The notes under the pieces: generated by a model
What the model saw: the letters and a program-made list of their open reading frames with translations, nothing else
Database searches by the model: none
Told to the model about the DNA's origin: nothing
Program-made: the position numbers and the translations under genes
Sequence record: ON506924
Source of the DNA: Escherichia phage vB_EcoM_SCS4
Strand: one strand, 5' to 3'
DNA length: 64,000 bases
Shown: piece by piece, positions 1-64,000 of the stretch
Position numbering within the stretch: the stretch's first letter is position 1
How the letters are laid out: each line of letters begins with the position of its first letter

Positions 1-1492
1 AGGTTCTAACTGGACTGCGGAAATTTCTTCGTCTTCCTCTGGTTTAGCTGCAGTAATAACTCTTGGAAAAATTATTACTGATTCTGGTATTTTATTAGCT
101 GAAATTGAAAATGCTGAAGCTGCTATGACAGCGGTTGACTTTCAAGCAAATCTCGAAAAATACGGAATTCCAGGAGTAGTAGCTCTTTATCCAGGCGAAT
201 TAGGCGATAAAATTGAAATTGAAATCGTATCTAAAGCTGACTATGCAAAAGGAGCTTCTGCATTACTCCCAATTTATCCGGGCGGTGGTACTCGTGCATC
301 TACTGCTAAAGCAGTGTTTGGATATGGACCACAAACTGATTCACAGTACGCTATTATAGTTCGTCGTAATGATGCTATTGTTCAAAGCGTTGTTCTTTCA
401 ACTAAGCGTGGTGAAAAAGATATTTACGATAGTAACATCTATATCGATGACTTTTTCGCAAAAGGTGGTTCAGAATATATTTTTGCAACTGCACAAAACT
501 GGCCAGAAGGCTTCTCTGGAATTTTAACTCTGTCTGGTGGATTATCATCAAATGCTGAAGTAACAACAGGAGATTTGATGGAAGCTTGGGACTTCTTTGC
601 TGACCGTGAATCTGTTGACGTTCAGCTGTTTATTGCGGGTTCTTGTGCCGGTGAATCTTTAGAAACAGCATCTACTGTCCAAAAACACGTCGTTTCAATT
701 GGGGATGCTCGCCAAGATTGCTTAGTATTGTGCTCTCCTCCGCGTGAAACTGTAGTTGGAATTCCTGTAACTCGTGCGGTTGATAACTTAGTCAATTGGA
801 GAACCGCAGCAGGTTCATACACTGATAATAACTTTAATATCAGTTCAACCTACGCAGCAATTGATGGTAACTACAAGTATCAGTATGACAAATATAATGA
901 TGTGAATCGTTGGGTTCCATTAGCAGCTGATATTGCTGGTTTATGCGCAAGAACTGATAACGTATCTCAGACTTGGATGTCTCCAGCTGGTTATAATCGT
1001 GGTCAGATTCTTAACGTTATTAAACTGGCTATTGAAACTCGCCAGGCTCAGCGCGACCGTTTATACCAAGAAGCTATCAACCCAGTAACTGGTACAGGTG
1101 GTGATGGTTACGTATTGTATGGTGATAAAACAGNTACTTCTGTTCCTTCTCCATTTGATCGTATTAACGTTCGTCGTCTGTTTAATATGTTGAAAACGAA
1201 TATCGGACGTAGTTCAAAATATCGTTTGTTCGAATTAAACAACGCGTTTACTCGTTCATCATTCCGCACAGAAACTGCCCAGTACTTACAGGGAATTAAA
1301 GCTCTCGGTGGAATTTATGAATATCGTGTAGTTTGCGATACAACAAATAACACTCCGTCAGTAATTGATAGAAATGAGTTTGTTGCAACATTCTACATCC
1401 AACCGGCTCGTAGTATAAATTATATCCAACTTAATTTCGTCGCAACTGCTACCGGTGCAGATTTTGATGAGTTAACTGGTCTTGCAGGTTAA
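1..1492 (+). CDS. 18: tail sheath protein gp18, C-terminal part (5' end upstream of window)
   Basis: Open frame from position 2 to TAA at 1490-1492; translation (GSNWTAEISSSSSGLAAVITLGK ... ATGADFDELTGLAG) matches recalled T4 gp18 almost residue for residue. Confidence 0.95.
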   Translation, partial: GSNWTAEISSSSSGLAAVITLGKIITDSGILLAEIENAEAAMTAVDFQANLEKYGIPGVVALYPGELGDKIEIEIVSKADYAKGASALLPIYPGGGTRASTAKAVFGYGPQTDSQYAIIVRRNDAIVQSVVLSTKRGEKDIYDSNIYIDDFFAKGGSEYIFATAQNWPEGFSGILTLSGGLSSNAEVTTGDLMEAWDFFADRESVDVQLFIAGSCAGESLETASTVQKHVVSIGDARQDCLVLCSPPRETVVGIPVTRAVDNLVNWRTAAGSYTDNNFNISSTYAAIDGNYKYQYDKYNDVNRWVPLAADIAGLCARTDNVSQTWMSPAGYNRGQILNVIKLAIETRQAQRDRLYQEAINPVTGTGGDGYVLYGDKTXTSVPSPFDRINVRRLFNMLKTNIGRSSKYRLFELNNAFTRSSFRTETAQYLQGIKALGGIYEYRVVCDTTNNTPSVIDRNEFVATFYIQPARSINYIQLNFVATATGADFDELTGLAG

Positions 1493-1499
1493 TTGATTA

Positions 1500-1513
1500 G
1501 GGGCTTCGGCCCC
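1500..1513 (+). terminator. GC-rich hairpin with UUCG tetraloop (GGGGC-TTCG-GCCCC) directly after gene 18
   Basis: Perfect 5-bp GC stem and TTCG loop seen in sequence 8 nt after stop; same hairpin family recurs after many late genes in this window. Confidence 0.6.
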
Positions 1514-1530
1514 TATTCTCGAGGAAACAA

Positions 1531-2136
1531 GTGATTATTTCTAAGTTTGTTACAATAAAACCAAGAAATCATTCAAAAATGTGGTCGACAATTCTGGGAT
1601 ATAAAGTATCATATCATGATACAGTATCTGTTCCAATAGAATTAATGCCAAAGAATAGTAATAAAATAGTTGACGCTAAATGTGATTTGTGTGGTATTAA
1701 ATTTAGTAGAAGCATTCAACTTTTAAATAGAACACCAACACATGCATGTAGAAAATGTAGCATTAAACAAGTTGCTATTAAAAATTCGGAAGTTCAATCT
1801 GGAATAAGCAGACCATGGCAAAGAGGTGATAAACATCCTCGATGGACTGGCAAAAGAAAAGAGTTTGCATTATATGCTAGTAGAGTTCATTCTATAACTA
1901 AGTCAGCTAAAATAAGAAAAATCTGGTCAAAATGGCCGAATGNTGATAAAATAGGAATGTGCGGCGTAGAAGGTGCTTATCAACTCGATCATAAAGTATC
2001 TATCAAATATGGATTTGATAATTTAATTCCGCCGGAAATTATAGCAAGTGTAAAAAATTTAGAAATAATCACTTGGGAATCTAACCGAGAAAAGTCAAAA
2101 AGAAATAGCGTAGATCTTTGGGATTTACTAGAATGA
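1531..2136 (+). CDS. free-standing HNH-family homing endonuclease-like protein (201 aa, GTG start; alternative ATG at 1579)
   Basis: ORF between genes 18 and 19; Cys pairs (CDLCG ... CRKC) and H-N-N motif (QLDHKVSIKYGFDNLIPPEIIASVKNLEIITWESNREKSKRN); GAGGA 5 nt upstream of GTG; no gene at this position in T4 as I recall it. Confidence 0.7.
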   Translation: MIISKFVTIKPRNHSKMWSTILGYKVSYHDTVSVPIELMPKNSNKIVDAKCDLCGIKFSRSIQLLNRTPTHACRKCSIKQVAIKNSEVQSGISRPWQRGDKHPRWTGKRKEFALYASRVHSITKSAKIRKIWSKWPNXDKIGMCGVEGAYQLDHKVSIKYGFDNLIPPEIIASVKNLEIITWESNREKSKRNSVDLWDLLE

Positions 2137-2143
2137 TTCTAAA

Positions 2144-2161
2144 GGCCTGTTTCGGCAGGCC
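2144..2161 (+). terminator. hairpin GGCCTG-(T)TTCG(G)-CAGGCC after the HNH ORF
   Basis: inverted repeat seen in sequence 8 nt after TGA of HNH ORF. Confidence 0.45.
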
Positions 2162-2221
2162 ATATAAATACACTATATCCTTAATTCTTTAATTCTATAT
2201 GCCCTAGGTTAAACATAGGGA

Positions 2222-2229
2222 TATAAATA
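2222..2229 (+). promoter_or_regulatory. T4-type late promoter TATAAATA upstream of gene 19 (second copy at 2163-2170)
   Basis: exact TATAAATA 15 nt upstream of gene 19 ATG; consensus of gp55-dependent late promoters. Confidence 0.55.
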
Positions 2230-2243
2230 CTACAGAGGCTAAT

Positions 2244-2735
2244 ATGTTTGTAGATGATGTAACACGAGCGTTTGAATCTGGTGATTTTGCTCGACCTAAC
2301 TTATTCCAAGTAGAAATTTCTTATCTTGGACAAAATTTTACGTTTCAATGTAAAGCCACTGCTTTACCAGCTGGTATTGTAGAAAAAATTCCAGTCGGAT
2401 TTATGAACCGTAAAATTAACGTAGCAGGCGATCGTACATTCGATGACTGGACTGTTACAGTAATGAACGATGAAGCTCATGATGCTCGCCAGAAGTTTGT
2501 TGATTGGCAAAGCATTGCTGCAGGACAAGGAAACGAAATTACTGGTGGAAAACCTGCAGAGTATAAAAAGAGCGCTATCGTTCGTCAATATGCTCGTGAC
2601 GCTAAAACAGTAACAAAAGAAATTGAAATTAAAGGTCTGTGGCCTACTAACGTGGGTGAACTTCAATTGGATTGGGATTCAAACAATGAAATCCAAACAT
2701 TTGAAGTAACTCTTGCTCTCGATTATTGGGAATAA
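2244..2735 (+). CDS. 19: tail tube protein gp19 (163 aa)
   Basis: translation and length match T4 gp19; preceded by late promoters. Confidence 0.95.
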   Translation: MFVDDVTRAFESGDFARPNLFQVEISYLGQNFTFQCKATALPAGIVEKIPVGFMNRKINVAGDRTFDDWTVTVMNDEAHDARQKFVDWQSIAAGQGNEITGGKPAEYKKSAIVRQYARDAKTVTKEIEIKGLWPTNVGELQLDWDSNNEIQTFEVTLALDYWE

Positions 2736-2767
2736 AATGAATGGGGAGAAATCCCCATCCTGCTTAA

Positions 2768-4392
<1,625 letters not shown>

Positions 4393-4393
<1 letters not shown>

Positions 4394-4641
4394 TGGAAGG
4401 TTTAATTGAAGCTATTAAATCAAACGACCTCGTAGCCGCTCGTAAATTATTTGCTGAAGCCATGGCTGCAAGAACGATTGATTTAATTAAAGAAGAAAAA
4501 ATCGCTATCGCTCGTAATTTCTTAATCGAAGGTGAAGAACCTGATGACGAGGATGATGACGAAGACGAAGATAGTGATGATAAAGACGACAAAAAAGACA
4601 AAGACTCTGATGAAGATGACGAAGACGAGGATGATGAATAA
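4393..4641 (+). CDS. 67: prohead core protein gp67 (acidic C-terminal tail)
   Basis: 82-aa ORF overlapping gene 20 stop (TAATG); poly-Asp/Glu tail typical of T4 gp67. Confidence 0.9.
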
Positions 4642-5066
4642 TGCTTCTGATCCCTGAAACTCATGAATTAGTTCTCGAGAATGTCGAAGCACTTATTCCT
4701 GAAGCACAGGGTCGCTTTGACGAATTGTCTTCTGCTTTAGATAAAGACGATATAAATACAATTGTCGAGAATATGCTTGATGATGAAACTGATTTAGCGG
4801 TTGCATTAGCTTCTATTAATGAAAATATGCCGTTAAATGAGTTCATCGTTAAACATGTTTCTGCCCGTGGTGAAATTACTCGCACTAAAGATCGCAAAAC
4901 CCGCGAACGAAATGCATTTCAAACCACTGGGTTGTCTAAAGCAAAACGTAGACAAATTGCTCGTAAAGCTACCAAAACGAAGATTGCCAATCCAGCAGGT
5001 CAATCTCGTGCTCAGCGTAAGCGTAAAAAAGCTCTTAAACGCCGTAAAGCATTAGGATTAAGCTAA
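4641..5066 (+). CDS. 68: prohead core protein gp68
   Basis: 141-aa ORF in T4 position between 67 and 21; basic C-terminus. Confidence 0.88.
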
Positions 5067-5704
5067 TGAATGAACCCCAATTACTAATTGAAACTTGGGG
5101 TCAACCTGGCGAAATTATTGATGGCGTACCAATGCTTGAATCTCATGATGGAAAAGACTTAGGTTTAAAACCGGGTTTATACATCGAAGGAATATTCATG
5201 CAAGCGGAAGTCGTCAATAGAAATAAACGTCTTTATCCAAAACGTATATTAGAAAAAGCGGTAAAAGACTATATTAATGAGCAAGTTTTAACTAAACAAG
5301 CTCTCGGAGAATTAAATCATCCTCCACGCGCTAATGTTGACCCAATGCAAGCCGCTATCATTATAGAAGATATGTGGTGGAAAGGAAATGACGTATACGG
5401 ACGAGCTCGTGTTATTGAAGGTGACCATGGTCCTGGAGATAAATTAGCAGCTAATATTCGTGCCGGATGGATTCCAGGAGTTTCTTCTCGTGGATTAGGT
5501 TCATTGACTGACACAAATAAAGGTTATCGTATCGTAAACGAAGGATTCAAATTAACTGTAGGTGTTGATGCAGTATGGGGTCCAAGTGCTCCAGATGCAT
5601 GGGTAACTCCTAAGGAAATTACCGAATCACAGACGGCGGAAGCCGATACAAGTGCCGATGACGCCTATATGGCTCTCGCAGAGGCCATGAAAAAAGCGTT
5701 ATAA
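5066..5704 (+). CDS. 21: prohead core protease gp21 (212 aa)
   Basis: length and sequence match T4 gp21. Confidence 0.95.
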   Translation: MNEPQLLIETWGQPGEIIDGVPMLESHDGKDLGLKPGLYIEGIFMQAEVVNRNKRLYPKRILEKAVKDYINEQVLTKQALGELNHPPRANVDPMQAAIIIEDMWWKGNDVYGRARVIEGDHGPGDKLAANIRAGWIPGVSSRGLGSLTDTNKGYRIVNEGFKLTVGVDAVWGPSAPDAWVTPKEITESQTAEADTSADDAYMALAEAMKKAL

Positions 5705-5707
5705 ATA
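5700..5707 (+). promoter_or_regulatory. late promoter TATAAATA upstream of gene 22
   Basis: exact TATAAATA about 28 nt upstream of gene 22 ATG. Confidence 0.5.
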
Positions 5708-5734
5708 TTATTATCTAAACAACAGGACTACAAA

Positions 5735-6544
5735 ATGCTTAAAGAACAACTGATTGCCGAAGCGCAAAAAATTGATGCTTCCGTTGCTCTTGATAGTATT
5801 TTCGAATCAGTTAATATTTCTCCGGAAGCAAAAGAAACTTTCGGCACTGTATTCGAAGCTACCGTCAAGCAGCACGCCGTTAAATTAGCTGAATCTCATA
5901 TCGCTAAAATTGCTGAAAAAGCAGAAGAAGAAGTAGAAAAAAATAAAGAAGAAGCCGAAGAAAAAGCCGAGAAGAAAATCGCTGAGCAAGCTTCTAAATT
6001 CATTGACCATCTTGCGAAAGAATGGCTCGCTGAAAATAAATTAGCAGTTGATAAAGGCATCAAAGCCGAACTGTTTGAATCCATGCTTGGTGGATTAAAA
6101 GAGCTCTTTGTTGAACACAACGTTGTTGTTCCAGAAGAATCAGTTGATGTTGTAGCTGAAATGGAAGAAGAGCTGCAAGAACATAAAGAAGAATCAGCTC
6201 GTCTGTTCGAAGAACTCAATATGCGCGACGCATATATCAATTATGTGCAGCGTGAAGTGGCATTGAGCGAAAGTACTAAAGATCTGACTGAGTCTCAAAA
6301 AGAAAAAGTCTCTGCTCTGGTCGAAGGTATGGATTATTCAGATGCATTCTCAAGTAAATTGAGTGCCATCGTAGAAATGGTGAAGAAGTCTAATAAAGAT
6401 GAAAGCACTATTACTGAGGGTATAAATACTCCTGATACTGAAGCAGCCGGACTGAATTTCGTCACTGAAGCTGTAGAAGATAAAGCTGCACCTGGTGCAG
6501 AAGATATTGTAAGTGTATATGCGAAAGTCGCATCTCGTTTCTAA
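5735..6544 (+). CDS. 22: prohead core scaffolding protein gp22 (269 aa)
   Basis: Glu/Lys-rich coiled-coil protein of the same length and position as T4 gp22. Confidence 0.93.
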   Translation: MLKEQLIAEAQKIDASVALDSIFESVNISPEAKETFGTVFEATVKQHAVKLAESHIAKIAEKAEEEVEKNKEEAEEKAEKKIAEQASKFIDHLAKEWLAENKLAVDKGIKAELFESMLGGLKELFVEHNVVVPEESVDVVAEMEEELQEHKEESARLFEELNMRDAYINYVQREVALSESTKDLTESQKEKVSALVEGMDYSDAFSSKLSAIVEMVKKSNKDESTITEGINTPDTEAAGLNFVTEAVEDKAAPGAEDIVSVYAKVASRF

Positions 6545-6562
6545 TTTTAAAGGTTAACACAA

Positions 6563-8128
6563 ATGACTATCAAAACTAAAGCTGAACTTTTGAACAAATG
6601 GAAGCCATTACTGGAAGGTGAAGGTTTACCGGAAATTGCTAATAGCAAACAAGCGATTATCGCTAAAATCTTTGAAAACCAGGAAAAAGATTTCCAGACA
6701 GCTCCAGAGTACAAAGACGAAAAAATCGCTCAGGCGTTCGGTTCTTTCTTAACAGAAGCTGAAATCGGCGGTGACCACGGTTACAATGCTACTAACATCG
6801 CTGCTGGTCAGACTTCTGGCGCAGTAACTCAGATTGGCCCAGCTGTTATGGGTATGGTACGTCGTGCTATTCCTAACCTGATTGCTTTCGATATTTGCGG
6901 TGTTCAGCCGATGAACAGCCCGACTGGTCAGGTATTCGCACTGCGCGCAGTATATGGTAAAGACCCAATCGCTGCCGATGCTAAAGAAGCATTCCACCCA
7001 ATGTATGGTCCAGATGCAATGTTCTCTGGTCAGGGTGCTGCTAAGAAATTCCCAGCTCTGGCTGCTAGCACACAAACCGTTGTAGGTGATATCTATACTC
7101 ACTTCTTCCAGGAAACTGGTACTGTGTATCTGCAGGCTTCCGCTGTAGTAACAATCGATGCTAGTGCATCTGACGCAGCTAAATTAGATGCTGAAATTAA
7201 GAAACAAATGGAAGCTGGCGTACTGGTAGAAATCGCTGAAGGTATGGCTACTTCTATCGCTGAACTTCAGGAAGGTTTCAACGGTTCTACCGATAACCCA
7301 TGGAATGAAATGGGCTTCCGTATCGATAAACAAGTTATCGAAGCTAAATCTCGTCAGCTGAAAGCTGCTTACTCTATCGAATTAGCACAAGACCTCCGCG
7401 CTGTTCACGGTATGGATGCTGATGCTGAACTGTCTGGTATTCTGGCTACCGAAATCATGCTGGAAATCAACCGTGAAGTTGTTGATTGGATTAACTACTC
7501 AGCTCAGGTTGGTAAATCTGGTATGACCCTGACTCCAGGTTCTAAAGCTGGTGTATTTGACTTCCAGGACCCAATCGATATTCGTGGTGCTCGTTGGGCA
7601 GGTGAATCCTTTAAAGCTCTGTTGTTCCAGATTGACAAAGAAGCAGTTGAAATTGCTCGCCAGACTGGTCGCGGCGAAGGTAACTTCATTATCGCTTCCC
7701 GTAACGTAGTTAACGTTCTGGCTTCAGTTGATACTGGCATTTCTTATGCTGCACAGGGTCTGGCTACCGGCTTCAACACTGATACTACCAAGTCAGTATT
7801 TGCTGGTGTTCTGGGTGGTAAATACCGCGTATATATCGACCAGTATGCTAAACAGGATTATTTCACTGTAGGTTATAAAGGTCCGAACGAAATGGATGCT
7901 GGTATTTACTATGCTCCATATGTAGCTCTGACTCCGCTGCGTGGTTCCGATCCGAAGAACTTCCAACCGGTAATGGGATTCAAAACTCGTTACGGTATCG
8001 GTATCAACCCATTTGCAGAATCCGCTGCTCAGGCTCCGGCTTCTCGCATCCAGAGCGGTATGCCTTCTATTCTGAATAGCCTTGGTAAAAACGCTTACTT
8101 TAGACGTGTATATGTTAAAGGTATCTAA
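6563..8128 (+). CDS. 23: major capsid protein gp23 (521 aa precursor)
   Basis: translation MTIKTKAELLNKWKPLLEGEGLPEIANSKQ ... RRVYVKGI matches T4 gp23. Confidence 0.97.
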   Translation: MTIKTKAELLNKWKPLLEGEGLPEIANSKQAIIAKIFENQEKDFQTAPEYKDEKIAQAFGSFLTEAEIGGDHGYNATNIAAGQTSGAVTQIGPAVMGMVRRAIPNLIAFDICGVQPMNSPTGQVFALRAVYGKDPIAADAKEAFHPMYGPDAMFSGQGAAKKFPALAASTQTVVGDIYTHFFQETGTVYLQASAVVTIDASASDAAKLDAEIKKQMEAGVLVEIAEGMATSIAELQEGFNGSTDNPWNEMGFRIDKQVIEAKSRQLKAAYSIELAQDLRAVHGMDADAELSGILATEIMLEINREVVDWINYSAQVGKSGMTLTPGSKAGVFDFQDPIDIRGARWAGESFKALLFQIDKEAVEIARQTGRGEGNFIIASRNVVNVLASVDTGISYAAQGLATGFNTDTTKSVFAGVLGGKYRVYIDQYAKQDYFTVGYKGPNEMDAGIYYAPYVALTPLRGSDPKNFQPVMGFKTRYGIGINPFAESAAQAPASRIQSGMPSILNSLGKNAYFRRVYVKGI

Positions 8129-8154
8129 TCTCTAACGATAGAAACACAATTTTA

Positions 8155-8172
8155 GGGAGCCTTCGGGCTCCC
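8155..8172. terminator. bidirectional hairpin GGGAGCC-TTCG-GGCTCCC between gene 23 (+) and segD (-)
   Basis: perfect 7-bp stem with UUCG loop followed by T-run; seen in sequence. Confidence 0.65.
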
Positions 8173-8177
8173 TTTTT

Positions 8178-8849
8178 CTATTTTATACGATAGCAATCAG
8201 GCATATCATCCGCATTTATCCAATTGCGAATAGTTTTAGGACTAACTTTAAAATGCTCCGCTGCGTAATCAGGATTATCAAATTTAACGCCCTTTATACA
8301 TATTGGAATAAATTTTTTAATACCACCAAGTTTTTCAGAAATAGCTTTACGATGTGAAATCGATATAGGTTTATTTTTTCGTGGATGAACATGTGTTTTA
8401 TAATATTCATTGCGCCCTTTAACTCGCTTCGCAATAGTTTCATCAGATTGCTTAACGCCTGTTTTTGCCTTTGATATTTTTCGTTTAGCTTCCACAGTCA
8501 TTCCTTCTTTTGTTCGTATTGATAACATATTACGATATGAAGGATCTTGCAAATGAACTATAACTGGATTTCCTCTGCCACCAATAGCAGCATTATAGGT
8601 ATCAGTTCTCATAACGAATTCCTCATTGACTAGTAAAGCTTCCATTTTATACATCTCCTCAGATGAGGAGAAAGAATAAAGAATTTCTTTTTTAAAGTTA
8701 TGAATACCATATTTTTTGATGGATTTTTTGATGTTTACGCCAGAACCCATATAACCATCGTTTTCGTCAAGAGTAGCATGAGCTCCGATGTAAATTTTTC
8801 CATTGATGATATTAGTAATTTGATATATTAAATATTTCATTTTAAACAT
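8178..8849 (-). CDS. segD: GIY-YIG homing endonuclease SegD
   Basis: GIY-YIG motif (IYQITNIINGKIYIGAH) at N-terminus; lies between genes 23 and 24 as in T4; start chosen at the internal Met that gives 223 aa (maximal ORF extends to 8879). Confidence 0.8.
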   Translation of the reverse strand: MFKMKYLIYQITNIINGKIYIGAHATLDENDGYMGSGVNIKKSIKKYGIHNFKKEILYSFSSSEEMYKMEALLVNEEFVMRTDTYNAAIGGRGNPVIVHLQDPSYRNMLSIRTKEGMTVEAKRKISKAKTGVKQSDETIAKRVKGRNEYYKTHVHPRKNKPISISHRKAISEKLGGIKKFIPICIKGVKFDNPDYAAEHFKVSPKTIRNWINADDMPDCYRIK

Positions 8850-8904
8850 CGCTCCGTTTGTATATGAATATAATATCATATTACTTTGGTCTTGTAAATA
8901 ACTT

Positions 8905-8912
8905 TATAAATA
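8905..8912 (+). promoter_or_regulatory. late promoter TATAAATA upstream of gene 24
   Basis: exact TATAAATA about 28 nt upstream of gene 24 ATG. Confidence 0.5.
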
Positions 8913-8939
8913 GTATTATATTTCAACAAGGAAAATACA

Positions 8940-10223
8940 ATGGCTAAAATCAACGAACTTCTGCGCGAATCAACAACAACGAATAGCAACTCAATCGGTC
9001 GCCCAAATCTCGTTGCTTTGACTCGCGCTACCACTAAATTAATATATTCTGACATTGTAGCAACGCAAAGAACTAATCAACCTGTTGCTGCTTTTTATGG
9101 TATCAAATACCTTAACCCAGACAATGAATTTACATTTAAAACTGGTGCTACTTACGCTGGCGAAGCTGGATATGTAGACCGAGAACAAATCACAGAATTA
9201 ACAGAAGAGTCTAAATTAACTCTCAATAAAGGCGATTTATTCAAATATAATAATATCGTTTATAAAGTATTAGAAGATACTCCATTTGCTGATATTGAAG
9301 AAAGCGATTTAGAATTAGCTCTTCAGATTGCAATTGTTCTTTTAAAGGTTCGTCTATTTTCTGACGCAGCGTCAACAAGCAAATTTGAAAGCTCTGATAG
9401 CGAAATTGCGGATGCTAGATTCCAGATTAATAAATGGCAAACCGCAGTTAAATCTCGTAAACTTAAAACTGGTATCACAGTTGAATTAGCACAAGATTTA
9501 GAAGCAAATGGATTCGATGCTCCTAATTTCTTGGAAGATTTGCTTGCAACTGAAATGGCGGATGAAATTAATAAAGATATTCTGCAGTCTTTGATTACAG
9601 TATCAAAACGCTATAAAGTTACAGGAATTACTGATAGTGGATTCATCGATTTGAGTTATGCATCTGCTCCTGAAGCTGGTCGTTCATTATACCGAATGGT
9701 ATGTGAAATGGTTTCGCATATCCAAAAAGAATCAACTTATACAGCAACGTTCTGTGTTGCTTCAGCTCGTGCTGCTGCGATTCTTGCTGCATCAGGTTGG
9801 TTAAAACATAAACCAGAAGATGATAAATATCTTTCACAAAATGCCTACGGGTTCTTAGCTAATGGTTTACCGCTTTATTGCGATACTAACAGCCCATTAG
9901 ATTATGTAATCGTTGGCGTAGTAGAAAATATCGGTGAAAAAGAAATTGTTGGTTCAATTTTCTATGCTCCGTATACAGAAGGTCTTGACTTAGATGACCC
10001 TGAACATGTGGGTGCATTTAAAGTTGTTGTTGATCCAGAAAGCTTACAACCGTCTATCGGTTTATTAGTTAGATATGCTTTATCAGCAAATCCTTATACT
10101 GTAGCAAAAGATGAAAAAGAAGCAAGAATAATTGACGGTGGAGACATGGATAAAATGGCAGGTCGTTCAGATTTGTCTGTTTTATTAGGTGTTAAATTAC
10201 CAAAAATTATTATTGATGAATAA
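8940..10223 (+). CDS. 24: capsid vertex protein gp24 (427 aa)
   Basis: length and sequence match T4 gp24 (gp23 paralogue). Confidence 0.95.
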   Translation: MAKINELLRESTTTNSNSIGRPNLVALTRATTKLIYSDIVATQRTNQPVAAFYGIKYLNPDNEFTFKTGATYAGEAGYVDREQITELTEESKLTLNKGDLFKYNNIVYKVLEDTPFADIEESDLELALQIAIVLLKVRLFSDAASTSKFESSDSEIADARFQINKWQTAVKSRKLKTGITVELAQDLEANGFDAPNFLEDLLATEMADEINKDILQSLITVSKRYKVTGITDSGFIDLSYASAPEAGRSLYRMVCEMVSHIQKESTYTATFCVASARAAAILAASGWLKHKPEDDKYLSQNAYGFLANGLPLYCDTNSPLDYVIVGVVENIGEKEIVGSIFYAPYTEGLDLDDPEHVGAFKVVVDPESLQPSIGLLVRYALSANPYTVAKDEKEARIIDGGDMDKMAGRSDLSVLLGVKLPKIIIDE

Positions 10224-10229
10224 AGCAAA

Positions 10230-10245
10230 GGGACCTTTCGGTCCC
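10230..10245. terminator. hairpin GGGACC-TTTC-GGTCCC followed by T-run, between gene 24 and rnlB
   Basis: seen in sequence between convergent genes. Confidence 0.6.
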
Positions 10246-10252
10246 TTTTTAT

Positions 10253-11257
10253 TTAACTTACCAATTCAATCCAAGCCGGACGAAGTACATCTTGTACCAT
10301 TTTAACTAATTCCTTCTTAATCAAAGAAGGATTATCCGCTTGAGTTAGAATAATACCTTCACGAGAAGTTTCTTCCAAAATATCTTGAACAGTTAGTCCC
10401 ATCACCTTTCCAAAATCTTTAGGACCAATTTCGCCAATTTTAGAAATAACGTTATTTACCCGGTTCAGTGTAACGTAACAAGCTAAAATCCCCACCAATT
10501 TGTTATCAGCTTCTGACAGTTCAACTTTAGCTTTAATAGGCTTATCAGACTTTTTCTTTTCACTAAATTTAGAGTTCTTGCATTTAATCGCCACACGATT
10601 GCGATTAGGCAGCCAAGAAGGATAACAAGGTTTCAATACATATCCTTCAGCAGTAAATACTTCGCCTTTTGCTTCGGCATTCCAAATGCATTTATTTGCA
10701 TCAACTAATCCGGCATGGTCTACTGTAAAATTATAATCTTGGACGACAGAATCTAAATCATTTGGCAATTTAATAAGCTCTTCAAATTTACCGCGACCTA
10801 AAAGTGGAGCCATTTTAAATTTAAACGTATTACAGAATGATTCCATCATATAATCATCGACATAAGTCACATCACCACTTTCTGTAGTAACAATAATGTC
10901 AAATACATAAAAATCTTTATCACCATAATCGACATTCTTCTGAATGCCAGGTCCAGCAAATTCGCCAAAGACTTGATAAGATACAACTGCCGAAGTTTCC
11001 ATAATATCTTGTACTGCTTTAATGGAATCAGCGTAATTCTTTAGAATAATTTCATACCCAAAGAAATCTTCAGCAGGAAGAATAGGACCAGTACGTTTAG
11101 CGCAAGTCACTTTATCGCGTTCAATAATCAGTGAGAAATTTGTGCCATGAATCTTTTCACGAGCTACCCATTCGCCGCCAGTCAATCCTAAGCTGTAAAG
11201 TTTTTCAATGAATTTAGAATTGTAATGATTTTCAAGACTGCTATACTTTTTAAACAT
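10253..11257 (-). CDS. rnlB: RNA ligase 2 (334 aa)
   Basis: translation [43 protein letters not shown] (ligase KxHG motif) matches T4 Rnl2. Confidence 0.95.
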
Positions 11258-11266
11258 AATTAATCC

Positions 11267-11545
11267 TCAAAATGTAATTTCTAACCAATCACCATCACGC
11301 TGATCGCTATTGACTTTAAAGCTAAATCCTTCTTTTCTCAGCCAATCACCAATTTCTTCAGTAATCAATTTATCGCGAGCAGTACAATAATAATTAAAAT
11401 GTGTTTTACCTTGTTCAGCTGCTTTATTAGCAAGTTCCGAAAAATCTTTAATAAAGCACTCTAGTTTAAACTGTTTACTTTTGAATGCTTTTTCGCGTAA
11501 TTGATTAGCAAAAGATTCATTTTCATAAAGATCATACTGTTCCAT
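11267..11545 (-). CDS. 24.2: hypothetical protein (T4 24.2 position)
   Basis: 92-aa ORF, collinear with T4. Confidence 0.7.
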   Translation of the reverse strand: MEQYDLYENESFANQLREKAFKSKQFKLECFIKDFSELANKAAEQGKTHFNYYCTARDKLITEEIGDWLRKEGFSFKVNSDQRDGDWLEITF

Positions 11546-11747
11546 TTTTCACCTTTTTATTGATATGTCTTTTTCTATAGACAACTTTTTCTCGAGTTTC
11601 AAATTTATTCTTAGCAGTCATAGCTCGAGCCCATAATACAGCCACTTCTTTCGCCTGTAAGTTTAATTCACGAGCAATTTCAATGAATGACTTTCCAGAC
11701 TCATGAAGAGTAAACACCACAACCTCAGTTCTCATAATCAATCTCAT
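11532..11747 (-). CDS. 24.3: hypothetical small protein with HTH-like segment (T4 24.3 position)
   Basis: 71-aa ORF overlapping 24.2 start; collinear with T4. Confidence 0.65.
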   Translation of the reverse strand: MRLIMRTEVVVFTLHESGKSFIEIARELNLQAKEVAVLWARAMTAKNKFETREKVVYRKRHINKKVKNGTV

Positions 11748-11816
11748 GTTATCGAGTTGGTGCCATTATATACATCATTTTCTGAGTGTGTTTTGTGTGC
11801 TTTTAAAATGAAGAAA

Positions 11817-11830
11817 GGGGCCGAAGCCCC
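11817..11830 (-). terminator. hairpin GGGGC-TTCG-GCCCC (minus-strand sense) downstream of hoc
   Basis: perfect GC stem and UUCG loop seen in sequence. Confidence 0.55.
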
Positions 11831-11836
11831 TTATGA

Positions 11837-12034
11837 TTATGGATAGGTATAGATGATACCAGTTTCTAAAGCAGTTTTATGAATGATATATCCATTACGT
11901 GATTCTTGGACATCAACTTCTGGATAGTCTTTCATCATCTTCTGAAGAGTGTAACGATGCAGGTAGTATTTACTATCTGGATCTTCAGTTTTCCAATCTT
12001 TACCTTCTTCAGTCATTTTTTGGATTTCATCCAT
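11837..12034 (-). CDS. hoc: Hoc C-terminal capsid-binding segment (65 codons) in frame downstream of the TAG
   Basis: MDEIQKMTEEGKDWK ... IIYTYP matches the C-terminus of T4 Hoc; 305 + 1 + 5 + 65 = 376 codons, the T4 Hoc length. Confidence 0.7.
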   Translation of the reverse strand: MDEIQKMTEEGKDWKTEDPDSKYYLHRYTLQKMMKDYPEVDVQESRNGYIIHKTALETGIIYTYP

Positions 12035-12049
12035 AACCCACCAACCGCA

Positions 12050-12967
12050 CTAGATGTAAGCTGAGCTACGGTGTGGAAGAGGATGAACATAAGGTAATTC
12101 ACCTTCTGGTTCTGGAGCAACTTTATCAGTTACCTGAACTTGACCTGTGGCTTTAACTGTTTTACTATCATAGTCAGTTGCTGTAACGACAGCAGTAACT
12201 TCAATAGTTTGACTTCCAATAGATGAGGTATCAACAGTATATACGTTAGTTGACCCTTCCACAGGAGAAGAATCTTTCTTCCATGAGTAAGTAATTTGTG
12301 CTGCTTCAGGTGCGCCAGTAACATTAGCAGTAAATGTAGCCGAAGTATCTTGCTGAACATTAATAGAAGGAGGAGTCAATGTAACCTGTGGATTCATTGT
12401 CTTCTTATTAACTGTCAATGATACTTCATTGGAAGTAACTTCTTTTGCATCATAATCTGTCGCGGTTACTTGAGCCACACACTTAATTGTTTTAACTCCG
12501 CTTGTGGTAGGAGTGTAATTGAATGTAGCAGAAGTTGCTTCGCCCACAGGAGAACCGTCAACGTACCATTGATACGTAGCAGATGCACCTGGTGGCTGCG
12601 AAGCTAAGGCAGCGGTAAATTCAATAGCTGTTCCAATTACTCCAGCGTCAGGGCTATTAGGAGTTACAGCTAGGGTAGTCGTTTGTGTCTTATTTTGAAC
12701 TGTGATAGTTGTAGAAGCTTCTGCTGTTTCAGCTTCAGCTTCTGGAACTGGGTTTGTTGCAACTACTTTAATAGTCTTTTGACCGGCAGGTCCTTTTAGT
12801 ACATAGCTAAAAGTTGCTGACGTTTCTTCCTGCGGAGCGTCGTCTACAGTCCAAGCATATGTAATAGGTCCATCTCCAGTTTGACCACTGGGTGTAGCAG
12901 TAAACTGCTGAGTCTGATCTATAACTCCAGTAGGTGTTTTAGGAGTTATATCAACGGTAAAAGCCAT
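12050..12967 (-). CDS. hoc: Hoc outer capsid protein, N-terminal 305 codons (Ig-like domains), ending at an in-frame TAG
   Basis: translation matches T4 Hoc; frame stops at TAG (minus-strand codon at 12052-12050) and continues in the same frame into the 11837-12034 ORF. Confidence 0.85.
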   Translation of the reverse strand: MAFTVDITPKTPTGVIDQTQQFTATPSGQTGDGPITYAWTVDDAPQEETSATFSYVLKGPAGQKTIKVVATNPVPEAEAETAEASTTITVQNKTQTTTLAVTPNSPDAGVIGTAIEFTAALASQPPGASATYQWYVDGSPVGEATSATFNYTPTTSGVKTIKCVAQVTATDYDAKEVTSNEVSLTVNKKTMNPQVTLTPPSINVQQDTSATFTANVTGAPEAAQITYSWKKDSSPVEGSTNVYTVDTSSIGSQTIEVTAVVTATDYDSKTVKATGQVQVTDKVAPEPEGELPYVHPLPHRSSAYI

Positions 12968-12976
12968 AAGTTATCC

Positions 12977-13657
12977 TTATTTTAATGTTATGAAAGAAGA
13001 ATTGCGTGTTTCACGAATTAGAACTGATCCGTCACGATTAATGTAGTAAATTAAGCTAAATAAAGTTTGGTGTGCCGACGCGTGTTCAAAACTAGTTGGG
13101 TGAGATTTCCAATCCGGAGTTTCAGCAATCCACTGGTAAATCCACCAAGGAACAGTGCAGAATCCTGGATTTTTTCCAATCAGCTGAAGATTCGGACTAA
13201 AGTTTTCCGGAAGAGTAAATACAGACGGCTTTTCAGATTCAATAATCTCAGCTACAGCCTGTTCGAATTTTTCTTCAACAAAAGGAGTATCTTCAATCAA
13301 AACATCGGTATTTTCAGGAATTTTATCCGTTTCTATGACTTCAATTTTAATGTCAGATTTAACCGGAGAATCAATCAGAAGTGCTGCTTCTGGATTGACT
13401 TCTTCATCGTCATATTTTAATCCCTCTGCAGCATCTGCAGCATCGATTAAGTCTTTAATAGATAACCCATCAGTCTCTGGCATAGGTTCACTAGCGAGCT
13501 TCTGGAGGGCTTCTTCAATATCAATAACGATATTATCAAAAGATTTATTCTTTTTGACCTTTATACCAAACTGTTCAGCATATTCAGCTAATTTAGCTTT
13601 AGCTTCTTTATTATCATCAAGAGCCTTCAACTCTGCAATATAATCTTTATCTATCAT
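12977..13657 (-). CDS. inh: inhibitor of prohead protease Inh (226 aa)
   Basis: collinear with T4 inh; length match. Confidence 0.88.
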   Translation of the reverse strand: MIDKDYIAELKALDDNKEAKAKLAEYAEQFGIKVKKNKSFDNIVIDIEEALQKLASEPMPETDGLSIKDLIDAADAAEGLKYDDEEVNPEAALLIDSPVKSDIKIEVIETDKIPENTDVLIEDTPFVEEKFEQAVAEIIESEKPSVFTLPENFSPNLQLIGKNPGFCTVPWWIYQWIAETPDWKSHPTSFEHASAHQTLFSLIYYINRDGSVLIRETRNSSFITLK

Positions 13658-13706
13658 AATATTTCCTCAGTATAAATATAGATATATTTATTACTCGGAA
13701 AATAGT

Positions 13707-14324
13707 ATGTACCACTTTGTATATGAAACAACAAATCTAATAAATGGTAAAAAGTATATAGGAAAACACTCTACTGATGACTTGAATGATGGTTACCTTG
13801 GTTCCGGTAAGGCAATTCAGCAGGCTATAAAGAAGTATGGTGAAAACAATTTCTCTAGAACAATACTAAAAGAGTTTAAAACTTCCGAAGAAGCGTACAT
13901 GTATGAAGAAGAAATTATAACTCCTGAAATAATAAAAAGCAAAAATTATTATAATATGAAACCTGGTGGAATTGGTGGAATTGTTATGACTACAGAGGTT
14001 ATAGCAAAGATGAAAGAATCTTCCGCTAAGAGATTTGAAAACTCACCGGGCACGGTATTAGGTACAACTTGTTACACTAATGGAACTAAAAATATTTTTA
14101 TTAAACCTGGAGAACTTGTTCCAGAAGGATTTGTAAAAGGGATGGTTCATCCTAATAGAAAGTCCAGAAAAGGATGTAAAGTCAAACCGACTACCACAGG
14201 AACTTTTTGGGTCAATAATGGCGCAATAAATAAATTAATACAACCAGACGGTATTATTCCCGACGGATTTATTAAAGGTCGTCTCATGAAAAGAGATTCT
14301 AAAGGCAAATTTAGTAAGGCATAA
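13707..14324 (+). CDS. segE: GIY-YIG homing endonuclease SegE (205 aa)
   Basis: N-terminal GIY-YIG motif (VYETTNLINGKKYIGKH); position between inh and uvsW as in T4. Confidence 0.9.
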   Translation: MYHFVYETTNLINGKKYIGKHSTDDLNDGYLGSGKAIQQAIKKYGENNFSRTILKEFKTSEEAYMYEEEIITPEIIKSKNYYNMKPGGIGGIVMTTEVIAKMKESSAKRFENSPGTVLGTTCYTNGTKNIFIKPGELVPEGFVKGMVHPNRKSRKGCKVKPTTTGTFWVNNGAINKLIQPDGIIPDGFIKGRLMKRDSKGKFSKA

Positions 14325-14326
14325 TT

Positions 14327-15835
14327 ATGGACATTAAAGTACATTTTTATGATTTTAGTCACGTGAGAATTGATTGTGAAGAAAGTACATTTCATGAACT
14401 CCGAGATTTCTTTAGCTTTGAAGCTGATGGATATCGTTTTAATCCGAAGTACAGATATGGCCACTGGGATGGACGAATCCGTCTGTTAGATTATAATCGT
14501 CTTCTTCCATTCGGCTTAGTCGGGCAAATTAAAAAATTCTGTGATAACTTTGGCTATAAAGCCTGGATTGACCCGCAAATTAACGAAAAAGAAGAATTAT
14601 CAAGAAAAGATTTTGATGAATGGCTTTCTAAATTAGAAATCTATTCAGGAAATAAAAGAATTGAACCACACTGGTATCAAAAAGATGCAGTGTTCGAAGG
14701 ATTAGTTAATCGTCGTAGAATTCTTAATCTTCCAACATCCGCTGGTAAATCATTAATTCAAGCTTTGCTTGCGCGATATTATTTGGAAAATTATGAAGGT
14801 AAAATTCTTATCATTGTTCCAACAACTGCCTTAACAACTCAGATGGCTGATGACTTCGTCGACTATCGTCTATTCAGTCATGCAATGATAAAGAAAATTG
14901 GTGGCGGAGCATCAAAAGATGATAAATATAAAAATGATGCACCAGTCGTTGTTGGTACATGGCAAACTGTAGTAAAACAACCGAAAGAATGGTTCTCACA
15001 ATTTGGAATGATGATGAATGATGAATGCCATCTTGCTACAGGAAAAAGTATTTCATCTATCATATCAGGTTTAAATAACTGCATGTTCAAATTCGGTTTG
15101 TCTGGTTCATTACGTGATGGCAAAGCCAATATCATGCAGTATGTTGGAATGTTTGGCGAAATATTTAAGCCAGTAACGACTTCTAAGTTAATGGAAGATG
15201 GACAAGTAACTGAGCTAAAAATTAATAGTATTTTTCTTCGCTATCCCGATGAGTTCACTACTAAATTAAAGGGAAAAACTTACCAAGAAGAAATAAAAAT
15301 TATTACTGGGCTCAGTAAAAGAAATAAATGGATCGCTAAATTAGCTATTAAGCTTGCGCAAAAAGATGAAAACGCTTTTGTCATGTTTAAACATGTATCG
15401 CATGGTAAAGCTATTTTCGATTTAATTAAAAATGAATACGATAAAGTTTATTACGTATCAGGGGAAGTTGATACCGAAACACGCAATATAATGAAAACCT
15501 TAGCTGAAAATGGTAAAGGAATAATTATAGTAGCGAGTTATGGCGTATTTTCTACTGGTATTTCAGTTAAAAATCTGCATCACGTTGTTTTAGCGCACGG
15601 TGTTAAATCAAAAATCATTGTATTACAAACAATCGGTCGTGTATTACGTAAGCATGGTTCTAAGACAATAGCAACAGTCTGGGACCTCATAGATGATTGT
15701 GGTGTTAAGCCAAAATCTGCTAATACTAAAAAGAAATATGTTCATTTGAACTATCTTTTAAAACACGGCATTGATCGTATTCAGCGCTACGCAGATGAAA
15801 AATTTAATTACGTAATGAAAACAGTTAATTTATAA
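14327..15835 (+). CDS. uvsW: UvsW SF2 DNA/RNA helicase (502 aa)
   Basis: Walker A (PTSAGKS) and DECH motifs; sequence matches T4 UvsW. Confidence 0.95.
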   Translation: MDIKVHFYDFSHVRIDCEESTFHELRDFFSFEADGYRFNPKYRYGHWDGRIRLLDYNRLLPFGLVGQIKKFCDNFGYKAWIDPQINEKEELSRKDFDEWLSKLEIYSGNKRIEPHWYQKDAVFEGLVNRRRILNLPTSAGKSLIQALLARYYLENYEGKILIIVPTTALTTQMADDFVDYRLFSHAMIKKIGGGASKDDKYKNDAPVVVGTWQTVVKQPKEWFSQFGMMMNDECHLATGKSISSIISGLNNCMFKFGLSGSLRDGKANIMQYVGMFGEIFKPVTTSKLMEDGQVTELKINSIFLRYPDEFTTKLKGKTYQEEIKIITGLSKRNKWIAKLAIKLAQKDENAFVMFKHVSHGKAIFDLIKNEYDKVYYVSGEVDTETRNIMKTLAENGKGIIIVASYGVFSTGISVKNLHHVVLAHGVKSKIIVLQTIGRVLRKHGSKTIATVWDLIDDCGVKPKSANTKKKYVHLNYLLKHGIDRIQRYADEKFNYVMKTVNL

Positions 15836-15847
15836 GGGCTTCNGCCC
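15836..15847 (+). terminator. hairpin GGGC-TTCN-GCCC after uvsW (contains N calls)
   Basis: stem-loop of the same family as other terminators here; ambiguous bases inside. Confidence 0.45.
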
Positions 15848-15860
15848 NTTNGANAAAAAG

Positions 15861-16091
15861 ATGTTACTAGAATTTAAACAATTTCTTTATGAAGCTTCTA
15901 TTGATGAATTTATGGGTAAAATTGCCTCTTGTCAAACATTAGAAGGTTTAGAAGAACTTGAAGCTTATTATAAGAAAAGAGTCAAAGAAACTGAATTAAA
16001 AGATACTGATGACATCTCTGTGAGAGATGCTTTGGCAGGAAAAAGAGCTGAATTAGAAAATTCAGACGATGAAGTAGAAGAAAGCTTTTAA
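15861..16091 (+). CDS. uvsW.1: UvsW.1 small acidic protein (76 aa)
   Basis: 76-aa ORF immediately downstream of uvsW as in T4. Confidence 0.8.
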   Translation: MLLEFKQFLYEASIDEFMGKIASCQTLEGLEELEAYYKKRVKETELKDTDDISVRDALAGKRAELENSDDEVEESF

Positions 16092-16146
16092 ATTAAAAAA
16101 GGCCCAACCAAAAAGGAAGGGCCAAAACTATAGACTAAAGGTCACA

Positions 16147-16314
16147 CTATAGCAAAAGTTGTGTTTCATTTAATTGTTCTTCCGAACTTTCTGAAACTGG
16201 TAGTTCTTTAATGTAATTATAGCAAGGCCCAGGATGTACAGGACCTTTGTCTGTTTCAACAACCAATGCAGAATCGATTGGAGTTTTACAGACAACACAA
16301 ATCTTATCTGACAT
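16147..16314 (-). CDS. uvsY.-1: small Cys-containing hypothetical protein (~55 aa; T4 uvsY.-1 position)
   Basis: hand-translated minus-strand ORF MSDKICVVCKTPIDSALVVETDKGPVHPGPCYNYIKEL ...; below the size cut-off of the ORF track. Confidence 0.5.
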   Translation of the reverse strand: MSDKICVVCKTPIDSALVVETDKGPVHPGPCYNYIKELPVSESSEEQLNETQLLL

Positions 16315-16342
16315 GATTGTCTCCTCTGAATTATATATCTAT

Positions 16343-16567
16343 TTATACAACTCTCATATGCATATCAATGCCCATATCTTTAGAATAAAAATATTCATCA
16401 AGATATCCGGCAAATTTTCCTTTAATATAAAGGACATCTTCACCACACGGATGGTCGGCCAGGATACGAATATCCTGACGCTTAAGATTATACTTTTTCA
16501 TTAAGAATTGAATTTCCGTTTCGAATTCTTCTTCATAATTAAAAGCATCATCAATGCTATATCTCAT
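16343..16567 (-). CDS. uvsY.-2: hypothetical protein (T4 uvsY.-2 position)
   Basis: 74-aa ORF abutting uvsY stop. Confidence 0.7.
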   Translation of the reverse strand: MRYSIDDAFNYEEEFETEIQFLMKKYNLKRQDIRILADHPCGEDVLYIKGKFAGYLDEYFYSKDMGIDMHMRVV

Positions 16568-16980
16568 TATTTTCCAGCCTCAAATGCTCGCATGTCTTGA
16601 ATATGCTTAATAGCAAATCCACGTGATTTTATAGCATCAAGAGCTCCGCTACAGAAATCCAATAAAATTCCCCAATATTGTAATGAAGTATCAACTTTTA
16701 AAACATCCTTATCAGCTGATAGAACTGTCTTCATTTCTGATTTCTCGTAACGGTCCATACTAAATTCATCACCATCTCCTCGTCCCGAGTAGTAGTCTAA
16801 TTTAGCTTTAAGAGCAACTTTTTTCTGTGCGTCAATTCTAAGCATTTCCTTTTTAATACTTGAATGCTTATTGAGCCATTTACTATATAACATCACATTA
16901 TTAGCTGCTTCATACTGTAATTTAGTCGAATCTATAAACACATCTTTCTTCAATTCTTCTTGAAGATCTTCTAATCTCAT
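16567..16980 (-). CDS. uvsY: recombination mediator UvsY (137 aa)
   Basis: sequence MRLEDLQEELKKDVFIDSTKLQYEAANN ... matches T4 UvsY. Confidence 0.95.
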   Translation of the reverse strand: MRLEDLQEELKKDVFIDSTKLQYEAANNVMLYSKWLNKHSSIKKEMLRIDAQKKVALKAKLDYYSGRGDGDEFSMDRYEKSEMKTVLSADKDVLKVDTSLQYWGILLDFCSGALDAIKSRGFAIKHIQDMRAFEAGK

Positions 16981-17020
16981 ATTGTTCTCTATTCAATTGT
17001 TATTGGATGGACTTAGATTC

Positions 17021-17047
17021 ATTATACCACGTTTTAACGTGAAGCAT
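17021..17047 (-). promoter_or_regulatory. candidate T4 middle promoter for uvsY: MotA box ATGCTTCA about 13 nt upstream of TATAAT
   Basis: minus strand reads ATGCTTCA-N13-TATAAT roughly 40-65 nt upstream of the uvsY ATG; uvsY is a known middle gene. Confidence 0.55.
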
Positions 17048-17445
17048 TATACTCTGTTACTGGAAGCCAGTTGCAATTTTATCTGCTCAATATCATCAGG
17101 GTTATCGATGACCGAAAAGCGTATTTCTACTATCAGAGTGTAATCATCATAAACTGGTATTACATTAACTGCTAATTTATCAATACGTGGCTCGTAGTTT
17201 CTTACTGCGCTTTCAATGTTACGCTCAACAGTATCAGCAGTAAGAGGAGTCATATTCTCAAAAAGCTGATCAGATAAATCACATCCAAATTCTGGGTCAA
17301 ATGGTCTCGACCCTTTTCTGGTTGTAATAATTCCCAAAAGGCTATTTTTAATTGACCTTAATCCAAGAGATCTAGAAACATCTTTGTCCCAATCCATTTT
17401 CATTTCTGGGTCAATGTCAGAATAAAGTTTATTAATATTTGCCAT
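17047..17445 (-). CDS. 25: baseplate wedge protein gp25 (132 aa)
   Basis: length and sequence match T4 gp25. Confidence 0.93.
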   Translation of the reverse strand: MANINKLYSDIDPEMKMDWDKDVSRSLGLRSIKNSLLGIITTRKGSRPFDPEFGCDLSDQLFENMTPLTADTVERNIESAVRNYEPRIDKLAVNVIPVYDDYTLIVEIRFSVIDNPDDIEQIKLQLASSNRV

Positions 17446-18071
17446 TACAATAGCTCAAAGAATTCTTTGAGTCCTCTTATTACATGAGCGTGAGATTTTC
17501 CACACTCTGGACATTTAATTGGAACAGCCAAATAAACAGTAGGCTTTAAAAGCATATCTTTTATAGCTACAATATCTGACTCTGTGATGATAGAATATAA
17601 ATCTTCCAACTCTTTTTCATTTAAGTCTTCAATTGGAATGCTTTCCCCGTTAGCATGAATCGTTTCTATACATGATACTATCATGTGGGCTATATTTTTA
17701 TCATCAAAAATTTTAGGGTATCGGAATTTAATTTTAATGTCACCCAGTGTATACCAGAGGTCTTCTGGTGCATCTATTTGTGTATGTAATAGATTTATAT
17801 GGGTTGGTATTTCAGTTCCACAGGTGCACTTCCAGGAGTTTTCGTGATTAACTTCTCCAAGAGAATGCGCCCATAAATGAATCAACAATAGCTCTGATTC
17901 TTGGCGGTTTAAATCTTTTGCATTTGTGCAGTCTTTGATTAGCTTTTTAACAATTACTTCTACGGAACCATTATTTTTGGCAGTAATAAGTTCTAGATAT
18001 TCTTTAAGCGTGAATGCGCGACAATTGATTATTTTAGAACCAACTCTCACATCAAATTTGTATTCATACAT
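17445..18071 (-). CDS. 26: baseplate hub subunit gp26 (208 aa)
   Basis: collinear with T4; overlaps gene 25 start by 1 nt. Confidence 0.9.
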   Translation of the reverse strand: MYEYKFDVRVGSKIINCRAFTLKEYLELITAKNNGSVEVIVKKLIKDCTNAKDLNRQESELLLIHLWAHSLGEVNHENSWKCTCGTEIPTHINLLHTQIDAPEDLWYTLGDIKIKFRYPKIFDDKNIAHMIVSCIETIHANGESIPIEDLNEKELEDLYSIITESDIVAIKDMLLKPTVYLAVPIKCPECGKSHAHVIRGLKEFFELL

Positions 18072-18096
18072 NTTTAGCTCCTTTATTTATCATATT

Positions 18097-18104
18097 TATA
18101 AATA
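18097..18104 (+). promoter_or_regulatory. late promoter TATAAATA in the divergent 26/51 intergenic region
   Basis: exact TATAAATA 18 nt upstream of gene 51 ATG; AAGGAG RBS follows. Confidence 0.5.
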
Positions 18105-18121
18105 GAATAAAAGGAGCATCT

Positions 18122-18871
18122 ATGGCAAACATTATTCGTTGTAAATTACCAGATGGTGTTCATCGTTTTAAACCATTTACGGTAGAAGATTATCGAGATT
18201 TTTTGTTAGTTCGAAACGATATAGAACATCGGTCACCACAAGAACAAAAAGAAGTAATTGCTGATTTAATTGCTGATTATTTTGGAGACTATCCAAAGAC
18301 TTGGCAACCATTTATATTTTTGCAGGTATTTGTAGGGTCTATAGGTAAAACAAAAGTACCCGTCACATTTGTATGTCCAAAATGTAAAAAAGAAAAGACA
18401 GTTCCATTTGAAATATATCAAAAAGAATTAAAGGAACCTGTTTTTGATGTAGCTAATGTTAAAATTAAATTAAAGTTTCCTTCTGAGTTTTATGAAAATA
18501 AAGCAAAGATGATTACTGAAAATATTCATTCTGTTCAAGTAGATGAAATATGGTACGATTGGAAGGAAATTAGCGAGTCCAGTCAAATAGAACTAGTTGA
18601 CGCCATCGAGATAGAAACATTAGAAAAAATTCTCGATGCAATGAATCCTATTAATTTAACTCTACATATGTCATGCTGTAATAAGTATGTTAAAAAATAC
18701 ACTGATATAGTAGACGTGTTTAAGCTATTAGTTAACCCAGATGAGATATTTACTTTTTATCAAATTAATCACACACTCGTAAAAAGTAATTATAGCTTAA
18801 ATTCAATAATGAAAATGATTCCTGCTGAGCGCGGATTCGTATTAAAACTGATTGAGAAGGATAAACAATAA
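18122..18871 (+). CDS. 51: baseplate hub assembly protein gp51 (249 aa)
   Basis: collinear with T4 gene 51. Confidence 0.9.
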
Positions 18872-20046
18872 TGAGTATGTTGCAACGCCCAGGATATCCA
18901 AATCTCAGCGTTAAATTATTTGATAGCTACGACGCTTGGAGTAATAATAGATTTGTTGAATTAGCTGCTACTATTACCACATTAACTATGCGGGATTCTC
19001 TTTATGGCCGAAATGAAGGAATGCTGCAGTTTTATGATTCTAAAAACATCCATACAAAAATGGATGGAAATGAAATAATTCAGATTTCTGTAGCTAATGC
19101 AAATGATATTAATAATGTTAAAACACGAATTTATGGATGTAAGCATTTTTCCGTGTCAGTAGATTCAAAAGGTGATAACATCATTGCTATTGAATTGGGA
19201 ACTATTCATTCTATAGAAAATCTTAAATTTGGTAGACCATTTTTCCCTGATGCAGGCGAATCTATAAAAGAAATGCTTGGTGTCATTTATCAGGATCGCA
19301 CGTTATTAACTCCAGCAATAAATGCTATAAATGCTTATGTTCCTGATATTCCATGGACTAGCACATTTGAAAACTATTTGTCGTATGTCAGAGAAGTTGG
19401 TCTAGCTGTAGGAAGCGACAAATTTGTATTTGTGTGGCAAGACATCATGGGAGTTAACATGATGGACTATGATATGATGATAAATCAAGAACCATATCCA
19501 ATGATTGTCGGTGAGCCATCTTTAATAGGTCAATTCATCCAAGAATTAAAATATCCATTAGCATATGATTTTGTTTGGTTGACTAAATCGAATCCTCACA
19601 AACGTGACCCAATGAAAAACGCTACTATCTATGCGCATTCATTTTTAGATTCTTCAATACCAATGATTACTACAGGAAAGGGTGAAAACTCTATTGTGGT
19701 GTCAAGGTCAGGTGCTTATTCTGAAATGACTTATAGGAATGGATATGAAGAAGCTATTCGTCTTCAAACTATGGCACAATATGACGGCTATGCTAAATGT
19801 TCTACTGTCGGTAATTTTAACTTGACTCCTGGCGTTAAAATTATTTTTAATGATAGTAAAAACCAATTTAAAACAGAATTTTACGTTGATGAAGTTATCC
19901 ATGAATTATCCAATAATAATTCAGTAACTCATCTATATATGTTCACTAATGCAACGAAACTGGAAACAATAGACCCAGTTAAGGTTAAAAATGAATTTAA
20001 ATCTGATACTACCACTGAAGAAAGTAGTTCTTCCAATAAGCAATAA
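18871..20046 (+). CDS. 27: baseplate hub protein gp27 (391 aa)
   Basis: length and sequence match T4 gp27. Confidence 0.93.
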
Positions 20047-20524
20047 ANAAGTTTCTATTCCTAAAATGGGTCTTAAACATTATAACATTTTAAAAGATGT
20101 TAAAGGTCCTGATGAAAATTTAAAACTTCTTATTGATTCTATTTGTCCGAATTTATCACCGGCAGAAGTTGATTTCGTTTNTATTCATTTATTGGAATTT
20201 AATGGAAAGATTAAATCTCGTAAAGAAATAGATGGCTATACTTATGACATTAATGATGTCTATGTATGCCAAAGATTGGAATTTCAATACCAAGGAAATA
20301 CATTTTATTTTAGACCTCCTGGAAAATTTGAACAATTTTTAACGGTGAGCGATATGTTATCTAAATGCTTGCTTAAGGTCAACGATGAAGTTAAAGAAAT
20401 TAATTTTCTTGAGATGCCAGCATTCGTTTTAAAATGGGCAAATGATATTTTTACAACTTTAGCAATTCCTGGCCCTAATGGTCCAATAACTGGAATTGGC
20501 AATATTATTGGATTATTTGAATGA
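19991..20524 (+). CDS. 28: baseplate hub distal subunit gp28 (177 aa)
   Basis: ORF overlapping gene 27 end as in T4. Confidence 0.85.
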
Positions 20525-22293
20525 AAAAGCCACAAGAAATGCAAACGATGCGTAGAAAAGTTATTTCAGATAATAAACCAATACAGGAAGCGGCTAAATC
20601 CGCTTCCAACACTTTATCTGGACTTAATGACATATCTACGAAATTGGATGATGCTCAAGCTGCTTCTGAATTAATTGCTCAAACTGTCGAAGAAAAATCG
20701 AATGAAATAATTGGAGCAATTGACAATGTAGAAAGCGCAGTGAGTGATACTACTGCTGGTTCTGAGTTAATTGCTGAAACTGTCGAAATTGGCAACAATA
20801 TTAATAAAGAAATCGGTGAATCGCTCGGAAGCAAATTAGATAAATTAACAAGTTTACTGGAGCAAAAAATTCAGACAGCTGGAATTCAACAAACAGGAAC
20901 TAGTTTAGCCACGGTTGAAAGCGCTATTCCTGTTAAAGTTGTTGAGGATGATACAGCTGAATCTGTGGGTCCTTTATTACCAGCTCCTGAAGCAGTTAAT
21001 AATGATCCTGATGCTGATTTTTTCCCTACCCCTCAGCCAGTTGAACCTAAACAAGAATCGCCAGAAGAAAAACAGAAAAAAGACGCATTTAACTTAAAAT
21101 TATCTCAAGCTTTAGATAAATTAACAAAGACTGTTGATTTCGGATTTAAGAAATCTATTTCAATTACTGATAAAATATCAAGCATGCTATTTAAGTATAC
21201 CATAAGTNCTGCTATTGAAGCTGCTAAAATGACAGCAATGATATTGGCTGTTGTTGTCGGAATAGACCTTTTGATGGTTCATTTCAAATATTGGTCAGAT
21301 AAATTTTCGCAGGCATGGGATTTATTTAGTACTGATTTAACTAAATTCTCTAGTGAAACAGGAACATGGGGTCCTTTATTACAGAGCATCTTTAGTTCTA
21401 TTGATGAAATTAAAAAATTCTGGGAAGAGGGAGATTGGGGCGGTTTGACGGTAGCTATTGTAGAAGGGCTTGGAAAGGTTCTTTATAATTTAGGAGAACT
21501 TATTCAGCTTGGAATGGCTAAATTATCTGCTGCAATTCTTCGAGTCATTCCTGGCATGAAGGATACCGCTGATGAAGTAGAAGGAAGAGCACTAGAAAAT
21601 TTCCAAAATTCTACTGGAGCATCTCTCAATAAAGAAGACCAGGAAAAAGTTGCAAATTATCAAGATAAACGAATGAACGGAGACCTTGGTCCGATAGCAA
21701 AAGGATTAGATAAAATTNCTAATTGGAAAACTCGTGCATCTAACTGGATTCGTGGCGTTGATAATAAAGAAGCACTAACTACCGACGAAGAGCGTGCAGC
21801 AGAAGAAGAAAAATTAAAGCAACTTTCACCAGAAGAAAGAAAAAATGCTTTAATGAAGGCTAATGAAGCTCGTGCCGCGATGATTCGTTTTGAAAAATAT
21901 GCCGATTCAGCTGATATGAGTAAAGACTCAACGGTTAAATCAGTTGAAGCTGCCTATGAAGACCTTAAAAAACGGATGGATGACCCGGATTTAAATAATT
22001 CACCGGCAGTTAAAAAAGAACTTGCTGCTAGATTTTCTAAAATTGATGCTACTTATCAAGAGCTCAAGAAAAATCAGCCTAATGCCAAACCTGAAACTTC
22101 TGCTAAATCGCCAGAAGCGAAACAGGTCCAGGTTATTGAAAAGAACAAAGCACAGCAAGCTCCTGTTCAACAAGCATCTCCTTCAATCAATAATACTAAT
22201 AATGTTATTAAGAAAAATACTGTCGTTCATAATATGACACCTGTAACAAGCACGACTGCTCCTGGTGTATTTGATGCGACTGGAGTTAATTAA
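20521..22293 (+). CDS. 29: baseplate hub / tail length determinator gp29 (590 aa)
   Basis: length and position match T4 gp29. Confidence 0.93.
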   Translation: MKKPQEMQTMRRKVISDNKPIQEAAKSASNTLSGLNDISTKLDDAQAASELIAQTVEEKSNEIIGAIDNVESAVSDTTAGSELIAETVEIGNNINKEIGESLGSKLDKLTSLLEQKIQTAGIQQTGTSLATVESAIPVKVVEDDTAESVGPLLPAPEAVNNDPDADFFPTPQPVEPKQESPEEKQKKDAFNLKLSQALDKLTKTVDFGFKKSISITDKISSMLFKYTISXAIEAAKMTAMILAVVVGIDLLMVHFKYWSDKFSQAWDLFSTDLTKFSSETGTWGPLLQSIFSSIDEIKKFWEEGDWGGLTVAIVEGLGKVLYNLGELIQLGMAKLSAAILRVIPGMKDTADEVEGRALENFQNSTGASLNKEDQEKVANYQDKRMNGDLGPIAKGLDKIXNWKTRASNWIRGVDNKEALTTDEERAAEEEKLKQLSPEERKNALMKANEARAAMIRFEKYADSADMSKDSTVKSVEAAYEDLKKRMDDPDLNNSPAVKKELAARFSKIDATYQELKKNQPNAKPETSAKSPEAKQVQVIEKNKAQQAPVQQASPSINNTNNVIKKNTVVHNMTPVTSTTAPGVFDATGVN

Positions 22294-22301
22294 GGAATAA
22301 T

Positions 22302-23396
22302 ATGGCAATTGTTAAAGAAATAACTGCTGATTTAATTAAAAAGTNCGGTGAGAAAATTTCAGCCGGACAGAGTACTAAATCAGAAGTAGGAACTAAAACA
22401 TACACAGCCCAGTTTCCAACTGGGCGTGCTAGTGGTAATGACACTACAGGGGACTTCCAGGTAACAGATCTATATAAGAATGGATTATTATTTACTGCAT
22501 ACAATATGTCATCTAGGGATTCTGGAAGTCTTAGATCGATGAGATCTAACTACTCTTCTTCATCTTCGAGTATTTTACGTACAGCCAGAAACACTATCAG
22601 TAATACAGTATCAAAACTATCAAATGGATTAATATCAAATAATAATTCAGGAACAATAAGTAAATCTCCTATCGCAAACATTCTTTTACCGAGATCTAAA
22701 TCTGATGTTGATACATCATCACATAGATTTAATGATGTTCAAGAAAGCCTTATCAGTAGAGGCGGAGGTACTGCTACTGGTGTGCTAAGTAATATTGCTT
22801 CAACCGCAGTATTTGGGGCGCTGGAAAGTATAACACAAGGTATAATGGCTGATAATAATGAACAGATTTATACGACAGCCAGAAGTATGTATGGTGGTGC
22901 TGAAAATAGAACTAAAGTGTTTACATGGGATTTGACTCCACGTTCAACAGAAGATTTAATGGCTATTATTAATATCTATCAATATTTTAACTATTTTTCT
23001 TATGGTGAAACTGGTAAATCTCAATATGCTGCTGAAATAAAGGGATATTTAGATGATTGGTATCGTTCTACGTTAATTGAACCTTTATCTCCGGAAGACG
23101 CAGCTAAAAATAAAACACTATTTGAGAAAATGACATCGAGTTTAACTAACGTTCTAGTAGTTTCAAACCCGACAGTTTGGATGGTGAAAAACTTTGGTGC
23201 AACATCTAAGTTTGATGGAAAAACGGAAATATTTGGTCCATGTCAAATACAGAGCATTAGATTTGATAAAACACCTAATGGTAACTTTAACGGATTAGCT
23301 ATTGCTCCAAACCTCCCTAGTACATTTACTCTCGAGATTACTATGAGAGAAATTATCACGTTAAACCGTGCTTCTTTATATGCGGGGACTTTTTAA
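22302..23396 (+). CDS. 48: baseplate tail-tube junction protein gp48 (364 aa)
   Basis: collinear with T4. Confidence 0.93.
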   Translation: MAIVKEITADLIKKXGEKISAGQSTKSEVGTKTYTAQFPTGRASGNDTTGDFQVTDLYKNGLLFTAYNMSSRDSGSLRSMRSNYSSSSSSILRTARNTISNTVSKLSNGLISNNNSGTISKSPIANILLPRSKSDVDTSSHRFNDVQESLISRGGGTATGVLSNIASTAVFGALESITQGIMADNNEQIYTTARSMYGGAENRTKVFTWDLTPRSTEDLMAIINIYQYFNYFSYGETGKSQYAAEIKGYLDDWYRSTLIEPLSPEDAAKNKTLFEKMTSSLTNVLVVSNPTVWMVKNFGATSKFDGKTEIFGPCQIQSIRFDKTPNGNFNGLAIAPNLPSTFTLEITMREIITLNRASLYAGTF

Positions 23397-24361
23397 TGTA
23401 TTCTTTAGAGGAATTTAATAATCAAGCAATAAACGCAGATTTCCAACGTAATAATATGTTTAGCTGCGTTTTTGCAACAACTCCATCAACTAAAAGCTCT
23501 TCGTTGATAAGTTCAATTAGCAACTTTTCNTATAATAACTTGGGCCTAAATTCAGATTGGTTAGGATTAACTCAAGGCGATATTAATCAGGGAATTACCA
23601 CGCTAATTACAGCTGGCACACAAAAACTGATAAGAAAATCAGGAGTTAGTAAATATCTTATTGGTGCCATGAGTCAACGTACAGTTCAAAGTTTATTAGG
23701 ATCATTTACAGTTGGTACATATTTAATTGACTTCTTTAACATGGCATATAACTCATCTGGATTGATGATATATTCTGTAAAAATGCCAGAGAATAGATTA
23801 TCCTATGAAACTGACTGGAACTACAACTCTCCTAATATTCGTATAACTGGGAGAGAATTAGACCCTTTGGTTATTTCATTTAGAATGGATTCAGAAGCTT
23901 GTAACTATCGTGCAATGCAAGACTGGGTTAACTCTGTTCAAGACCCAGTAACTGGATTACGTGCTTTGCCGCAAGATGTCGAGGCAGATATTCAGGTTAA
24001 TCTTCATTCTCGCAATGGATTACCTCATACTGCGGTGATGTTCACCGGATGCATTCCAATATCAGTGAGCGCTCCTGAGTTATCATATGATGGAGATAAC
24101 CAAATAACTACATTTGATGTTACTTTTGCGTACAGAGTGATGCAGGCTGGAGCAGTTGATAGGCAAGCTGCGCTTGAATGGCTTGAATCTGCTGCTATAA
24201 ATGGTATTCAAAGCGTTCTCGGAAATAGTGGAGGTGTTACTGGACTATCTAATTCGCTTTCACGACTTAGTAGATTAGGAGGAACTGCAGGAAGCATTTC
24301 AAACATTAATACTATGACAGGAATTGTCAATTCGCAGAGTAAAATATTAGGAGCAATATAA
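23396..24361 (+). CDS. 54: baseplate tail-tube initiator gp54 (321 aa)
   Basis: collinear with T4. Confidence 0.93.
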   Translation: MYSLEEFNNQAINADFQRNNMFSCVFATTPSTKSSSLISSISNFXYNNLGLNSDWLGLTQGDINQGITTLITAGTQKLIRKSGVSKYLIGAMSQRTVQSLLGSFTVGTYLIDFFNMAYNSSGLMIYSVKMPENRLSYETDWNYNSPNIRITGRELDPLVISFRMDSEACNYRAMQDWVNSVQDPVTGLRALPQDVEADIQVNLHSRNGLPHTAVMFTGCIPISVSAPELSYDGDNQITTFDVTFAYRVMQAGAVDRQAALEWLESAAINGIQSVLGNSGGVTGLSNSLSRLSRLGGTAGSISNINTMTGIVNSQSKILGAI

Positions 24362-24389
24362 CAATGGGGACCTTTCNNTNCCCATATTT

Positions 24390-24680
24390 TTATTTACGGA
24401 ATGAAATGAAAGCAGCAACTGAAGCAACTAAACTGTCTTCAATATAAACTTCAATTTTTACCGGAGCTTCTGACTCAAATTTACCTGTTACTACACCCTG
24501 AAAAATACTTTCAGTCTGTTCTGGCTTTGAAAAATTTTCAGAAGGAAAAATTCCGAACTTTTTATCTGTTCCAAAAATTTTGATAAATTCATCATAAACT
24601 GCTTCATTAAAAGCATTATCAGCAGGAATAACGCCTTCAACTACAAGTTCTTGACCTAAAAAGCGCAAAGAAGATTTCAT
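24390..24680 (-). CDS. hypothetical protein (alt-downstream ORF, 96 aa)
   Basis: ORF in the position of the T4 alt.-x genes. Confidence 0.65.
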   Translation of the reverse strand: MKSSLRFLGQELVVEGVIPADNAFNEAVYDEFIKIFGTDKKFGIFPSENFSKPEQTESIFQGVVTGKFESEAPVKIEVYIEDSLVASVAAFISFRK

Positions 24681-24740
24681 TTTGTGTTCCTCATGTTATG
24701 TCAGTAAGACTACTATAACACAACATAAGGAACTTGTAAA

Positions 24741-26804
24741 CTACATCTTGAACTTTTTAGACATTCCGTTGATGTTAACCAAAGAAGCCAAGATTTGAGA
24801 AACTTCGTTTTCCTCTTCTTTTGATTCTTCTACAANGAATTGATTAAATCCAGCCATTGGACGAACTTCACCAGTTTCCATTAAATGGTCGCCATCATAT
24901 ACTGATTCTTCTAATTGTTCAGAAGGAGGAACGATTGTACCTTCGATTAGATACTTGTTATAAGCAGTTTCTTTCATAAAGTACGTACTTACTTTATTAA
25001 TCTTCAGTAAAATTCCACGCGGTAGAATAACTTCAGCTTCTGATGGAAATCCTGATAAATGACCTGGAACGATAACTTTGATTCGCTCAGCTCCTTTAAT
25101 TACCATACCCACGCTAGTTTCAGCATCTTCATTGGCATATGTAGAATGACTACCCATATGCATTAAATCTTCTGCATCAACGGAACCTTCTCCTTCGCCA
25201 GAAAATACTGCGCCGGAATCATCTAGAGCCATATAGTTTTTACCATGCTCACCGAAGATATTTGGTTTAAGTGATGTCGATACGAAGTTCTTGAAATAGA
25301 ACATTTTATTTTCAATGTTATGACGCAAAGTTTTAAAGGTAACTTCTTGTCCACGGTAAAGTGTAGTTCCTGGAGGAAGAACTGATCCTTTGGCAAAGGC
25401 AGAATCTAACGTCTCGATGTGCTTAATAGCTCGTTCCATATATTCTTCACGGGTAGAATCTGGTTTACCCAAAAGGAACGAGTTCATTTCAACATATGAA
25501 TCTGCACAATAATCTTCAATTACATCAGATTCAGCCTGAGTCAGTCCTTTTGGAGTTACTTCGGTGCTTGCGTATTCATATGCCTGAGCAGCAGATTCAT
25601 TAATCAATTTATAAATGCCATTCATTACAAATTGAATAATAGCTGTCTTTTCATCTGACGTAGCTTTAGAACCTTTAACTAAATCATTNATAATTTTCTT
25701 AATAACATCAAAGCTATTAGAAATATTAATGTCAGCAAGATCGCTTAAAATTTTATCAGTTTTATAATCAAAGAATTCTTTATTCTTTAAATATTCTTGA
25801 GAACCTTGATATGTTATATCGCTCTGCAACTTGATAGATGGATCACGTAAACGTGCATGGGCTAATGCAATATGATTTCGGAAGCTTTCTAGTTCATAAT
25901 CGTTAGATTTAAAACGAGAAGCACTTCTCATACCACCGATAGCTCCTTTGCTAAAGTTTGAACCAATCTGGATAACGCCAGAGTTCATCGGACCTTCTGC
26001 TTTATATACCGGAACTTTAGATTCAAACTCTTGATATTTCTTGGCAGCGAAGCTATCACCCTGAAGTGAAGCATCAACAGTAGAATATTGAGCTTGTGCT
26101 GCTAATCGACGACTAATTTTAGTTTTCTGAATAACAGCTTGATCAGTGCGCTTATCATTTTCTAAAGCAATAGAAGCAGCAACAGCGACAGCTTTAGGAA
26201 CAGCATTACCTGTTTTAACGTCTACATAAACATCACCAACCTTTGATTCAACTTTTGTGAATAACTCAGTTGAAATAGGAGGTACACCTGGAATGTCTTC
26301 TAAATTGGCATTTTTACGGTAAACCATAATATATGCATACTTTTTATCGTAATCCCAGAGTTCCTTAAGAAGGACGTATCTGCCACCTGAACGACTACGG
26401 ATAAGTCTATCAGCAATAACTTGAATTTGTCGAGCTTGGCCAGCAGTTTTAGACTTAAGAATACGAAGCATACAAGCATCAATTTTATACTGACGCATTG
26501 TTTGCATTGCAACAGTAAAAACTGAATTGATATAATTAATTGGGCTTGGACCAAGACCTTTTAATTTAGCAATTGAACCTTTAGCAGTTAATGTAAAAGG
26601 AACAATATGCATCATTTTATCGCCCATCTTTAAATCGCGATTAGTATCACCTCCAGATGTATAGGTACATAAACGAAATCCTGGTTGTTCAATTGCATCA
26701 TCAACGTGAACTGAAAAAATTTGTGGTATTTTCTTCTTTGGATTTAAGTTTGTAATCGGAAGAGTAGTATCTTCGTCAAATAATTCTGTAATGAGTTCCA
26801 TCAT
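24741..26804 (-). CDS. alt: Alt ADP-ribosyltransferase, packaged internal head protein
   Basis: 687-aa ORF, length and position match T4 Alt (start may be the second Met). Confidence 0.9.
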   Translation of the reverse strand: MMELITELFDEDTTLPITNLNPKKKIPQIFSVHVDDAIEQPGFRLCTYTSGGDTNRDLKMGDKMMHIVPFTLTAKGSIAKLKGLGPSPINYINSVFTVAMQTMRQYKIDACMLRILKSKTAGQARQIQVIADRLIRSRSGGRYVLLKELWDYDKKYAYIMVYRKNANLEDIPGVPPISTELFTKVESKVGDVYVDVKTGNAVPKAVAVAASIALENDKRTDQAVIQKTKISRRLAAQAQYSTVDASLQGDSFAAKKYQEFESKVPVYKAEGPMNSGVIQIGSNFSKGAIGGMRSASRFKSNDYELESFRNHIALAHARLRDPSIKLQSDITYQGSQEYLKNKEFFDYKTDKILSDLADINISNSFDVIKKIXNDLVKGSKATSDEKTAIIQFVMNGIYKLINESAAQAYEYASTEVTPKGLTQAESDVIEDYCADSYVEMNSFLLGKPDSTREEYMERAIKHIETLDSAFAKGSVLPPGTTLYRGQEVTFKTLRHNIENKMFYFKNFVSTSLKPNIFGEHGKNYMALDDSGAVFSGEGEGSVDAEDLMHMGSHSTYANEDAETSVGMVIKGAERIKVIVPGHLSGFPSEAEVILPRGILLKINKVSTYFMKETAYNKYLIEGTIVPPSEQLEESVYDGDHLMETGEVRPMAGFNQFXVEESKEEENEVSQILASLVNINGMSKKFKM

Positions 26805-26837
26805 ATCCTNTCNAGTGTTTANTCTATTTATAAAATT

Positions 26838-26855
26838 AAAGGCCCGAAGGCCTTT
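26838..26855 (-). terminator. hairpin AAAGGCC-TTCG-GGCCTTT (minus-strand sense) upstream of alt
   Basis: seen in sequence between alt start and the upstream small ORF. Confidence 0.5.
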
Positions 26856-27042
26856 AATAATCTATAGGTAAGAGAGTACGATATATTTCAAACTTTGGAC
26901 CTTTTTCATAAGCATCAAATGTTTCTGTGAATTTATTATAAGCGTATGCATCTACAAATTCGAGAATGACTTGTGATACAGAAGTAGAAACATCTCCACC
27001 TTCTTTTTGAGCAATGACAATTGTTTCTAAGTAAGCTTTCAT
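26854..27042 (-). CDS. hypothetical protein (62 aa; T4 alt.1 position)
   Basis: small ORF overlapping gene 30 stop by 4 nt. Confidence 0.6.
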   Translation of the reverse strand: MKAYLETIVIAQKEGGDVSTSVSQVILEFVDAYAYNKFTETFDAYEKGPKFEIYRTLLPIDY

Positions 27043-28502
27043 AAACCAGTTACCTCATGAAAATCACCAAATACATCTTCGAACGTATTAGCTTTAGTTT
27101 TATCTTCACGTAAACGAATCGCAATCGGAAGAAATAATTTAACGTAATCAGTGCGGCCATCAGATTTTAACCAACCGTTGCATTCGCACTCTAGAATTTT
27201 TCCAATATAATAANTTTGGTTTTCCATAATGCGAGTACGGTCAAGCTCATGTGATTTTACGCCGGCTTTATCTTTTAAGCCTGAACCAGCATTTACTTTA
27301 ATTTTTCCACACTCTGATTCAAGAATAAATCCACCTGCTTTAGTAGGGTCTTTACGGTGAGGATAAATTCCTACAATTTTTAAATCAACATCAATTACTT
27401 CTTTAAATTTATAGAGATTTTTTGAACGAGCATTTTCCCATAATCCATCGATATTTTTGAGAATAATACCTTCAAGACCTTGGTCAATATACTTTTTGTA
27501 AATTACCTTAGCTTCATCTAGGTTATTTACTATCTGGTTTTCAATTAAAATTACTTTATCATAACCTGATGTCATTTGTTCTAGTTTAGAAAAACGTACA
27601 TCATATTTTAAACGAAATGCTGGAAGACCGTATATTTCTACCAACGGAACATAATCCCAGACCTGAAACTTCATGCATTGAGCTTCTTTTTCTGAAATAG
27701 TTCCCTTTAAAGATTTATTAGCGATTCCATTAGAAGTAGTACGTGATTCAGCTACTTCAGCAAACTCTTTAGCTTTACTAATTTCAGGATAAGCATCAAA
27801 AAGAAAATCTAGGCCTTCTGGCTCCTTTTTAACTTGCTCATGGTATACCAATTCGCCATCAATTAACACACCTTCTGGATGAATCTGGCGGGCTTCAGCG
27901 GTCATTTTGATTAACTCTTCCTTAAGAAGATCTAATCCTAGATATTCATTACCAGCTCGTGATAAAAGACGGACATCATCTAATTCATCACCTCTAACTT
28001 CGGCAAAGCACCGAGCTCCATCAGCTTTTAACTGGGCAAAGGCTGGAAATTTGATATTCTTATTAATGCCTTTTTCATCATAAGAACTTGCAAGCATTTG
28101 AGGTTGTTCAGGAATTAAACCTGGCCAAACTTTGTTTGCAATAGATACTGAAGCACCACATTCAAGGTCTCGCATCATCACTCGACGCAAAACTTCAACA
28201 TCATCTTTTTTACCATCGGTGATATATCCAGATAATTCCTCAATTGCCGCATTTCCGGTCAATTTCCGAGTAGCTAACGTGAATTCAATGAAGTCAAGCA
28301 TATCGGTAAGAGTCAACATTCCAAAACTCTGGGTAGCAATACCAGATTTAGGCCATTTCTTGATATAATACTGCAACCCACGAGAATAAGTCAGACGATA
28401 TACTCGTTTAAGCAATTCATTATCTTTATTCTTTTCAAGAATTGCTTGCTTCTGCTTAGTTGAACCAATAGATGCTATTTCGTTCAGAATTTTAAGAATC
28501 AT
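27039..28502 (-). CDS. 30: ATP-dependent DNA ligase gp30 (487 aa)
   Basis: sequence matches T4 DNA ligase, including the active-site KADG motif (AQLKADGARCF). Confidence 0.97.
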   Translation of the reverse strand: MILKILNEIASIGSTKQKQAILEKNKDNELLKRVYRLTYSRGLQYYIKKWPKSGIATQSFGMLTLTDMLDFIEFTLATRKLTGNAAIEELSGYITDGKKDDVEVLRRVMMRDLECGASVSIANKVWPGLIPEQPQMLASSYDEKGINKNIKFPAFAQLKADGARCFAEVRGDELDDVRLLSRAGNEYLGLDLLKEELIKMTAEARQIHPEGVLIDGELVYHEQVKKEPEGLDFLFDAYPEISKAKEFAEVAESRTTSNGIANKSLKGTISEKEAQCMKFQVWDYVPLVEIYGLPAFRLKYDVRFSKLEQMTSGYDKVILIENQIVNNLDEAKVIYKKYIDQGLEGIILKNIDGLWENARSKNLYKFKEVIDVDLKIVGIYPHRKDPTKAGGFILESECGKIKVNAGSGLKDKAGVKSHELDRTRIMENQXYYIGKILECECNGWLKSDGRTDYVKLFLPIAIRLREDKTKANTFEDVFGDFHEVTGL

Positions 28503-28768
28503 TGTTCATCCTTTAGAGTTTGGTTTACAGCTCTATTATAAATCAATTCATCATTAAGCTCAGTCAAAGACCTATGGTACGTGGTTCTAACTTTATTTCC
28601 TTGCATCCAGTGTTTGACGTAAATGAAACCTTGCTCTACACATTTTTTAAAAATTCGTTCGTCTTTTTGAGCTCGGAATTCTGGATTGCATCTAAAAAAT
28701 TGATTTACGTGACCGTAATCACGTGTAGTATTACCTTCATTTTCATAAATAGTGTGAACAACAAACAT
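28499..28768 (-). CDS. 30.1: hypothetical protein (T4 30.1 position)
   Basis: 89-aa ORF collinear with T4. Confidence 0.7.
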   Translation of the reverse strand: MFVVHTIYENEGNTTRDYGHVNQFFRCNPEFRAQKDERIFKKCVEQGFIYVKHWMQGNKVRTTYHRSLTELNDELIYNRAVNQTLKDEQ

Positions 28769-29622
28769 TAGAATGCTCCTTGGAAAATATTATCACCACT
28801 ACCACTAGTAAGTCTATTAAAATACCCTGCATCACCAGGCTTAATATAACTCCATGTATGGAATGGATGCATCTGATGTGAGTGCGTATAATATGGATGA
28901 TATGGATTATAAGGATTAAATCCAGGAGTTCTCCAGGTAGTGTTCCAACGAAAAGAATCATTTTTAATCATCTTTTCAATTACATCTTTTATAGCTTTTT
29001 CACTATCAAAACTTTCTTTATTTTCCTTTGGTGAAAAAAGCTTATTCTCTACATCGTTCCATGTATAAACTCGCTGAGCGGTTTTTGGAATACTGTCACG
29101 TTCCCCTCGAGCCATCCAATACACAGGAACACGTAATATTTCACTTGCATGATCGCAGTGGTGAGCGAGATCGTCAATATAACAAATTACATTATATTTC
29201 TCTTTTGCCTTTTTGAACAACTCTTCTTTTGAAGAATCATGACCACACATCATTACTTCTGAGAAGGCACCAGGAAAAAGAGCATTCAAATTAAATTGAC
29301 GATTCAACAAAGCGTCAATAGAATCACCCAATGCTGTAACAGCTACAAAATTATAATCTTCTTTTAATTTGTTAATTACACACAGAGCATCTTTATATGG
29401 AGACAAGTAACGAATAAAATCTGATCGATTGTATTTTTCAATTAACTTGACGCCAAGTTCTTCATCACAGTTAAAGAGTTTACCAGGAGAAATAAATTTC
29501 TCATCTTGGATCATTTTTAAAATATGTTCTAACGGAAGATTATATTTCTGAGCAAAATAAGGAAGGCCTGATTGCCAGCTTAAACATACTCCATCAATAT
29601 CAGTTAAAATAGTAGGCTTCAT
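28768..29622 (-). CDS. 30.2: HAD-superfamily phosphatase/nucleotidase-like protein (T4 30.2 position)
   Basis: N-terminal HAD motif I (ILTDIDGV) and a later DD motif (YIDDLAHH); aromatic/His-rich C-terminal tail. Confidence 0.75.
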   Translation of the reverse strand: MKPTILTDIDGVCLSWQSGLPYFAQKYNLPLEHILKMIQDEKFISPGKLFNCDEELGVKLIEKYNRSDFIRYLSPYKDALCVINKLKEDYNFVAVTALGDSIDALLNRQFNLNALFPGAFSEVMMCGHDSSKEELFKKAKEKYNVICYIDDLAHHCDHASEILRVPVYWMARGERDSIPKTAQRVYTWNDVENKLFSPKENKESFDSEKAIKDVIEKMIKNDSFRWNTTWRTPGFNPYNPYHPYYTHSHQMHPFHTWSYIKPGDAGYFNRLTSGSGDNIFQGAF

Positions 29623-30083
29623 AGAGAGTCTCTTAATAGGTTTAACACATCAATAAATTCAGCTTCGGTTAGTATTGTATCATCTTTTGTTAGACCACTA
29701 GCCATGCTGTGCTTCAAAACTTTTCCTTTCGAGGCTTGTAATGCATCACGAAAGCCCTTGTTTTGGATCGCTGCTTCAAAATATGCATTTGTGTATAATT
29801 CTTTCCACGCTGAGGAGTATCTTGAAAACGGAACTCCAAGCCAGAAGAGGGTCCCACGGTCCTGAGCTCTTGCATAAGACCTTCCAGCTTGTTGGGCGGC
29901 AAGCCCTGATAACCCAAATATACGACGTTGTTGTTCAACATTTTTCACCTTGCACCCTTGAAGGAATCCTTCTAGACCTCCAAATTGAATACCATCCATA
30001 ACGAAAGGCCATTGAGCGAAATTACTTAATGCACATGATGGCCACTTAAAATTGCTTCTAATCTCTAACTCAGACATTTTCAA
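29619..30083 (-). CDS. 30.3: YbiA/NADAR-like (DUF1768-type) protein (T4 30.3 position)
   Basis: segment ALSNFAQWPFVMDGIQFGGLEGFLQGCK resembles the E. coli YbiA motif FSNFAAWPIKVDGKTWPTSEHYFQAQK as I recall it. Confidence 0.75.
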   Translation of the reverse strand: MKMSELEIRSNFKWPSCALSNFAQWPFVMDGIQFGGLEGFLQGCKVKNVEQQRRIFGLSGLAAQQAGRSYARAQDRGTLFWLGVPFSRYSSAWKELYTNAYFEAAIQNKGFRDALQASKGKVLKHSMASGLTKDDTILTEAEFIDVLNLLRDSL

Positions 30084-30276
30084 TGCTTATAATTTCAACA
30101 TCAGCCCAATGACCATAGCAAGGAAGACGAAATTCAACTGGCCAGTTAGGGTCCTTTTCTAATATAATAGACTTAACTTGTGGTTCTTCATGTTCATCAG
30201 TATATGGATTTTTATCTGTTACTTTATATGTGACCTTAATGTACTGAATTCCAAAAATCTTATTAATTATATTCAT
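30070..30276 (-). CDS. hypothetical protein (30.4-like)
   Basis: 68-aa ORF in an overlapping operon-like array. Confidence 0.6.
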   Translation of the reverse strand: MNIINKIFGIQYIKVTYKVTDKNPYTDEHEEPQVKSIILEKDPNWPVEFRLPCYGHWADVEIISIENV

Positions 30277-30470
30277 ACTAATTCCTTTAATCCGTAAATA
30301 GGAGATAATTCATCACCCATACGAAGGTCTTCATTTCCATCTACCCAGGAAACAATATAAGCCTCTTTTATTTGAATACCACTCCATTTAAATGGAGGTA
30401 GAACCTTAGAAATTAATCCAGGTATACCAACTCCCTTTAATTCAACAGTTTGACCTAAAAAGAATTTCAT
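30273..30470 (-). CDS. hypothetical protein (30.5-like)
   Basis: 65-aa ORF with 4-nt overlap to neighbour. Confidence 0.6.
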   Translation of the reverse strand: MKFFLGQTVELKGVGIPGLISKVLPPFKWSGIQIKEAYIVSWVDGNEDLRMGDELSPIYGLKELV

Positions 30471-30757
30471 TAGAACCTCATCTGAAAACCGTGCGATTTA
30501 ACATTACCGCCGCCAATATCAGAAATGTTAATTTCGCGCGCAATTGAAGGGTCAATGTCAATTTCACGATTGAGTTTAGTGATAGCTAAAGTATCGCGCC
30601 CATTTACAGTACGGAACTCTAAAGGACAAACCACATCAACGTAGTTTTTAATCGATTCACTGGTAGGCTGCAAATGAGCAGGAAGGTCTTTGGGCGCCTT
30701 TGAGAAAACCACTTCACAGAAATTTTTACGGGTATCAAAATAAGTAGTCATAAACAT
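30470..30757 (-). CDS. hypothetical protein (30.6-like)
   Basis: 95-aa ORF. Confidence 0.65.
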   Translation of the reverse strand: MFMTTYFDTRKNFCEVVFSKAPKDLPAHLQPTSESIKNYVDVVCPLEFRTVNGRDTLAITKLNREIDIDPSIAREINISDIGGGNVKSHGFQMRF

Positions 30758-30774
30758 GGTATTTTCCTCAGTAA

Positions 30775-30788
30775 GGGGCCGAAGCCCC
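30775..30788 (-). terminator. hairpin GGGGC-TTCG-GCCCC (minus-strand sense)
   Basis: seen in sequence between two minus-strand ORFs. Confidence 0.5.
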
Positions 30789-30798
30789 TCATTTTATT

Positions 30799-31164
30799 TT
30801 AAATATCAAATTCATTAAGAACTACATCAAAGATTGCTTCGAGATGTTCAGGTTTAGCTCTGTTACTCAGAATATGACGAATCCAAGTTTTAACCAAAAG
30901 CTTGCGATTAGCACCATTCCAACAAGGATGAGTCCCTAAATCGCGTTGACGAAAATCATCATCCAGAGCGATTTTAAAGTTGGAACCTTCCATTGTGATT
31001 GAAACCGTGATGCCATTTTCAAATCGCATATAAACGTAATTAGGAGTCATATACTGTTCAATTTCGCATACTGATCCATTTTGATGTTTCCAAAGGCAAA
31101 TAGTATCAATAGAACCTGCAATACCATTAGAAACATATTTACGTTCAAAGTTGATGTAGTTCAT
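30799..31164 (-). CDS. hypothetical protein (30.7-like)
   Basis: 121-aa ORF. Confidence 0.7.
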   Translation of the reverse strand: MNYINFERKYVSNGIAGSIDTICLWKHQNGSVCEIEQYMTPNYVYMRFENGITVSITMEGSNFKIALDDDFRQRDLGTHPCWNGANRKLLVKTWIRHILSNRAKPEHLEAIFDVVLNEFDI

Positions 31165-31232
31165 TTTTATTCTCCGTGATGTTTAATTGCGGTACAGGTA
31201 TATAATATCATATCCTGTACCAAAGTAAACAA

Positions 31233-31565
31233 TTATTTTACTACTTTCCAATGCTTCATGTCAAGTTTACCAACTTTTTTCATCTTCTCAATTAAGCGTT
31301 CGGCACGTTGGCGAGCTGTAACATAATACCATTCACCTAATTCATTTTGTTCAATTTTTCCAACGATTACTGTATTCAATTCATAAATCCAACCGGTAAA
31401 GAAATTATGAACTTGAATTGTAAAGGTGAAATCTGTTCCCATACCTTCTGTTGTTTCTACTTCAATAATATCACCTTCAACTGCCATTAAGAACCACATA
31501 GTTTCATTATATTTACCATTGAAGCATTTAGTTTTAACTGCAGCGTTCAGATTAATCGTTTTCAT
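31233..31565 (-). CDS. hypothetical protein (30.8-like)
   Basis: 110-aa ORF. Confidence 0.7.
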   Translation of the reverse strand: MKTINLNAAVKTKCFNGKYNETMWFLMAVEGDIIEVETTEGMGTDFTFTIQVHNFFTGWIYELNTVIVGKIEQNELGEWYYVTARQRAERLIEKMKKVGKLDMKHWKVVK

Positions 31566-31651
31566 TTTATTCTCCTTTGTTTGTGTAAGATAATACTATC
31601 ACAAAGGAACCATATTGTAAACAACTTTGTGCAATCTTTGGAAAATAAAAA

Positions 31652-31671
31652 AGGACTCCCGAAGGAGTCCT
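31652..31671 (-). terminator. hairpin GGACTCC-TTCG-GGAGTCC (minus-strand sense)
   Basis: 8-bp stem with UUCG loop seen in sequence. Confidence 0.5.
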
Positions 31672-31675
31672 CAAC

Positions 31676-31852
31676 TTATGCTTTCTGCTTACCAAAACGA
31701 GAAGCATCATCTCGAAGAACCGCACGTGCTCGGCGCATGATCTTCTCAACAGTTTGATTGATACGAGAGTTCGACCCACGCTTGTAGCCAGCGCGTTTAG
31801 AATCACCAACTTTCTTTTCAACTGCTTTCTTTGCTTTAACTTGTTTTGCCAT
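31676..31852 (-). CDS. small highly basic protein (58 aa; 30.9-like)
   Basis: start placed at MAKQVKAKK, which has an AAGAGA RBS; track ORF extends further upstream without RBS support. Confidence 0.6.
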   Translation of the reverse strand: MAKQVKAKKAVEKKVGDSKRAGYKRGSNSRINQTVEKIMRRARAVLRDDASRFGKQKA

Positions 31853-32140
31853 TATAAATTCTCTTTTAAATGAAAATGCAGGACTTATTGGCATTGCCTG
31901 CGCAAGCCCTCAAGGGGGTACTTAGGTTTTGAATATTTACCGACAGGATAACCATAAACCTCGTCATCATACCACCAAGACTTACACAGATAACACTTTT
32001 CTGACGCATGATAGTAACATTCAAGAGGTACACCGTAAAACTGCCGGGGTCTTAAAACTATAATGATTCGCAAATCATTAATCAGACAGTTCGACGGCTC
32101 CTCGATTTAGCTCACACTAAGGCAGTGAATCTCCAATAAA

Positions 32141-32389
32141 TTACTTCAATGTTACCACAAAGTGACGAACTGCTTTTCGTGCAGCAGAAGCCAGAGGCTT
32201 AGCATATTTAAGTTCATCTTTTTCCTGAAGCTCAGCAGCTAATGCAGTTTGAGCAGGATTCAGATGTTTGAAATAACGCAGGATTTCAAGAGCTTCGGCT
32301 TCAACATCAATAGATGCGCCATAGTTTTCGTGACCATTATTCCATGCGTTTCGTTGCAGTTCAAGAGCGTGTTGTAATTGTTTAATCAT
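32141..32389 (-). CDS. rIII: rIII lysis-inhibition accessory protein (82 aa)
   Basis: length, sequence and position match T4 rIII. Confidence 0.9.
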   Translation of the reverse strand: MIKQLQHALELQRNAWNNGHENYGASIDVEAEALEILRYFKHLNPAQTALAAELQEKDELKYAKPLASAARKAVRHFVVTLK

Positions 32390-32536
32390 TTAAAAATTCT
32401 CGTTAGAGATTAAAACTCGGTAGTCACGTTCTTCTGAATTTCATCTTCTTTCGACAGATCTCTCAGTTGTAGACTACCACGTAGAATTGTTCGGTTAACA
32501 TATTATTCCGACACCCAATTCATATTATTATTTATA

Positions 32537-32872
32537 TCACTTATAAAGACATGGAATAGCTTTATAGTGGCAAGTGACGAATTTTTGTTTAATTTCTTTT
32601 GGCTGCTTAAGACCCAGAGCTACAAAAGGATGCGGAACGTTTCGAATTTGACCAACTGGAAGAGAAGTCAAATCACCAACTTCGCAGAAACCTTCAGGAA
32701 CATCAGGACCAACAGAGTGAACTACACACAGTTCAGGAACTTCACCTTGAACACGTTTACCGATAATAAGTCCTGATTCTGTAACTTCTTCATCACCGGC
32801 TTGTGCAGGTTCAGAAACTAAAATAACATATTCACCGACAGCACGAATTGGTAGCTGTTGTACTTCAGACAT
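32537..32872 (-). CDS. 31: co-chaperonin gp31 (GroES analogue, 111 aa)
   Basis: sequence [30 protein letters not shown] ... matches T4 gp31. Confidence 0.95.
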
Positions 32873-32899
32873 CGTTTTTCCTTTTTGTTAACAGATGAA

Positions 32900-32930
32900 T
32901 TAATAATAACAAATAATTCTTAAAGCATTT
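32900..32930 (-). promoter_or_regulatory. candidate middle promoter for gene 31 (MotA-box-like ATGCTTTA followed by an AT-rich -10)
   Basis: minus strand reads AATGCTTTA-N12-TATTAT upstream of gene 31; motif match only. Confidence 0.4.
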
Positions 32931-33237
32931 ATTTACCAATAAATTGGAGTAAATGCTCAACTTTCATACCATTAACGGAAATCAATTTGTCAATAGAAAA
33001 ACCTCGCCATGCACCAAGCTCGACATCAAACACTGGAATCATGTCAGTAGATTCTTTCCGAGTAGATTCAGTCAATTTACCAGTTTGCATGGTTGGCATA
33101 AAGTCTGCATCACGAGTACCTTTCATAGTACGAATAGTACCATCAGACTTTTCAAAAACTACGTTTGAAACACCCATGGACAATTTAGTTTTCAAAATTT
33201 CGCGAATTGCTACTTTCTGCTCAGTTGTCAGTTTCAT
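32929..33237 (-). CDS. hypothetical protein (31.1-like)
   Basis: 102-aa ORF. Confidence 0.7.
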   Translation of the reverse strand: MKLTTEQKVAIREILKTKLSMGVSNVVFEKSDGTIRTMKGTRDADFMPTMQTGKLTESTRKESTDMIPVFDVELGAWRGFSIDKLISVNGMKVEHLLQFIGK

Positions 33238-33474
33238 TTATTTACCTATCACAGTTTTAATATGAGTTGTTCCACGTTCTTTAAGGGTGGAAAGTAATTT
33301 TTGGCATTTTTCTAAATCAGATTTCCAACTATATGGTCTATCAATACTAGTCCAATCAGTTTTATAATACTGTTTCCATTTAGAGAAAAAATATTTCTTA
33401 TACTCTACAGCAAATGAGATGTTCTCGTTAGAATAAGAACTAATTGCTGTAAGCTTTACCAAACGAAATTTCAT
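33238..33474 (-). CDS. hypothetical protein (31.2-like)
   Basis: 78-aa ORF. Confidence 0.65.
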   Translation of the reverse strand: MKFRLVKLTAISSYSNENISFAVEYKKYFFSKWKQYYKTDWTSIDRPYSWKSDLEKCQKLLSTLKERGTTHIKTVIGK

Positions 33475-34055
33475 TATTCACCACAGAATTCGTTGATATT
33501 TTCCCAGTTTAACTTATTCAAGTTTTTCTTAGGAACATTAAACACTTCAATACCTGCATTTCGCAGAATATCATCCCAGCCAGGTTTATTTTTATCGTAT
33601 GTTTCACAATAAACCAGCTTTTTAATACCAGATTGAGCTATCGCTTTTGCACAATCTGGGCAAGGAGAAAGTGTTACATACATAGTAGCACCTTCAATAG
33701 AAGAACCATTTCGTGCAGCAAACAAAATTGCATTTAGTTCAGCATGAATTTCATTTTTAGACGACCATTCAGAGTGAGCGCTACGATGTTCTTTCGCCAA
33801 AACAAAACGATCAGTTGAACCAAATGATACGCATTCAGGCTTATGGCCTTGAATGATAGTGTGTTTAGGCTTATTCAACAACCAACCTTGCTCAGCAGCA
33901 TAATCACAACAGTTCACACCCCCTGCGGGTGAACCATTATACCCAGTAGAAATAATACGTCCATTCTTTTCAATTACTGCTCCTACCTTCCAGGAGCAAC
34001 ATTTTGATTCCTGTGATACTAAATATGCAATTTGAAGTACTGTACTCGCTTTCAT
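33474..34055 (-). CDS. cd: dCMP deaminase (193 aa)
   Basis: zinc-binding HAE ... PCxxC motifs (HAELNAI, SPCPDCAKAI); matches T4 Cd. Confidence 0.95.
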   Translation of the reverse strand: MKASTVLQIAYLVSQESKCCSWKVGAVIEKNGRIISTGYNGSPAGGVNCCDYAAEQGWLLNKPKHTIIQGHKPECVSFGSTDRFVLAKEHRSAHSEWSSKNEIHAELNAILFAARNGSSIEGATMYVTLSPCPDCAKAIAQSGIKKLVYCETYDKNKPGWDDILRNAGIEVFNVPKKNLNKLNWENINEFCGE

Positions 34056-34390
34056 TTCATAATCACCAGATAAGCAGATTTAGCAGTTTCAACACGATAA
34101 ATTTCGTGACGAAGTTTAGTTATACTTTTAATAACAGAACTAATTATATTCTGCCCATCTTTAAAGCGGTTTTTCTTATCAATAAAAATTGCGCCAACCA
34201 TCTTTTTGTGAAGCTCAACTGGATACTTCGTCACAATAATAGCATCATTCACAGAAGGATGAATACTATTCACCAGAGTATCATTCATTAAAGTTATTCT
34301 AATGAACTGTGCTGTTTCAGAATCAAGCGCTCTATGATCGCCAGTATCATTTTCAAGACAATTATCAATTATATCAGTTAAATTCATCAT
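34052..34390 (-). CDS. hypothetical protein (cd.1-like)
   Basis: 112-aa ORF. Confidence 0.7.
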   Translation of the reverse strand: MMNLTDIIDNCLENDTGDHRALDSETAQFIRITLMNDTLVNSIHPSVNDAIIVTKYPVELHKKMVGAIFIDKKNRFKDGQNIISSVIKSITKLRHEIYRVETAKSAYLVIMK

Positions 34391-34626
34391 AGTACGCCAT
34401 ACACCCTTTGTGCTTCAACTAATCCATCAAAATCCAGTTTAAGATGCGATATTTGATCGCCATCACCTGGATTCACAATTACTAATACTGAACGAGGAGT
34501 TTCGGTAATAACACGAACCGATGTTTCAGGAAATCGTTCAGAAACCTTATTTACTAATTCCTGTGCAAATAGTTTAACTTTTTCTTGGAATTCTTTAACA
34601 GTAATTGGTTTTTCACTTAGCAGCAT
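34387..34626 (-). CDS. hypothetical protein (cd.2-like)
   Basis: 79-aa ORF. Confidence 0.65.
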   Translation of the reverse strand: MLLSEKPITVKEFQEKVKLFAQELVNKVSERFPETSVRVITETPRSVLVIVNPGDGDQISHLKLDFDGLVEAQRVYGVL

Positions 34627-35147
34627 GTTGATCCCAGCTCCTTACTTTCAACGTTTTTAACTAATTTGACAGAAACTAATTCAGCATCTTGAGTAATCAT
34701 TACCGGACCTTCTTCATACTCTTCAAGATATTCTAGTGCTTTCTTTTTAGCTTCTTCCTTCGTATCAGTTTGAGCATAGATATAAAACATACAACCAGTA
34801 ATACCTACTACTTTCCACTTAATTTCTTTATCAGTTTTAATTTCAAATTTACTGACAGAATCATCTTTTTGAACTTCTTCGAAAAAAGAATATTCTAACA
34901 TATAAGCAATTGAAAATAGCGGGCTAACTTTATAGGATTCTCCCATTACATCAACAGCTTTATACCAGCAGTCATCAATTTCGCGTTTAATGCTAATAAC
35001 ATTTTTCGCAGGATCTATTTTTACTTTAAATGAATTTTCCCCAATAAACTGGGCAATTCGTTTATTAGCCCCGCAAGTTTCATTAAAAATATCTTTATAC
35101 CCAGTTTTAAAGCGATAAACCTTATCTTCTTCAAACCATTCGCTCAT
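34617..35147 (-). CDS. hypothetical protein (cd.3-like)
   Basis: 176-aa ORF. Confidence 0.7.
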   Translation of the reverse strand: MSEWFEEDKVYRFKTGYKDIFNETCGANKRIAQFIGENSFKVKIDPAKNVISIKREIDDCWYKAVDVMGESYKVSPLFSIAYMLEYSFFEEVQKDDSVSKFEIKTDKEIKWKVVGITGCMFYIYAQTDTKEEAKKKALEYLEEYEEGPVMITQDAELVSVKLVKNVESKELGSTCC

Positions 35148-35210
35148 TTCAATTTCCTCATTTGTTTTTGGTAGAGCTATAATATCACAACTCTACCGTA
35201 AAGTAAACCA

Positions 35211-35516
35211 TTAAATCGCTTTGAATTCCGCAGTTTGAGATTCAAAGCGAATGTCGCCTTTGATAACTAGCTCAGCATCAAGACCGAATACAACAATGAT
35301 ATGCGCGGAACCTGGATACAACGTAATGGCAATAGAATCCACCTGGTCTGGAAGCAAAGTGTTCAATACATGAGTCACTTGAGCATGGATTCGAAGCTCA
35401 GCTGCGTTATCAAGTTTTTCAAACATATTATTAGCGATAATTTGGCTAAACACTACTTCTACGATTTTAGAGTAAGTCGGAAACATATTTACCTCACATA
35501 ATTTTCTTCGAGCCAA
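35211..35516 (-). CDS. hypothetical protein (cd.4-like)
   Basis: 101-aa ORF. Confidence 0.65.
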   Translation of the reverse strand: MARRKLCEVNMFPTYSKIVEVVFSQIIANNMFEKLDNAAELRIHAQVTHVLNTLLPDQVDSIAITLYPGSAHIIVVFGLDAELVIKGDIRFESQTAEFKAI

Positions 35517-35689
35517 TCAATAACATCCAAAGCGTTATCAAAAGTTTCGCCATCTACTTTGTCTTCTGTTTCATAATCAAGAACATCTAGGCCTACTCTT
35601 CCGTCAACAATAGGCCATAGACAAAATAGATATTTCTTTTCTTTTTCAATTTTATCACAAAGACGATAAATCTTTTCTAGGTTATTCAT
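35489..35689 (-). CDS. hypothetical protein (cd.5-like)
   Basis: 66-aa ORF. Confidence 0.6.
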   Translation of the reverse strand: MNNLEKIYRLCDKIEKEKKYLFCLWPIVDGRVGLDVLDYETEDKVDGETFDNALDVIDWLEENYVR

Positions 35690-35878
35690 ACGTTTTCCAT
35701 GGTAAAGGCAGTTTAGTTTTCTTTACTACTAGTTCAACATCAGGATTCTTTTCTCTTAATTTAAGGCATTCCTCCCATGCTCTATTTTCACTAGTAAATA
35801 CACAAAATTGCCCATTACTAGTACCAACTAAACCGCTATTTACAATAACAATAGCCCAAGTTTCATGGTGCAAAGCCA

Positions 35879-35879
<1 letters not shown>
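35682..35879 (-). CDS. hypothetical protein (65 aa) immediately downstream of pseT
   Basis: ATG overlaps pseT stop (TAATG arrangement); the track ORF start lies further upstream. Confidence 0.55.
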
Positions 35880-37082
<1,203 letters not shown>

Positions 37083-37086
<4 letters not shown>

Positions 37087-37313
37087 TTATTTTTCTCAAC
37101 CAATGATTGAATATAATCATGCAGGTCTTTAGATGCTTTACCCCACTTATTTTGATATTCATTTTTAAGATTAGCACGTGATTGAGCTAATAAAACATCA
37201 TTAGTTGGAGGTAAAGATTCTAATCGCTGAATCTGGCGTCCATAAATCATTGCAGCCATCTCGGATTCATAAATCAATCCTTTGAGATGCTCAAATTGAT
37301 GCCATGAAATCAT
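37083..37313 (-). CDS. hypothetical protein (76 aa)
   Basis: ORF with 4-nt overlaps to both neighbours. Confidence 0.6.
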
Positions 37314-37609
37314 TTACATTTATCCTCTTTTAACTCTTGACGATAATAACATATCATAGTTTTCTGGTCATGTACATATCGTTTTACGTCATTAAGCCAA
37401 ATACGAAATTCCTGAGAATCTTCAAATGGCATACCGACCCAAGCTTTACCATCGATAACTTTAACTTGCCAAGATAGTTTAGCTTCATCATATGACTTTA
37501 TCTGCACAGGCCAATTAGGATGAACTGTTTCTTTCTTTACTTCTAGAGGCTTTGTCGAACAACCAACTAGAAGACCAATAGATAATATTACTGCTGATAG
37601 TTTAATCAT
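37310..37609 (-). CDS. pseT.2: o-spanin, outer-membrane lipoprotein (99 aa)
   Basis: N-terminal signal peptide with lipobox (LLVGCS); paired with the upstream TM/coiled-coil ORF; T4 pseT.2/pseT.3 are the known spanin equivalents. Confidence 0.75.
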   Translation of the reverse strand: MIKLSAVILSIGLLVGCSTKPLEVKKETVHPNWPVQIKSYDEAKLSWQVKVIDGKAWVGMPFEDSQEFRIWLNDVKRYVHDQKTMICYYRQELKEDKCK

Positions 37610-37959
37610 TTAGAAAGGTCCTGGATGTCTTCTGCNAANTTNTTGAAGGAGTTGTTGATTTGTTTTTCAACCAATCCTGGCTTATGAGCCACCACATCCG
37701 CCTTCTTTGCATCTTTGCGCAGTTTTTCATTTTCACGCTCAATAGCAGCAATTGCCTCACGATTTTTATTATTCATCGCATCAATATAATTATACTGAAT
37801 TCGCAAATTATTTAATGCTAAAGCGTTTTCATTGGCTGTTTTTGTAATTTCTGCAACAGACGTTTCTAATCTTTCTACCTTATTTTTTAAAATAATAGAT
37901 GTTCCGCCAAATGCTATTACAAGTAATAGCAATCCAGCTGTAAAATTACTTACATGCAT
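37606..37959 (-). CDS. pseT.3: i-spanin, inner-membrane anchored coiled-coil protein (117 aa)
   Basis: single N-terminal TM helix (GLLLLVIAFGGTSIIL) followed by a coiled-coil-like periplasmic segment; contains N calls at 37636-37640. Confidence 0.75.
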   Translation of the reverse strand: MHVSNFTAGLLLLVIAFGGTSIILKNKVERLETSVAEITKTANENALALNNLRIQYNYIDAMNNKNREAIAAIERENEKLRKDAKKADVVAHKPGLVEKQINNSFXXXAEDIQDLSK

Positions 37960-38453
37960 AAAGTTTTAATAACCTCTATAATATCGTCTTGAGAAAGACC
38001 GTTAATTAAAATATGATGTTCAGCTGGAGATTTAGAAATTTTAAAGCATGCCTCAACATCTTCTGCCATATCCGATGCACTACGATTTGGATTACTAATC
38101 CCAAGGCGGTGTTTTCCCGTCAAAGGATTAACGATGATATAGCATTTGCAGCTATTGATATGAACATTGGGTTGAGTCTGATTAATGAATACTTCGCACT
38201 CATACTTAGCGAGTTGATTTTCTAAAAAGACTTTCATCTCTTCAACCGCATCAGGAAGCATATCACGGGCTTGCTCAAGACGACGATTTCGATATTCTTT
38301 AATGGTCGTTTTCCGCTTGACTTGCTTAGCTAAATCTTTCTTAAGATCAGTGATATATCCAACTCGACGATTTCCTTTGAATACAGAAATCCCATCTGTG
38401 GTATCACCGTATGCTTCAACGACCATTTCAGTAGTAATAAGCTGCAAATCCAT
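37950..38453 (-). CDS. alc: Alc, inhibitor of host transcription on cytosine-containing DNA (167 aa)
   Basis: collinear with T4 alc; length match from the second Met. Confidence 0.85.
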   Translation of the reverse strand: MDLQLITTEMVVEAYGDTTDGISVFKGNRRVGYITDLKKDLAKQVKRKTTIKEYRNRRLEQARDMLPDAVEEMKVFLENQLAKYECEVFINQTQPNVHINSCKCYIIVNPLTGKHRLGISNPNRSASDMAEDVEACFKISKSPAEHHILINGLSQDDIIEVIKTLCM

Positions 38454-38517
38454 CATAAAGTCCTCATGTTATGTCAGTAAGACTACTATAACACAACACG
38501 AGGGACTTGTAAACAGC

Positions 38518-40105
<1,588 letters not shown>

Positions 40106-40112
40106 AATAAAA

Positions 40113-40128
40113 TGGGCCTTGCGGCCCA
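40113..40128 (-). terminator. hairpin TGGGCC-GCAA-GGCCCA (minus-strand sense) between nrdB and denA
   Basis: 6-bp GC stem seen in sequence. Confidence 0.45.
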
Positions 40129-40132
40129 CTCC

Positions 40133-41311
40133 TTAAAAGTATTTTTTAAAACTCATCATAACTTTATCATCAACATCATTATCAATCTGTGCAACAAGGT
40201 AAGATGACAGTTCTACTTCTTGTGGCGCGGATTGAACATTATCAGAATTAAGATATTCACGAATCCAAGGATATGGATGTTTAACCGNAGCATCGGTAAT
40301 TGGGCATGGAAGACCGCACTGTTTCATACGAGATACAGTTAAGTAATCAATAAAGCTCCACATGCTATTTGTATTTAATCCAGGAACATCGCCATCTTTN
40401 AATAAATGAACTGCCCAATCTTTTTCTTGGCGGTTAACTTCCATGAAAATATCAACTGCTTCTTGTTCACACTCTTGAGCAATTTTAACCCATTGATCGC
40501 CATCAGTACCAGATTGAAGTTGACGAATAATATATTGGGTGCCTTTAAGGTGAAGCTGTTCATCGCGTGCAATGAACTTCATAATCTTGGCATTACCTTC
40601 CATGATTTCCATGTTCTTATGGAAGTTAAAGGTACATGCGAAAGATACATAAAAACGAATAGCTTCCAATGCGTTGATTACATGCAAACAGAGGTAAAGA
40701 GATTTCATTAGCTCACGCTTCCAATATGTCTCATGCTCAATAGTTCGGTTTAATCGAACGTCTTCGTCAGCATATTCTTTAGGTAGTTCGATATCAGCTT
40801 TAGCGTTTTCCCAATAACGAGTTTTAATCAGAACATCATCATAATAACGTCCAATGGATTCAGCACGTTTCATAATAGCTTCATCTAATACAATTTCATC
40901 AAATACCTTTGACGGATCAGTATAAAGATTTCGCATGATATGTGTATATGAACGGCTGTGAATAGTTTCACTAAAAGTCCATGTAGCAACCCATGTATCA
41001 AGGCTTGGGTCTGAAATTAATGACATAAGTACAGCAGATGGCGCGCGACCCTGAATGCTATCTAAAAGTGATTGATACTTCAGATTATTAGTAAAAATAT
41101 TTTGCTGATACTGAGGAAGCTTATTAAACTGTGCAGCATCCATCATCAAGTTTACTTCTTCAGGACGCCAAAAAAATGATAAATGATTTTCAATAAGTTC
41201 TTCAAATACTCTATGTCGTTGAATATCATNTCGAGCTAAACCCAATCCAGAACCAAAAAACATAGGTTCTTTTAAAACATCAACTGGATTTGTGTTAAAA
41301 ATTGTGCTCAT
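40133..41311 (-). CDS. nrdB: ribonucleotide reductase small subunit NrdB, uninterrupted (392 aa)
   Basis: single continuous ORF with ferritin-like RNR R2 sequence; no intron or I-TevIII ORF. Confidence 0.95.
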
Positions 41312-41362
41312 AAATTTTCCGCTTAGTTAATAGTTGGTGACTCGTCCGTGAGTCAAATTATA

Positions 41363-43627
41363 TCATAAATTACAGGATGAACAATCTTCAGCTTTTGGAG
41401 TTTCTATTTCATAATCATCAGTACCAGAACCATCGCGGGTATTATGATAATAGAAATTTTTTCCGCCAAAATACCAAAAATACAAAAGGTCATCAATCAT
41501 TATTGACATTGGAACCTTTCCTTTTGGAAAAATCTGCGGGTCATAGTATGTATTCGCCGAAGCTGATTGACAAACCCATTTCAGCATAATAGCTACCTGC
41601 GTAAGATAAGGTTTATTACCTTTCTTAGCTAATTTCCACGTATAATCATATAGGTCTATGTTATGCTCAATATTGGGCACGACTTGATTAAAGGAACCCT
41701 CTTTTGATTCTTTAACAGAGACTGGTCCACGTGGAGGCTCGATACCGTTTGTACTGTTAGAAACTTGGGAAGATGACTCACATGGCATAAGTGCTGATAA
41801 TGTGCTATTACGGATGCCAAAGAGCTTAAGGTCTTCCCGCAGCGACGACCAGTCACAAACGTATTTTGGAGCTGCGATTTGGTCAATCTTTTTATTGTAC
41901 CAGTCGATAGGTAATTCGCCTCGAGACCAACGAGTGTCTGAATAATATTCGCAAGGTCCTTTTTCTTTGGCGAGATTAATGGATGCTTTAATGAGTCCAT
42001 ACTGTAATCTCTCAAATAGTTCATGTGTTAAATCGTTGGCATCTTCATAAGAAGCAAAGTTACTTGCCAGCCAAGCTGCATAGTTTGTAACACCTACACC
42101 GAGGTTACGACGCTTTTTAGCTTTTTCTGCTTCAGGAACTGGATATCCTTGGTAATCCAAAAGATTATCAAGAGCACGAACTTGAACTTCTGCCAATTCA
42201 TTAATTTTATCTTGGTCTTGCCAATCAAAATTATCTAGTACGAATGCAGAGAGAGTACACAATCCAATTTCAGCATCAGGACTATTCACATCATTTGTTG
42301 GAATAGCAATTTCACAGCACAAGTTACTCTGACGAATAGGTGCCTTTTCACGAATAAACGGAGTATAGTTATTCGTATTATCAATGAACTGTACATAAAT
42401 CCTTGCTGTTCCTGAACGTTCAGTCATGAGCAATTCAAACAGTTCACGGGCTTTAATACGCTTTTTACGAATATTAGGGTCTTTTTCTGCCGCTTCGTAT
42501 AATTCACGGAAACGGTCTTGGTCTTTAAAATAAGAATAATAAAGCTCTCCACCCATTTCATGGGGACTGAACAAAGTAATGTAATCGTTCTTTCCAAAAC
42601 GTTCCATCATCAAATCATTCAGTTGAACACCATAATCCATATGACGAATGCGGTTTTCTTCTACGCCTTTGTTATTTTTCAAAACGAGAAGATTTTCAAC
42701 TTCCAAATGCCAAATAGGATAATAAGCAGTAGCAGCGCCGCCACGAATTCCACCCTGTGAACATGATTTAACTGCAGTCTGAAAATGTTTCCAAAAAGGA
42801 ATAACACCGGTATGGCGTACTTCACCCATGCCAATCTTAGAACCTTCGGCACGAATCATACCAACGTTAATACCAATTCCAGCACGTTTGGAGATATATT
42901 CAACAATTGAAGCGGAAGCCTTATTGATAGACTTCAATGAATCTCCTGCCTCAATAACAACACATGAACTAAACTGTCGAGTCGGAGTACGACAACCAGC
43001 CATAATAGGAGTTGGCAATGAAATCTGTCGAGTAGATACTGCTTCATAAAAACGGATAACATGTTTTAATCTATCAACAGGTTCGTCTTGATGCAATGCC
43101 ATTCCAATAGCCATAAATGCAAACTGTGGAGTTTCATAAATTTGACCAGTGGTTTTATCTTTAACTAAATATTTTTCTTTTAATTGCATCGCCCCGGAAT
43201 AAGTAAATTCCATATCCCGTTCGTGCTTAATTTTTGATTCTAAAAATGTAATTTCTTCTGCTGAATATTTTGACAATAATTCAGGGTCATATTTACCTTC
43301 ATTTACACAGTAAGAAATATGGTCAATAAATGAACGTGGTTCATACTGCCCATAAACATGCTTACGAAGAGCAAACATTAAACAGCGTGCAGCTACATAT
43401 TGATAATCAGGTTCTTCAACCGAAATAGAATTCGCAGCAGCCTTAATGACAATAGTCTGAATATCATCAGTTGTCATTCCATCACGGAGATAAGATTTAA
43501 TATTTTCATATAATTCATAAGGATCTACTGATGTTCCCTCAGCTGCCCAAGATAAAACTTTAATAATTTTTTGTGGGTCAAAGCTCTGAGAAACACCACT
43601 ACTTTTGATAACATTAATTAATTGCAT
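41363..43627 (-). CDS. nrdA: ribonucleotide reductase large subunit NrdA (754 aa)
   Basis: 754-aa class Ia RNR alpha-subunit sequence; same length as T4 NrdA. Confidence 0.97.
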   Translation of the reverse strand: MQLINVIKSSGVSQSFDPQKIIKVLSWAAEGTSVDPYELYENIKSYLRDGMTTDDIQTIVIKAAANSISVEEPDYQYVAARCLMFALRKHVYGQYEPRSFIDHISYCVNEGKYDPELLSKYSAEEITFLESKIKHERDMEFTYSGAMQLKEKYLVKDKTTGQIYETPQFAFMAIGMALHQDEPVDRLKHVIRFYEAVSTRQISLPTPIMAGCRTPTRQFSSCVVIEAGDSLKSINKASASIVEYISKRAGIGINVGMIRAEGSKIGMGEVRHTGVIPFWKHFQTAVKSCSQGGIRGGAATAYYPIWHLEVENLLVLKNNKGVEENRIRHMDYGVQLNDLMMERFGKNDYITLFSPHEMGGELYYSYFKDQDRFRELYEAAEKDPNIRKKRIKARELFELLMTERSGTARIYVQFIDNTNNYTPFIREKAPIRQSNLCCEIAIPTNDVNSPDAEIGLCTLSAFVLDNFDWQDQDKINELAEVQVRALDNLLDYQGYPVPEAEKAKKRRNLGVGVTNYAAWLASNFASYEDANDLTHELFERLQYGLIKASINLAKEKGPCEYYSDTRWSRGELPIDWYNKKIDQIAAPKYVCDWSSLREDLKLFGIRNSTLSALMPCESSSQVSNSTNGIEPPRGPVSVKESKEGSFNQVVPNIEHNIDLYDYTWKLAKKGNKPYLTQVAIMLKWVCQSASANTYYDPQIFPKGKVPMSIMIDDLLYFWYFGGKNFYYHNTRDGSGTDDYEIETPKAEDCSSCNL

Positions 43628-43944
43628 AAGTCCTCAACTTGAAAATCGTCTTTAAACAATCGGTTAACTATATGAGCTATTATATCACCATGACACGGCT
43701 TTGGTTTACATGTGCATCCTAGCCTCATTCCACGTAAAGGCTCTAAATGTGCTTTAGTTATTTCTCCGGATTTAATTCGACGTATAAAATCTTTTTTGAA
43801 TAATTCAATGGCAGCCTCCCGGCTGCCAGCATCTTTACCGACGTAATTTCCCCAAAATGTACCACGGTGAATATTAACATCAAAGTCGGATTTATATTTA
43901 TTCACTACCCGGCATAGACGGCCCGCGCGGTGATAATTCAGCAT
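43618..43944 (-). CDS. hypothetical protein with Cys/His cluster (108 aa; nrdA.1-like)
   Basis: ORF overlapping nrdA start; motifs FWGNYVG and [11 protein letters not shown]. Confidence 0.7.
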
Positions 43945-44173
43945 ATTGTTTTTCCGTCAAAACAGTAATATCGTAGTAACAGTCAGAAGAAGTTTTAACT
44001 GTGGAAATTTTATTATCAAAATACTCACGGGTCATTTTATGAGTATAATATTTTTTACCATAAATGATAATAGGCTGATTTGGTCCTGGAACTTCTAACT
44101 CGCTTGGGTTAGGAAGTGTAAAAAGAATGGCACCAGAAATATCTTTAAATCGTAAAATCATATATCCTCTCAA
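43898..44173 (-). CDS. hypothetical protein (91 aa; nrdA.2-like)
   Basis: ORF in T4 nrdA.2 position. Confidence 0.65.
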
Positions 44174-44184
44174 TTAAATTAAAA

Positions 44185-46061
44185 TTATACCGCCATCTTT
44201 CCTTTAATTGGCGGGTGAGATACATAGTTGTTAAGAACGAAATTATGCGGCTTTGCGAATTGACTCAACCAAAATACCTGCGATTCTGTGTTCCATTCAT
44301 CAAATTCATCTGGAAATTTTAATTGTAATTCGCATAAATCCATAGGTTCACGACGCAAAATTTCTTTACATTGTTCTACGTGATTCATATAGATATGAGT
44401 ATTACCGCCAGAAAATATCAAATCTCCAGGAATAAGATTACACATCTTAGCTACAATATGAACTAACGCAGCATATGATGCAATATTAAACGGTAGCATT
44501 ATGTTCAGATAAGGTCGTTAATCTTACCCCGGAATTATATCCAGCTGCATGTCACCATGCAGAGCAGACTATATCTCCAACTTGTTAAAGCAAGTTGTCT
44601 ATCGTTTCGAGTCACTTGACCCTACTCCCCAAAGGGATAGTCGTTAGGCATTTATGTAGAACCAATTCCATTTATCAGATTTTACACGATAAGTAACTAA
44701 TCCAGACGAAATTTTAAAATGTCTAGCTGCATCTGCTGCACATTCAAAAATAACCCCATCACATGAAATCTTTTTAATATTACTAGGCTTTTTACCTTTC
44801 ATCTTTTCTGATATTTTAGATTTAGTTATGTCTGAATGCTTATGATTAAAGAATGAATTATTTTCACCTGAACGATTTCTGCATTTACTACAAGTATAAG
44901 CAGAAGTTTGTATGCGAACACCACACTTACAAAACTTATGGGTTTCTGGATTCCAACGCCCATTTTCACTTCCATATTTACCATAAAGAGCTTTTCGGCC
45001 TTTTACGCCGAGTTTAAGCATATTTACTTTAACAGTTTCAGAGCGTTTCTTGATAATTTCTTCTTTTAATGGATGTGTAGAACATGTATCACCAAACGTT
45101 GCATCAGCAATATTGTATCCATTAATTTTAGAATTAAGCTCTTTAATCCAAAAATTTTCTCGTTCAATAATCAAATCTTTCTCATATGGAATTTCTTCCA
45201 AAATAGAACATTCAAACACATTACCATGTTTGTTAAAAGACCTCTGAAGTTTTATAGAAGAATGGCATCCTTTTTCTAAATCTTTAAAATGCCTCTTCCA
45301 TCTCTTTTCAAAATCTTTAGCACTTCCTACATATACTTTATTGTTTAAAGTATTTTTAATCTGATAAATTCCACTTTTCATAAATACCTCTTTAAATATA
45401 GAAGTATTTATTAAAGGGCAGTCCTACAATTTAGCACGGGATTGTCTACTAGAGAGGTTCCCCGTTTAGATAGATTACAAGTATAAGTCACCTTATACTC
45501 AGGCCTCAATTAACCCAAGAAAACATCTACTGAGCGTTGATACCATTGAAGGTCAAGGTATCCATTACGCACATTAAACTGATAGAACATATGACAAGGC
45601 GGTAATGCCATATATTTAAGTTCAGCTGGATTCCATGCAGAAACAATTTGACGCCTATCATTTGGCAATTTTTTAATACGATCAACAACTTCTATAATTT
45701 GGTCTACACCGCCAAAATCGCGCCATTGTTTTCCATAAATTGGACCAAGTTCACCGCTATGGTATCCTAAATCTTTTGCTTGATTTTCGTAATTTTCATC
45801 CCAGACTGTTTTGCCTTGAATTAATGAATCATGTTGAATTAATCGTAAATCATTGACATTTGTGCTTCCCGATAAAAACCATATTAGCTCAGCAATGCAA
45901 GCTTTCCAGGCGAGCTTCTTAGTTGTTACTGCAGGAAAACCTTTAGTTAAATCCCAGCGTAATTTAGTACCGAACAAAGCAATTGTTCCTGTGCCCGTTC
46001 TGTCATCGGTTTCATAGCCATTTTCAAAAATGTCTTTAATTAAATCTTGGTATTGTTTCAT
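44185..46061 (-). CDS. td: thymidylate synthase, split gene: exon 1 45513-46061, exon 2 44185-44496 (286 aa spliced)
   Basis: exon 1 ends ... QRSVDVFLG, exon 2 begins LPFNIASYAALVHIVAK; the intervening sequence begins TAATTGAGGCCTGAGTATAAGGTGAC on the minus strand, as in the T4 td intron. Confidence 0.9.
44497..45512 (-). mobile_element. group I self-splicing intron of td (1016 nt) carrying I-TevI
   Basis: boundaries placed by the exon junctions and the recalled T4 intron 5' sequence; 1016 nt equals the T4 td intron length. Confidence 0.88.
44644..45381 (-). CDS. I-TevI: intron-encoded GIY-YIG homing endonuclease I-TevI (245 aa)
   Basis: N-terminal GIY-YIG (SGIYQIKNTLNNKVYVGSA), zinc-finger and C-terminal DNA-binding regions; lies within the td intron. 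Confidence 0.95.
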   Translation of the reverse strand: MKSGIYQIKNTLNNKVYVGSAKDFEKRWKRHFKDLEKGCHSSIKLQRSFNKHGNVFECSILEEIPYEKDLIIERENFWIKELNSKINGYNIADATFGDTCSTHPLKEEIIKKRSETVKVNMLKLGVKGRKALYGKYGSENGRWNPETHKFCKCGVRIQTSAYTCSKCRNRSGENNSFFNHKHSDITKSKISEKMKGKKPSNIKKISCDGVIFECAADAARHFKISSGLVTYRVKSDKWNWFYINA

Positions 46062-46106
46062 TTAGTACCTTATATAAATTATAATACATTTTATGAAGCT
46101 AAATAA

Positions 46107-46454
46107 TCAATACGGTTTAGCATCAAATTTTCTCTCAATTTCAGGCGTGAAATATAATTCTTTACCGCGTTTGGAAAAGCGACCAATAATATGATAATTA
46201 TTCTCATCAAACGTAATATTACCAATATCCATAGCTTTCAACCAAATATCGATATTTCTATCCAGCTTTATGTCAAAATTCCAATACGGAGAACTATTAC
46301 CGAAAATACTGCAAGCGGATTCAGTGAAACAACTACTATAAATCTTGTCTTTAGGAACTACTAATTGATAGACGCCTTTAATAAACTGAGGACCCTGCCA
46401 TTTTGGTTGTTTCACGTCTTTTTCTAATAGAATAGGGTAATAATTAAAATTCAT
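46107..46454 (-). CDS. hypothetical protein (115 aa) between frd and td
   Basis: ORF with its own ATG fills the frd-td interval; in T4 these two genes overlap directly, so this is an insertion relative to T4. Confidence 0.65.
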   Translation of the reverse strand: MNFNYYPILLEKDVKQPKWQGPQFIKGVYQLVVPKDKIYSSCFTESACSIFGNSSPYWNFDIKLDRNIDIWLKAMDIGNITFDENNYHIIGRFSKRGKELYFTPEIERKFDAKPY

Positions 46455-46474
46455 ATTTTCCGCNACGTGTTATT

Positions 46475-47301
<827 letters not shown>

Positions 47302-47311
47302 ATTATTTTCC

Positions 47312-47554
47312 TTAAACAGACTTTTTCACAATTTTCCAATCAGCTTTAAACTGTTCAACGTCAGAATGGTAAATCCAGAATCCTGCGCTTTCTCCGTCTT
47401 CATAAAGAGGACATCCATCGCATTCATCTTCCCATCCCATATCACGTAAAAGATGTTCAGCTTTTTCAACAAGTTCAGAATCTTTACCGATGATATTAAA
47501 ATACCATTTACCTCTAACTTCCGAATCTTTGATGCTCTGACGTTGTAATCTCAT
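47312..47554 (-). CDS. hypothetical protein (80 aa; frd.2-like)
   Basis: ORF in T4 frd.2 position. Confidence 0.7.
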   Translation of the reverse strand: MRLQRQSIKDSEVRGKWYFNIIGKDSELVEKAEHLLRDMGWEDECDGCPLYEDGESAGFWIYHSDVEQFKADWKIVKKSV

Positions 47555-47692
47555 TTTATTCTCCTTAGCAAGCTTTAATCAAAAGATATAAACAAACCAA
47601 CATAACTGCTGCCATAATATAAGGTGCGAACATTTTCTTTTCTCCATTAGTTTTGATAGGGTAATAGTATCACACTACTACCCTGTTGTAAA

Positions 47693-48079
47693 CTACTTTT
47701 TGAAAGTTTTTCGCAAAAGTTCAATGATTTCATCTACATTGTTTTCATCTACAATGCAGTGAATTTTTGTTACACCAGAAACCTTGTCTTTAACTTCATC
47801 CTCTTCAGAAGTCGGTTCTTTATATTCGCGGAAACAATAAAACTCTTCTTCACTAAGTTCAAAATAATCATCACCCATACCATCATCATTATAGATTTCA
47901 CCATTAGCACAAATGATTTCGGTTACATAATCAAATCCATCTAAACTTGATATTGATTTAACTTCAAACCAACCACCATTTTCTTGAATGATGCCGACCA
48001 TATTAGCATTTGATGAACTAATATCAATGAAAGATTTAATACGGTGTGGATTTAACTCGTATTTTTTGCCGATTTCCAT
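47693..48079 (-). CDS. hypothetical acidic protein (128 aa from the RBS-supported Met)
   Basis: start placed at MEIGKKYEL, which has a GAGGAAA RBS; the longer track ORF would run through the hairpin at 48102-48119. Confidence 0.6.
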   Translation of the reverse strand: MEIGKKYELNPHRIKSFIDISSSNANMVGIIQENGGWFEVKSISSLDGFDYVTEIICANGEIYNDDGMGDDYFELSEEEFYCFREYKEPTSEEDEVKDKVSGVTKIHCIVDENNVDEIIELLRKTFKK

Positions 48080-48125
48080 TTTGATTTTCCTCATTTTTAA
48101 TAGGGGCTTAATAGCCCCTTGATAA

Positions 48126-48353
48126 TTATTGTTCAATCAGTCCCATGTAAAATTCTGCGTCTTCAGAATCCATACCATCACAATATTCATTAGCCATAAA
48201 GCGGGTAAGGTCTTCAAGAGGACCTTCAATAACGATTTGAATACTCCAAAACTTAGAATCTTGTACGCTTGTGATACTAAGTTCAGGATAACGATTACGA
48301 ATAATCTCTTCAATATATTCAAAATCAACGATGTCAATATCAACTTTAGCCAT
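48126..48353 (-). CDS. hypothetical protein (75 aa from the RBS-supported Met)
   Basis: start placed at MAKVDIDIV with an AAAGAGGAAAA RBS; N calls at 48405-48408 lie upstream. Confidence 0.6.
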
Positions 48354-48456
48354 ATTATTTTCCTCTTTAATCATCAGCAGTATTGCCGATAGTTGTATAG
48401 TACCNTNGAAGGACAAGGATGTAAACTGTTTTGTGAAAAATTTTTGAAATAAAAAA

Positions 48457-48475
48457 GGGGACCTCTAGGGTCCCC
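48457..48475 (-). terminator. hairpin downstream of gene 32 (GGGGACC-TAGA-GGTCCCC on the minus strand)
   Basis: 7-bp GC stem followed by T-run on the minus strand, 20 nt after gene 32 stop. Confidence 0.6.
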
Positions 48476-48497
48476 AATTAATTAGTAATATAATCTA

Positions 48498-49406
48498 TTA
48501 AAGGTCATTCAAAAGGTCATCCAGGTCCGTGTCATCAGCACTAGATGAACTGCCAGAGCTTGAGCTCATAAAATCATCTTCAGTTTTTGTATTGAAGTCA
48601 TCAACATTGAATGCATCCAAATCATCAGCAACTTTATCAGCTTTCTTAGCAGCAGTTGCAGCGGCACCGCCCATCACAGCAGTTCCCATAACTTGACCAA
48701 ATTTAGTGCTCAGTTCTTCAAACGATTTGAATTTATCTTTAGAAGTCATTTCAGAAAGGTCAACCATTTGTTCGAACAGTTCTTTCTGGAAAGATTCATC
48801 ATCAATGTTTGGAATCGCAGATTGATTCAGGAATTTAGATTCGTCGTAGTTACTAAATCCAGAAACCTGTTTAACTTTCAGTACAAAGTTAGCACCTTCC
48901 CACGGACAAGTTACATCAACTGGAGTTTCACCCATTTCAACATCAACCGCAATCATTGCATTGATTTTATCCCAGATTTTCTTACCGAAACGGTATTTAA
49001 ATACTTTACCTTCATTTTCTGGAGCAGCTGGGTCTTTTACAACAAGAATGTTAGCCCAGTAAGAAGTTTTACGTTTAACAAGGCTGTACTCTTTATTATC
49101 AGTGTTGTACAGATCATTTTTACTGATGTATTGACATACTGGACAAGAATCGTAATCACCGTGGGTAGATGAACAGTTTTCAATATACCATTTACCATTT
49201 TTCTTGAAACCGTGATTTACAAGAATTGCGAACGGTGCTTGTTCATCATTTTTAGACGGAAGAAAACGAATTACTGCTTGACCGTTACCCGCATTGTCGA
49301 GTTTCAGTTTCCACTCGCCTTTATCTTCAGAAGAAAAACCACCTTTATTTCCAGCCAGTTTAGCCATTTGTGCAGCGAGTTCAGCAGTAGATTTACGTTT
49401 AAACAT
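48498..49406 (-). CDS. 32: single-stranded DNA-binding protein gp32 (302 aa)
   Basis: sequence [52 protein letters not shown] ... matches T4 gp32, including the acidic C-terminus. Confidence 0.97.
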
Positions 49407-49505
49407 TTTTATTTCCTTTTTAATTTAATTAACAGTTGGTGCTATGACNATGTATGACCTCATAGCTGGTCAGTGAGATAATTATAATCTNTTTATAATA
49501 NNCAA

Positions 49506-50159
49506 TTAATACTTGCAAGATTTCACAGTTTCAATGAAAACATTTTTAGCTTTCTGTGAATCAATATTTAAAATTTTTCTATAAGCCTTTAACTTTATAG
49601 AATAATTATTCCAGACTAAATTATCAGTCTGTTCATCGTGTTTATCAATTATATTTAAAAACGAATCAAGCAAGATAAACGTCTCAAACGAAATTATGTT
49701 CGATTGAAGTAGTTTAAAAATATAACTTGATTGAACCTTTGGATTATACTCAAAGATTTCTTTAAAAGCAGAAACTTCAACTTTTTTACTAAAATAATAA
49801 ATGTTGCGAATATCTTCTTCAAACTTAAATTTAATTTGCTTTAAGCGTCCGATATATTCACGATAAAACACAAGTGCATCAGCGTCAGAGATGTCACCAA
49901 TCCAAGCATCTTGGTTAGCAACCAAATTACTTATAAAGATTAAAGCAAGTTCCTTTAATTTATATTTTTCTGATAACTTCTGGAAAAAATACTTATCCCT
50001 TCGCTTTTGATAAGCGGCATCAGACACCCGCATGCACCAATTATACTTAATAACATCATACTTTCCATTCATATGTTGTTTTATCATTAAGTATAATTTA
50101 TAAACTGATTTACCATCAATATATCTTTCACCACCAGCAGGCATGCGGAGTTTAATCAT
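49506..50159 (-). CDS. 59: helicase loader gp59 (217 aa)
   Basis: length and sequence match T4 gp59. Confidence 0.93.
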   Translation of the reverse strand: MIKLRMPAGGERYIDGKSVYKLYLMIKQHMNGKYDVIKYNWCMRVSDAAYQKRRDKYFFQKLSEKYKLKELALIFISNLVANQDAWIGDISDADALVFYREYIGRLKQIKFKFEEDIRNIYYFSKKVEVSAFKEIFEYNPKVQSSYIFKLLQSNIISFETFILLDSFLNIIDKHDEQTDNLVWNNYSIKLKAYRKILNIDSQKAKNVFIETVKSCKY

Positions 50160-50494
50160 AGCAGAAAGTCTAACGTATTCGTTTTTTCACATCTAACAAC
50201 AGAAGGACGTAAAAGATTTTCGTCAATGGCTTCTGACTGAATTTTTTCAATTATACCTGAAGGAATAAATTTAGCAAATTGAGTTTCAGGAATAGAATTT
50301 TCTTCCAAGAATGCTGTTGTAGCTTCAAGATAACTCATTCCAAACTCTTCTACCATTTTTTCAATAATAAATCCATTTTCTTGACGATCAAGAAGCTTTG
50401 CTATTTCATCCTTTTCTTTCTTGATTGAAAGTTCTTTTTCTGAAAGACCGGTCTCATCGACCGGACGAATATCATTTAGAGAAAACTGTGTCAT
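50156..50494 (-). CDS. 33: late transcription co-activator gp33 (112 aa)
   Basis: sequence from MTQFSLNDIRPVDETGL matches T4 gp33; start at the internal Met. Confidence 0.9.
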   Translation of the reverse strand: MTQFSLNDIRPVDETGLSEKELSIKKEKDEIAKLLDRQENGFIIEKMVEEFGMSYLEATTAFLEENSIPETQFAKFIPSGIIEKIQSEAIDENLLRPSVVRCEKTNTLDFLL

Positions 50495-50741
50495 AAAGTT
50501 CAACTACCTCTTCAGTTTCAGCTTCAAACACATCACGATTATCTTTATGATACAAAGCTAACAGACGATTAAACATCTTACCATCAACGCCAAGTTCATC
50601 TTTAGCACGAATTCGAATATCTTTAATCAGTTCATTATAACCGGAAATTTTCAGTTTATGATCAGATGCTTCTTTAATAAATTTAGCCAAGTCTTCGCCA
50701 TGGATAGCTTCATCAAATTCAACCATTTCTTTTTTAGCCAT
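50472..50741 (-). CDS. dsbA: double-stranded DNA-binding protein DsbA (89 aa)
   Basis: collinear with T4 dsbA; overlaps gene 33 start. Confidence 0.85.
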   Translation of the reverse strand: MAKKEMVEFDEAIHGEDLAKFIKEASDHKLKISGYNELIKDIRIRAKDELGVDGKMFNRLLALYHKDNRDVFEAETEEVVELYDTVFSK

Positions 50742-50749
50742 TATTCACC

Positions 50750-51667
50750 TCAAAATTCATTAATGCTGTTAGTTAATTTAGAAAGACCAGATTTTACAAA
50801 ATAAGAATAAATTTTGCCACGCGGTGGTAATTTATATGAATTATAGTAATTCACAATGTTTGAAGCAATATTATCAGGAATATAATCAAAATCAATTAGA
50901 ACTAAATTTTCTTTATAACGATTATATTCAGATTCTGTGAGAAGCACCTTAGCTTGTTCACGGTCATTAGCAATAGCTTCAACGATTGAAGTTTTCATTG
51001 AAGGAGTTCGTTCACCTTCAACTTTGGTAAACCAAAAGTCAGATCGTACTTTAACTGAAGCAACGTTATCCTTTTTGTCACCTTTAAGGATTTTAGTCAT
51101 ACAGTCAATTTCAGCAGAACCGCTTTTAATTTTAACCCATTTCTTATGCATCGGTGACCATTGCTTAACATTTGGGTATTTGTGAAGCTGTGTAAAGTCA
51201 CCATCCGACGAAATGATTAAAATCTTATGTCCTTCTAAAGAGAACTTTTTAACAAGAACAGCAATATGGTCATCTGCTTCATACTTATCAATATCCATAA
51301 CAATGTATGGCATATAAGCTTTCAATTCATCTATAACTTTATGGCTGGATTCAAAATAACCTTCCCAGTCCCAAGTTGATTCTTCTCGTGCTTTTCCACG
51401 GTTTTTCTTATAATAATACGCGAAATCACGACGCCAGTATCCAGATTTCGCATTATCAATACACAGTACAATTTTAGTGTATCCAAGAGTTTTTGCTTTT
51501 TTGACATTAAACTTAATTGAGTTCAATATCAAATGACGAACCATTGATAAATTAATTTTTTCTTTATCTGGAAAGTTTACCAAAGCAGTTGAAAGCGCAA
51601 TTTGACTAAAGTCAATAAAGCAAATTCCTTCTTTGTAATCTTCATCCAGCATCATTTCTAAATCCAT
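50750..51667 (-). CDS. rnh: RNase H / 5'-3' flap exonuclease (305 aa)
   Basis: sequence from MDLEMMLDEDYKEG matches T4 RNase H; start at the internal Met. Confidence 0.93.
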   Translation of the reverse strand: MDLEMMLDEDYKEGICFIDFSQIALSTALVNFPDKEKINLSMVRHLILNSIKFNVKKAKTLGYTKIVLCIDNAKSGYWRRDFAYYYKKNRGKAREESTWDWEGYFESSHKVIDELKAYMPYIVMDIDKYEADDHIAVLVKKFSLEGHKILIISSDGDFTQLHKYPNVKQWSPMHKKWVKIKSGSAEIDCMTKILKGDKKDNVASVKVRSDFWFTKVEGERTPSMKTSIVEAIANDREQAKVLLTESEYNRYKENLVLIDFDYIPDNIASNIVNYYNSYKLPPRGKIYSYFVKSGLSKLTNSINEF

Positions 51668-51729
51668 ATGAACCTCGTTCAATTAGTGAGATTTCTATTA
51701 TATACTATCNAAATCTTAAAGTAAACANG

Positions 51730-51737
51730 TATAAATA
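51730..51737 (+). promoter_or_regulatory. late promoter TATAAATA upstream of gene 34
   Basis: exact TATAAATA about 35 nt upstream of gene 34 ATG; flanked by N calls. Confidence 0.5.
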
Positions 51738-51771
51738 CTTATTATTGAAAACANAATAGGAGCCNGNGAGA

Positions 51772-54700
51772 ATGGCCGAGATTAAAAGAAAGTTCAGAGC
51801 AGAAGATGGTCTGGACGCAGGTGGCGATAAAATAATCAACGTAGCTTTAGCTGATCGTGCCGTAGGAACTGACGGTGTTAACGTTGATTACTTAATTCAA
51901 GAAAACACAGTTCAACAATATGATCCAACTCGTGGATATTTAAAAGATTTTGTAATCATTTATGATAACCGCTTTTGGGCTGCTATAAATGATATTCCAA
52001 AACCAGCAGGAGCTTTTAATAGCGTACGCTGGAGAGCATTACGTACTGATGCCGTAATTACAACTGTTTCATCAGGACCTTATCAATTAAAATCAGGCGA
52101 ATCAATTTCAGTTGATACATCAGCTGGTAATGACATTAAATTTACTTTACCACCTTCTCCAATTGATGGAGATACTATCGTTCTCCAAGACATTGGAGGA
52201 AAACCTGGTGTTAACCAAGTTTTAATTACAGCTCCGGTGCAGAGCATTGTAAATTTTAGAGGTCAGCAAGTACGATCAGTACTAATGACTCATCCAAAAT
52301 CGCAAATAGTTTTAATTTTTAGTAATCGTCTGTGGCAAATGTATGTTGCTGATTATAGCAGAGAAGCTGTAGTTGTAACACCGGCAAGTCTTTATCAGGC
52401 GCAATCTAACGATTTTATCGTGCGCAGATTTACTTCAGCCGAGACGATTAATATTAAACTTCCGAGATTTGCTAATCATGGCGATATTATTAATTTCGTC
52501 GATTTGGACAAATTAAATCCACTTTATCATACAATTGTTACTACATACGACGAAACTACTTCAATACAAGAAGATGGAACTCATTCCATTGAAGGTCGTA
52601 CATCGATTGATGGTTTCTTGATGTATGATGATAATGAAAAATTGTGGAGATTGTTTGACGGGGATAGTAAAGCACGTTTACGTATTATAACAACTAATTC
52701 TAGTATTCGTCCAAATGAAGAAGTTATGGTATTTGGCGCGAATAACGGAACAACCCAAACAATTGAACTTCAGCTTCCAACCGATATTTCTATTGGTGAT
52801 ACTGTTAAAATTTCCATGAATTACATGAGAAAAGGCCAAACAGTTAAAATCAAAGCTGCCGGTGAAGATAAAATTGCTTCTTCAGTTCAATTGCTGCAAT
52901 TCCCAAAACGCTCAGAGTATCCGCCTGAAACTAAATGGGTGACTGTTCAAGAATTAGTTTTTAACGGCGAAACTAATTATGTTCCAGTTTTACAGCTTGC
53001 TTACATAGAAGATTCTGACGGAAAATACTGGGTTGTACAACAAAACGTTCCAACAGTTGAAAGAGTTGATTCTTTAAATGATTCTACTAGAGCAAGATTA
53101 GGCGTAATAGCTTTAGCTACACAAGCTCAAGCAAATGCTGATTTAGAAAATTCTCCGCAAAAAGAATTAGCAATTACACCAGAAACATTAGCTAATCGTA
53201 CTGCTACAGAAACTCGTAGAGGTATCGCAAGAATAGCAACTACTGCTCAAGTGAACCAGGACACTACATTCTCTTTTGCTGATGATATTATCATCACTCC
53301 TAAAAAGCTGAATGAAAGAACTGCTACAGAAACTCGTAGAGGTGTTGCTGAAATTGCTACACAGCAAGAAACTAATGCAGGTACTGATGATGCTACAATC
53401 ATCACTCCTAAAAAGCTTCAAGCTCGACAAGGTTCTGAATCATTATCTGGTATTGTAACTTTTGTATCTACTGCAGGTGCTACTCCAGCTTCTAGCCGTG
53501 AATTAAATGGTACGAATGTTTATAATAAAAACACTAATAATTTAGTTGTTTCACCTAAAGCTTTGGATCAGTATAAAGCTACTCCAACGCAGCAAGGTGC
53601 AGTAATTTTAGCAGTTGAAAGTGAAGTAATTGCTGGACAGAGTCAAGAAGGATGGGCAAATGCGGTTGTAACGCCAGAAACGTTACATAAAAAGACATCA
53701 ACTGATGGAAGAATTGGTTTAATTGAAATTGCTACACAAAGTGAAGTTAATACAGGAACTGATTATACTCGTGCAGTCACTCCTAAAACTTTAAATGACC
53801 GTAGAGCAACTGAAAGTTTAAGTGGTATAGCTGAAATTGCTACGCAAGTTGAATTCGACGCAGGCGTCGACGATACTCGTATCTCTACACCATTAAAAAT
53901 TAAAACCAGATTTAATAGTACTGATCGTACTTCTGTTGCTGCTCTATCTGGATTAGTTGAATCAGGAACTCTCTGGGACCATTATACCCTTAATATTCTT
54001 GAAGCAAATGAGACACAGCGTGGTACACTTCGTGTAGCTACACAAGTTGAAGCTGCTGCAGGAACATTAGATAATGTTTTAATAACTCCTAAAAAGCTTT
54101 TAGGTACTAAATCTACCGAATCGCAAGAAGGTGTTATTAAAGTTGCAACTCAGTCTGAAACTGTGACTGGAACGTCAGCAAATACTGCTGTATCTCCAAA
54201 AAATTTAAAATGGATTGTGCAGAGTGAACCTACTTGGGCAGCAACTACTCTGATAAGAGGTTTTGTTAAAACTTCGTCTGGTTCAATTACATTCGTTGGT
54301 AATGATACAGCCGGTTCTACCCAAGATTTAGAACTGTATGAGAAAAATAACTATGCAGTATCACCATATGAATTAAACCGCGTATTAGCAAATTATTTGC
54401 CGTTAAAAGCAAAAGCGGTAGATAGTAATTTATTGGATGGTCTAGATTCACTCCAGTTCATTCGTAGGGATATTGCACAGACTGTTAATGGTTCACTAAC
54501 CTTAACCCAACAAACGAATCTGAGTGCCCCTCTTGTATCATCTAGTACTGCTACGTTTGGTGGTTCAGTTTCGGCAAATAGTACATTAATTATTTCTAAT
54601 ACTGGTACGGCAACTCGTCTGATTTTTGAGAAAGGACCTCAAACTGGAACAAACCCGGCTCAAACGATGACAGTCAGAGTGTGGGGAAATCAATTTAGTG

Positions 54701-55641
54701 GGGAATCAGACACAACACGTTCTACCGTATTTGAAGTTAGTGATGAAACGTCTAGTCATTTTTATTCTCAGCGTAATAAAGCTGGAAATATAACATTTAA
54801 TATCAACGGTACAGTAACACCGATAAATGTTAATGCTTCAGGAACATTGAATGCAAATGGCGTAGCAACATTTGGTAATTCAGTCACTGCAACTGGTGAA
54901 ATTATTTCTCGAAGCGCAAATGCCTTTAGAGCGATAAACGGTGATTATGGATTCTTTATCAGGAATGGTGGGTCAGCATCAAATTTTATGCTCACTGAAT
55001 CTGGCGACCAGACCGGTGGATTTAATGGATTACGTCCTTTATCTATTAATAATGCATCTGGTCAAGTAACGATTGGTGAAAGCTTAATCATTGCCAAAGG
55101 TGCTACTATAAGTTCAGGCGGTTTAACTGTCAACTCGAGAATTTGTTCTCAAGGTACTAAAACCTCTGATTTATATACCCGTGCGCCAACATCTGATACC
55201 GTAGGATTCTGGTCAATCGATATTAATGATTCAGCCACTTATAACCAGTTCCCGGGTTATTTTAAAATGGTTGAAAAAACTAATGAAGTGACTGGACTTC
55301 CATATTTAGAACGCGGCGAAGAGGTTAAATCTCCTGGTACGCTGACTCAGTTTGGTAACACACTCGATTCGCTTTATCAAGATTGGATTACTTATCCAAC
55401 GACTCCAGAAGCACGCACCACTCGCTGGACACGCACATGGCAGAAAACCAAAAACTCTTGGTCAAGTTTTGTTCAGGTATTTGATGGGGGTAACCCTCCT
55501 CAGCCGTCTGATATCGGTGCTTTACCATCTGATAATGCTATAATGGGGAATCTTACTATTCGTGATTTCTTACGAATTGGTAATGTTCGCATTATTCCTG
55601 ACCCAGTGAATAAAACGGTTAAATTTGAATGGGTTGAATAA
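51772..55641 (+). CDS. 34: long tail fibre proximal subunit gp34 (1289 aa)
   Basis: length identical to T4 gp34; internal repeat motifs (TATETRRGIA / TATETRRGVA). Confidence 0.95.
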   Translation: MAEIKRKFRAEDGLDAGGDKIINVALADRAVGTDGVNVDYLIQENTVQQYDPTRGYLKDFVIIYDNRFWAAINDIPKPAGAFNSVRWRALRTDAVITTVSSGPYQLKSGESISVDTSAGNDIKFTLPPSPIDGDTIVLQDIGGKPGVNQVLITAPVQSIVNFRGQQVRSVLMTHPKSQIVLIFSNRLWQMYVADYSREAVVVTPASLYQAQSNDFIVRRFTSAETINIKLPRFANHGDIINFVDLDKLNPLYHTIVTTYDETTSIQEDGTHSIEGRTSIDGFLMYDDNEKLWRLFDGDSKARLRIITTNSSIRPNEEVMVFGANNGTTQTIELQLPTDISIGDTVKISMNYMRKGQTVKIKAAGEDKIASSVQLLQFPKRSEYPPETKWVTVQELVFNGETNYVPVLQLAYIEDSDGKYWVVQQNVPTVERVDSLNDSTRARLGVIALATQAQANADLENSPQKELAITPETLANRTATETRRGIARIATTAQVNQDTTFSFADDIIITPKKLNERTATETRRGVAEIATQQETNAGTDDATIITPKKLQARQGSESLSGIVTFVSTAGATPASSRELNGTNVYNKNTNNLVVSPKALDQYKATPTQQGAVILAVESEVIAGQSQEGWANAVVTPETLHKKTSTDGRIGLIEIATQSEVNTGTDYTRAVTPKTLNDRRATESLSGIAEIATQVEFDAGVDDTRISTPLKIKTRFNSTDRTSVAALSGLVESGTLWDHYTLNILEANETQRGTLRVATQVEAAAGTLDNVLITPKKLLGTKSTESQEGVIKVATQSETVTGTSANTAVSPKNLKWIVQSEPTWAATTLIRGFVKTSSGSITFVGNDTAGSTQDLELYEKNNYAVSPYELNRVLANYLPLKAKAVDSNLLDGLDSLQFIRRDIAQTVNGSLTLTQQTNLSAPLVSSSTATFGGSVSANSTLIISNTGTATRLIFEKGPQTGTNPAQTMTVRVWGNQFSGESDTTRSTVFEVSDETSSHFYSQRNKAGNITFNINGTVTPINVNASGTLNANGVATFGNSVTATGEIISRSANAFRAINGDYGFFIRNGGSASNFMLTESGDQTGGFNGLRPLSINNASGQVTIGESLIIAKGATISSGGLTVNSRICSQGTKTSDLYTRAPTSDTVGFWSIDINDSATYNQFPGYFKMVEKTNEVTGLPYLERGEEVKSPGTLTQFGNTLDSLYQDWITYPTTPEARTTRWTRTWQKTKNSWSSFVQVFDGGNPPQPSDIGALPSDNAIMGNLTIRDFLRIGNVRIIPDPVNKTVKFEWVE

Positions 55642-55649
55642 GAGGTATT

Positions 55650-56765
55650 ATGGAAAAATTTATGGCAGAGTTTGGACAAGGATATGTCCAAACGCCATTT
55701 TTATCGGAAAGCAATTCAGTAAGATATAAAATAAGTATAGCGGGTTCTTGCCCGCTTTCTACTGCGGGACCATATGTTAAATTTCAGGATAATCCTATCG
55801 GAAGTCAAACATTTAACGCAGGTCTTCATTTAAGAGTTTTTGACCCTTCTACAGGAGCATTAGTTGATAGTAAGTCATATGCTTTTTCGACTTCAAATGA
55901 TACTACATCAGCTGCTTTTGTTAGTTTCATGAATTCTTTTTCAAACAACAGACTTGTTGCTATATTAACCAGTGGAAAGGTTAATTTTCCTCCTGAGGTA
56001 GTGTCTTGGCTAAGAGCCGCGGGAACGTCTGCCTTTCCATCTGATTCTATATTGTCAAGATTTGACGTATCATATGCTGCTTTTTACACTTCTTCTAAAA
56101 GAGCTATCGCATTAGAGCATGTTAAACTAAGTAATAGAAAAAGCACAGATGACTATCAAACTATTTTAGATGTTGTATTTGACAGTTTAGAAGACGTCGG
56201 AGCTACGGGATTTCCTAAAAGAACTTATGAAAGCGTTGAGCAATTTATGTCAGCGGTTGGTGGAAATAATAACGAAATTGCACGTTTACCAACTTCATCC
56301 GCGATAAGTAAACTCTCTGATTATAATTTAATTCCTGGCGATGTTCTTTATCTTAAAGCACAGCTATATGCTGATGCCGATTTACTTGCGCTTGGAACTA
56401 CAAATATATCTATCCGTTTTTATGATGAATCGAATGGATATATTTCTTCAACACATGCTGAGTTTACTGGACAAGCTGAGTCATGGGAATTAAAGGAAGA
56501 TTATGTAGTTATTCCAGAAAATGCAGTAGGATTTACGATATATGCACAAAGAACTGCCCAAGCAGGTCAAGGTGGCATGAGAAATTTAAGCTTTTCTGAA
56601 GTATCAAGAAACGGCGGAATTTCAAAACCTGCTGAATTTGGCGTCAATGGTATTCGAGTTAATTACGTCTGTGAATCTGCTTCACCTCCGGATATAATGG
56701 TACTTCCTACGCAAGCATCGTCTAAAACTGGTAAAGTGTTTGGGCAAGAATTTAGAGAAGTTTAA
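55650..56765 (+). CDS. 35: long tail fibre hinge protein gp35 (371 aa)
   Basis: collinear with T4 gene 35. Confidence 0.92.
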   Translation: MEKFMAEFGQGYVQTPFLSESNSVRYKISIAGSCPLSTAGPYVKFQDNPIGSQTFNAGLHLRVFDPSTGALVDSKSYAFSTSNDTTSAAFVSFMNSFSNNRLVAILTSGKVNFPPEVVSWLRAAGTSAFPSDSILSRFDVSYAAFYTSSKRAIALEHVKLSNRKSTDDYQTILDVVFDSLEDVGATGFPKRTYESVEQFMSAVGGNNNEIARLPTSSAISKLSDYNLIPGDVLYLKAQLYADADLLALGTTNISIRFYDESNGYISSTHAEFTGQAESWELKEDYVVIPENAVGFTIYAQRTAQAGQGGMRNLSFSEVSRNGGISKPAEFGVNGIRVNYVCESASPPDIMVLPTQASSKTGKVFGQEFREV

Positions 56766-56769
56766 ATTG

Positions 56770-56787
56770 AGGGAGCCTTCGGGTTCC
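56770..56787 (+). terminator. hairpin GGGAGCC-TTCG-GGTTCCC followed by T-run after gene 35
   Basis: 7-bp stem (one G-U pair) with UUCG loop, seen in sequence. Confidence 0.6.
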
Positions 56788-56795
56788 CTTTTTCT

Positions 56796-56803
56796 TTATA
56801 AAT
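56796..56803 (+). promoter_or_regulatory. late promoter TATAAATA upstream of gene 36
   Basis: exact TATAAATA 24 nt upstream of gene 36 ATG. Confidence 0.55.
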
Positions 56804-56827
56804 ACTATTAAAATAAAGGGGCATACA

Positions 56828-57517
56828 ATGGCTGATTTAAAAGTAGGTTCAACAACTGGAGGCTCTGTCATTTGGCATCAAGGAAATTTTCCATTGAATC
56901 CAGCCGGTGACGATGTACTCTATAAATCATTTAAAATATATTCAGAATATAATAAACCACAGGCAGCTGATAATGATTTCGTTTCTAAAGCTAATGGTGG
57001 CACAAAGTCTAGAGGTTTCCAAAAAGAAGTAGAATTTAAAGAAGGCGTTAAGATTTCTGCGACGTTTTCTGGTGGTTCAGACCTGAATGGGTTATATTCT
57101 GGCAATGGAGATGGAGCTTCCAGAGAAAAAGCTAACATGGATTTACATTCATGGTACGGCATTGGTATTTGGAATACATGCACAGGTGATGGGGTCCAGG
57201 GACGCACAATCTGGTTTAATGCCAGGCGTGGTACAATTGAAACAGTTGGCGATATTGTTTCAGGCCGACAAGTTATTTCTAATGCTTCAGTACCGACCGG
57301 CCCAGCACACTTAACTCGCAAAGATTATGTCGATGGAGCAATAAATACTGTTACGACAAATGCAAACTCTAGAGTGTTACGATCTGGTGACACTATGACA
57401 GGTAATTTAACAGCACCAAACTTTTTCTCGCAGAATCCTGCATCTCAACCCTCACATGTTCCACGATTTGACCAAATCGTGATTAAGGATTCTGTTCAAG
57501 ATTTCGGCTATTATTAA
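56828..57517 (+). CDS. 36: long tail fibre distal connector gp36 (229 aa)
   Basis: collinear with T4 gene 36. Confidence 0.9.
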
Positions 57518-57525
57518 GAGGACTT

Positions 57526-60500
57526 ATGGCTACTTTAAAACAAATACAATTTAAAAGAAGCAAAACTGCAGGTCAACTTCCTGCTGCTTCAGTATTAGCC
57601 GAAGGTGAATTGGCTATTAATTTAAAAGATAAAACAATTTTCACAAAAGATGACTCAGGCAATGTTATAGAATTAGGTTTAAAATATGGAGGAACAATTG
57701 ATGGTTCTTTAACTGTTAATGGAAATATAATTGGAAATTTAACAGGTAACGCTGCAACTGCAACGAAATTAAAAACAGCACGAAAAATTAATGGTATATC
57801 CTTTGATGGGTCAAAAGATATCACGCTAACTCCATCTGACATAAATGTCAATAGCACAACGTTTATAAAAAATAACGGCGAATTACCTGTTGACGCTAAT
57901 TTAGATGAATATGGGCCCACTGAAGAGTATCTTGGCGTTTGGTCGAAATCTACTTCAACAAATGCGCAACCGGCAAATAAATTCCCAGAAGAAAATGCCG
58001 TAGGTGTACTAGAAGTATTTGTGGCCGGTCAATTTGCTGGTACTCAGAGATATACTGTAAGATCTGGTAACGTATATGTTCGATCTTTGTCTGCTAAATG
58101 GAACGGTGTTAACGGTCCGTGGGGAGTTTGGCGTAATGTTCAAGCGTCAACTCGTCCACTTTCACAAACGATTGACCTTGATAGCTTGGGAGAATTAGAA
58201 CATTGCGGCTTATGGCGAAATAGTTCAAGTTCTATCGCATCGTTTGACCGTCATTATCCAGAAGAAGGAGCAGCCGCACAAGGATTTTTGGAAATTTTTG
58301 AGGGTGGTTTATACACAAGAACTCAACGTTATACAACTAGATTTGGTGTTGTTTATACTCGCTGTCTTGCTGCTGCATGGGATGCATCTGCGCCTAAATG
58401 GGGACCGTGGCAACAAGTCGGTAATGTCACACCGGCGACTTTCTATGACGGAGACCTGAATGATTTTAAAGCTCCTGGGTTATATAACATTTTAGGCACT
58501 GATGCCGTTATTAACTGTCCTACAGGTGAAGGTTTGCCGACTGTTATTGTTGGTTTGCTGGAAGTTAAACAGCGTGCTTCTGGCGGTGCTATTTTCCAAA
58601 AATTTACTACTGCCGGAACGGCTTCAACTACTCGCGATCGTATTTTTGAGCGTGCATATACTGGTGGTGCGTGGGGTGCATGGAACGAAGTATATACATC
58701 TTATTCTCTGCCAATTACTTTGGGTATGGGTGGTATTAAAGCTCAATTAGCGGAGTTAGATTGGCAAACCTTTGATTTTGTCCCTGGTAGTATGTTTAGT
58801 GTTCCTTTGAACAAAATAAAGAATATGCCAGCAAATATGGATTGGGGCACGATTGATGGAAACCTGGTTATGTTTTCCGTTGGTCCTAGCGAACGCACTA
58901 GCACAGGACGTACTGTTCAGATTTGGCGCGGCACCGTATCCCAGACAAACTACCGTTATTTTGTCGTTCGTGTGTTCGGTAATTCTGGAAATAGAACTTG
59001 CACAGTTCGTCGTGTTGTTCTTGAAGATGGTCGCCACACATGGACAGCTCAACAAGATTTTAATGGCGCAGTTAACTTTAACTCTACTGTTAACCTTAAT
59101 AACACTACCACATTTAAAACAGAAGTTAAATTTCGCTCATTGAATGCATTCCGTATGTATGGCGGAAAATTTGGTACATTTTTACGTAATGATGGAGAGA
59201 GTCTTTATATTCTTTCCACCGACGAAGATGATCAACATGGAAACTTTAATACAAATAGACCTTTCCGTTATGAATTAAGAACTGGTGATGTTACTTTGGG
59301 TGGTGCTAGTGGTGCTAACGTTTTAAAATTAAAACGTGATTCTCTCACCGCATTTTTTGGTGGTGATATTAACATGAAAGGCACGATGACTTTTGACGCC
59401 GGACGTTTAGGATCACGAGATTATTTTAAATTTAACCATTGGGGTGATAGTAATAATGCTCGTGATAACATTATTCAGTTAGAAGATAGCAAAGGCGTTC
59501 ATTTTTCCACTGAACGTACTTTAGCGACTGGTGCAATTAAAACTAGATTCTTTGGCGAAACATTCACTGACGGGACATTATACCTAAATCAGATGAATAA
59601 TAGTTCTGAACGATTCTCTATCAACAATTGGGGAAGTTCAGAAGTTGGTCGCGCGGCAGTATTGGAAGTCGGCGATTCCAAAGGTTATCACTTCTATACG
59701 GAACGTAGAACAGATGACACCGTTTTATTTTCTGTAGCTGGTGCTTTGACCGTGCGTGGACCTAACGGAATAACCATCAAAAACTCAACTGGTGCACGCC
59801 ATATCTGGTTTAGAGATGACAGCGAATCGGAAAAGGCTGTTATTTGGGCGACCGATGAGGGTATTTTACATATTCGCAATAACAACGGTGGACAATTTAG
59901 TCATCACTTCCAGGGCGCAATGATTAAACTGGAAGGGCGTGTTCCTTATGATGCAACAAAGGGGATTATCCGTGGTGAAGTTGATGGTGGTGCATATGTT
60001 GCATGGAGAGACCGCCCTGCTGGTTTGTTGGTTGACTGCCAGAAAAGTATTGACAGTGCTCATGCTGTTTGGAAAGCGGTTGATTGGGGGCGTCAATATA
60101 TCGCTGCTATGGACGTTCACTGTCCGGGTGATGGTAATAATACTGCGACAGCGATTCTTCATGTTCAGGCTGCTGATTATCAATTCCACGCAAGCGGAGA
60201 ATTCGTTACCAGTGGTAACGGAAACTTTAACGATGTGTATATTCGTTCTGACCGTCGTCTGAAAATTAATGTTGAAGATTATACCGGAAATGCGTTAAGT
60301 TTGATTGGTAAGCTGAAAGTGAAAACTTACGATAAAGTTAAATCTCTTAAGGACCGTGAAATTATCGGTCATGAGATTGGCATTATCGCACAGGATTTAC
60401 AAGAAATATTACCGGAAGCGGTGAAATCTTCAAAAGTTGGCAATCTTGATAATCCAGACGATGTTCTGACAATTTCTAACTCGGCAGTGAATGCTCTTTT

Positions 60501-60600
60501 AATTAAGGCTATTCAGGAAATGAGTGAAGAAATTAAAGAATTGAAAACTCCTTTCTTTACTAAAATTGCTCGCAAAATTAGTAAATATTTTAAATTCTAA
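57526..60600 (+). CDS. 37: long tail fibre distal subunit gp37 (1024 aa) with C-terminal intramolecular chaperone domain
   Basis: N-terminal part matches T4 gp37; C-terminal ~116 aa resemble the self-cleaving chaperone domain of phage fibres/endosialidases. Confidence 0.93.
60250..60597 (+). other. predicted self-cleaving intramolecular chaperone domain of gp37 (cleavage expected at Ser-Asp in YIRS|DRRLK)
   Basis: S-D dipeptide followed by a conserved-looking helical tail ([20 protein letters not shown] ...); motif recognition only. Confidence 0.5.
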
Positions 60601-60606
60601 CAACAA

Positions 60607-60621
60607 GGGGGCAACGCCCCC
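60607..60621 (+). terminator. hairpin GGGGGC-AAC-GCCCCC after gene 37
   Basis: 6-bp GC stem seen in sequence 7 nt after stop. Confidence 0.5.
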
Positions 60622-60637
60622 CTTTGGAGTATAAATT

Positions 60638-61438
60638 ATGGCAGTAGTTGGTGTTCCTGGTTGGATTGGAAGTTCAGCCGCAAATGAAACAGGACAAAGA
60701 TGGATGAGTCAAGCGGCTGGACAATTAAGATTGGGTGTTCCTTGCTGGATGAGTCAATTTGCAGGTCGCTCGCGAGAAATTATTCATACTGTAGGAGCAA
60801 ACCACAATTTTAATGGTCAGTGGTTCCGTGATAGATGCTTTGAAGCTGGCGGTGCACCTATTGTATTCAATATTGTTGGTGATATCGTTTCTTATTCTAA
60901 AGATGTACCGCTTTTCTTTATGTATGGTGACACTCCTAACGAATACGTTGTCCTTAATATTCATGGTGGTGTCCATATGTGGGGTCGAGGTGGTAATGGT
61001 GGATACACTCACTCAGGTGGAGATGGTAACGGTACACAAGGCGGTCATGTTATTCAAAATGATATCGGTGGACGGCTTCGTATTTGGAACTACGGTGTTA
61101 TAGCTGCTGGCGGTGGTGGCGGTGGTGGTATTGCATATCGTCCACACTCAGGGGCAAACTGGCAAGATATCGGTGGCGGTGGCGGTCGACCTTTCGGTGG
61201 TGCTGGCGGTGGCGGTTATTCCGGTGGTGCTGCTTCTTATGAAGGTCCGGGTGGTGGTTACAACTATGGTAACGCACACTCCGGCGCGGGTGGTAATGCT
61301 GGCGCTGCTGGTCAGAATGCATGGTCTGATGGCGGTAAAGTTCTTAAAGTTGGTGTTGGTGGTGCTTCTGGTCATGCCGTGTTTGGATCAGCTCCAACAT
61401 GGCAGAATGTTGGAGCAATATATGGTTCAAGAGTATAA
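60638..61438 (+). CDS. 38: T2/T6-type receptor-binding adhesin gp38 with glycine-rich motifs (266 aa)
   Basis: several poly-Gly islands ([28 protein letters not shown]) separating variable segments; unlike the 183-aa T4 gp38 chaperone. Confidence 0.9.
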
Positions 61439-61468
61439 TTTGAATAAATATCCTTAAAAGGAGGGTCT

Positions 61469-62125
61469 ATGGCAGCACCTAGAATATCATTTTCGCCCTC
61501 TGATATTCTGTTGGGTGTTCTAGATCGCTTGTTCAAAGATAACGCTACCGGGAAAGTTCTTGCTTCCCGAGTAGCTGTCGTAATTCTTTTATTTATGATG
61601 GCGATTGTTTGGTATAGGGGAGATAGTTTCTTTGAGTACTATAAGCAATCAAAGTATGAAACATACCGTGAAATTATTGAAAAGGAAAGAAATGCACGCT
61701 TTGAATCTGTCGCCCTGGAACAACTCCAGATAGTTCATATATCATCTGAGGCAGACTTTAGTGCGGTGTATTCTTTCCGCCCTAAAAACTTAAACTATTT
61801 TGTTGATATTATAGCATATGAAGGAAAATTACCTTCAACAATAAGTGAAAAATCACTTGGAGGATATCCTGTTGATAAAACTATGGATGAATATACAGTT
61901 CATTTAAATGGACGTCATTATTATTCCAACTCAAAATTTGCTTTTTTACCAACTAAAAAGCCTACTCCCGAGATAAACTACATGTACAGTTGTCCATATT
62001 TTAATTTGGATAATATCTATGCTGGAACGATAACCATGTACTGGTATAGAAATGATCATATAAGTAATGACCGCCTTGAATCAATATGTGCTCAGGCGGC
62101 CAGAATATTAGGAAGGGCTAAATAA
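61469..62125 (+). CDS. t: holin T (218 aa)
   Basis: single N-terminal TM segment and large periplasmic domain; sequence matches T4 T. Confidence 0.95.
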   Translation: MAAPRISFSPSDILLGVLDRLFKDNATGKVLASRVAVVILLFMMAIVWYRGDSFFEYYKQSKYETYREIIEKERNARFESVALEQLQIVHISSEADFSAVYSFRPKNLNYFVDIIAYEGKLPSTISEKSLGGYPVDKTMDEYTVHLNGRHYYSNSKFAFLPTKKPTPEINYMYSCPYFNLDNIYAGTITMYWYRNDHISNDRLESICAQAARILGRAK

Positions 62126-62398
62126 TTATTTGTTCGTATACATCTCTAGATATCGATATACACCCTCAAAACCCTCGTTGAATTCGTCGATGAGGGTTTT
62201 CTTATCTTCTTGAGTTAATTCAGAAACAATTTTACGGAATGAATTCTGATTTAATTTTCTACCTTCATGCGTTACTCCAATCTCATTTAGAAATGCAATA
62301 AAATTAGCACGATTCTCAACAATATCTTCTCTGGAAAATTTAATCAAAATAGACGCAACAGTAATAATTTCACGAACTGTATCAATGTTTTTATTCAT
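62126..62398 (-). CDS. asiA: anti-sigma70 factor AsiA (90 aa)
   Basis: sequence MNKNIDTVREIITVASILIKFSREDIVENRANFIAFLNEIG ... matches T4 AsiA. Confidence 0.95.
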   Translation of the reverse strand: MNKNIDTVREIITVASILIKFSREDIVENRANFIAFLNEIGVTHEGRKLNQNSFRKIVSELTQEDKKTLIDEFNEGFEGVYRYLEMYTNK

Positions 62399-62410
62399 TA
62401 ACTATACCAC

Positions 62411-62563
62411 TCAATTAGTTGACTTTGTTATAATATCATCAGACGCTTGATTTGTAAACTGGTCTGTGTTATTTTCTTCAAAAATTTTTTCTACGAATTC
62501 CTTGAACGACTCGCGTTCCTGAGCTGCATTATGCTCGATTACCTTTTCAAGATTATGACTCAT
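62411..62563 (-). CDS. small hypothetical ORF (50 aa) between arn and asiA
   Basis: hand-translated; its ATG overlaps the arn stop (ATGA); below the track size cut-off. Confidence 0.4.
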   Translation of the reverse strand: MSHNLEKVIEHNAAQERESFKEFVEKIFEENNTDQFTNQASDDIITKSTN

Positions 62564-62838
62564 TCGAAATAATCTTCAATTTCATAATCATGGACATAAA
62601 TCATTATAGTTTTTAATACATCATCAATACTTTTTCCTGGAGCTGGAATTACATAAAAATATCCTGCTTTTGAGAGGTCTTTATAAGTTCCAATCAAGAA
62701 ATCATTATTCTCAAGATGTAGTTCTTCAACTAATTCATTAACAATTGAATGGTATAGGTTTGGTAGAAACTTATATAGCTTTTCTAGAATATCAATTTTG
62801 ATTGTGTATTGAACCACAGACTGAGAATCAATAATCAT
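62560..62838 (-). CDS. arn: Arn anti-restriction protein (inhibitor of McrBC), 92 aa
   Basis: length and position (upstream of asiA, minus strand) match T4 arn. Confidence 0.8.
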   Translation of the reverse strand: MIIDSQSVVQYTIKIDILEKLYKFLPNLYHSIVNELVEELHLENNDFLIGTYKDLSKAGYFYVIPAPGKSIDDVLKTIMIYVHDYEIEDYFE

Positions 62839-62921
62839 AGACCTTCCCCTTATGTTTCTGTTTGCGATTAGATTCTTTAAACGCTTTCTTCTTATCTTTA
62901 TGGACAGAAGCTTTATTAAAA

Positions 62922-63140
62922 TTATGCTTTGCGACTAAATTGTTCATAGTGCTGAATTACCTCTCTTAAACATTTGCATGTGAATGAAAACTTTTTAGCT
63001 ACACCACATTCAAATATATGTTCTCTTAAATCACGTGTATCGGTATATCCCATCTCAACAATAAAATGCCGTATTAAATTTTTANCTTNNTCATTGAGAG
63101 AATTAAAATAATCGGATTTTGAATTAATTTCCCTGGCCAA
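62922..63140 (-). CDS. hypothetical protein (72 aa; arn.1-like)
   Basis: ORF with N calls inside (63086-63091). Confidence 0.55.
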   Translation of the reverse strand: MAREINSKSDYFNSLNXXXKNLIRHFIVEMGYTDTRDLREHIFECGVAKKFSFTCKCLREVIQHYEQFSRKA

Positions 63141-63420
63141 ATTGAATCACCTTCAGTTGACGTTTTAACTCTTTTATCATTTCTTCGTTCATCGCAATAT
63201 AAAGATCGCGTAAAGCGGGTTTTAACATTCCATTTACTGGAGAACTAAATGGACATACATAATCTTTTCCTACAAGCTTTTTAGTGAATTCCATATCACA
63301 GAACTGAAATGCCGGTTCATTGGCATAAATTCCCCAATTAGTTGACATCATTTTATTAGCATATTCCAATGCCTTAATTTGATTCGTAATTCCATCAATT
63401 TGAAACTCTTTGATATTCAT
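63124..63420 (-). CDS. hypothetical protein (98 aa; arn.2-like)
   Basis: ORF in an overlapping array. Confidence 0.6.
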   Translation of the reverse strand: MNIKEFQIDGITNQIKALEYANKMMSTNWGIYANEPAFQFCDMEFTKKLVGKDYVCPFSSPVNGMLKPALRDLYIAMNEEMIKELKRQLKVIQFGQGN

Positions 63421-63881
63421 TAGTAAAGGTCCTCAGAGTAAAGTTCTTTTTCACTACCACCACGTTCAATACGTACTTGCCCAGCATAAGTTGCAATAAT
63501 CATTGCTTCTTCACGTGTCCAATAATTACTATATTGGTCAATAAACCCTTGGTCATCATCACAAACTTGCTGAGTAACTAATTGAGGTTTAACTACATCT
63601 AAAACTTCTGCCATATCTTTAGAATAATGACGAGCACCTGGAATAATAAGAGTTCGTCCATCTTTTAATTTAAAACGATTAGCTGCACAGACAATTCGTC
63701 GTTGATACTTTTGGTTTTCATCCCAATATGCAGTCTGCCAACAGATTTCAGGAACTTCTTTCAGAATATCTTCTTCTGTGCATTTATAACCATGCGCTTT
63801 AAATTTTTCAACAAGACTTTCTGGAGTTTCACGAGATAAAGGAACATTCAGCATTTTTAAACGATTAATAAATGGGTTCAT
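63420..63881 (-). CDS. hypothetical protein (153 aa; arn.3-like)
   Basis: ORF in an overlapping array. Confidence 0.65.
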
Positions 63882-64000
63882 TTAAACCATCCTTTAATAC
63901 GCTGCCACAAAGTTTTCTGCTGAGCTTTGTTAACACCAATTGAACGAATAACCGGTTGAGATTCCTGGAATTCTTTATAATCGGCAAGGTAAATTTCGTA
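63878..64000 (-). CDS. 3' end of a minus-strand ORF whose start lies beyond the window
   Basis: open frame from the window edge ending ... [11 protein letters not shown] with TGA overlapping the next ATG. Confidence 0.5.

Follow-up and report, generated by a model that had tools for sequence, protein, structure and literature searches.

A single in-frame amber codon lies within the capsid-binding domain of hoc in the genome record of Tequatrovirus ECML-134

RESULTS

The hoc locus of ECML-134

The DNA analysed here is a 64-kb stretch (64,000 nt, hereafter the window), in which the region of interest, 1,131 bp long, is a 100% match to Escherichia phage ECML-134, both in the GenBank entry JX128259.1 and in its RefSeq copy NC_025449.1; a window position is converted into a position in the ECML-134 record by adding 96000. 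The 99.1% identity displayed by the self match was tentatively ascribed to low-complexity masking by BLAST and to no real difference. ECML-134 is a Tequatrovirus whose isolation host is E. coli O157:H7. Of environmental origin (fresh and salt water), it is sold as a natural component of EcoShield, a commercial cocktail of three phages, and NC_025449 is the RefSeq record for a species of its own, Tequatrovirus ecml134. The consecutive proteins URQ05371.1 and URQ05370.1 are exactly the 305-aa and 65-aa sequences described below, and they therefore come from a further NCBI record with the same split; this record was absent, at 99% identity or more, from the phage collection searched, and it may reflect a new, independent sequencing run or a second deposit.

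The features of the locus are listed in Table 1. The gene is on the minus strand, between inh and 24.3/24.2/rnlB, which is exactly the order found in T4. The initial annotation had called it hoc and had placed a single in-frame TAG at codon 306. The identity of the gene is borne out by a match to PHROG 1149, by its inh and 24.3 neighbours and by 86% identity to T4 Hoc, the highly immunogenic outer capsid protein P18056, and translation confirms that the TAG is the only internal stop. When this codon is read as Trp, the product aligns without a gap, from residue 1 to residue 376, with T4 Hoc (PDB 5vf3_Z and four further entries, E = 4.8e-211); a tblastn comparison of T4 Hoc with the ECML-134 frame gives 86.4% identity and 1 stop. 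The homology spans both sides of the TAG and, since the gapless full-length alignment continues past the stop, the interrupted frame is no chance ORF. At the nucleotide level, no other record exceeds 94.5% identity to the ECML-134 hoc gene. Full-length collinear homology, a string of Ig-like domains, in-frame codons for the capsid-binding residues and the gene neighbourhood of hoc are all present; what is missing, because of the TAG at codon 306, is an uninterrupted ORF that would link the capsid-binding domain with the Ig-like domains. The sequence as written shows a hoc gene with a predicted null allele, and not a functional hoc. The hairpin found just 3' of the gene looks like a putative intrinsic terminator.

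Table 1. Features of the hoc locus, in window positions (the coordinates of the Ig-like domains were computed from the codon numbering)
Feature	Position	Strand	Basis
GC-rich hairpin GGGGCTTCGGCCCC, then T-rich run, just 3' of hoc	11806..11830	-	Read from the sequence
Complete hoc frame, 376 codon positions and terminal TAA (11837-11839), interrupted once	11837..12967	-	Translation
65-codon ORF from Met312, ECML134_176 (AFO10702.1 / YP_009102651.1)	11837..12034	-	Matches phrog_21694 end to end
Codons 307-376, 70 residues (Trp309, Trp310, Gln354, ESRNG 355-359, Tyr360)	11840..12049	-	Translation; PMC10385173
Amber codon TAG, codon 306 (plus-strand CTA); wild type TGG (Trp306)	12050..12052	-	Alignment to relatives
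Upstream ORF, 305 codons and TAG, predicted truncated Hoc, ECML134_177 (AFO10703.1 / YP_009102652.1)	12050..12967	-	
Capsid-binding residues 281-305 (beta-strands 1-2; Tyr293, His295, Arg300, Tyr304), still translated	12053..12127	-	Translation; PMC10385173
Three Ig-like domains, codons 1-280, retained	12128..12967	-	Pfam; boundary residue 281 from PMC10385173

Domains on either side of the amber codon

The capsid-binding domain of Hoc consists of residues 281-376 (Fokine et al. 2023, PMC10385173). A published cryo-EM and AlphaFold model describes this domain. Contacts with gp23* are made by Tyr293, His295, Tyr304, Trp306, Gln354 and Tyr360 on the base of the beta-sheet, by Trp309 and Trp310 at the start of helix 1, and by Arg300 and His299; Glu355-Gly359 is a highly conserved Hoc motif, and Trp306, Trp309, Trp310, Gln354, Tyr360 and Glu355-Gly359 are given among the key features of the domain (PMC10385173). 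None of these listed features precedes the TAG. Trp306 and most of the other gp23*-contacting residues are at or beyond the TAG. The published boundary puts the TAG inside the capsid-binding domain, in place of a contact residue and with the loss of 70 of the 96 residues; the 305-aa product keeps the three Ig-like domains and only 25 residues of the binding domain. The initial annotation had proposed that the stop removes the capsid-binding part of Hoc, in the form of 65 codons. The first proposal agrees with the published domain as far as the nature of the segment is concerned, but the stop falls within residues 281-376 and not at the Ig boundary. The second has to be corrected: 70 codons (307-376) follow the stop, and 65 is the length of the ATG-initiated ORF that starts at Met312.

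Three Pfam families were detected, Ig_3 at 30.0-30.5 bits (cut-off 30), I-set at 25.4-27.1 (cut-off 23.7) and PKD at 25.7 (cut-off 23.5), the scores varying with the protein scanned (the 376-aa repaired protein or the 305-aa fragment). No Pfam domain was found in the 65-aa tail. PHROG 1149, 'Hoc-like head decoration', was matched by the N-terminal piece (E = 1.4e-74) as well as by the C-terminal tail (E = 2.4e-33). Codons 307-376, which in a non-suppressing host would not be translated as part of Hoc, are intact: they differ from those of relatives at 2-9 of 210 nt and contain one private change, a synonymous one. This lack of decay downstream of the TAG fits a recent mutation and a miscall equally well.

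GenBank and RefSeq already annotate two CDSs at this place, ECML134_177 (305 aa) and ECML134_176 (65 aa), and both were assigned to 'Hoc-like head decoration' by PHROGs; the ECML-134 genome paper makes no mention of hoc. The separate 65-codon CDS is probably a by-product of gene calling on a split hoc. Stand-alone Hoc fragments have a PHROG of their own, phrog_21694, and form a 16-member protein cluster. The former, also named 'Hoc-like head decoration', is a family of 66 positions that matches the stand-alone tail from Met312 over its whole length, and it seems to be composed of pieces of hoc genes that were disrupted or truncated.

Conservation of codon 306

TAG differs from TGG by one coding-strand G>A transition (window position 12051; on the plus strand, T in ECML-134 versus C in relatives), which is the only difference within the codon. 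That the wild-type codon would be TGG had been guessed beforehand, and alignment to T4 and four other relatives proved the guess right, codon 306 being TGG in five out of five (T4, SHFML-26, T4_ev240, RB14 and JLBYU24). The surroundings are well conserved: mean identity over the 121 nt around codon 306 is 98% across six phages, and the motif AYIWCGWW is kept in all 19 intact hoc loci from IMG/VR, even at 34-55% overall identity. The change from TGG to TAG is the only radical private change in ECML-134 hoc, the others being four synonymous and two missense changes, which is the pattern of a hoc null caused by a single-base stop in an otherwise intact gene.

The amber allele was not found elsewhere. 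The 81-bp segment occurs in 597 phage records, of which the two ECML-134 copies alone match at 100%, and the allele is present in none of the 595 others; it was likewise absent from IMG/VR contigs and from metagenome contigs when these were scanned for the exact pattern. The 305-aa truncated protein is encoded in the ECML-134 assembly alone. An oddity was noticed in OQ031495.1 ('UNVERIFIED: Escherichia phage MRostami-2023e'), whose hoc gene shares only 89% identity with the ECML-134 gene: 8 consecutive Ns (locus positions 2981-2988) lie exactly over hoc codons 305-307, and a further run of 62 Ns lies in Ig domain 3. The shorter run coincides with the ECML-134 amber site.

Sequence quality and private changes around hoc

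Ambiguous bases are unevenly spread over the ECML-134 record, with 44 at window positions 1134-63090 versus 1 in record positions 1-96000. They occur as single Ns, often in small clusters in or beside GC hairpins, as in GGGCTTCNGCCCNTTNGAN at 15836-15854. A mixed phage population, or polymorphic wobble sites, was considered as their source and rejected: codon positions 1, 2 and 3 are hit 7, 6 and 5 times, and 26 Ns are outside coding matches orthologous to T4, in intergenic or unassigned sequence and often in hairpins. Their distribution points to locally poor reads and not to polymorphism.

Private substitutions were counted on both sides of hoc. In the head-gene block (window 2800-10300), comparison with seven relatives gave 13 synonymous, 2 conservative nonsynonymous and 2 intergenic changes, for a total of 18 with the N at 3816; this total is in the middle of the range of the panel (11-31). 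In rnlB, 24.2, inh and uvsW, compared with five relatives, 25 synonymous and 4 conservative nonsynonymous changes were found. Random miscalls would be nonsynonymous in about 75% of cases. As the private changes are mostly synonymous, the local sequence bears the signature of evolution and not that of error, and the ratio of 38 synonymous to 6 conservative nonsynonymous changes in the 11.5 kb of flanking coding sequence, together with the mid-range private count, indicates that substitution miscalls are rare near hoc. We estimate that 4-5% of random substitutions create a stop, so that the number of error-made stops expected in 1.1 kb is far below 0.01 at any plausible rate.

Among the approximately 170 T4 orthologues in positions 1-50 kb and 96-160 kb of the record, hoc is the only one with a clean substitution nonsense codon. 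Gene 55.3 was considered as a second case and dismissed, its in-frame stop being a variant inside a terminator hairpin. Outside the window, at record positions 12,200-12,300, the gene for the RNA polymerase ADP-ribosylase, modB, carries a 7-bp tandem duplication relative to T4 (TCGGCAG TCGGCAG); it is frameshifted by this duplication and annotated as two CDSs, which makes it the second dispensable gene to show a loss-of-function lesion. The two lesions, in modB and in hoc, fit a stock accumulating loss-of-function mutations. Also split is uvsW (window 14327-16088, junction at about 15835-15860), given as 502 aa plus a 76-aa uvsW.1 versus the fused 587-aa UvsW of the T4 RefSeq entry. It was discarded as a sign of record error because PP01, RB18, AugustSocin and PhiZZ6 are annotated alike; either T4 relatives commonly have the split or an old T4 sequencing discrepancy at the hairpin has been repeated.

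Other differences from T4 were seen in the window. The interval between genes 18 and 19 (1490-2243, with one N at 1943) is about 750 bp long versus about 117 bp in T4; it is a probable insertion, possibly of a mobile endonuclease gene. Mosaic differences are present at 24750-26801, 40130-41365 and 57526-61468. Identity to T4 is only 49% for alt, and nrdB.1, mobE and segG are absent. Only over its first 66 residues does gp37 match T4, and no counterpart of T4 gene 38 is present, a pattern which suggests a different tail-fibre tip or adhesin module, possibly T2-type.

Known hoc nulls and other broken hoc genes

The closest precedent is T4 HAP1 (T4 delta-Hoc), in which a spontaneous C496T ochre mutation in hoc results in virions without Hoc (Dabrowska et al.; PMC10580926). 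In both phages a single-base transition has put a premature stop into an otherwise intact T-even hoc gene. The ochre of HAP1, at Gln166, is 44% along the gene and in the Ig-like domains, whereas the ECML-134 amber, at Trp306, is 81% along and in the capsid-binding domain; unlike HAP1, ECML-134 would still make all three Ig-like domains, as a soluble fragment. The viability of HAP1 and the absence of Hoc from its virions have been verified experimentally, whereas the phenotype of ECML-134 is deduced from its gene. Hoc/Soc display has also made use of classical T4 amber and deletion nulls (Ishii and Yanagida; Rao and Black laboratories; PMC3012670); their production, viability and infectivity are unaffected and 155 empty Hoc sites are exposed on them (PMC3012670). 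What they share with the ECML-134 amber is a null allele of a dispensable decoration protein, but they were isolated or built deliberately whereas the ECML-134 allele is in the genome of a natural isolate.

The hoc gene is also broken in five otherwise normal T4-like genomes (ACG-C40, IME537, IMG/VR L033, a contig from Logan ERR4622920, and L044), where, as in ECML-134, gene callers emit two 'Hoc-like' CDSs. The lesions are of several kinds. ACG-C40 (JN986846) and IME537 (MT179807) have an A7>A8 homopolymer frameshift around nt 475, versus a substitution in ECML-134; the Logan contig has an A6>A5 contraction just after Met312, and L033 a +1 frameshift. In L044 (ENA ERZ27277148 k141_257363, 747 bp), the hoc gene of which is closely related, GAA>TAA creates an ochre codon at Glu286, a nonsense allele of independent origin that lies at the start of the capsid-binding domain. 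The W306am allele is in none of these five broken genes. In BYEP02, a local duplication breaks hoc. The A7>A8 expansion, identical in the unrelated ACG-C40 (JN986846.1) and IME537 (MT179807.1), from Canada and China, is located in GTTAAAAAAAATC and splits hoc at codons 160-170, where ECML-134 has the interrupted run AAAACAA; its sharing points to slippage at a hot spot or else to a sequencing artefact that recurs at homopolymers.

Decoding of UAG in ECML-134

Nine tRNA genes were found by ARAGORN in the whole 166.8-kb genome (Arg-TCT, Asn-GTT, Tyr-GTA, Met-CAT, Thr-TGT, Ser-TGA, Gly-TCC, Leu-TAA and Gln-TTG), none of them with the CUA anticodon of a suppressor. The earlier assertion that full-length Hoc would depend on suppression by the host is upheld by this set. 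TAG is the ordinary terminator of 3 genes out of 77, namely segD, uvsY.-2 and frd.2, all of which end where T4 would predict, and no in-frame TAG was found in the other T4 orthologues examined. Neither a suppressor tRNA nor a conserved stop, as programmed read-through or reassignment would require, was found.

DISCUSSION

Whether UAG could be something other than a stop at codon 306 has to be considered before the origin of the codon. Reassignment of TAG to a sense codon has nothing in its favour beyond the in-frame TAG itself, and its probability is negligible: TAG terminates three genes where T4 predicts it and interrupts no other orthologue examined, which excludes it for practical purposes, and the genome lacks any tRNA with a CUA anticodon. 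A hoc gene that still works although split or recoded, either by UAG read-through or by reinitiation at Met312 to give a 65-aa tail acting with the 305-aa fragment, has somewhat more to recommend it and is still very improbable. The ATG of Met312 is 15 nt past the TAG and is accompanied by an SD-like GGUGG whose pairing energy, -5.4 kcal/mol, compares with -5.8 as the median of 74 real starts from the window and ranks in the top 6.5% of internal ATGs; moreover, the 65-aa ORF is an annotated CDS and PHROGs includes a family of such tails. But the SD-like element is just 2-3 nt from the ATG and its sequence is identical in wild-type hoc, so that it is no adaptation, and the other stand-alone tails in the databases stem from unrelated lesions or contig ends. 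The stop is conserved in no relative, the phage has no suppressor tRNA, and termination in E. coli is efficient at UAG when the next base is U, which counts against read-through. The break would also cut the beta-sheet of a single globular domain, parting Tyr293, His295, Arg300 and Tyr304 from Trp309, Trp310 and the ESRNG motif. A reinitiated tail would be devoid of beta-strands 1-2 and of several contact residues, which makes a functional two-piece Hoc unlikely.

As to how a plain stop came to be in the record, the initial annotation had offered a genuine nonsense allele, a deliberate amber marker and a base-call error. We rank the genuine allele above the base-call error and the latter above the marker, the order of the first two being one of probability. 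That the TAG is a deliberate marker, or that the phage is a laboratory T4 amber stock, can hardly be credited: ambers are classical tools of T4 genetics and hoc amber nulls exist (PMC3012670), but ECML-134 is an environmental isolate, its Hoc is 86% identical to that of T4 and its hoc gene no more than 94.5% to any record, so that it is no T4 laboratory strain, and no other gene examined has an amber codon. A base-call or consensus error, the real phage having TGG and a normal Hoc, is a distinctly more serious possibility, if the less probable of the two. The allele is a singleton, seen in no other record or metagenome; the window is far richer in ambiguous bases than the first 96 kb of the record; hoc is otherwise undamaged and its downstream domain fully conserved; and the ECML-134 genome paper gives neither sequencing platform nor coverage. 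The many Ns had indeed been put forward as a reason for doubt, and their number is confirmed; for this site, however, they carry less weight, as the nearest are at 3816 and 15843, with none in between and thus none within 3.7 kb of the TAG, and as most are in intergenic hairpins and not in ordinary coding sequence like that of hoc. The excess of synonymous over nonsynonymous private substitutions in the flanking genes also speaks against error. On balance we hold it probable that the TAG is a genuine amber loss-of-function allele, W306am (TGG>TAG), of the dispensable hoc gene in the ECML-134 stock that was sequenced.

Given a genuine W306am allele, translation in a non-suppressing host would end after Ile305 and yield a soluble protein of about 32 kDa, made of the three Ig-like domains and the first 25 of the 96 binding residues. 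Hoc attaches to expanded capsids as a monomer, at the centres of the gp23* hexamers; this fragment would be unable to dock there and the virions would be Hoc-less. In supE, supD or supF hosts, full-length Hoc would be made, with Gln, Ser or Tyr at position 306. The most likely effect of the allele, as predicted from the sequence, is therefore that of an amber null: Hoc-less capsids and a soluble Ig-domain fragment in non-suppressing hosts. Because Hoc is non-essential in culture, such an allele would be neutral while the phage is propagated in the laboratory or in industry, and a stock could become fixed for it; the viability of ECML-134 is implied by its use as a commercial preparation.

The type of event is well known and this instance of it is already visible in public annotation, so that W306am is an ordinary finding of modest significance. 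For curation, the case matters whether or not the allele is real: the two CDSs of NC_025449 propagate into downstream protein collections, and a single disrupted gene would be the better annotation of the ECML-134 locus. A real allele would mean that an FDA-cleared phage product includes one component with bare capsids; Hoc affects immunogenicity, mucus adherence and aggregation (PMC10385173, PMC10580926). Such Hoc-less capsids could also take about 155 copies of an added Hoc fusion protein.

A broader scenario can be drawn, which we regard as improbable: the amber was fixed during commercial production, making ECML-134 a naturally 'domesticated' Hoc-less T-even phage that releases a soluble three-Ig fragment at lysis, and hoc is recurrently turned off away from mucosa. 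In this scenario the free Ig fragment might have a role of its own, for instance as an antibody or glycan decoy. Taken together, the A7/A8 and A6/A5 frameshifts, the ochre allele and W306am would, if real, suggest that T4-like phages recurrently switch off hoc when they replicate away from mucosal environments.

Follow-up and report, generated by a model that had tools for sequence, protein, structure and literature searches.

Does the short minus-strand ORF that ends at position 29619 of the Escherichia phage vB_EcoM_SCS4 sequence (record ON506924) encode a NADAR protein and, if so, could it protect the phage against a DarTG-type defence? Both had been suggested by a sequence-only reading of the 64,000-nucleotide stretch that we refer to as the window, on the grounds of a YbiA-like core motif and of neighbours described as a HAD-like protein, a DNA ligase and the ADP-ribosyltransferase Alt. 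We confirmed the ORF in the stretch (30083→29619, 154 aa as mechanically called). The peptide singled out in it, ALSNFAQWPFVMDGIQFGGLEGFLQGCK, comprises residues 16–43 of the 152-aa protein described below as AdfN, and the YbiA motif set beside it, FSNFAAWPIKVDGKTWPTSEHYFQAQK, is exactly residues 29–55 of E. coli K-12 YbiA. The two are identical at 11 of 28 residues.

In hmmscan the window protein matches Pfam PF08010 (Phage_30_3) with an E-value of 1.5e-69 over the full length of the profile (positions 1–138 of 138; 232.6 bits, cut-off 36), and it is 98% identical to gp30.3 of T4 and 97% identical to that of RB32. The 2-kb region around the gene has 98% identity with Escherichia phages VEc74 and teqhad, and the genes are arranged in the order alt, alt.1, 30 (ligase), 30.1, 30.2, 30.3, 30.4 ... 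rIII, 31, cd, as in both RB32 and RB69. By its sequence the window belongs to a T4-like phage (Tequatrovirus), and this, together with the T4-like gene order, identifies the ORF as T4 gene 30.3 (adfN). Homologs of adfN were found by tblastn in 1510 phage records, and the region 28768–30276 is free of N (the whole window contains 44 N bases). By these comparisons the ORF from 30077 to 29619 is a real gene.

The start of the gene differs from the mechanical call. The annotated RB32 ortholog begins at an ATG two codons inside the mechanical ORF, at position 30077, and we prefer this codon because the published E36/K43 numbering is recovered from that start only. The true start of adfN is most likely this ATG, giving 152 aa, and not the TTG at 30083; the two additional codons, TTG AAA, are probably untranslated. 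The ORF first reported is thus real, and only its 154-aa length is likely to need correction. The adfN ATG region overlaps the stop codon of gene 30.4 (ATGTCTGA) and the adfN TGA overlaps the ATG of 30.2 in an ATGA junction. A nested ORF, 30.3′ (DUF2883), was considered as a genuine overlapping gene and judged unlikely. A promoter and terminator scan of 28400–32600 gave 19 promoter-like sites, compared with 14.5 ± 3.2 in shuffled sequences.

Table 1. Features of the adfN locus and its neighbourhood, in window coordinates.
Feature	Position	Strand	Basis or remark
Alt ADP-ribosyltransferase	24741–26804	−	PF03496 (ADPrib_exo_Tox), E = 4.9e-20
alt.1	26854–27042	−	ORF list; gene order as in RB32/RB69
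DNA ligase gp30	27039–28502	−	PF01068 (DNA_ligase_A_M), E = 1.4e-32
Gene 30.1	28499–28768	−	Pfam DUF3045
Gene 30.2	28768–29622	−	HAD-fold hydrolase with predicted disordered C-terminal tail; context gene
adfN (T4 gene 30.3) CDS, most likely extent	29619–30077	−	152 aa + TGA stop; Pfam, RB32 start, AlphaFold, Foldseek
C-terminal alpha-helix, residues 138–152	29622–29666	−	Helix 138–151 predicted by AlphaFold; present here, absent from RB69
H123	29709–29711	−	End of last beta-strand; invariant in 46 homologs; phage gp30.3 clade marker
K43	29949–29951	−	Catalytic; invariant in 46 homologs
NADAR core motif, residues 16–43 (ALSNF...EGFLQGCK)	29949–30032	−	Contains E36 and K43
E36	29970–29972	−	Catalytic; invariant in 46 homologs
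Gene 30.4	30070–30276	−	Upstream neighbour; PHROG 2042, E = 2.2e-35; RB32 annotation
Extra codons TTG AAA of the 154-aa ORF	30078–30083	−	Mechanical call starts at TTG; annotated orthologs do not

Beyond the Pfam level, the link between AdfN and the NADARs could be made only by profile or structure methods. The window protein had no match to PF08719 (NADAR) in the Pfam hmmscan, even at E ≤ 1, and none to NCBIfam or to the PADLOC defence models, which include DarG; a single-sequence phmmer search against the PDB returned nothing, and the PHROGs label for the family is ‘unknown function’. On these direct searches alone, the NADAR assignment would have been wrongly abandoned, the sequence-only reading having named the lack of a significant profile match as a reason for giving it up. 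A family profile was built from an alignment of 46 homologs with 35–87% identity. In hmmsearch it matched E. coli YbiA (2b3w) with an E-value of 0.0033, on the same catalytic motif that the sequence-only reading had pointed to, and an hhalign comparison of the family with YbiA gave a probability of 93% (E = 3.4e-7, residues 17–123). Taken individually, 17 of the 46 family members match PF08719, the best with an E-value of 1.5e-7. As the window protein itself does not, its link to the NADARs is transitive, via the family profile. The Pfam or HHpred check that had been proposed is therefore borne out at the level of the family and not by a direct Pfam match.

The predicted structure points the same way. 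The YbiA fold has a helical core flanked by two small beta-sheets. An AlphaFold2 model of AdfN made from the alignment has a pLDDT of 93.8 and a pTM of 0.89. When the model was compared with the PDB using Foldseek, the significant matches were solely to the NADARs YbiA (2b3w, E = 3.9e-5), the ADP-ribose-bound NADAR of Phytophthora (8bau) and the DarT-associated NADAR of Geobacter lovleyi (8bat), with probabilities of 0.98–1.00 (0.98 for 8bat); the rest were noise. Profile, motif and modelled fold together place AdfN in the NADAR superfamily, within the phage gp30.3 clade, and bear out the NADAR/YbiA-like identity first proposed.

Membership of the superfamily does not make AdfN a YbiA. Residues E36 and K43 align with E48 and K55 of YbiA, preserving the E-x6-K spacing. 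The NADAR subfamilies are marked by the residue at the last strand, which is Glu in YbiA, Asp in the BC4488/DarG1 NADARs and His in phage gp30.3 (PMC11125620). In AdfN the last strand is predicted to span residues 120–122, with H123 following, and an alignment of KVLKHS with YbiA AKLVEH puts H123 at the position of YbiA E125. AdfN thus has neither the Glu of the YbiA family nor the Asp of the DarG1 type. Its core motif begins at residue 16 and, according to the AdfN paper, it is without the N-terminal extension of DarG1-type NADARs. We conclude that AdfN belongs neither to the YbiA family nor to the DarG1 family.

The anti-DarTG1 function of adfN has already been published, between 2023 and 2025, down to the level of individual residues. 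Schuller et al. 2023 (Mol Cell) are cited in the later AdfN work as having recognised gp30.3 by bioinformatics as a phage NADAR. Cihlova et al. 2024 (Toxins; PMC11125620) found that the T4-phage NADAR hydrolyses G-ADPr DNA in vitro but not T-ADPr. The protein was renamed AdfN by Johannesman et al. (bioRxiv 2024 / Nat Commun 2025; PMC11257639, PMC11825919), and the following observations are from both versions of that work. Every T-even phage whose adfN is full-length is resistant to DarTG1, and RB69, in which a one-base insertion in adfN costs the last 15 residues, is DarTG1-sensitive. Deletion of adfN makes T4 and T2 sensitive to DarTG1 by ∼4 logs, and RB69 is rescued by ectopic AdfN; for defeating DarTG1 the T4 protein is reported to be both necessary and sufficient. 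The E36A and K43A mutants lose most of their function and truncation lowers the activity, and purified AdfN, but not E36A, strips ADP-ribose from DarT1-modified DNA. DarTG2 is unaffected by AdfN. Removal of ADP-ribose from nucleic acid to counter a DarTG defence, which the sequence-only reading had offered as a possibility, has therefore been shown experimentally for a protein 98% identical to that of the window (PMC11825919, PMC11125620).

The protection is most evident in the context of T-even infection. Two independent papers report that T4 AdfN fails to relieve DarT1 toxicity in uninfected E. coli (PMC11125620, PMC11825919), and non-T-even phages are only weakly rescued by it (PMC11825919). 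DNA modification was excluded as an explanation, since T4-GT7 retains its adfN-dependent protection, and a further T-even-encoded factor has been proposed instead as required for full AdfN activity in vivo (PMC11825919). As AdfN gives no rescue of uninfected cells yet fully protects the phage, a failure to rescue E. coli from DarT toxicity, the assay that had been suggested for the window protein, would not count against its function.

The window allele differs from T4 AdfN at three residues only: K11 for R, S89 for P and M125 for I. All three positions are variable columns in the homolog alignment, and we would not expect the substitutions to alter function. The RB69 frameshift is due to an extra T after nucleotide 411, which produces ACT TGA. 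At this site the sequence of the window is ACC GAA, and the C-terminal helix is thus intact. All of the residues and segments known to be required are present in the window AdfN. The 98% identity to T4 AdfN, the restriction of the changes to variable columns and the intact helix lead us to predict, with high confidence, that this AdfN is functional and that the phage resists DarTG1; we infer that the allele behaves like that of T4. In other phages, for example vB_EcoM-RPN226, SV76, UGJNEcP4 and vB_Eco_NR1, the adfN allele is apparently disrupted by nature, unless assembly errors are the cause.

Taking the evidence together, we estimate a probability of about 0.93 that the window gene is the adfN of a Tequatrovirus, encoding a 152-aa single-domain DNA ADP-ribosylglycohydrolase of NADAR fold that counters DarTG1. 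In the mechanism that we propose, the DarT1 toxin of a DarTG1 host would ADP-ribosylate guanines in the phage DNA, blocking replication. AdfN would then hydrolyse the guanine–ADP-ribose bond, giving unmodified DNA on which replication could resume, and would in effect be an orphan, phage-borne counterpart of the DarG1 antitoxin. Catalysis would be carried out by the Glu36/Lys43 pair, whose equivalents in PnNADAR contact ADP-ribose in the structure, and by the clade-specific His123, and the C-terminal helix would be required for full activity.

The peer-reviewed version of the AdfN study reports that the E36A and K43A mutants keep a partial capacity for rescue (PMC11825919), which suggests that the measured catalysis may not be the whole story. 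Protection by AdfN could instead be largely non-catalytic, through binding to ADP-ribosylated DNA or through shielding or recruitment of another factor, with hydrolysis being secondary. The dependence of AdfN in vivo on a further T-even factor (PMC11825919) would be compatible with such a role, and the authors cite another phage NADAR that works without enzymatic activity. We nevertheless consider this very unlikely. E36 and K43 are invariant across the 46 homologs, even at identities of 35–45%, the in vitro removal of ADP-ribose from DNA is lost in E36A, and a two-hybrid test of AdfN with DarT1 was negative, indicating no stable binding (PMC11257639).

We also considered whether the genes around adfN bear on its function. 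The immediate neighbours are 30.4 and 30.2, and no DarT-like domain was found among the surrounding genes in the Pfam scans. The description of 30.2 as HAD-like proved correct. Across 41 homologs, D8-x-D10-G11, K132 and D150-D151 of gp30.2 are invariant and T96 is nearly so (≥90%), accounting for all four HAD motifs. The AlphaFold model has a core with pLDDT above 90 and residues 242–284 below 50; the C-terminal 40–80 residues, whose length varies among homologs, are predicted to be disordered. The model gave 120 matches in the PDB at E ≤ 0.001, and 50 of 50 among the matches listed are HAD proteins, the best size-normalised ones among those listed being 5′(3′)-deoxyribonucleotidases. The sole sequence-profile match was likewise to a 5′(3′)-deoxyribonucleotidase (2jao, E = 0.037), and none of the HAD models of Pfam or NCBIfam was matched by gp30.2. 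Motifs and modelled fold together indicate that gp30.2 is a true HAD-fold protein.

The conservation of the 30.2–30.3 arrangement was examined in 80 IMG/VR loci with a gp30.3-type gene. A HAD gene lies directly downstream of the NADAR gene in 14 of these, comprising the complete set of 13 loci with downstream sequence at ≥84% identity and one locus at 46%. Of the 66 loci at ≤46% identity, just six have a HAD gene within 4 kb; in five of the six it adjoins the ligase gene, and the sixth is a weak 27% match with no ligase. Across diverged loci the HAD gene therefore tracks the ligase rather than the NADAR gene, and the 30.2–30.3 pairing reflects the synteny of close relatives. We rejected a conserved functional module of 30.2 and 30.3 in general, given an adjacency of 14 in 80 and the few diverged loci with a HAD gene nearby. 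Within 5 kb of the gp30.3-type genes of Aeromonas phage PS49, Rhizobium phage RHph_Y68 (Pootjesviridae) and Ralstonia phage RSP15 (Ackermannviridae), genes for gp30.2, the ligase and Alt are all lacking.

These data also bear on the T-even factor said to potentiate AdfN. We think it unlikely that this factor is gp30.2 or another gene of the same block, although gp30.2, as the translationally coupled neighbour, would be the most obvious candidate; its role might then be to process ADP-ribose after release, or else a phosphorylated intermediate, or to stabilise or localise AdfN. RB69, which can be rescued by ectopic AdfN, carries 30.2. The adjacency data argue weakly against gp30.2 as the potentiator.

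The ligase and Alt were both identified downstream by Pfam, as claimed, but Alt is not adjacent to adfN: 30.2, 30.1, the ligase gene and alt.1 intervene, all in the same orientation. The link to Alt raised by the sequence-only reading would have AdfN erase the phage's own Alt/ModA/ModB marks (ADP-ribose or RNA chains on host proteins or nucleic acids), forming a writer–eraser pair with Alt. We regard this as highly improbable. The same-strand block that includes Alt, ∼2.8 kb downstream, is shared by T4-like phages, and the order 30.3-30.2-ligase-alt.1-Alt recurs in the Acinetobacter phage Konradin (Twarogvirinae), whose AdfN is 43% identical. The three Aeromonas, Rhizobium and Ralstonia loci are without an Alt homolog over the interval given above, however, and the ligase block, which in T4-like phages lies between adfN and alt, is missing within 4 kb in 61 of the 80 viral loci, in a survey in which Alt was not among the queries. 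Alt modifies arginine on proteins, whereas the known NADAR activity is specific to guanine-linked ADP-ribose on DNA, and the DarTG1 phenotype is enough to account for retention of the gene. We found nothing beyond the synteny common to T4-like phages to connect AdfN functionally with Alt, and the tie to the neighbouring genes that had been drawn from their proximity is not supported, that with 30.2 being local synteny.

A riboflavin-pathway damage-control role has been described for E. coli YbiA and its plant homologs. That AdfN would be a housekeeping N-glycosidase of this type, acting on reactive riboflavin-pathway intermediates as the product of a phage auxiliary metabolic gene, is the least probable reading of all: the fold and the Glu/Lys motif are common to the two proteins and homologs carry the label ‘swarming motility YbiA-like protein’ in some phage records, but AdfN has an invariant His where YbiA has the marker Glu (E125), the published phylogeny sets the gp30.3 clade nearest the DarT1-associated NADARs (PMC11257639, PMC11825919), and the T4 protein has been shown to de-ADP-ribosylate DNA and has a phenotype with DarTG1.

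With adfN read as an anti-DarTG1 gene, the locus is a case of a lytic phage erasing the DNA mark of a bacterial defence with an orphan, antitoxin-like enzyme. The useful outputs of the analysis are the adfN annotation and the negative result on linkage to the HAD gene. Many ‘hypothetical protein’ records could be renamed adfN, and the present phage is predicted to be DarTG1-resistant.

Among known systems, the window protein is most like AdfN of T4 (gp30.3), with which it shares the length of 152 aa, the genomic position, E36, K43 and H123, and the intact C-terminal helix. The NADARs associated with DarG1/DarT1 (the BC4488 family; 8bat) have the same fold and the same guanine-DNA chemistry as AdfN and are reported as the clade phylogenetically closest to it. 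In contrast to them, the window AdfN is an orphan with no adjacent DarT, has His in place of Asp, lacks the N-terminal extension and has no PADLOC match, and in E. coli cells without phage infection AdfN has no antitoxin effect (PMC11125620, PMC11825919). E. coli YbiA (2b3w) is the best structural match (TM 0.66/0.61, E = 3.9e-5) and shares the SNFA-WP-DG-E-x6-K motif at ∼19% identity, but it has Glu125 where AdfN has His123, is a chromosomal housekeeping/DNA-damage-operon gene lying between rhlE and dinG, and gives no protection against DarT1 in vivo (PMC11125620). AdfN(Bas32) and AdfN(Bas60), from T5-like and Vequintavirinae phages, also reverse the guanine ADP-ribosylation produced by DarT1; they belong to other NADAR clades, represent independent acquisition and need no extra phage factor.

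The gp30.3 clade of NADAR proteins reaches beyond the Straboviridae: members with 31–38% identity were found outside this family in unrelated gene surroundings. They occur in Rhizobium phage RHph_Y68 (locus L006; Pootjesviridae), in Ralstonia phage RSP15 (locus L007; Ackermannviridae), where a tRNA cluster encloses the gene, and in Brevundimonas jumbo phages with genomes >300 kb (homolog hits H50 and H51). On sequence similarity, the clade is wider than the ‘T4 superfamily’. A further, putative ADP-ribose-related function was noted in the early-gene region of Acinetobacter phage Konradin that carries a gp30.3 homolog. Here, a NudE-like gene adjoins pseT and lies ∼2.5 kb upstream of the homolog.

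Features around adfN and in Konradin (locus L004)
Feature	Coordinates	Strand	Remarks
gp30.2, HAD-fold hydrolase	28768-29622	-	closest structures 5'(3')-deoxyribonucleotidases
30.3' ORF, 75 aa	29714-29941	-	nested, +1 frame relative to adfN
perfect GC-rich hairpin AGGGGCCGAAGCCCCT	30774-30789		30.7-30.6 spacer
sigma-70-like site, TTGACA-18-TAAAAT	31264-31235	-	11/12, near-consensus; immediately upstream of 30.7
terminator-like hairpin + T-run	31672-31651	-	immediately past 30.9
putative ADP-ribose pyrophosphatase (NudE-like) gene	L004 1924-2448		Konradin; from annotation

The HAD-fold product of gene 30.2 was matched by none of the Pfam and NCBIfam HAD models. His, Pro, Tyr and Asn are abundant in its tail (residues ∼242–284), which is predicted to be disordered and varies widely in length between homologs. 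DNA ligase is the lasting neighbour of the gene in diverged phages. In the window, 44 bases are given as N, spread over 41 short runs (e.g. 24836, 25689, 26810-26822 and 27214), which is why the translations of Alt and DNA ligase contain X residues; none were found within 28768-30276, from gene 30.2 to 30.4.

The total number of promoter-like sites in 28400-32600 was no higher than expected from shuffles. The sigma-70-like site and the two hairpins listed may jointly delimit a transcription unit that carries adfN.

The nested 30.3' ORF is an annotated gene in T4 and founds the Pfam family DUF2883 (PF11097, E = 6e-51). The window, T4, RB32 and two Dhakavirus phages keep its frame open; in RB69, a stop interrupts it. 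The ORF was not found in any of the diverged adfN homologs compared. 30.3' appears to be no genuine gene but a by-product of the adfN frame, and DUF2883 may therefore be spurious.

Disrupted adfN is present in several deposits of T4-like phages. Two of the proteins, P0014 and, from vB_Eco_NR1, P0017, are chimeric, reading partly in the adfN frame and partly in the 30.3' frame, while AdfN of SV76 (P0007) and of UGJNEcP4 (P0016) is truncated at the N-terminus. The vB_EcoM-RPN226 protein (P0051) joins the N-terminus of gp30.8 to AdfN residues ∼103–152; this fusion implies that 30.7-30.4 have been deleted together with adfN's catalytic half. Should these alleles be real and not assembly errors, natural AdfN-null phages exist besides RB69, and the phages that carry them would be expected to be sensitive to DarTG1.

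Follow-up and report, generated by a model that had tools for sequence, protein, structure and literature searches.

In phage T4, frd and td, the genes for dihydrofolate reductase and thymidylate synthase, overlap directly, whereas in Escherichia phage vB_EcoM_SCS4 (sequence record ON506924) they are separated by a reading frame of 115 codons. Was this frame inserted between two genes that had been adjacent, as an earlier note on this DNA had claimed, or is it the T4 arrangement that is derived, and what might the encoded protein do? The window studied here is the whole stretch of 64,000 nucleotides of SCS4 DNA that was analyzed, and positions refer to it unless another locus is named.

The reading frame and its neighbors

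The frame belongs to the frd-td-nrd early gene cluster on the minus strand, in which gene 32, ORFs like frd.3, frd.2 and frd.1, an 81-aa ORF, frd, the 115-codon frame, td exon 1 and the td intron with I-TevI follow each other (Table 1). It begins with ATG, ends with TGA and is preceded by a moderate Shine-Dalgarno sequence, GGCGGAAAATATG. The ORF with its own start between frd and td, and the 45-bp spacer ahead of td, are therefore present as the earlier note had described them.

TABLE 1. Location of features at the SCS4 frd-td junction and of related features elsewhere
Feature	Position	Strand	Remarks
td.1 CDS, 115 aa + stop, PHROG 1928 member	46107..46454	-	ORF list, PHROG match, T6 annotation AY262134.2, dN/dS
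frd (dihydrofolate reductase, 193 aa), upstream neighbor	46475..47056	-	98-99% identical to T4T and T6 Frd
td exon 1, downstream neighbor	45510..46061	-	ATG at 46061-46059; frame stops just inside the intron
I-TevI within the td group I intron	44644-45381	-	downstream of td exon 1
frd-td.1 spacer, 20 nt	46455..46474	-	ambiguous base at 46464
td.1-td spacer, 45 nt	46062..46106	-	includes td ribosome-binding site (AAGG)
9-bp direct repeat TAAATGAAA, left copy	46473..46481	-	spans frd stop codon
9-bp direct repeat TAAATGAAA, right copy	46056..46064	-	spans td start codon
32-nt segment TTAGCTTCATAAAATGTATTATAATTTATATA	46071..46102	-	in SCS4/T2/T6-type spacers; absent from JoYop/JQD51
TATAAAT	46073-46079	+	antisense to td
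MotA-type patterns, examples	17046-17021; 44592-44568; 54006-53981		listed from high to low coordinate
Gene 32	48498-49406	-	early cluster, T-even (Tequatrovirus) segment
81-aa ORF, PHROG 3183	47056-47301	-	RB32ORF231c in T6; between frd.1 and frd
68-69-aa ORF, PHROG 9550, locus L004	1662-1868	-	
68-69-aa ORF, PHROG 9550, locus L011	4670-4879		
68-69-aa ORF, PHROG 9550, locus L008	2648-2854		
JoYop/JQD51 frd, loci L013/L014	2013-2630	-	205 aa; overlaps td.1 start

The window contains 44 ambiguous bases, among them the one in the frd-td.1 spacer and two in the frd.3-like ORF (48405 and 48407), which suggests an assembly of lower quality. On the other side of frd, the 81-aa ORF overlaps the frd start; in T4T its place is taken by a gap of just 71 nt. 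Together with the frd/td overlap of T4T this means that, in comparison with SCS4, T4 is without one ORF on each side of frd. An Rfam scan of positions 43500-47500 gave one sub-threshold chance match only. Even with E values of up to 1 allowed, the td group I intron was not reported in this segment, presumably since the I-TevI ORF breaks up the match to the model of the intron.

Pairwise comparisons by the Nei-Gojobori method with T6, T2, JoYop, JQD51 and two metagenomic relatives gave dN/dS ratios of 0.01-0.17 for the frame, at dS values of up to about 2 that reach saturation. Such ratios point to a translated protein under selection and speak, at the level of sequence, for coding where the earlier note had left room for an untranslated ORF. 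A non-functional or untranslated frame in AT-rich DNA could call on the moderate Shine-Dalgarno sequence. However, this possibility appears extremely improbable when, besides the low dN/dS over such dS values, protein motifs are kept down to 28% identity, the AlphaFold model is confident and the frame is intact in all 554 phage records found, with 80% or more of the protein matched in each. In an alignment of 44 family members with a mean identity of about 27%, residues W19, G91, K95 and G97 are invariant and Q16, G27, Y29, F93 and F102 nearly so.

td.1 is annotated in many T-even phages

The frame has existing names: td.1 in the T6 record AY262134.2, RB32ORF229c in the T6 genome and ar1_242 in AR1. 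These are the same gene as the SCS4 ORF, with the same length and position and 99% protein identity, and the only residue at which the SCS4 and T6 proteins differ is number 14, a valine in SCS4 and an alanine in T6. The protein also matched the profile of PHROG 1928 (E = 1.4e-35), with residues 4-111 aligned to positions 2-125 of 126.

In tblastn searches td.1 was found in 554 phage records. At least 362 of them encode it at 90% identity or more, including T2, T6, RB18, RB32, AR1 and HP3, and the remaining 192, all from other genera, lie below 60%. A megablast search with the junction found 536 phage records, of which 355 span the whole td.1-containing interval at 95-99% identity. A survey of T2, T6 and the RB phages, which the earlier note had proposed, thus places the gene in T2, T6, RB18 and RB32, while RB55 and RB59 are without it.

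The function given for td.1 in databases is always unknown, and a literature search by gene names, accessions, PHROG, the frd-td junction and Tequatrovirus accessory genes found nothing on it. A few records mislabel the gene as "putative dihydrofolate reductase", "glucose-1-phosphate adenylyltransferase" or "putative homing endonuclease". The first two labels were rejected, as td.1 has no DHFR_1, nucleotidyltransferase or any other Pfam or NCBIfam match; the DHFR_1 domain is carried by the neighboring frd. The third, which occurs in some BASEL phage records, was also rejected: in Pfam searches a nuclease domain was found neither in td.1 nor consistently in 44 relatives, and td.1 had no match in PDB sequence or fold searches.

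Relatives of td.1 occupy the same position in other genera

Directly after frd, relatives of td.1 with 28-46% identity are encoded in Jiaodavirus (Mineola), Kanagawavirus (Kosakonia 305), Roskildevirus (Cronus), Moonvirus (KM16, CF1) and a Klebsiella phage lineage (Clarke_MM3), and this slot is occupied by td.1 relatives in at least five other named genera of the Tevenvirinae. The same position after frd was seen in 13 IMG/VR loci, and the closest relatives outside Tequatrovirus, encoded by two metagenomic T4-like contigs (63-66% identity), again lie in it. In phages of Proteus, Morganella and Providencia, more distant members also adjoin the gene for DHFR. Frd itself is only 36-49% identical across the td.1-bearing genera, and in several of them the start and stop of td.1 overlap frd and td.

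Mapping by tblastn gave the order frd, td.1, optionally a paralog, optionally a 68-aa ORF, and td in 26 of 26 td.1-bearing loci. What appears as a second ORF in the interval is a tandem paralog of td.1, which matches the same profile and the same PHROG 1928 and lies directly beside td.1; the 144-aa ORF of Cronus matches both as well. These paralogs of Moonvirus, Kanagawavirus, Roskildevirus and Klebsiella phages, the Cronus ORF included, lie in the same frd-td interval as td.1 and share with it the motifs Q..W, HG.Y, GN and GRF.K.G....F.P. They differ from td.1 by an additional insert of about 15-25 residues with a PTI.EY motif after Q.KW and are 20-27% identical to it. None was seen in the SCS4 window or in any Tequatrovirus record.

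In about 135 Tequatrovirus/Dhakavirus records, such as fPS-90 and JS98, the junction holds the 68-aa ORF (PHROG 9550) and no other gene; in one mapped locus (L011) and in Klebsiella phages this ORF accompanies td.1 and the paralog. Relatives of this ORF with 40-43% identity are encoded by unrelated myoviruses, the Phapecoctavirus phages. On nearly identical flanks, Tequatrovirus therefore has at least three alleles of the junction: td.1 alone in the majority (SCS4, T2, T6), only the 68-aa ORF, or no gene at all, as in T4 and a few relatives. In other genera of the Tevenvirinae the interval holds one to three genes, namely td.1, the tandem paralog and the 68-aa ORF, with the latter two often following td.1, and judged by these gene contents the Tequatrovirus alleles appear as an ancestral multi-gene interval reduced in different ways. 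One protein from a Klebsiella-phage-like NCBI contig (P0012, 195 aa) is a chimera in which about 150 unrelated residues at the N-terminus are fused with the C-terminal 45 residues of a td.1 of the Mineola type, and this chimera is probably a deletion fusion.

The T4 junction has the form of a deletion product

The frd and td genes of T4T share 4 nt (ATGA) and no sequence separates them, so that the overlap which the earlier note ascribed to T4 is real and the SCS4 ORF is not found there. A 44-nt probe across this uninterrupted junction matched only 32 records. About half of these are T4 isolates, and the others are RB55, RB59, vB_EcoM_112, HY03, SG1, G28, F1, FN, JEP6, FL12, FL18 and G2133.

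In SCS4, td.1 is flanked by two copies of TAAATGAAA that are 417 bp apart. On the coding strand the left junction reads ...CAGTATATAAATGAAATAACACG... and the right junction, after td.1, ...GGTACTAAATGAAACAATACC...; removal of one repeat and the intervening DNA yields ...CAGTATATAAATGAAACAATACC..., which is the sequence of T4T. Similarly, the BLAST match in T4T spans 384 nt for a query of 801 nt, a difference of 417 nt. The flanking frd and td sequences of T4 are nested among those of td.1-bearing phages, with 96-97% identity, whereas JoYop and JQD51, which carry td.1, reach only 80-88%.

A further difference lies at the frd end of the interval. The longer frd of JoYop and JQD51 ends with TAT AAA AAT GAA ATA GCT ACT GGC GGA AAA TAT GAA TTT TAA, while SCS4, T2, T6 and T4 have one base fewer in the A-run and their Frd stops at TGA. 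The 20-nt frd-td.1 spacer and the 3' tail of the JoYop/JQD51 frd are homologous, and it is this 1-nt difference that makes the spacer non-coding. A 12-aa C-terminal tail (NEIATGGKYEF) of the JoYop and JQD51 Frd is thus lost in SCS4, T2, T6 and T4. The derived frd end is shared by T4 with SCS4, T2 and T6. The possibility that an ATG AAA TAA following frd is the remnant of a td start, left behind when DNA was inserted, was considered and rejected because this segment aligns with the 3' tail of the JoYop/JQD51 frd.

Parsimony favors the following order. A long frd overlapping td.1 would have come first. A frameshifted frd with a 20-nt spacer, as in SCS4, T2 and T6, would have been the next state, and a 417-bp deletion between the copies of TAAATGAAA would then have produced the T4 junction. 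T4 would accordingly represent a derived state, because homologs lie in the same slot in other genera, T2 and T6 are carriers, and the T4 junction is what a 417-bp deletion would yield. The repeat shows how the T4 junction could arise and by itself is no proof of direction. It is partly forced by coding, since frd ends ...TAT AAA TGA and td begins ATG AAA, and T-even genomes recombine freely; for these reasons the polarity, with td.1 as the probable ancestral state lost from T4, rests mainly on outgroup parsimony.

The opposite reading, in which a recently inserted mobile cassette of the homing-endonuclease, exclusion or anti-defense type splits an ancestral frd/td overlap, could call on the imperfect direct repeats that flank the segment (TAAATGAAA plus four of the next six nucleotides), on the polymorphism of the junction among close relatives and on the homing endonuclease label mentioned above. 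Seg and mob homing endonuclease cassettes of T-even phages are likewise present or absent at junctions of conserved genes. However, these are sporadic, whereas td.1 is syntenic across genera, with homologs in the same slot of at least five other named genera and of diverged Tequatrovirus-like phages, and the polarity of td.1 is one of loss and not of gain. The 20-nt left spacer corresponds to the JoYop/JQD51 frd tail and not to inserted DNA. The protein has no GIY-YIG, HNH, LAGLIDADG or other Pfam domain and, with 115 aa, it is too small for known Seg/Mob enzymes, being half their size or less. The description of the ORF as inserted therefore did not hold, given the homologs across genera, the T2 and T6 carriers and the 417-bp deletion signature; the insertion and endonuclease parts of this reading are largely refuted, and as a whole we judge it very improbable. 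In contrast, we have high confidence that the ORF is td.1, an already annotated T-even accessory gene, with the history of loss proposed here.

With regard to the td intron, T2 (802-1662 of locus L015, minus strand) has td.1 and an intron-less td, T4 has no td.1 but does have the intron, and T6 and SCS4 combine td.1 with the I-TevI-bearing intron. The presence of td.1 and that of the td intron are thus independent of each other.

The td.1-td spacer contains a putative middle promoter

The td.1-td spacer of JoYop and JQD51 has only 13 nt, and the spacers of the SCS4/T2/T6 type contain a further segment of 32 nt, TTAGCTTCATAAAATGTATTATAATTTATATA. Within it are a TATAAT and a sequence resembling a MotA box, TTTAGCTTCA. 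The arrangement TTTAGCTTCA-N12-TAATTT deviates by one mismatch, in the TGCTT core, from the middle-promoter consensus used, (a/t)(a/t)(a/t)TGCTT(t/c)A, 11-13 nt and TAnnnT. Perfect matches to TGCTTYA-N11-13-TANNNT occur 10 times in the window, mostly on the minus strand, compared to 2.5 expected. From its sequence, the 32-nt segment may be a putative middle promoter for td. A repeated mobile promoter cassette was also considered and rejected, as the window contains a single copy of the segment and 344 records showed one copy per genome.

The TATAAAT-like element reported earlier does exist in this spacer; it is antisense to td, however, and a consensus scan did not distinguish it from chance. 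Because ATTATAAT is palindromic, TATAAT can be read on either strand. Hexamers of this kind are frequent in this DNA with its 36% G+C, and a generic sigma-70 promoter scan found 10 sites in the region, compared to 5.3 ± 2.4 expected, with the spacer site at 9 of 12.

The td.1 product is predicted to be a small beta-barrel

The td.1 product is a mildly basic, aromatic-rich protein of 13 kDa with 16 K+R and 14 D+E residues; the family has a median pI of 8.8 and about 17% aromatic residues. AlphaFold modeling with 44 sequences (pLDDT 92.6, pTM 0.85; pLDDT 79 with 12 sequences) confidently predicts a small beta-barrel with one helix, in which strands 6-12, 27-34, 62-64, 80-82, 86-96 and 99-104 accompany a helix at residues 68-77. 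Foldseek searches of the PDB with both models gave nothing significant (best E values 0.64 and 0.18, TM ≤0.41, and ≤0.36 for the model with pLDDT 92.6). The non-significant neighbors were mostly OB-fold or SH3-like proteins, such as RPA14/32, SSB, Stn1-Ten1, CheW and the N-domains of LysRS and AspRS. Significant matches in BFVD were only uncharacterized proteins of the T4-like phages PM2, Muldoon and Cronus, with weaker ones in the Aeromonas phages phiAS5 and Ah1. Structure prediction, suggested as a check in the earlier note, thus provided a confident model and no significant PDB match.

Sequence searches gave a similar picture. A sequence-profile search of the PDB returned chance matches only (e.g., dynein and TagH, E >0.1), and when td.1 and as many as 44 relatives were compared with Pfam (E up to 10), NCBIfam and PADLOC, nothing consistent emerged, with 0 PADLOC families for four members. 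No solved anti-defense inhibitor (Acb, Tad, Gad, Ocr and others) was matched in PDB sequence or fold searches, and comparison with the Frd.2 profile indicated no relationship (hhalign probability 0.2%). The earlier view of an accessory gene without a recognizable motif is in agreement with these domain searches. Of the classes it had named, an endonuclease finds no domain in the Pfam, PDB sequence or fold searches, and for a conceivable anti-defense or exclusion function PADLOC and the PDB searches offered nothing in support.

When 1.84 billion representative proteins were searched exhaustively by HMM, no more than 41 clusters matched, almost all of them 95-139 aa long, so the family looks restricted to T4-like phages. 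Outside this size range lie two short fragments and two large repeat proteins; the latter (P0030 and P0044) were rejected as spurious accumulations over Ig-like repeats.

Possible roles of the td.1 product

Most characterized small early accessory proteins of T4 target host or defense macromolecules, and Acb1/57B and Acb2/vs.4, encoded elsewhere, are host-directed examples. The small T4 ORFs between nucleotide-metabolism genes (frd.1-3, nrdA.1/2) resemble td.1, which like them is small, patchy, phage-restricted and presumably non-essential and early-transcribed. We take td.1 to be a delayed-early gene that would be co-transcribed with frd and td, in some relatives translationally coupled to them, and its product is presumably co-expressed with Frd and Td. 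Because T4 grows without td.1, the gene should be dispensable in laboratory hosts. The product would bind a partner rather than catalyze a reaction, as its small size, the lack of a catalytic motif and the non-significant OB/SH3-like resemblance of the models suggest, and this partner might be a host or defense-related macromolecule. By analogy with the T4 proteins of known role, we propose such a host- or defense-directed binding role tentatively, and hold the explanation as a whole, comprising the identity of td.1, its loss by deletion from T4 and this role, with moderate confidence.

The position of the gene invites the main alternative interpretation, namely that td.1 encodes an optional subunit or regulator of the deoxynucleotide-synthesis machinery that binds Frd, Td or the two in complex, or else a ligand such as a folate or nucleotide, and so tunes dTMP synthesis. 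The place between frd and td is invariant across genera whose Frd proteins have diverged to 36-49% identity, the start/stop overlaps in several of them suggest translational coupling, and a pocket for a ligand could be lined by the conserved residues Q16, W19, H/K26, Y29, R92, F93 and K95. However, T4 and about 170 other records of the Tequatrovirus group do without td.1, T4 dNTP synthesis is established to work in its absence, and Pfam and PDB searches revealed no similarity to any nucleotide- or folate-binding family. As the early gene order of T4-like phages is generally conserved, synteny is weak evidence for function, and such a subunit or regulator seems unlikely. In its strongest form, PHROG 1928 would be a structurally new beta-barrel locked between the genes for DHFR and thymidylate synthase as physical partner of both enzymes, possibly channeling or regulating folate-dependent dTMP synthesis. 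This we regard as decidedly unlikely; if it were true, T4 would be a natural knockout and the tandem paralogs could possibly form a hetero-oligomer.

A small nucleic-acid-binding protein with an OB-like fold, which might bind ssDNA or RNA and regulate early expression or replication, is suggested by the structural models, as the top non-significant Foldseek neighbors of both are mostly OB-fold proteins and the order strand-strand-strand-helix-strand-strand fits an OB fold, a closed barrel of five strands whose helix lies between strands 3 and 4. The median pI and aromatic content of the family would also suit it. In size and in the order of secondary structure td.1 is comparable to OB-fold small subunits (RPA14, Ten1, RMI2, SSB), but this is a resemblance without significant match or sequence similarity and does not establish membership. 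All PDB matches have E values of 0.18 or higher and TM scores of at most 0.41, below the level of a shared fold, the net charge is only slightly positive, and no known RNA- or DNA-binding motif was found in Pfam searches, so that this identity is unlikely. The preferred reading continues to be a binding protein directed at the host or its defenses.

Implications for the T-even phages

These results correct a T4-centered bias, as T4 with its uninterrupted junction is the exception (32 records) and the carriers of td.1 are the rule (at least 362). Genes that appear as extra in comparison with T4 can be ancestral genes that T4 lost, and td.1 would be a clean case of gene loss, resolved to the base, in which recombination between 9-bp repeats probably gave rise to the ATGA overlap of frd and td known from textbooks. 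In itself, td.1, which hundreds of genomes have annotated, is an accessory gene of the ordinary kind and one among many uncharacterized ones of the T-even phages. Together with its paralogs it forms what appears to be a phage-restricted family with a confidently predicted fold and no solved structural relative. T4 as a natural null and T2 and T6 as natural carriers are ready-made strains for studying the function of td.1.
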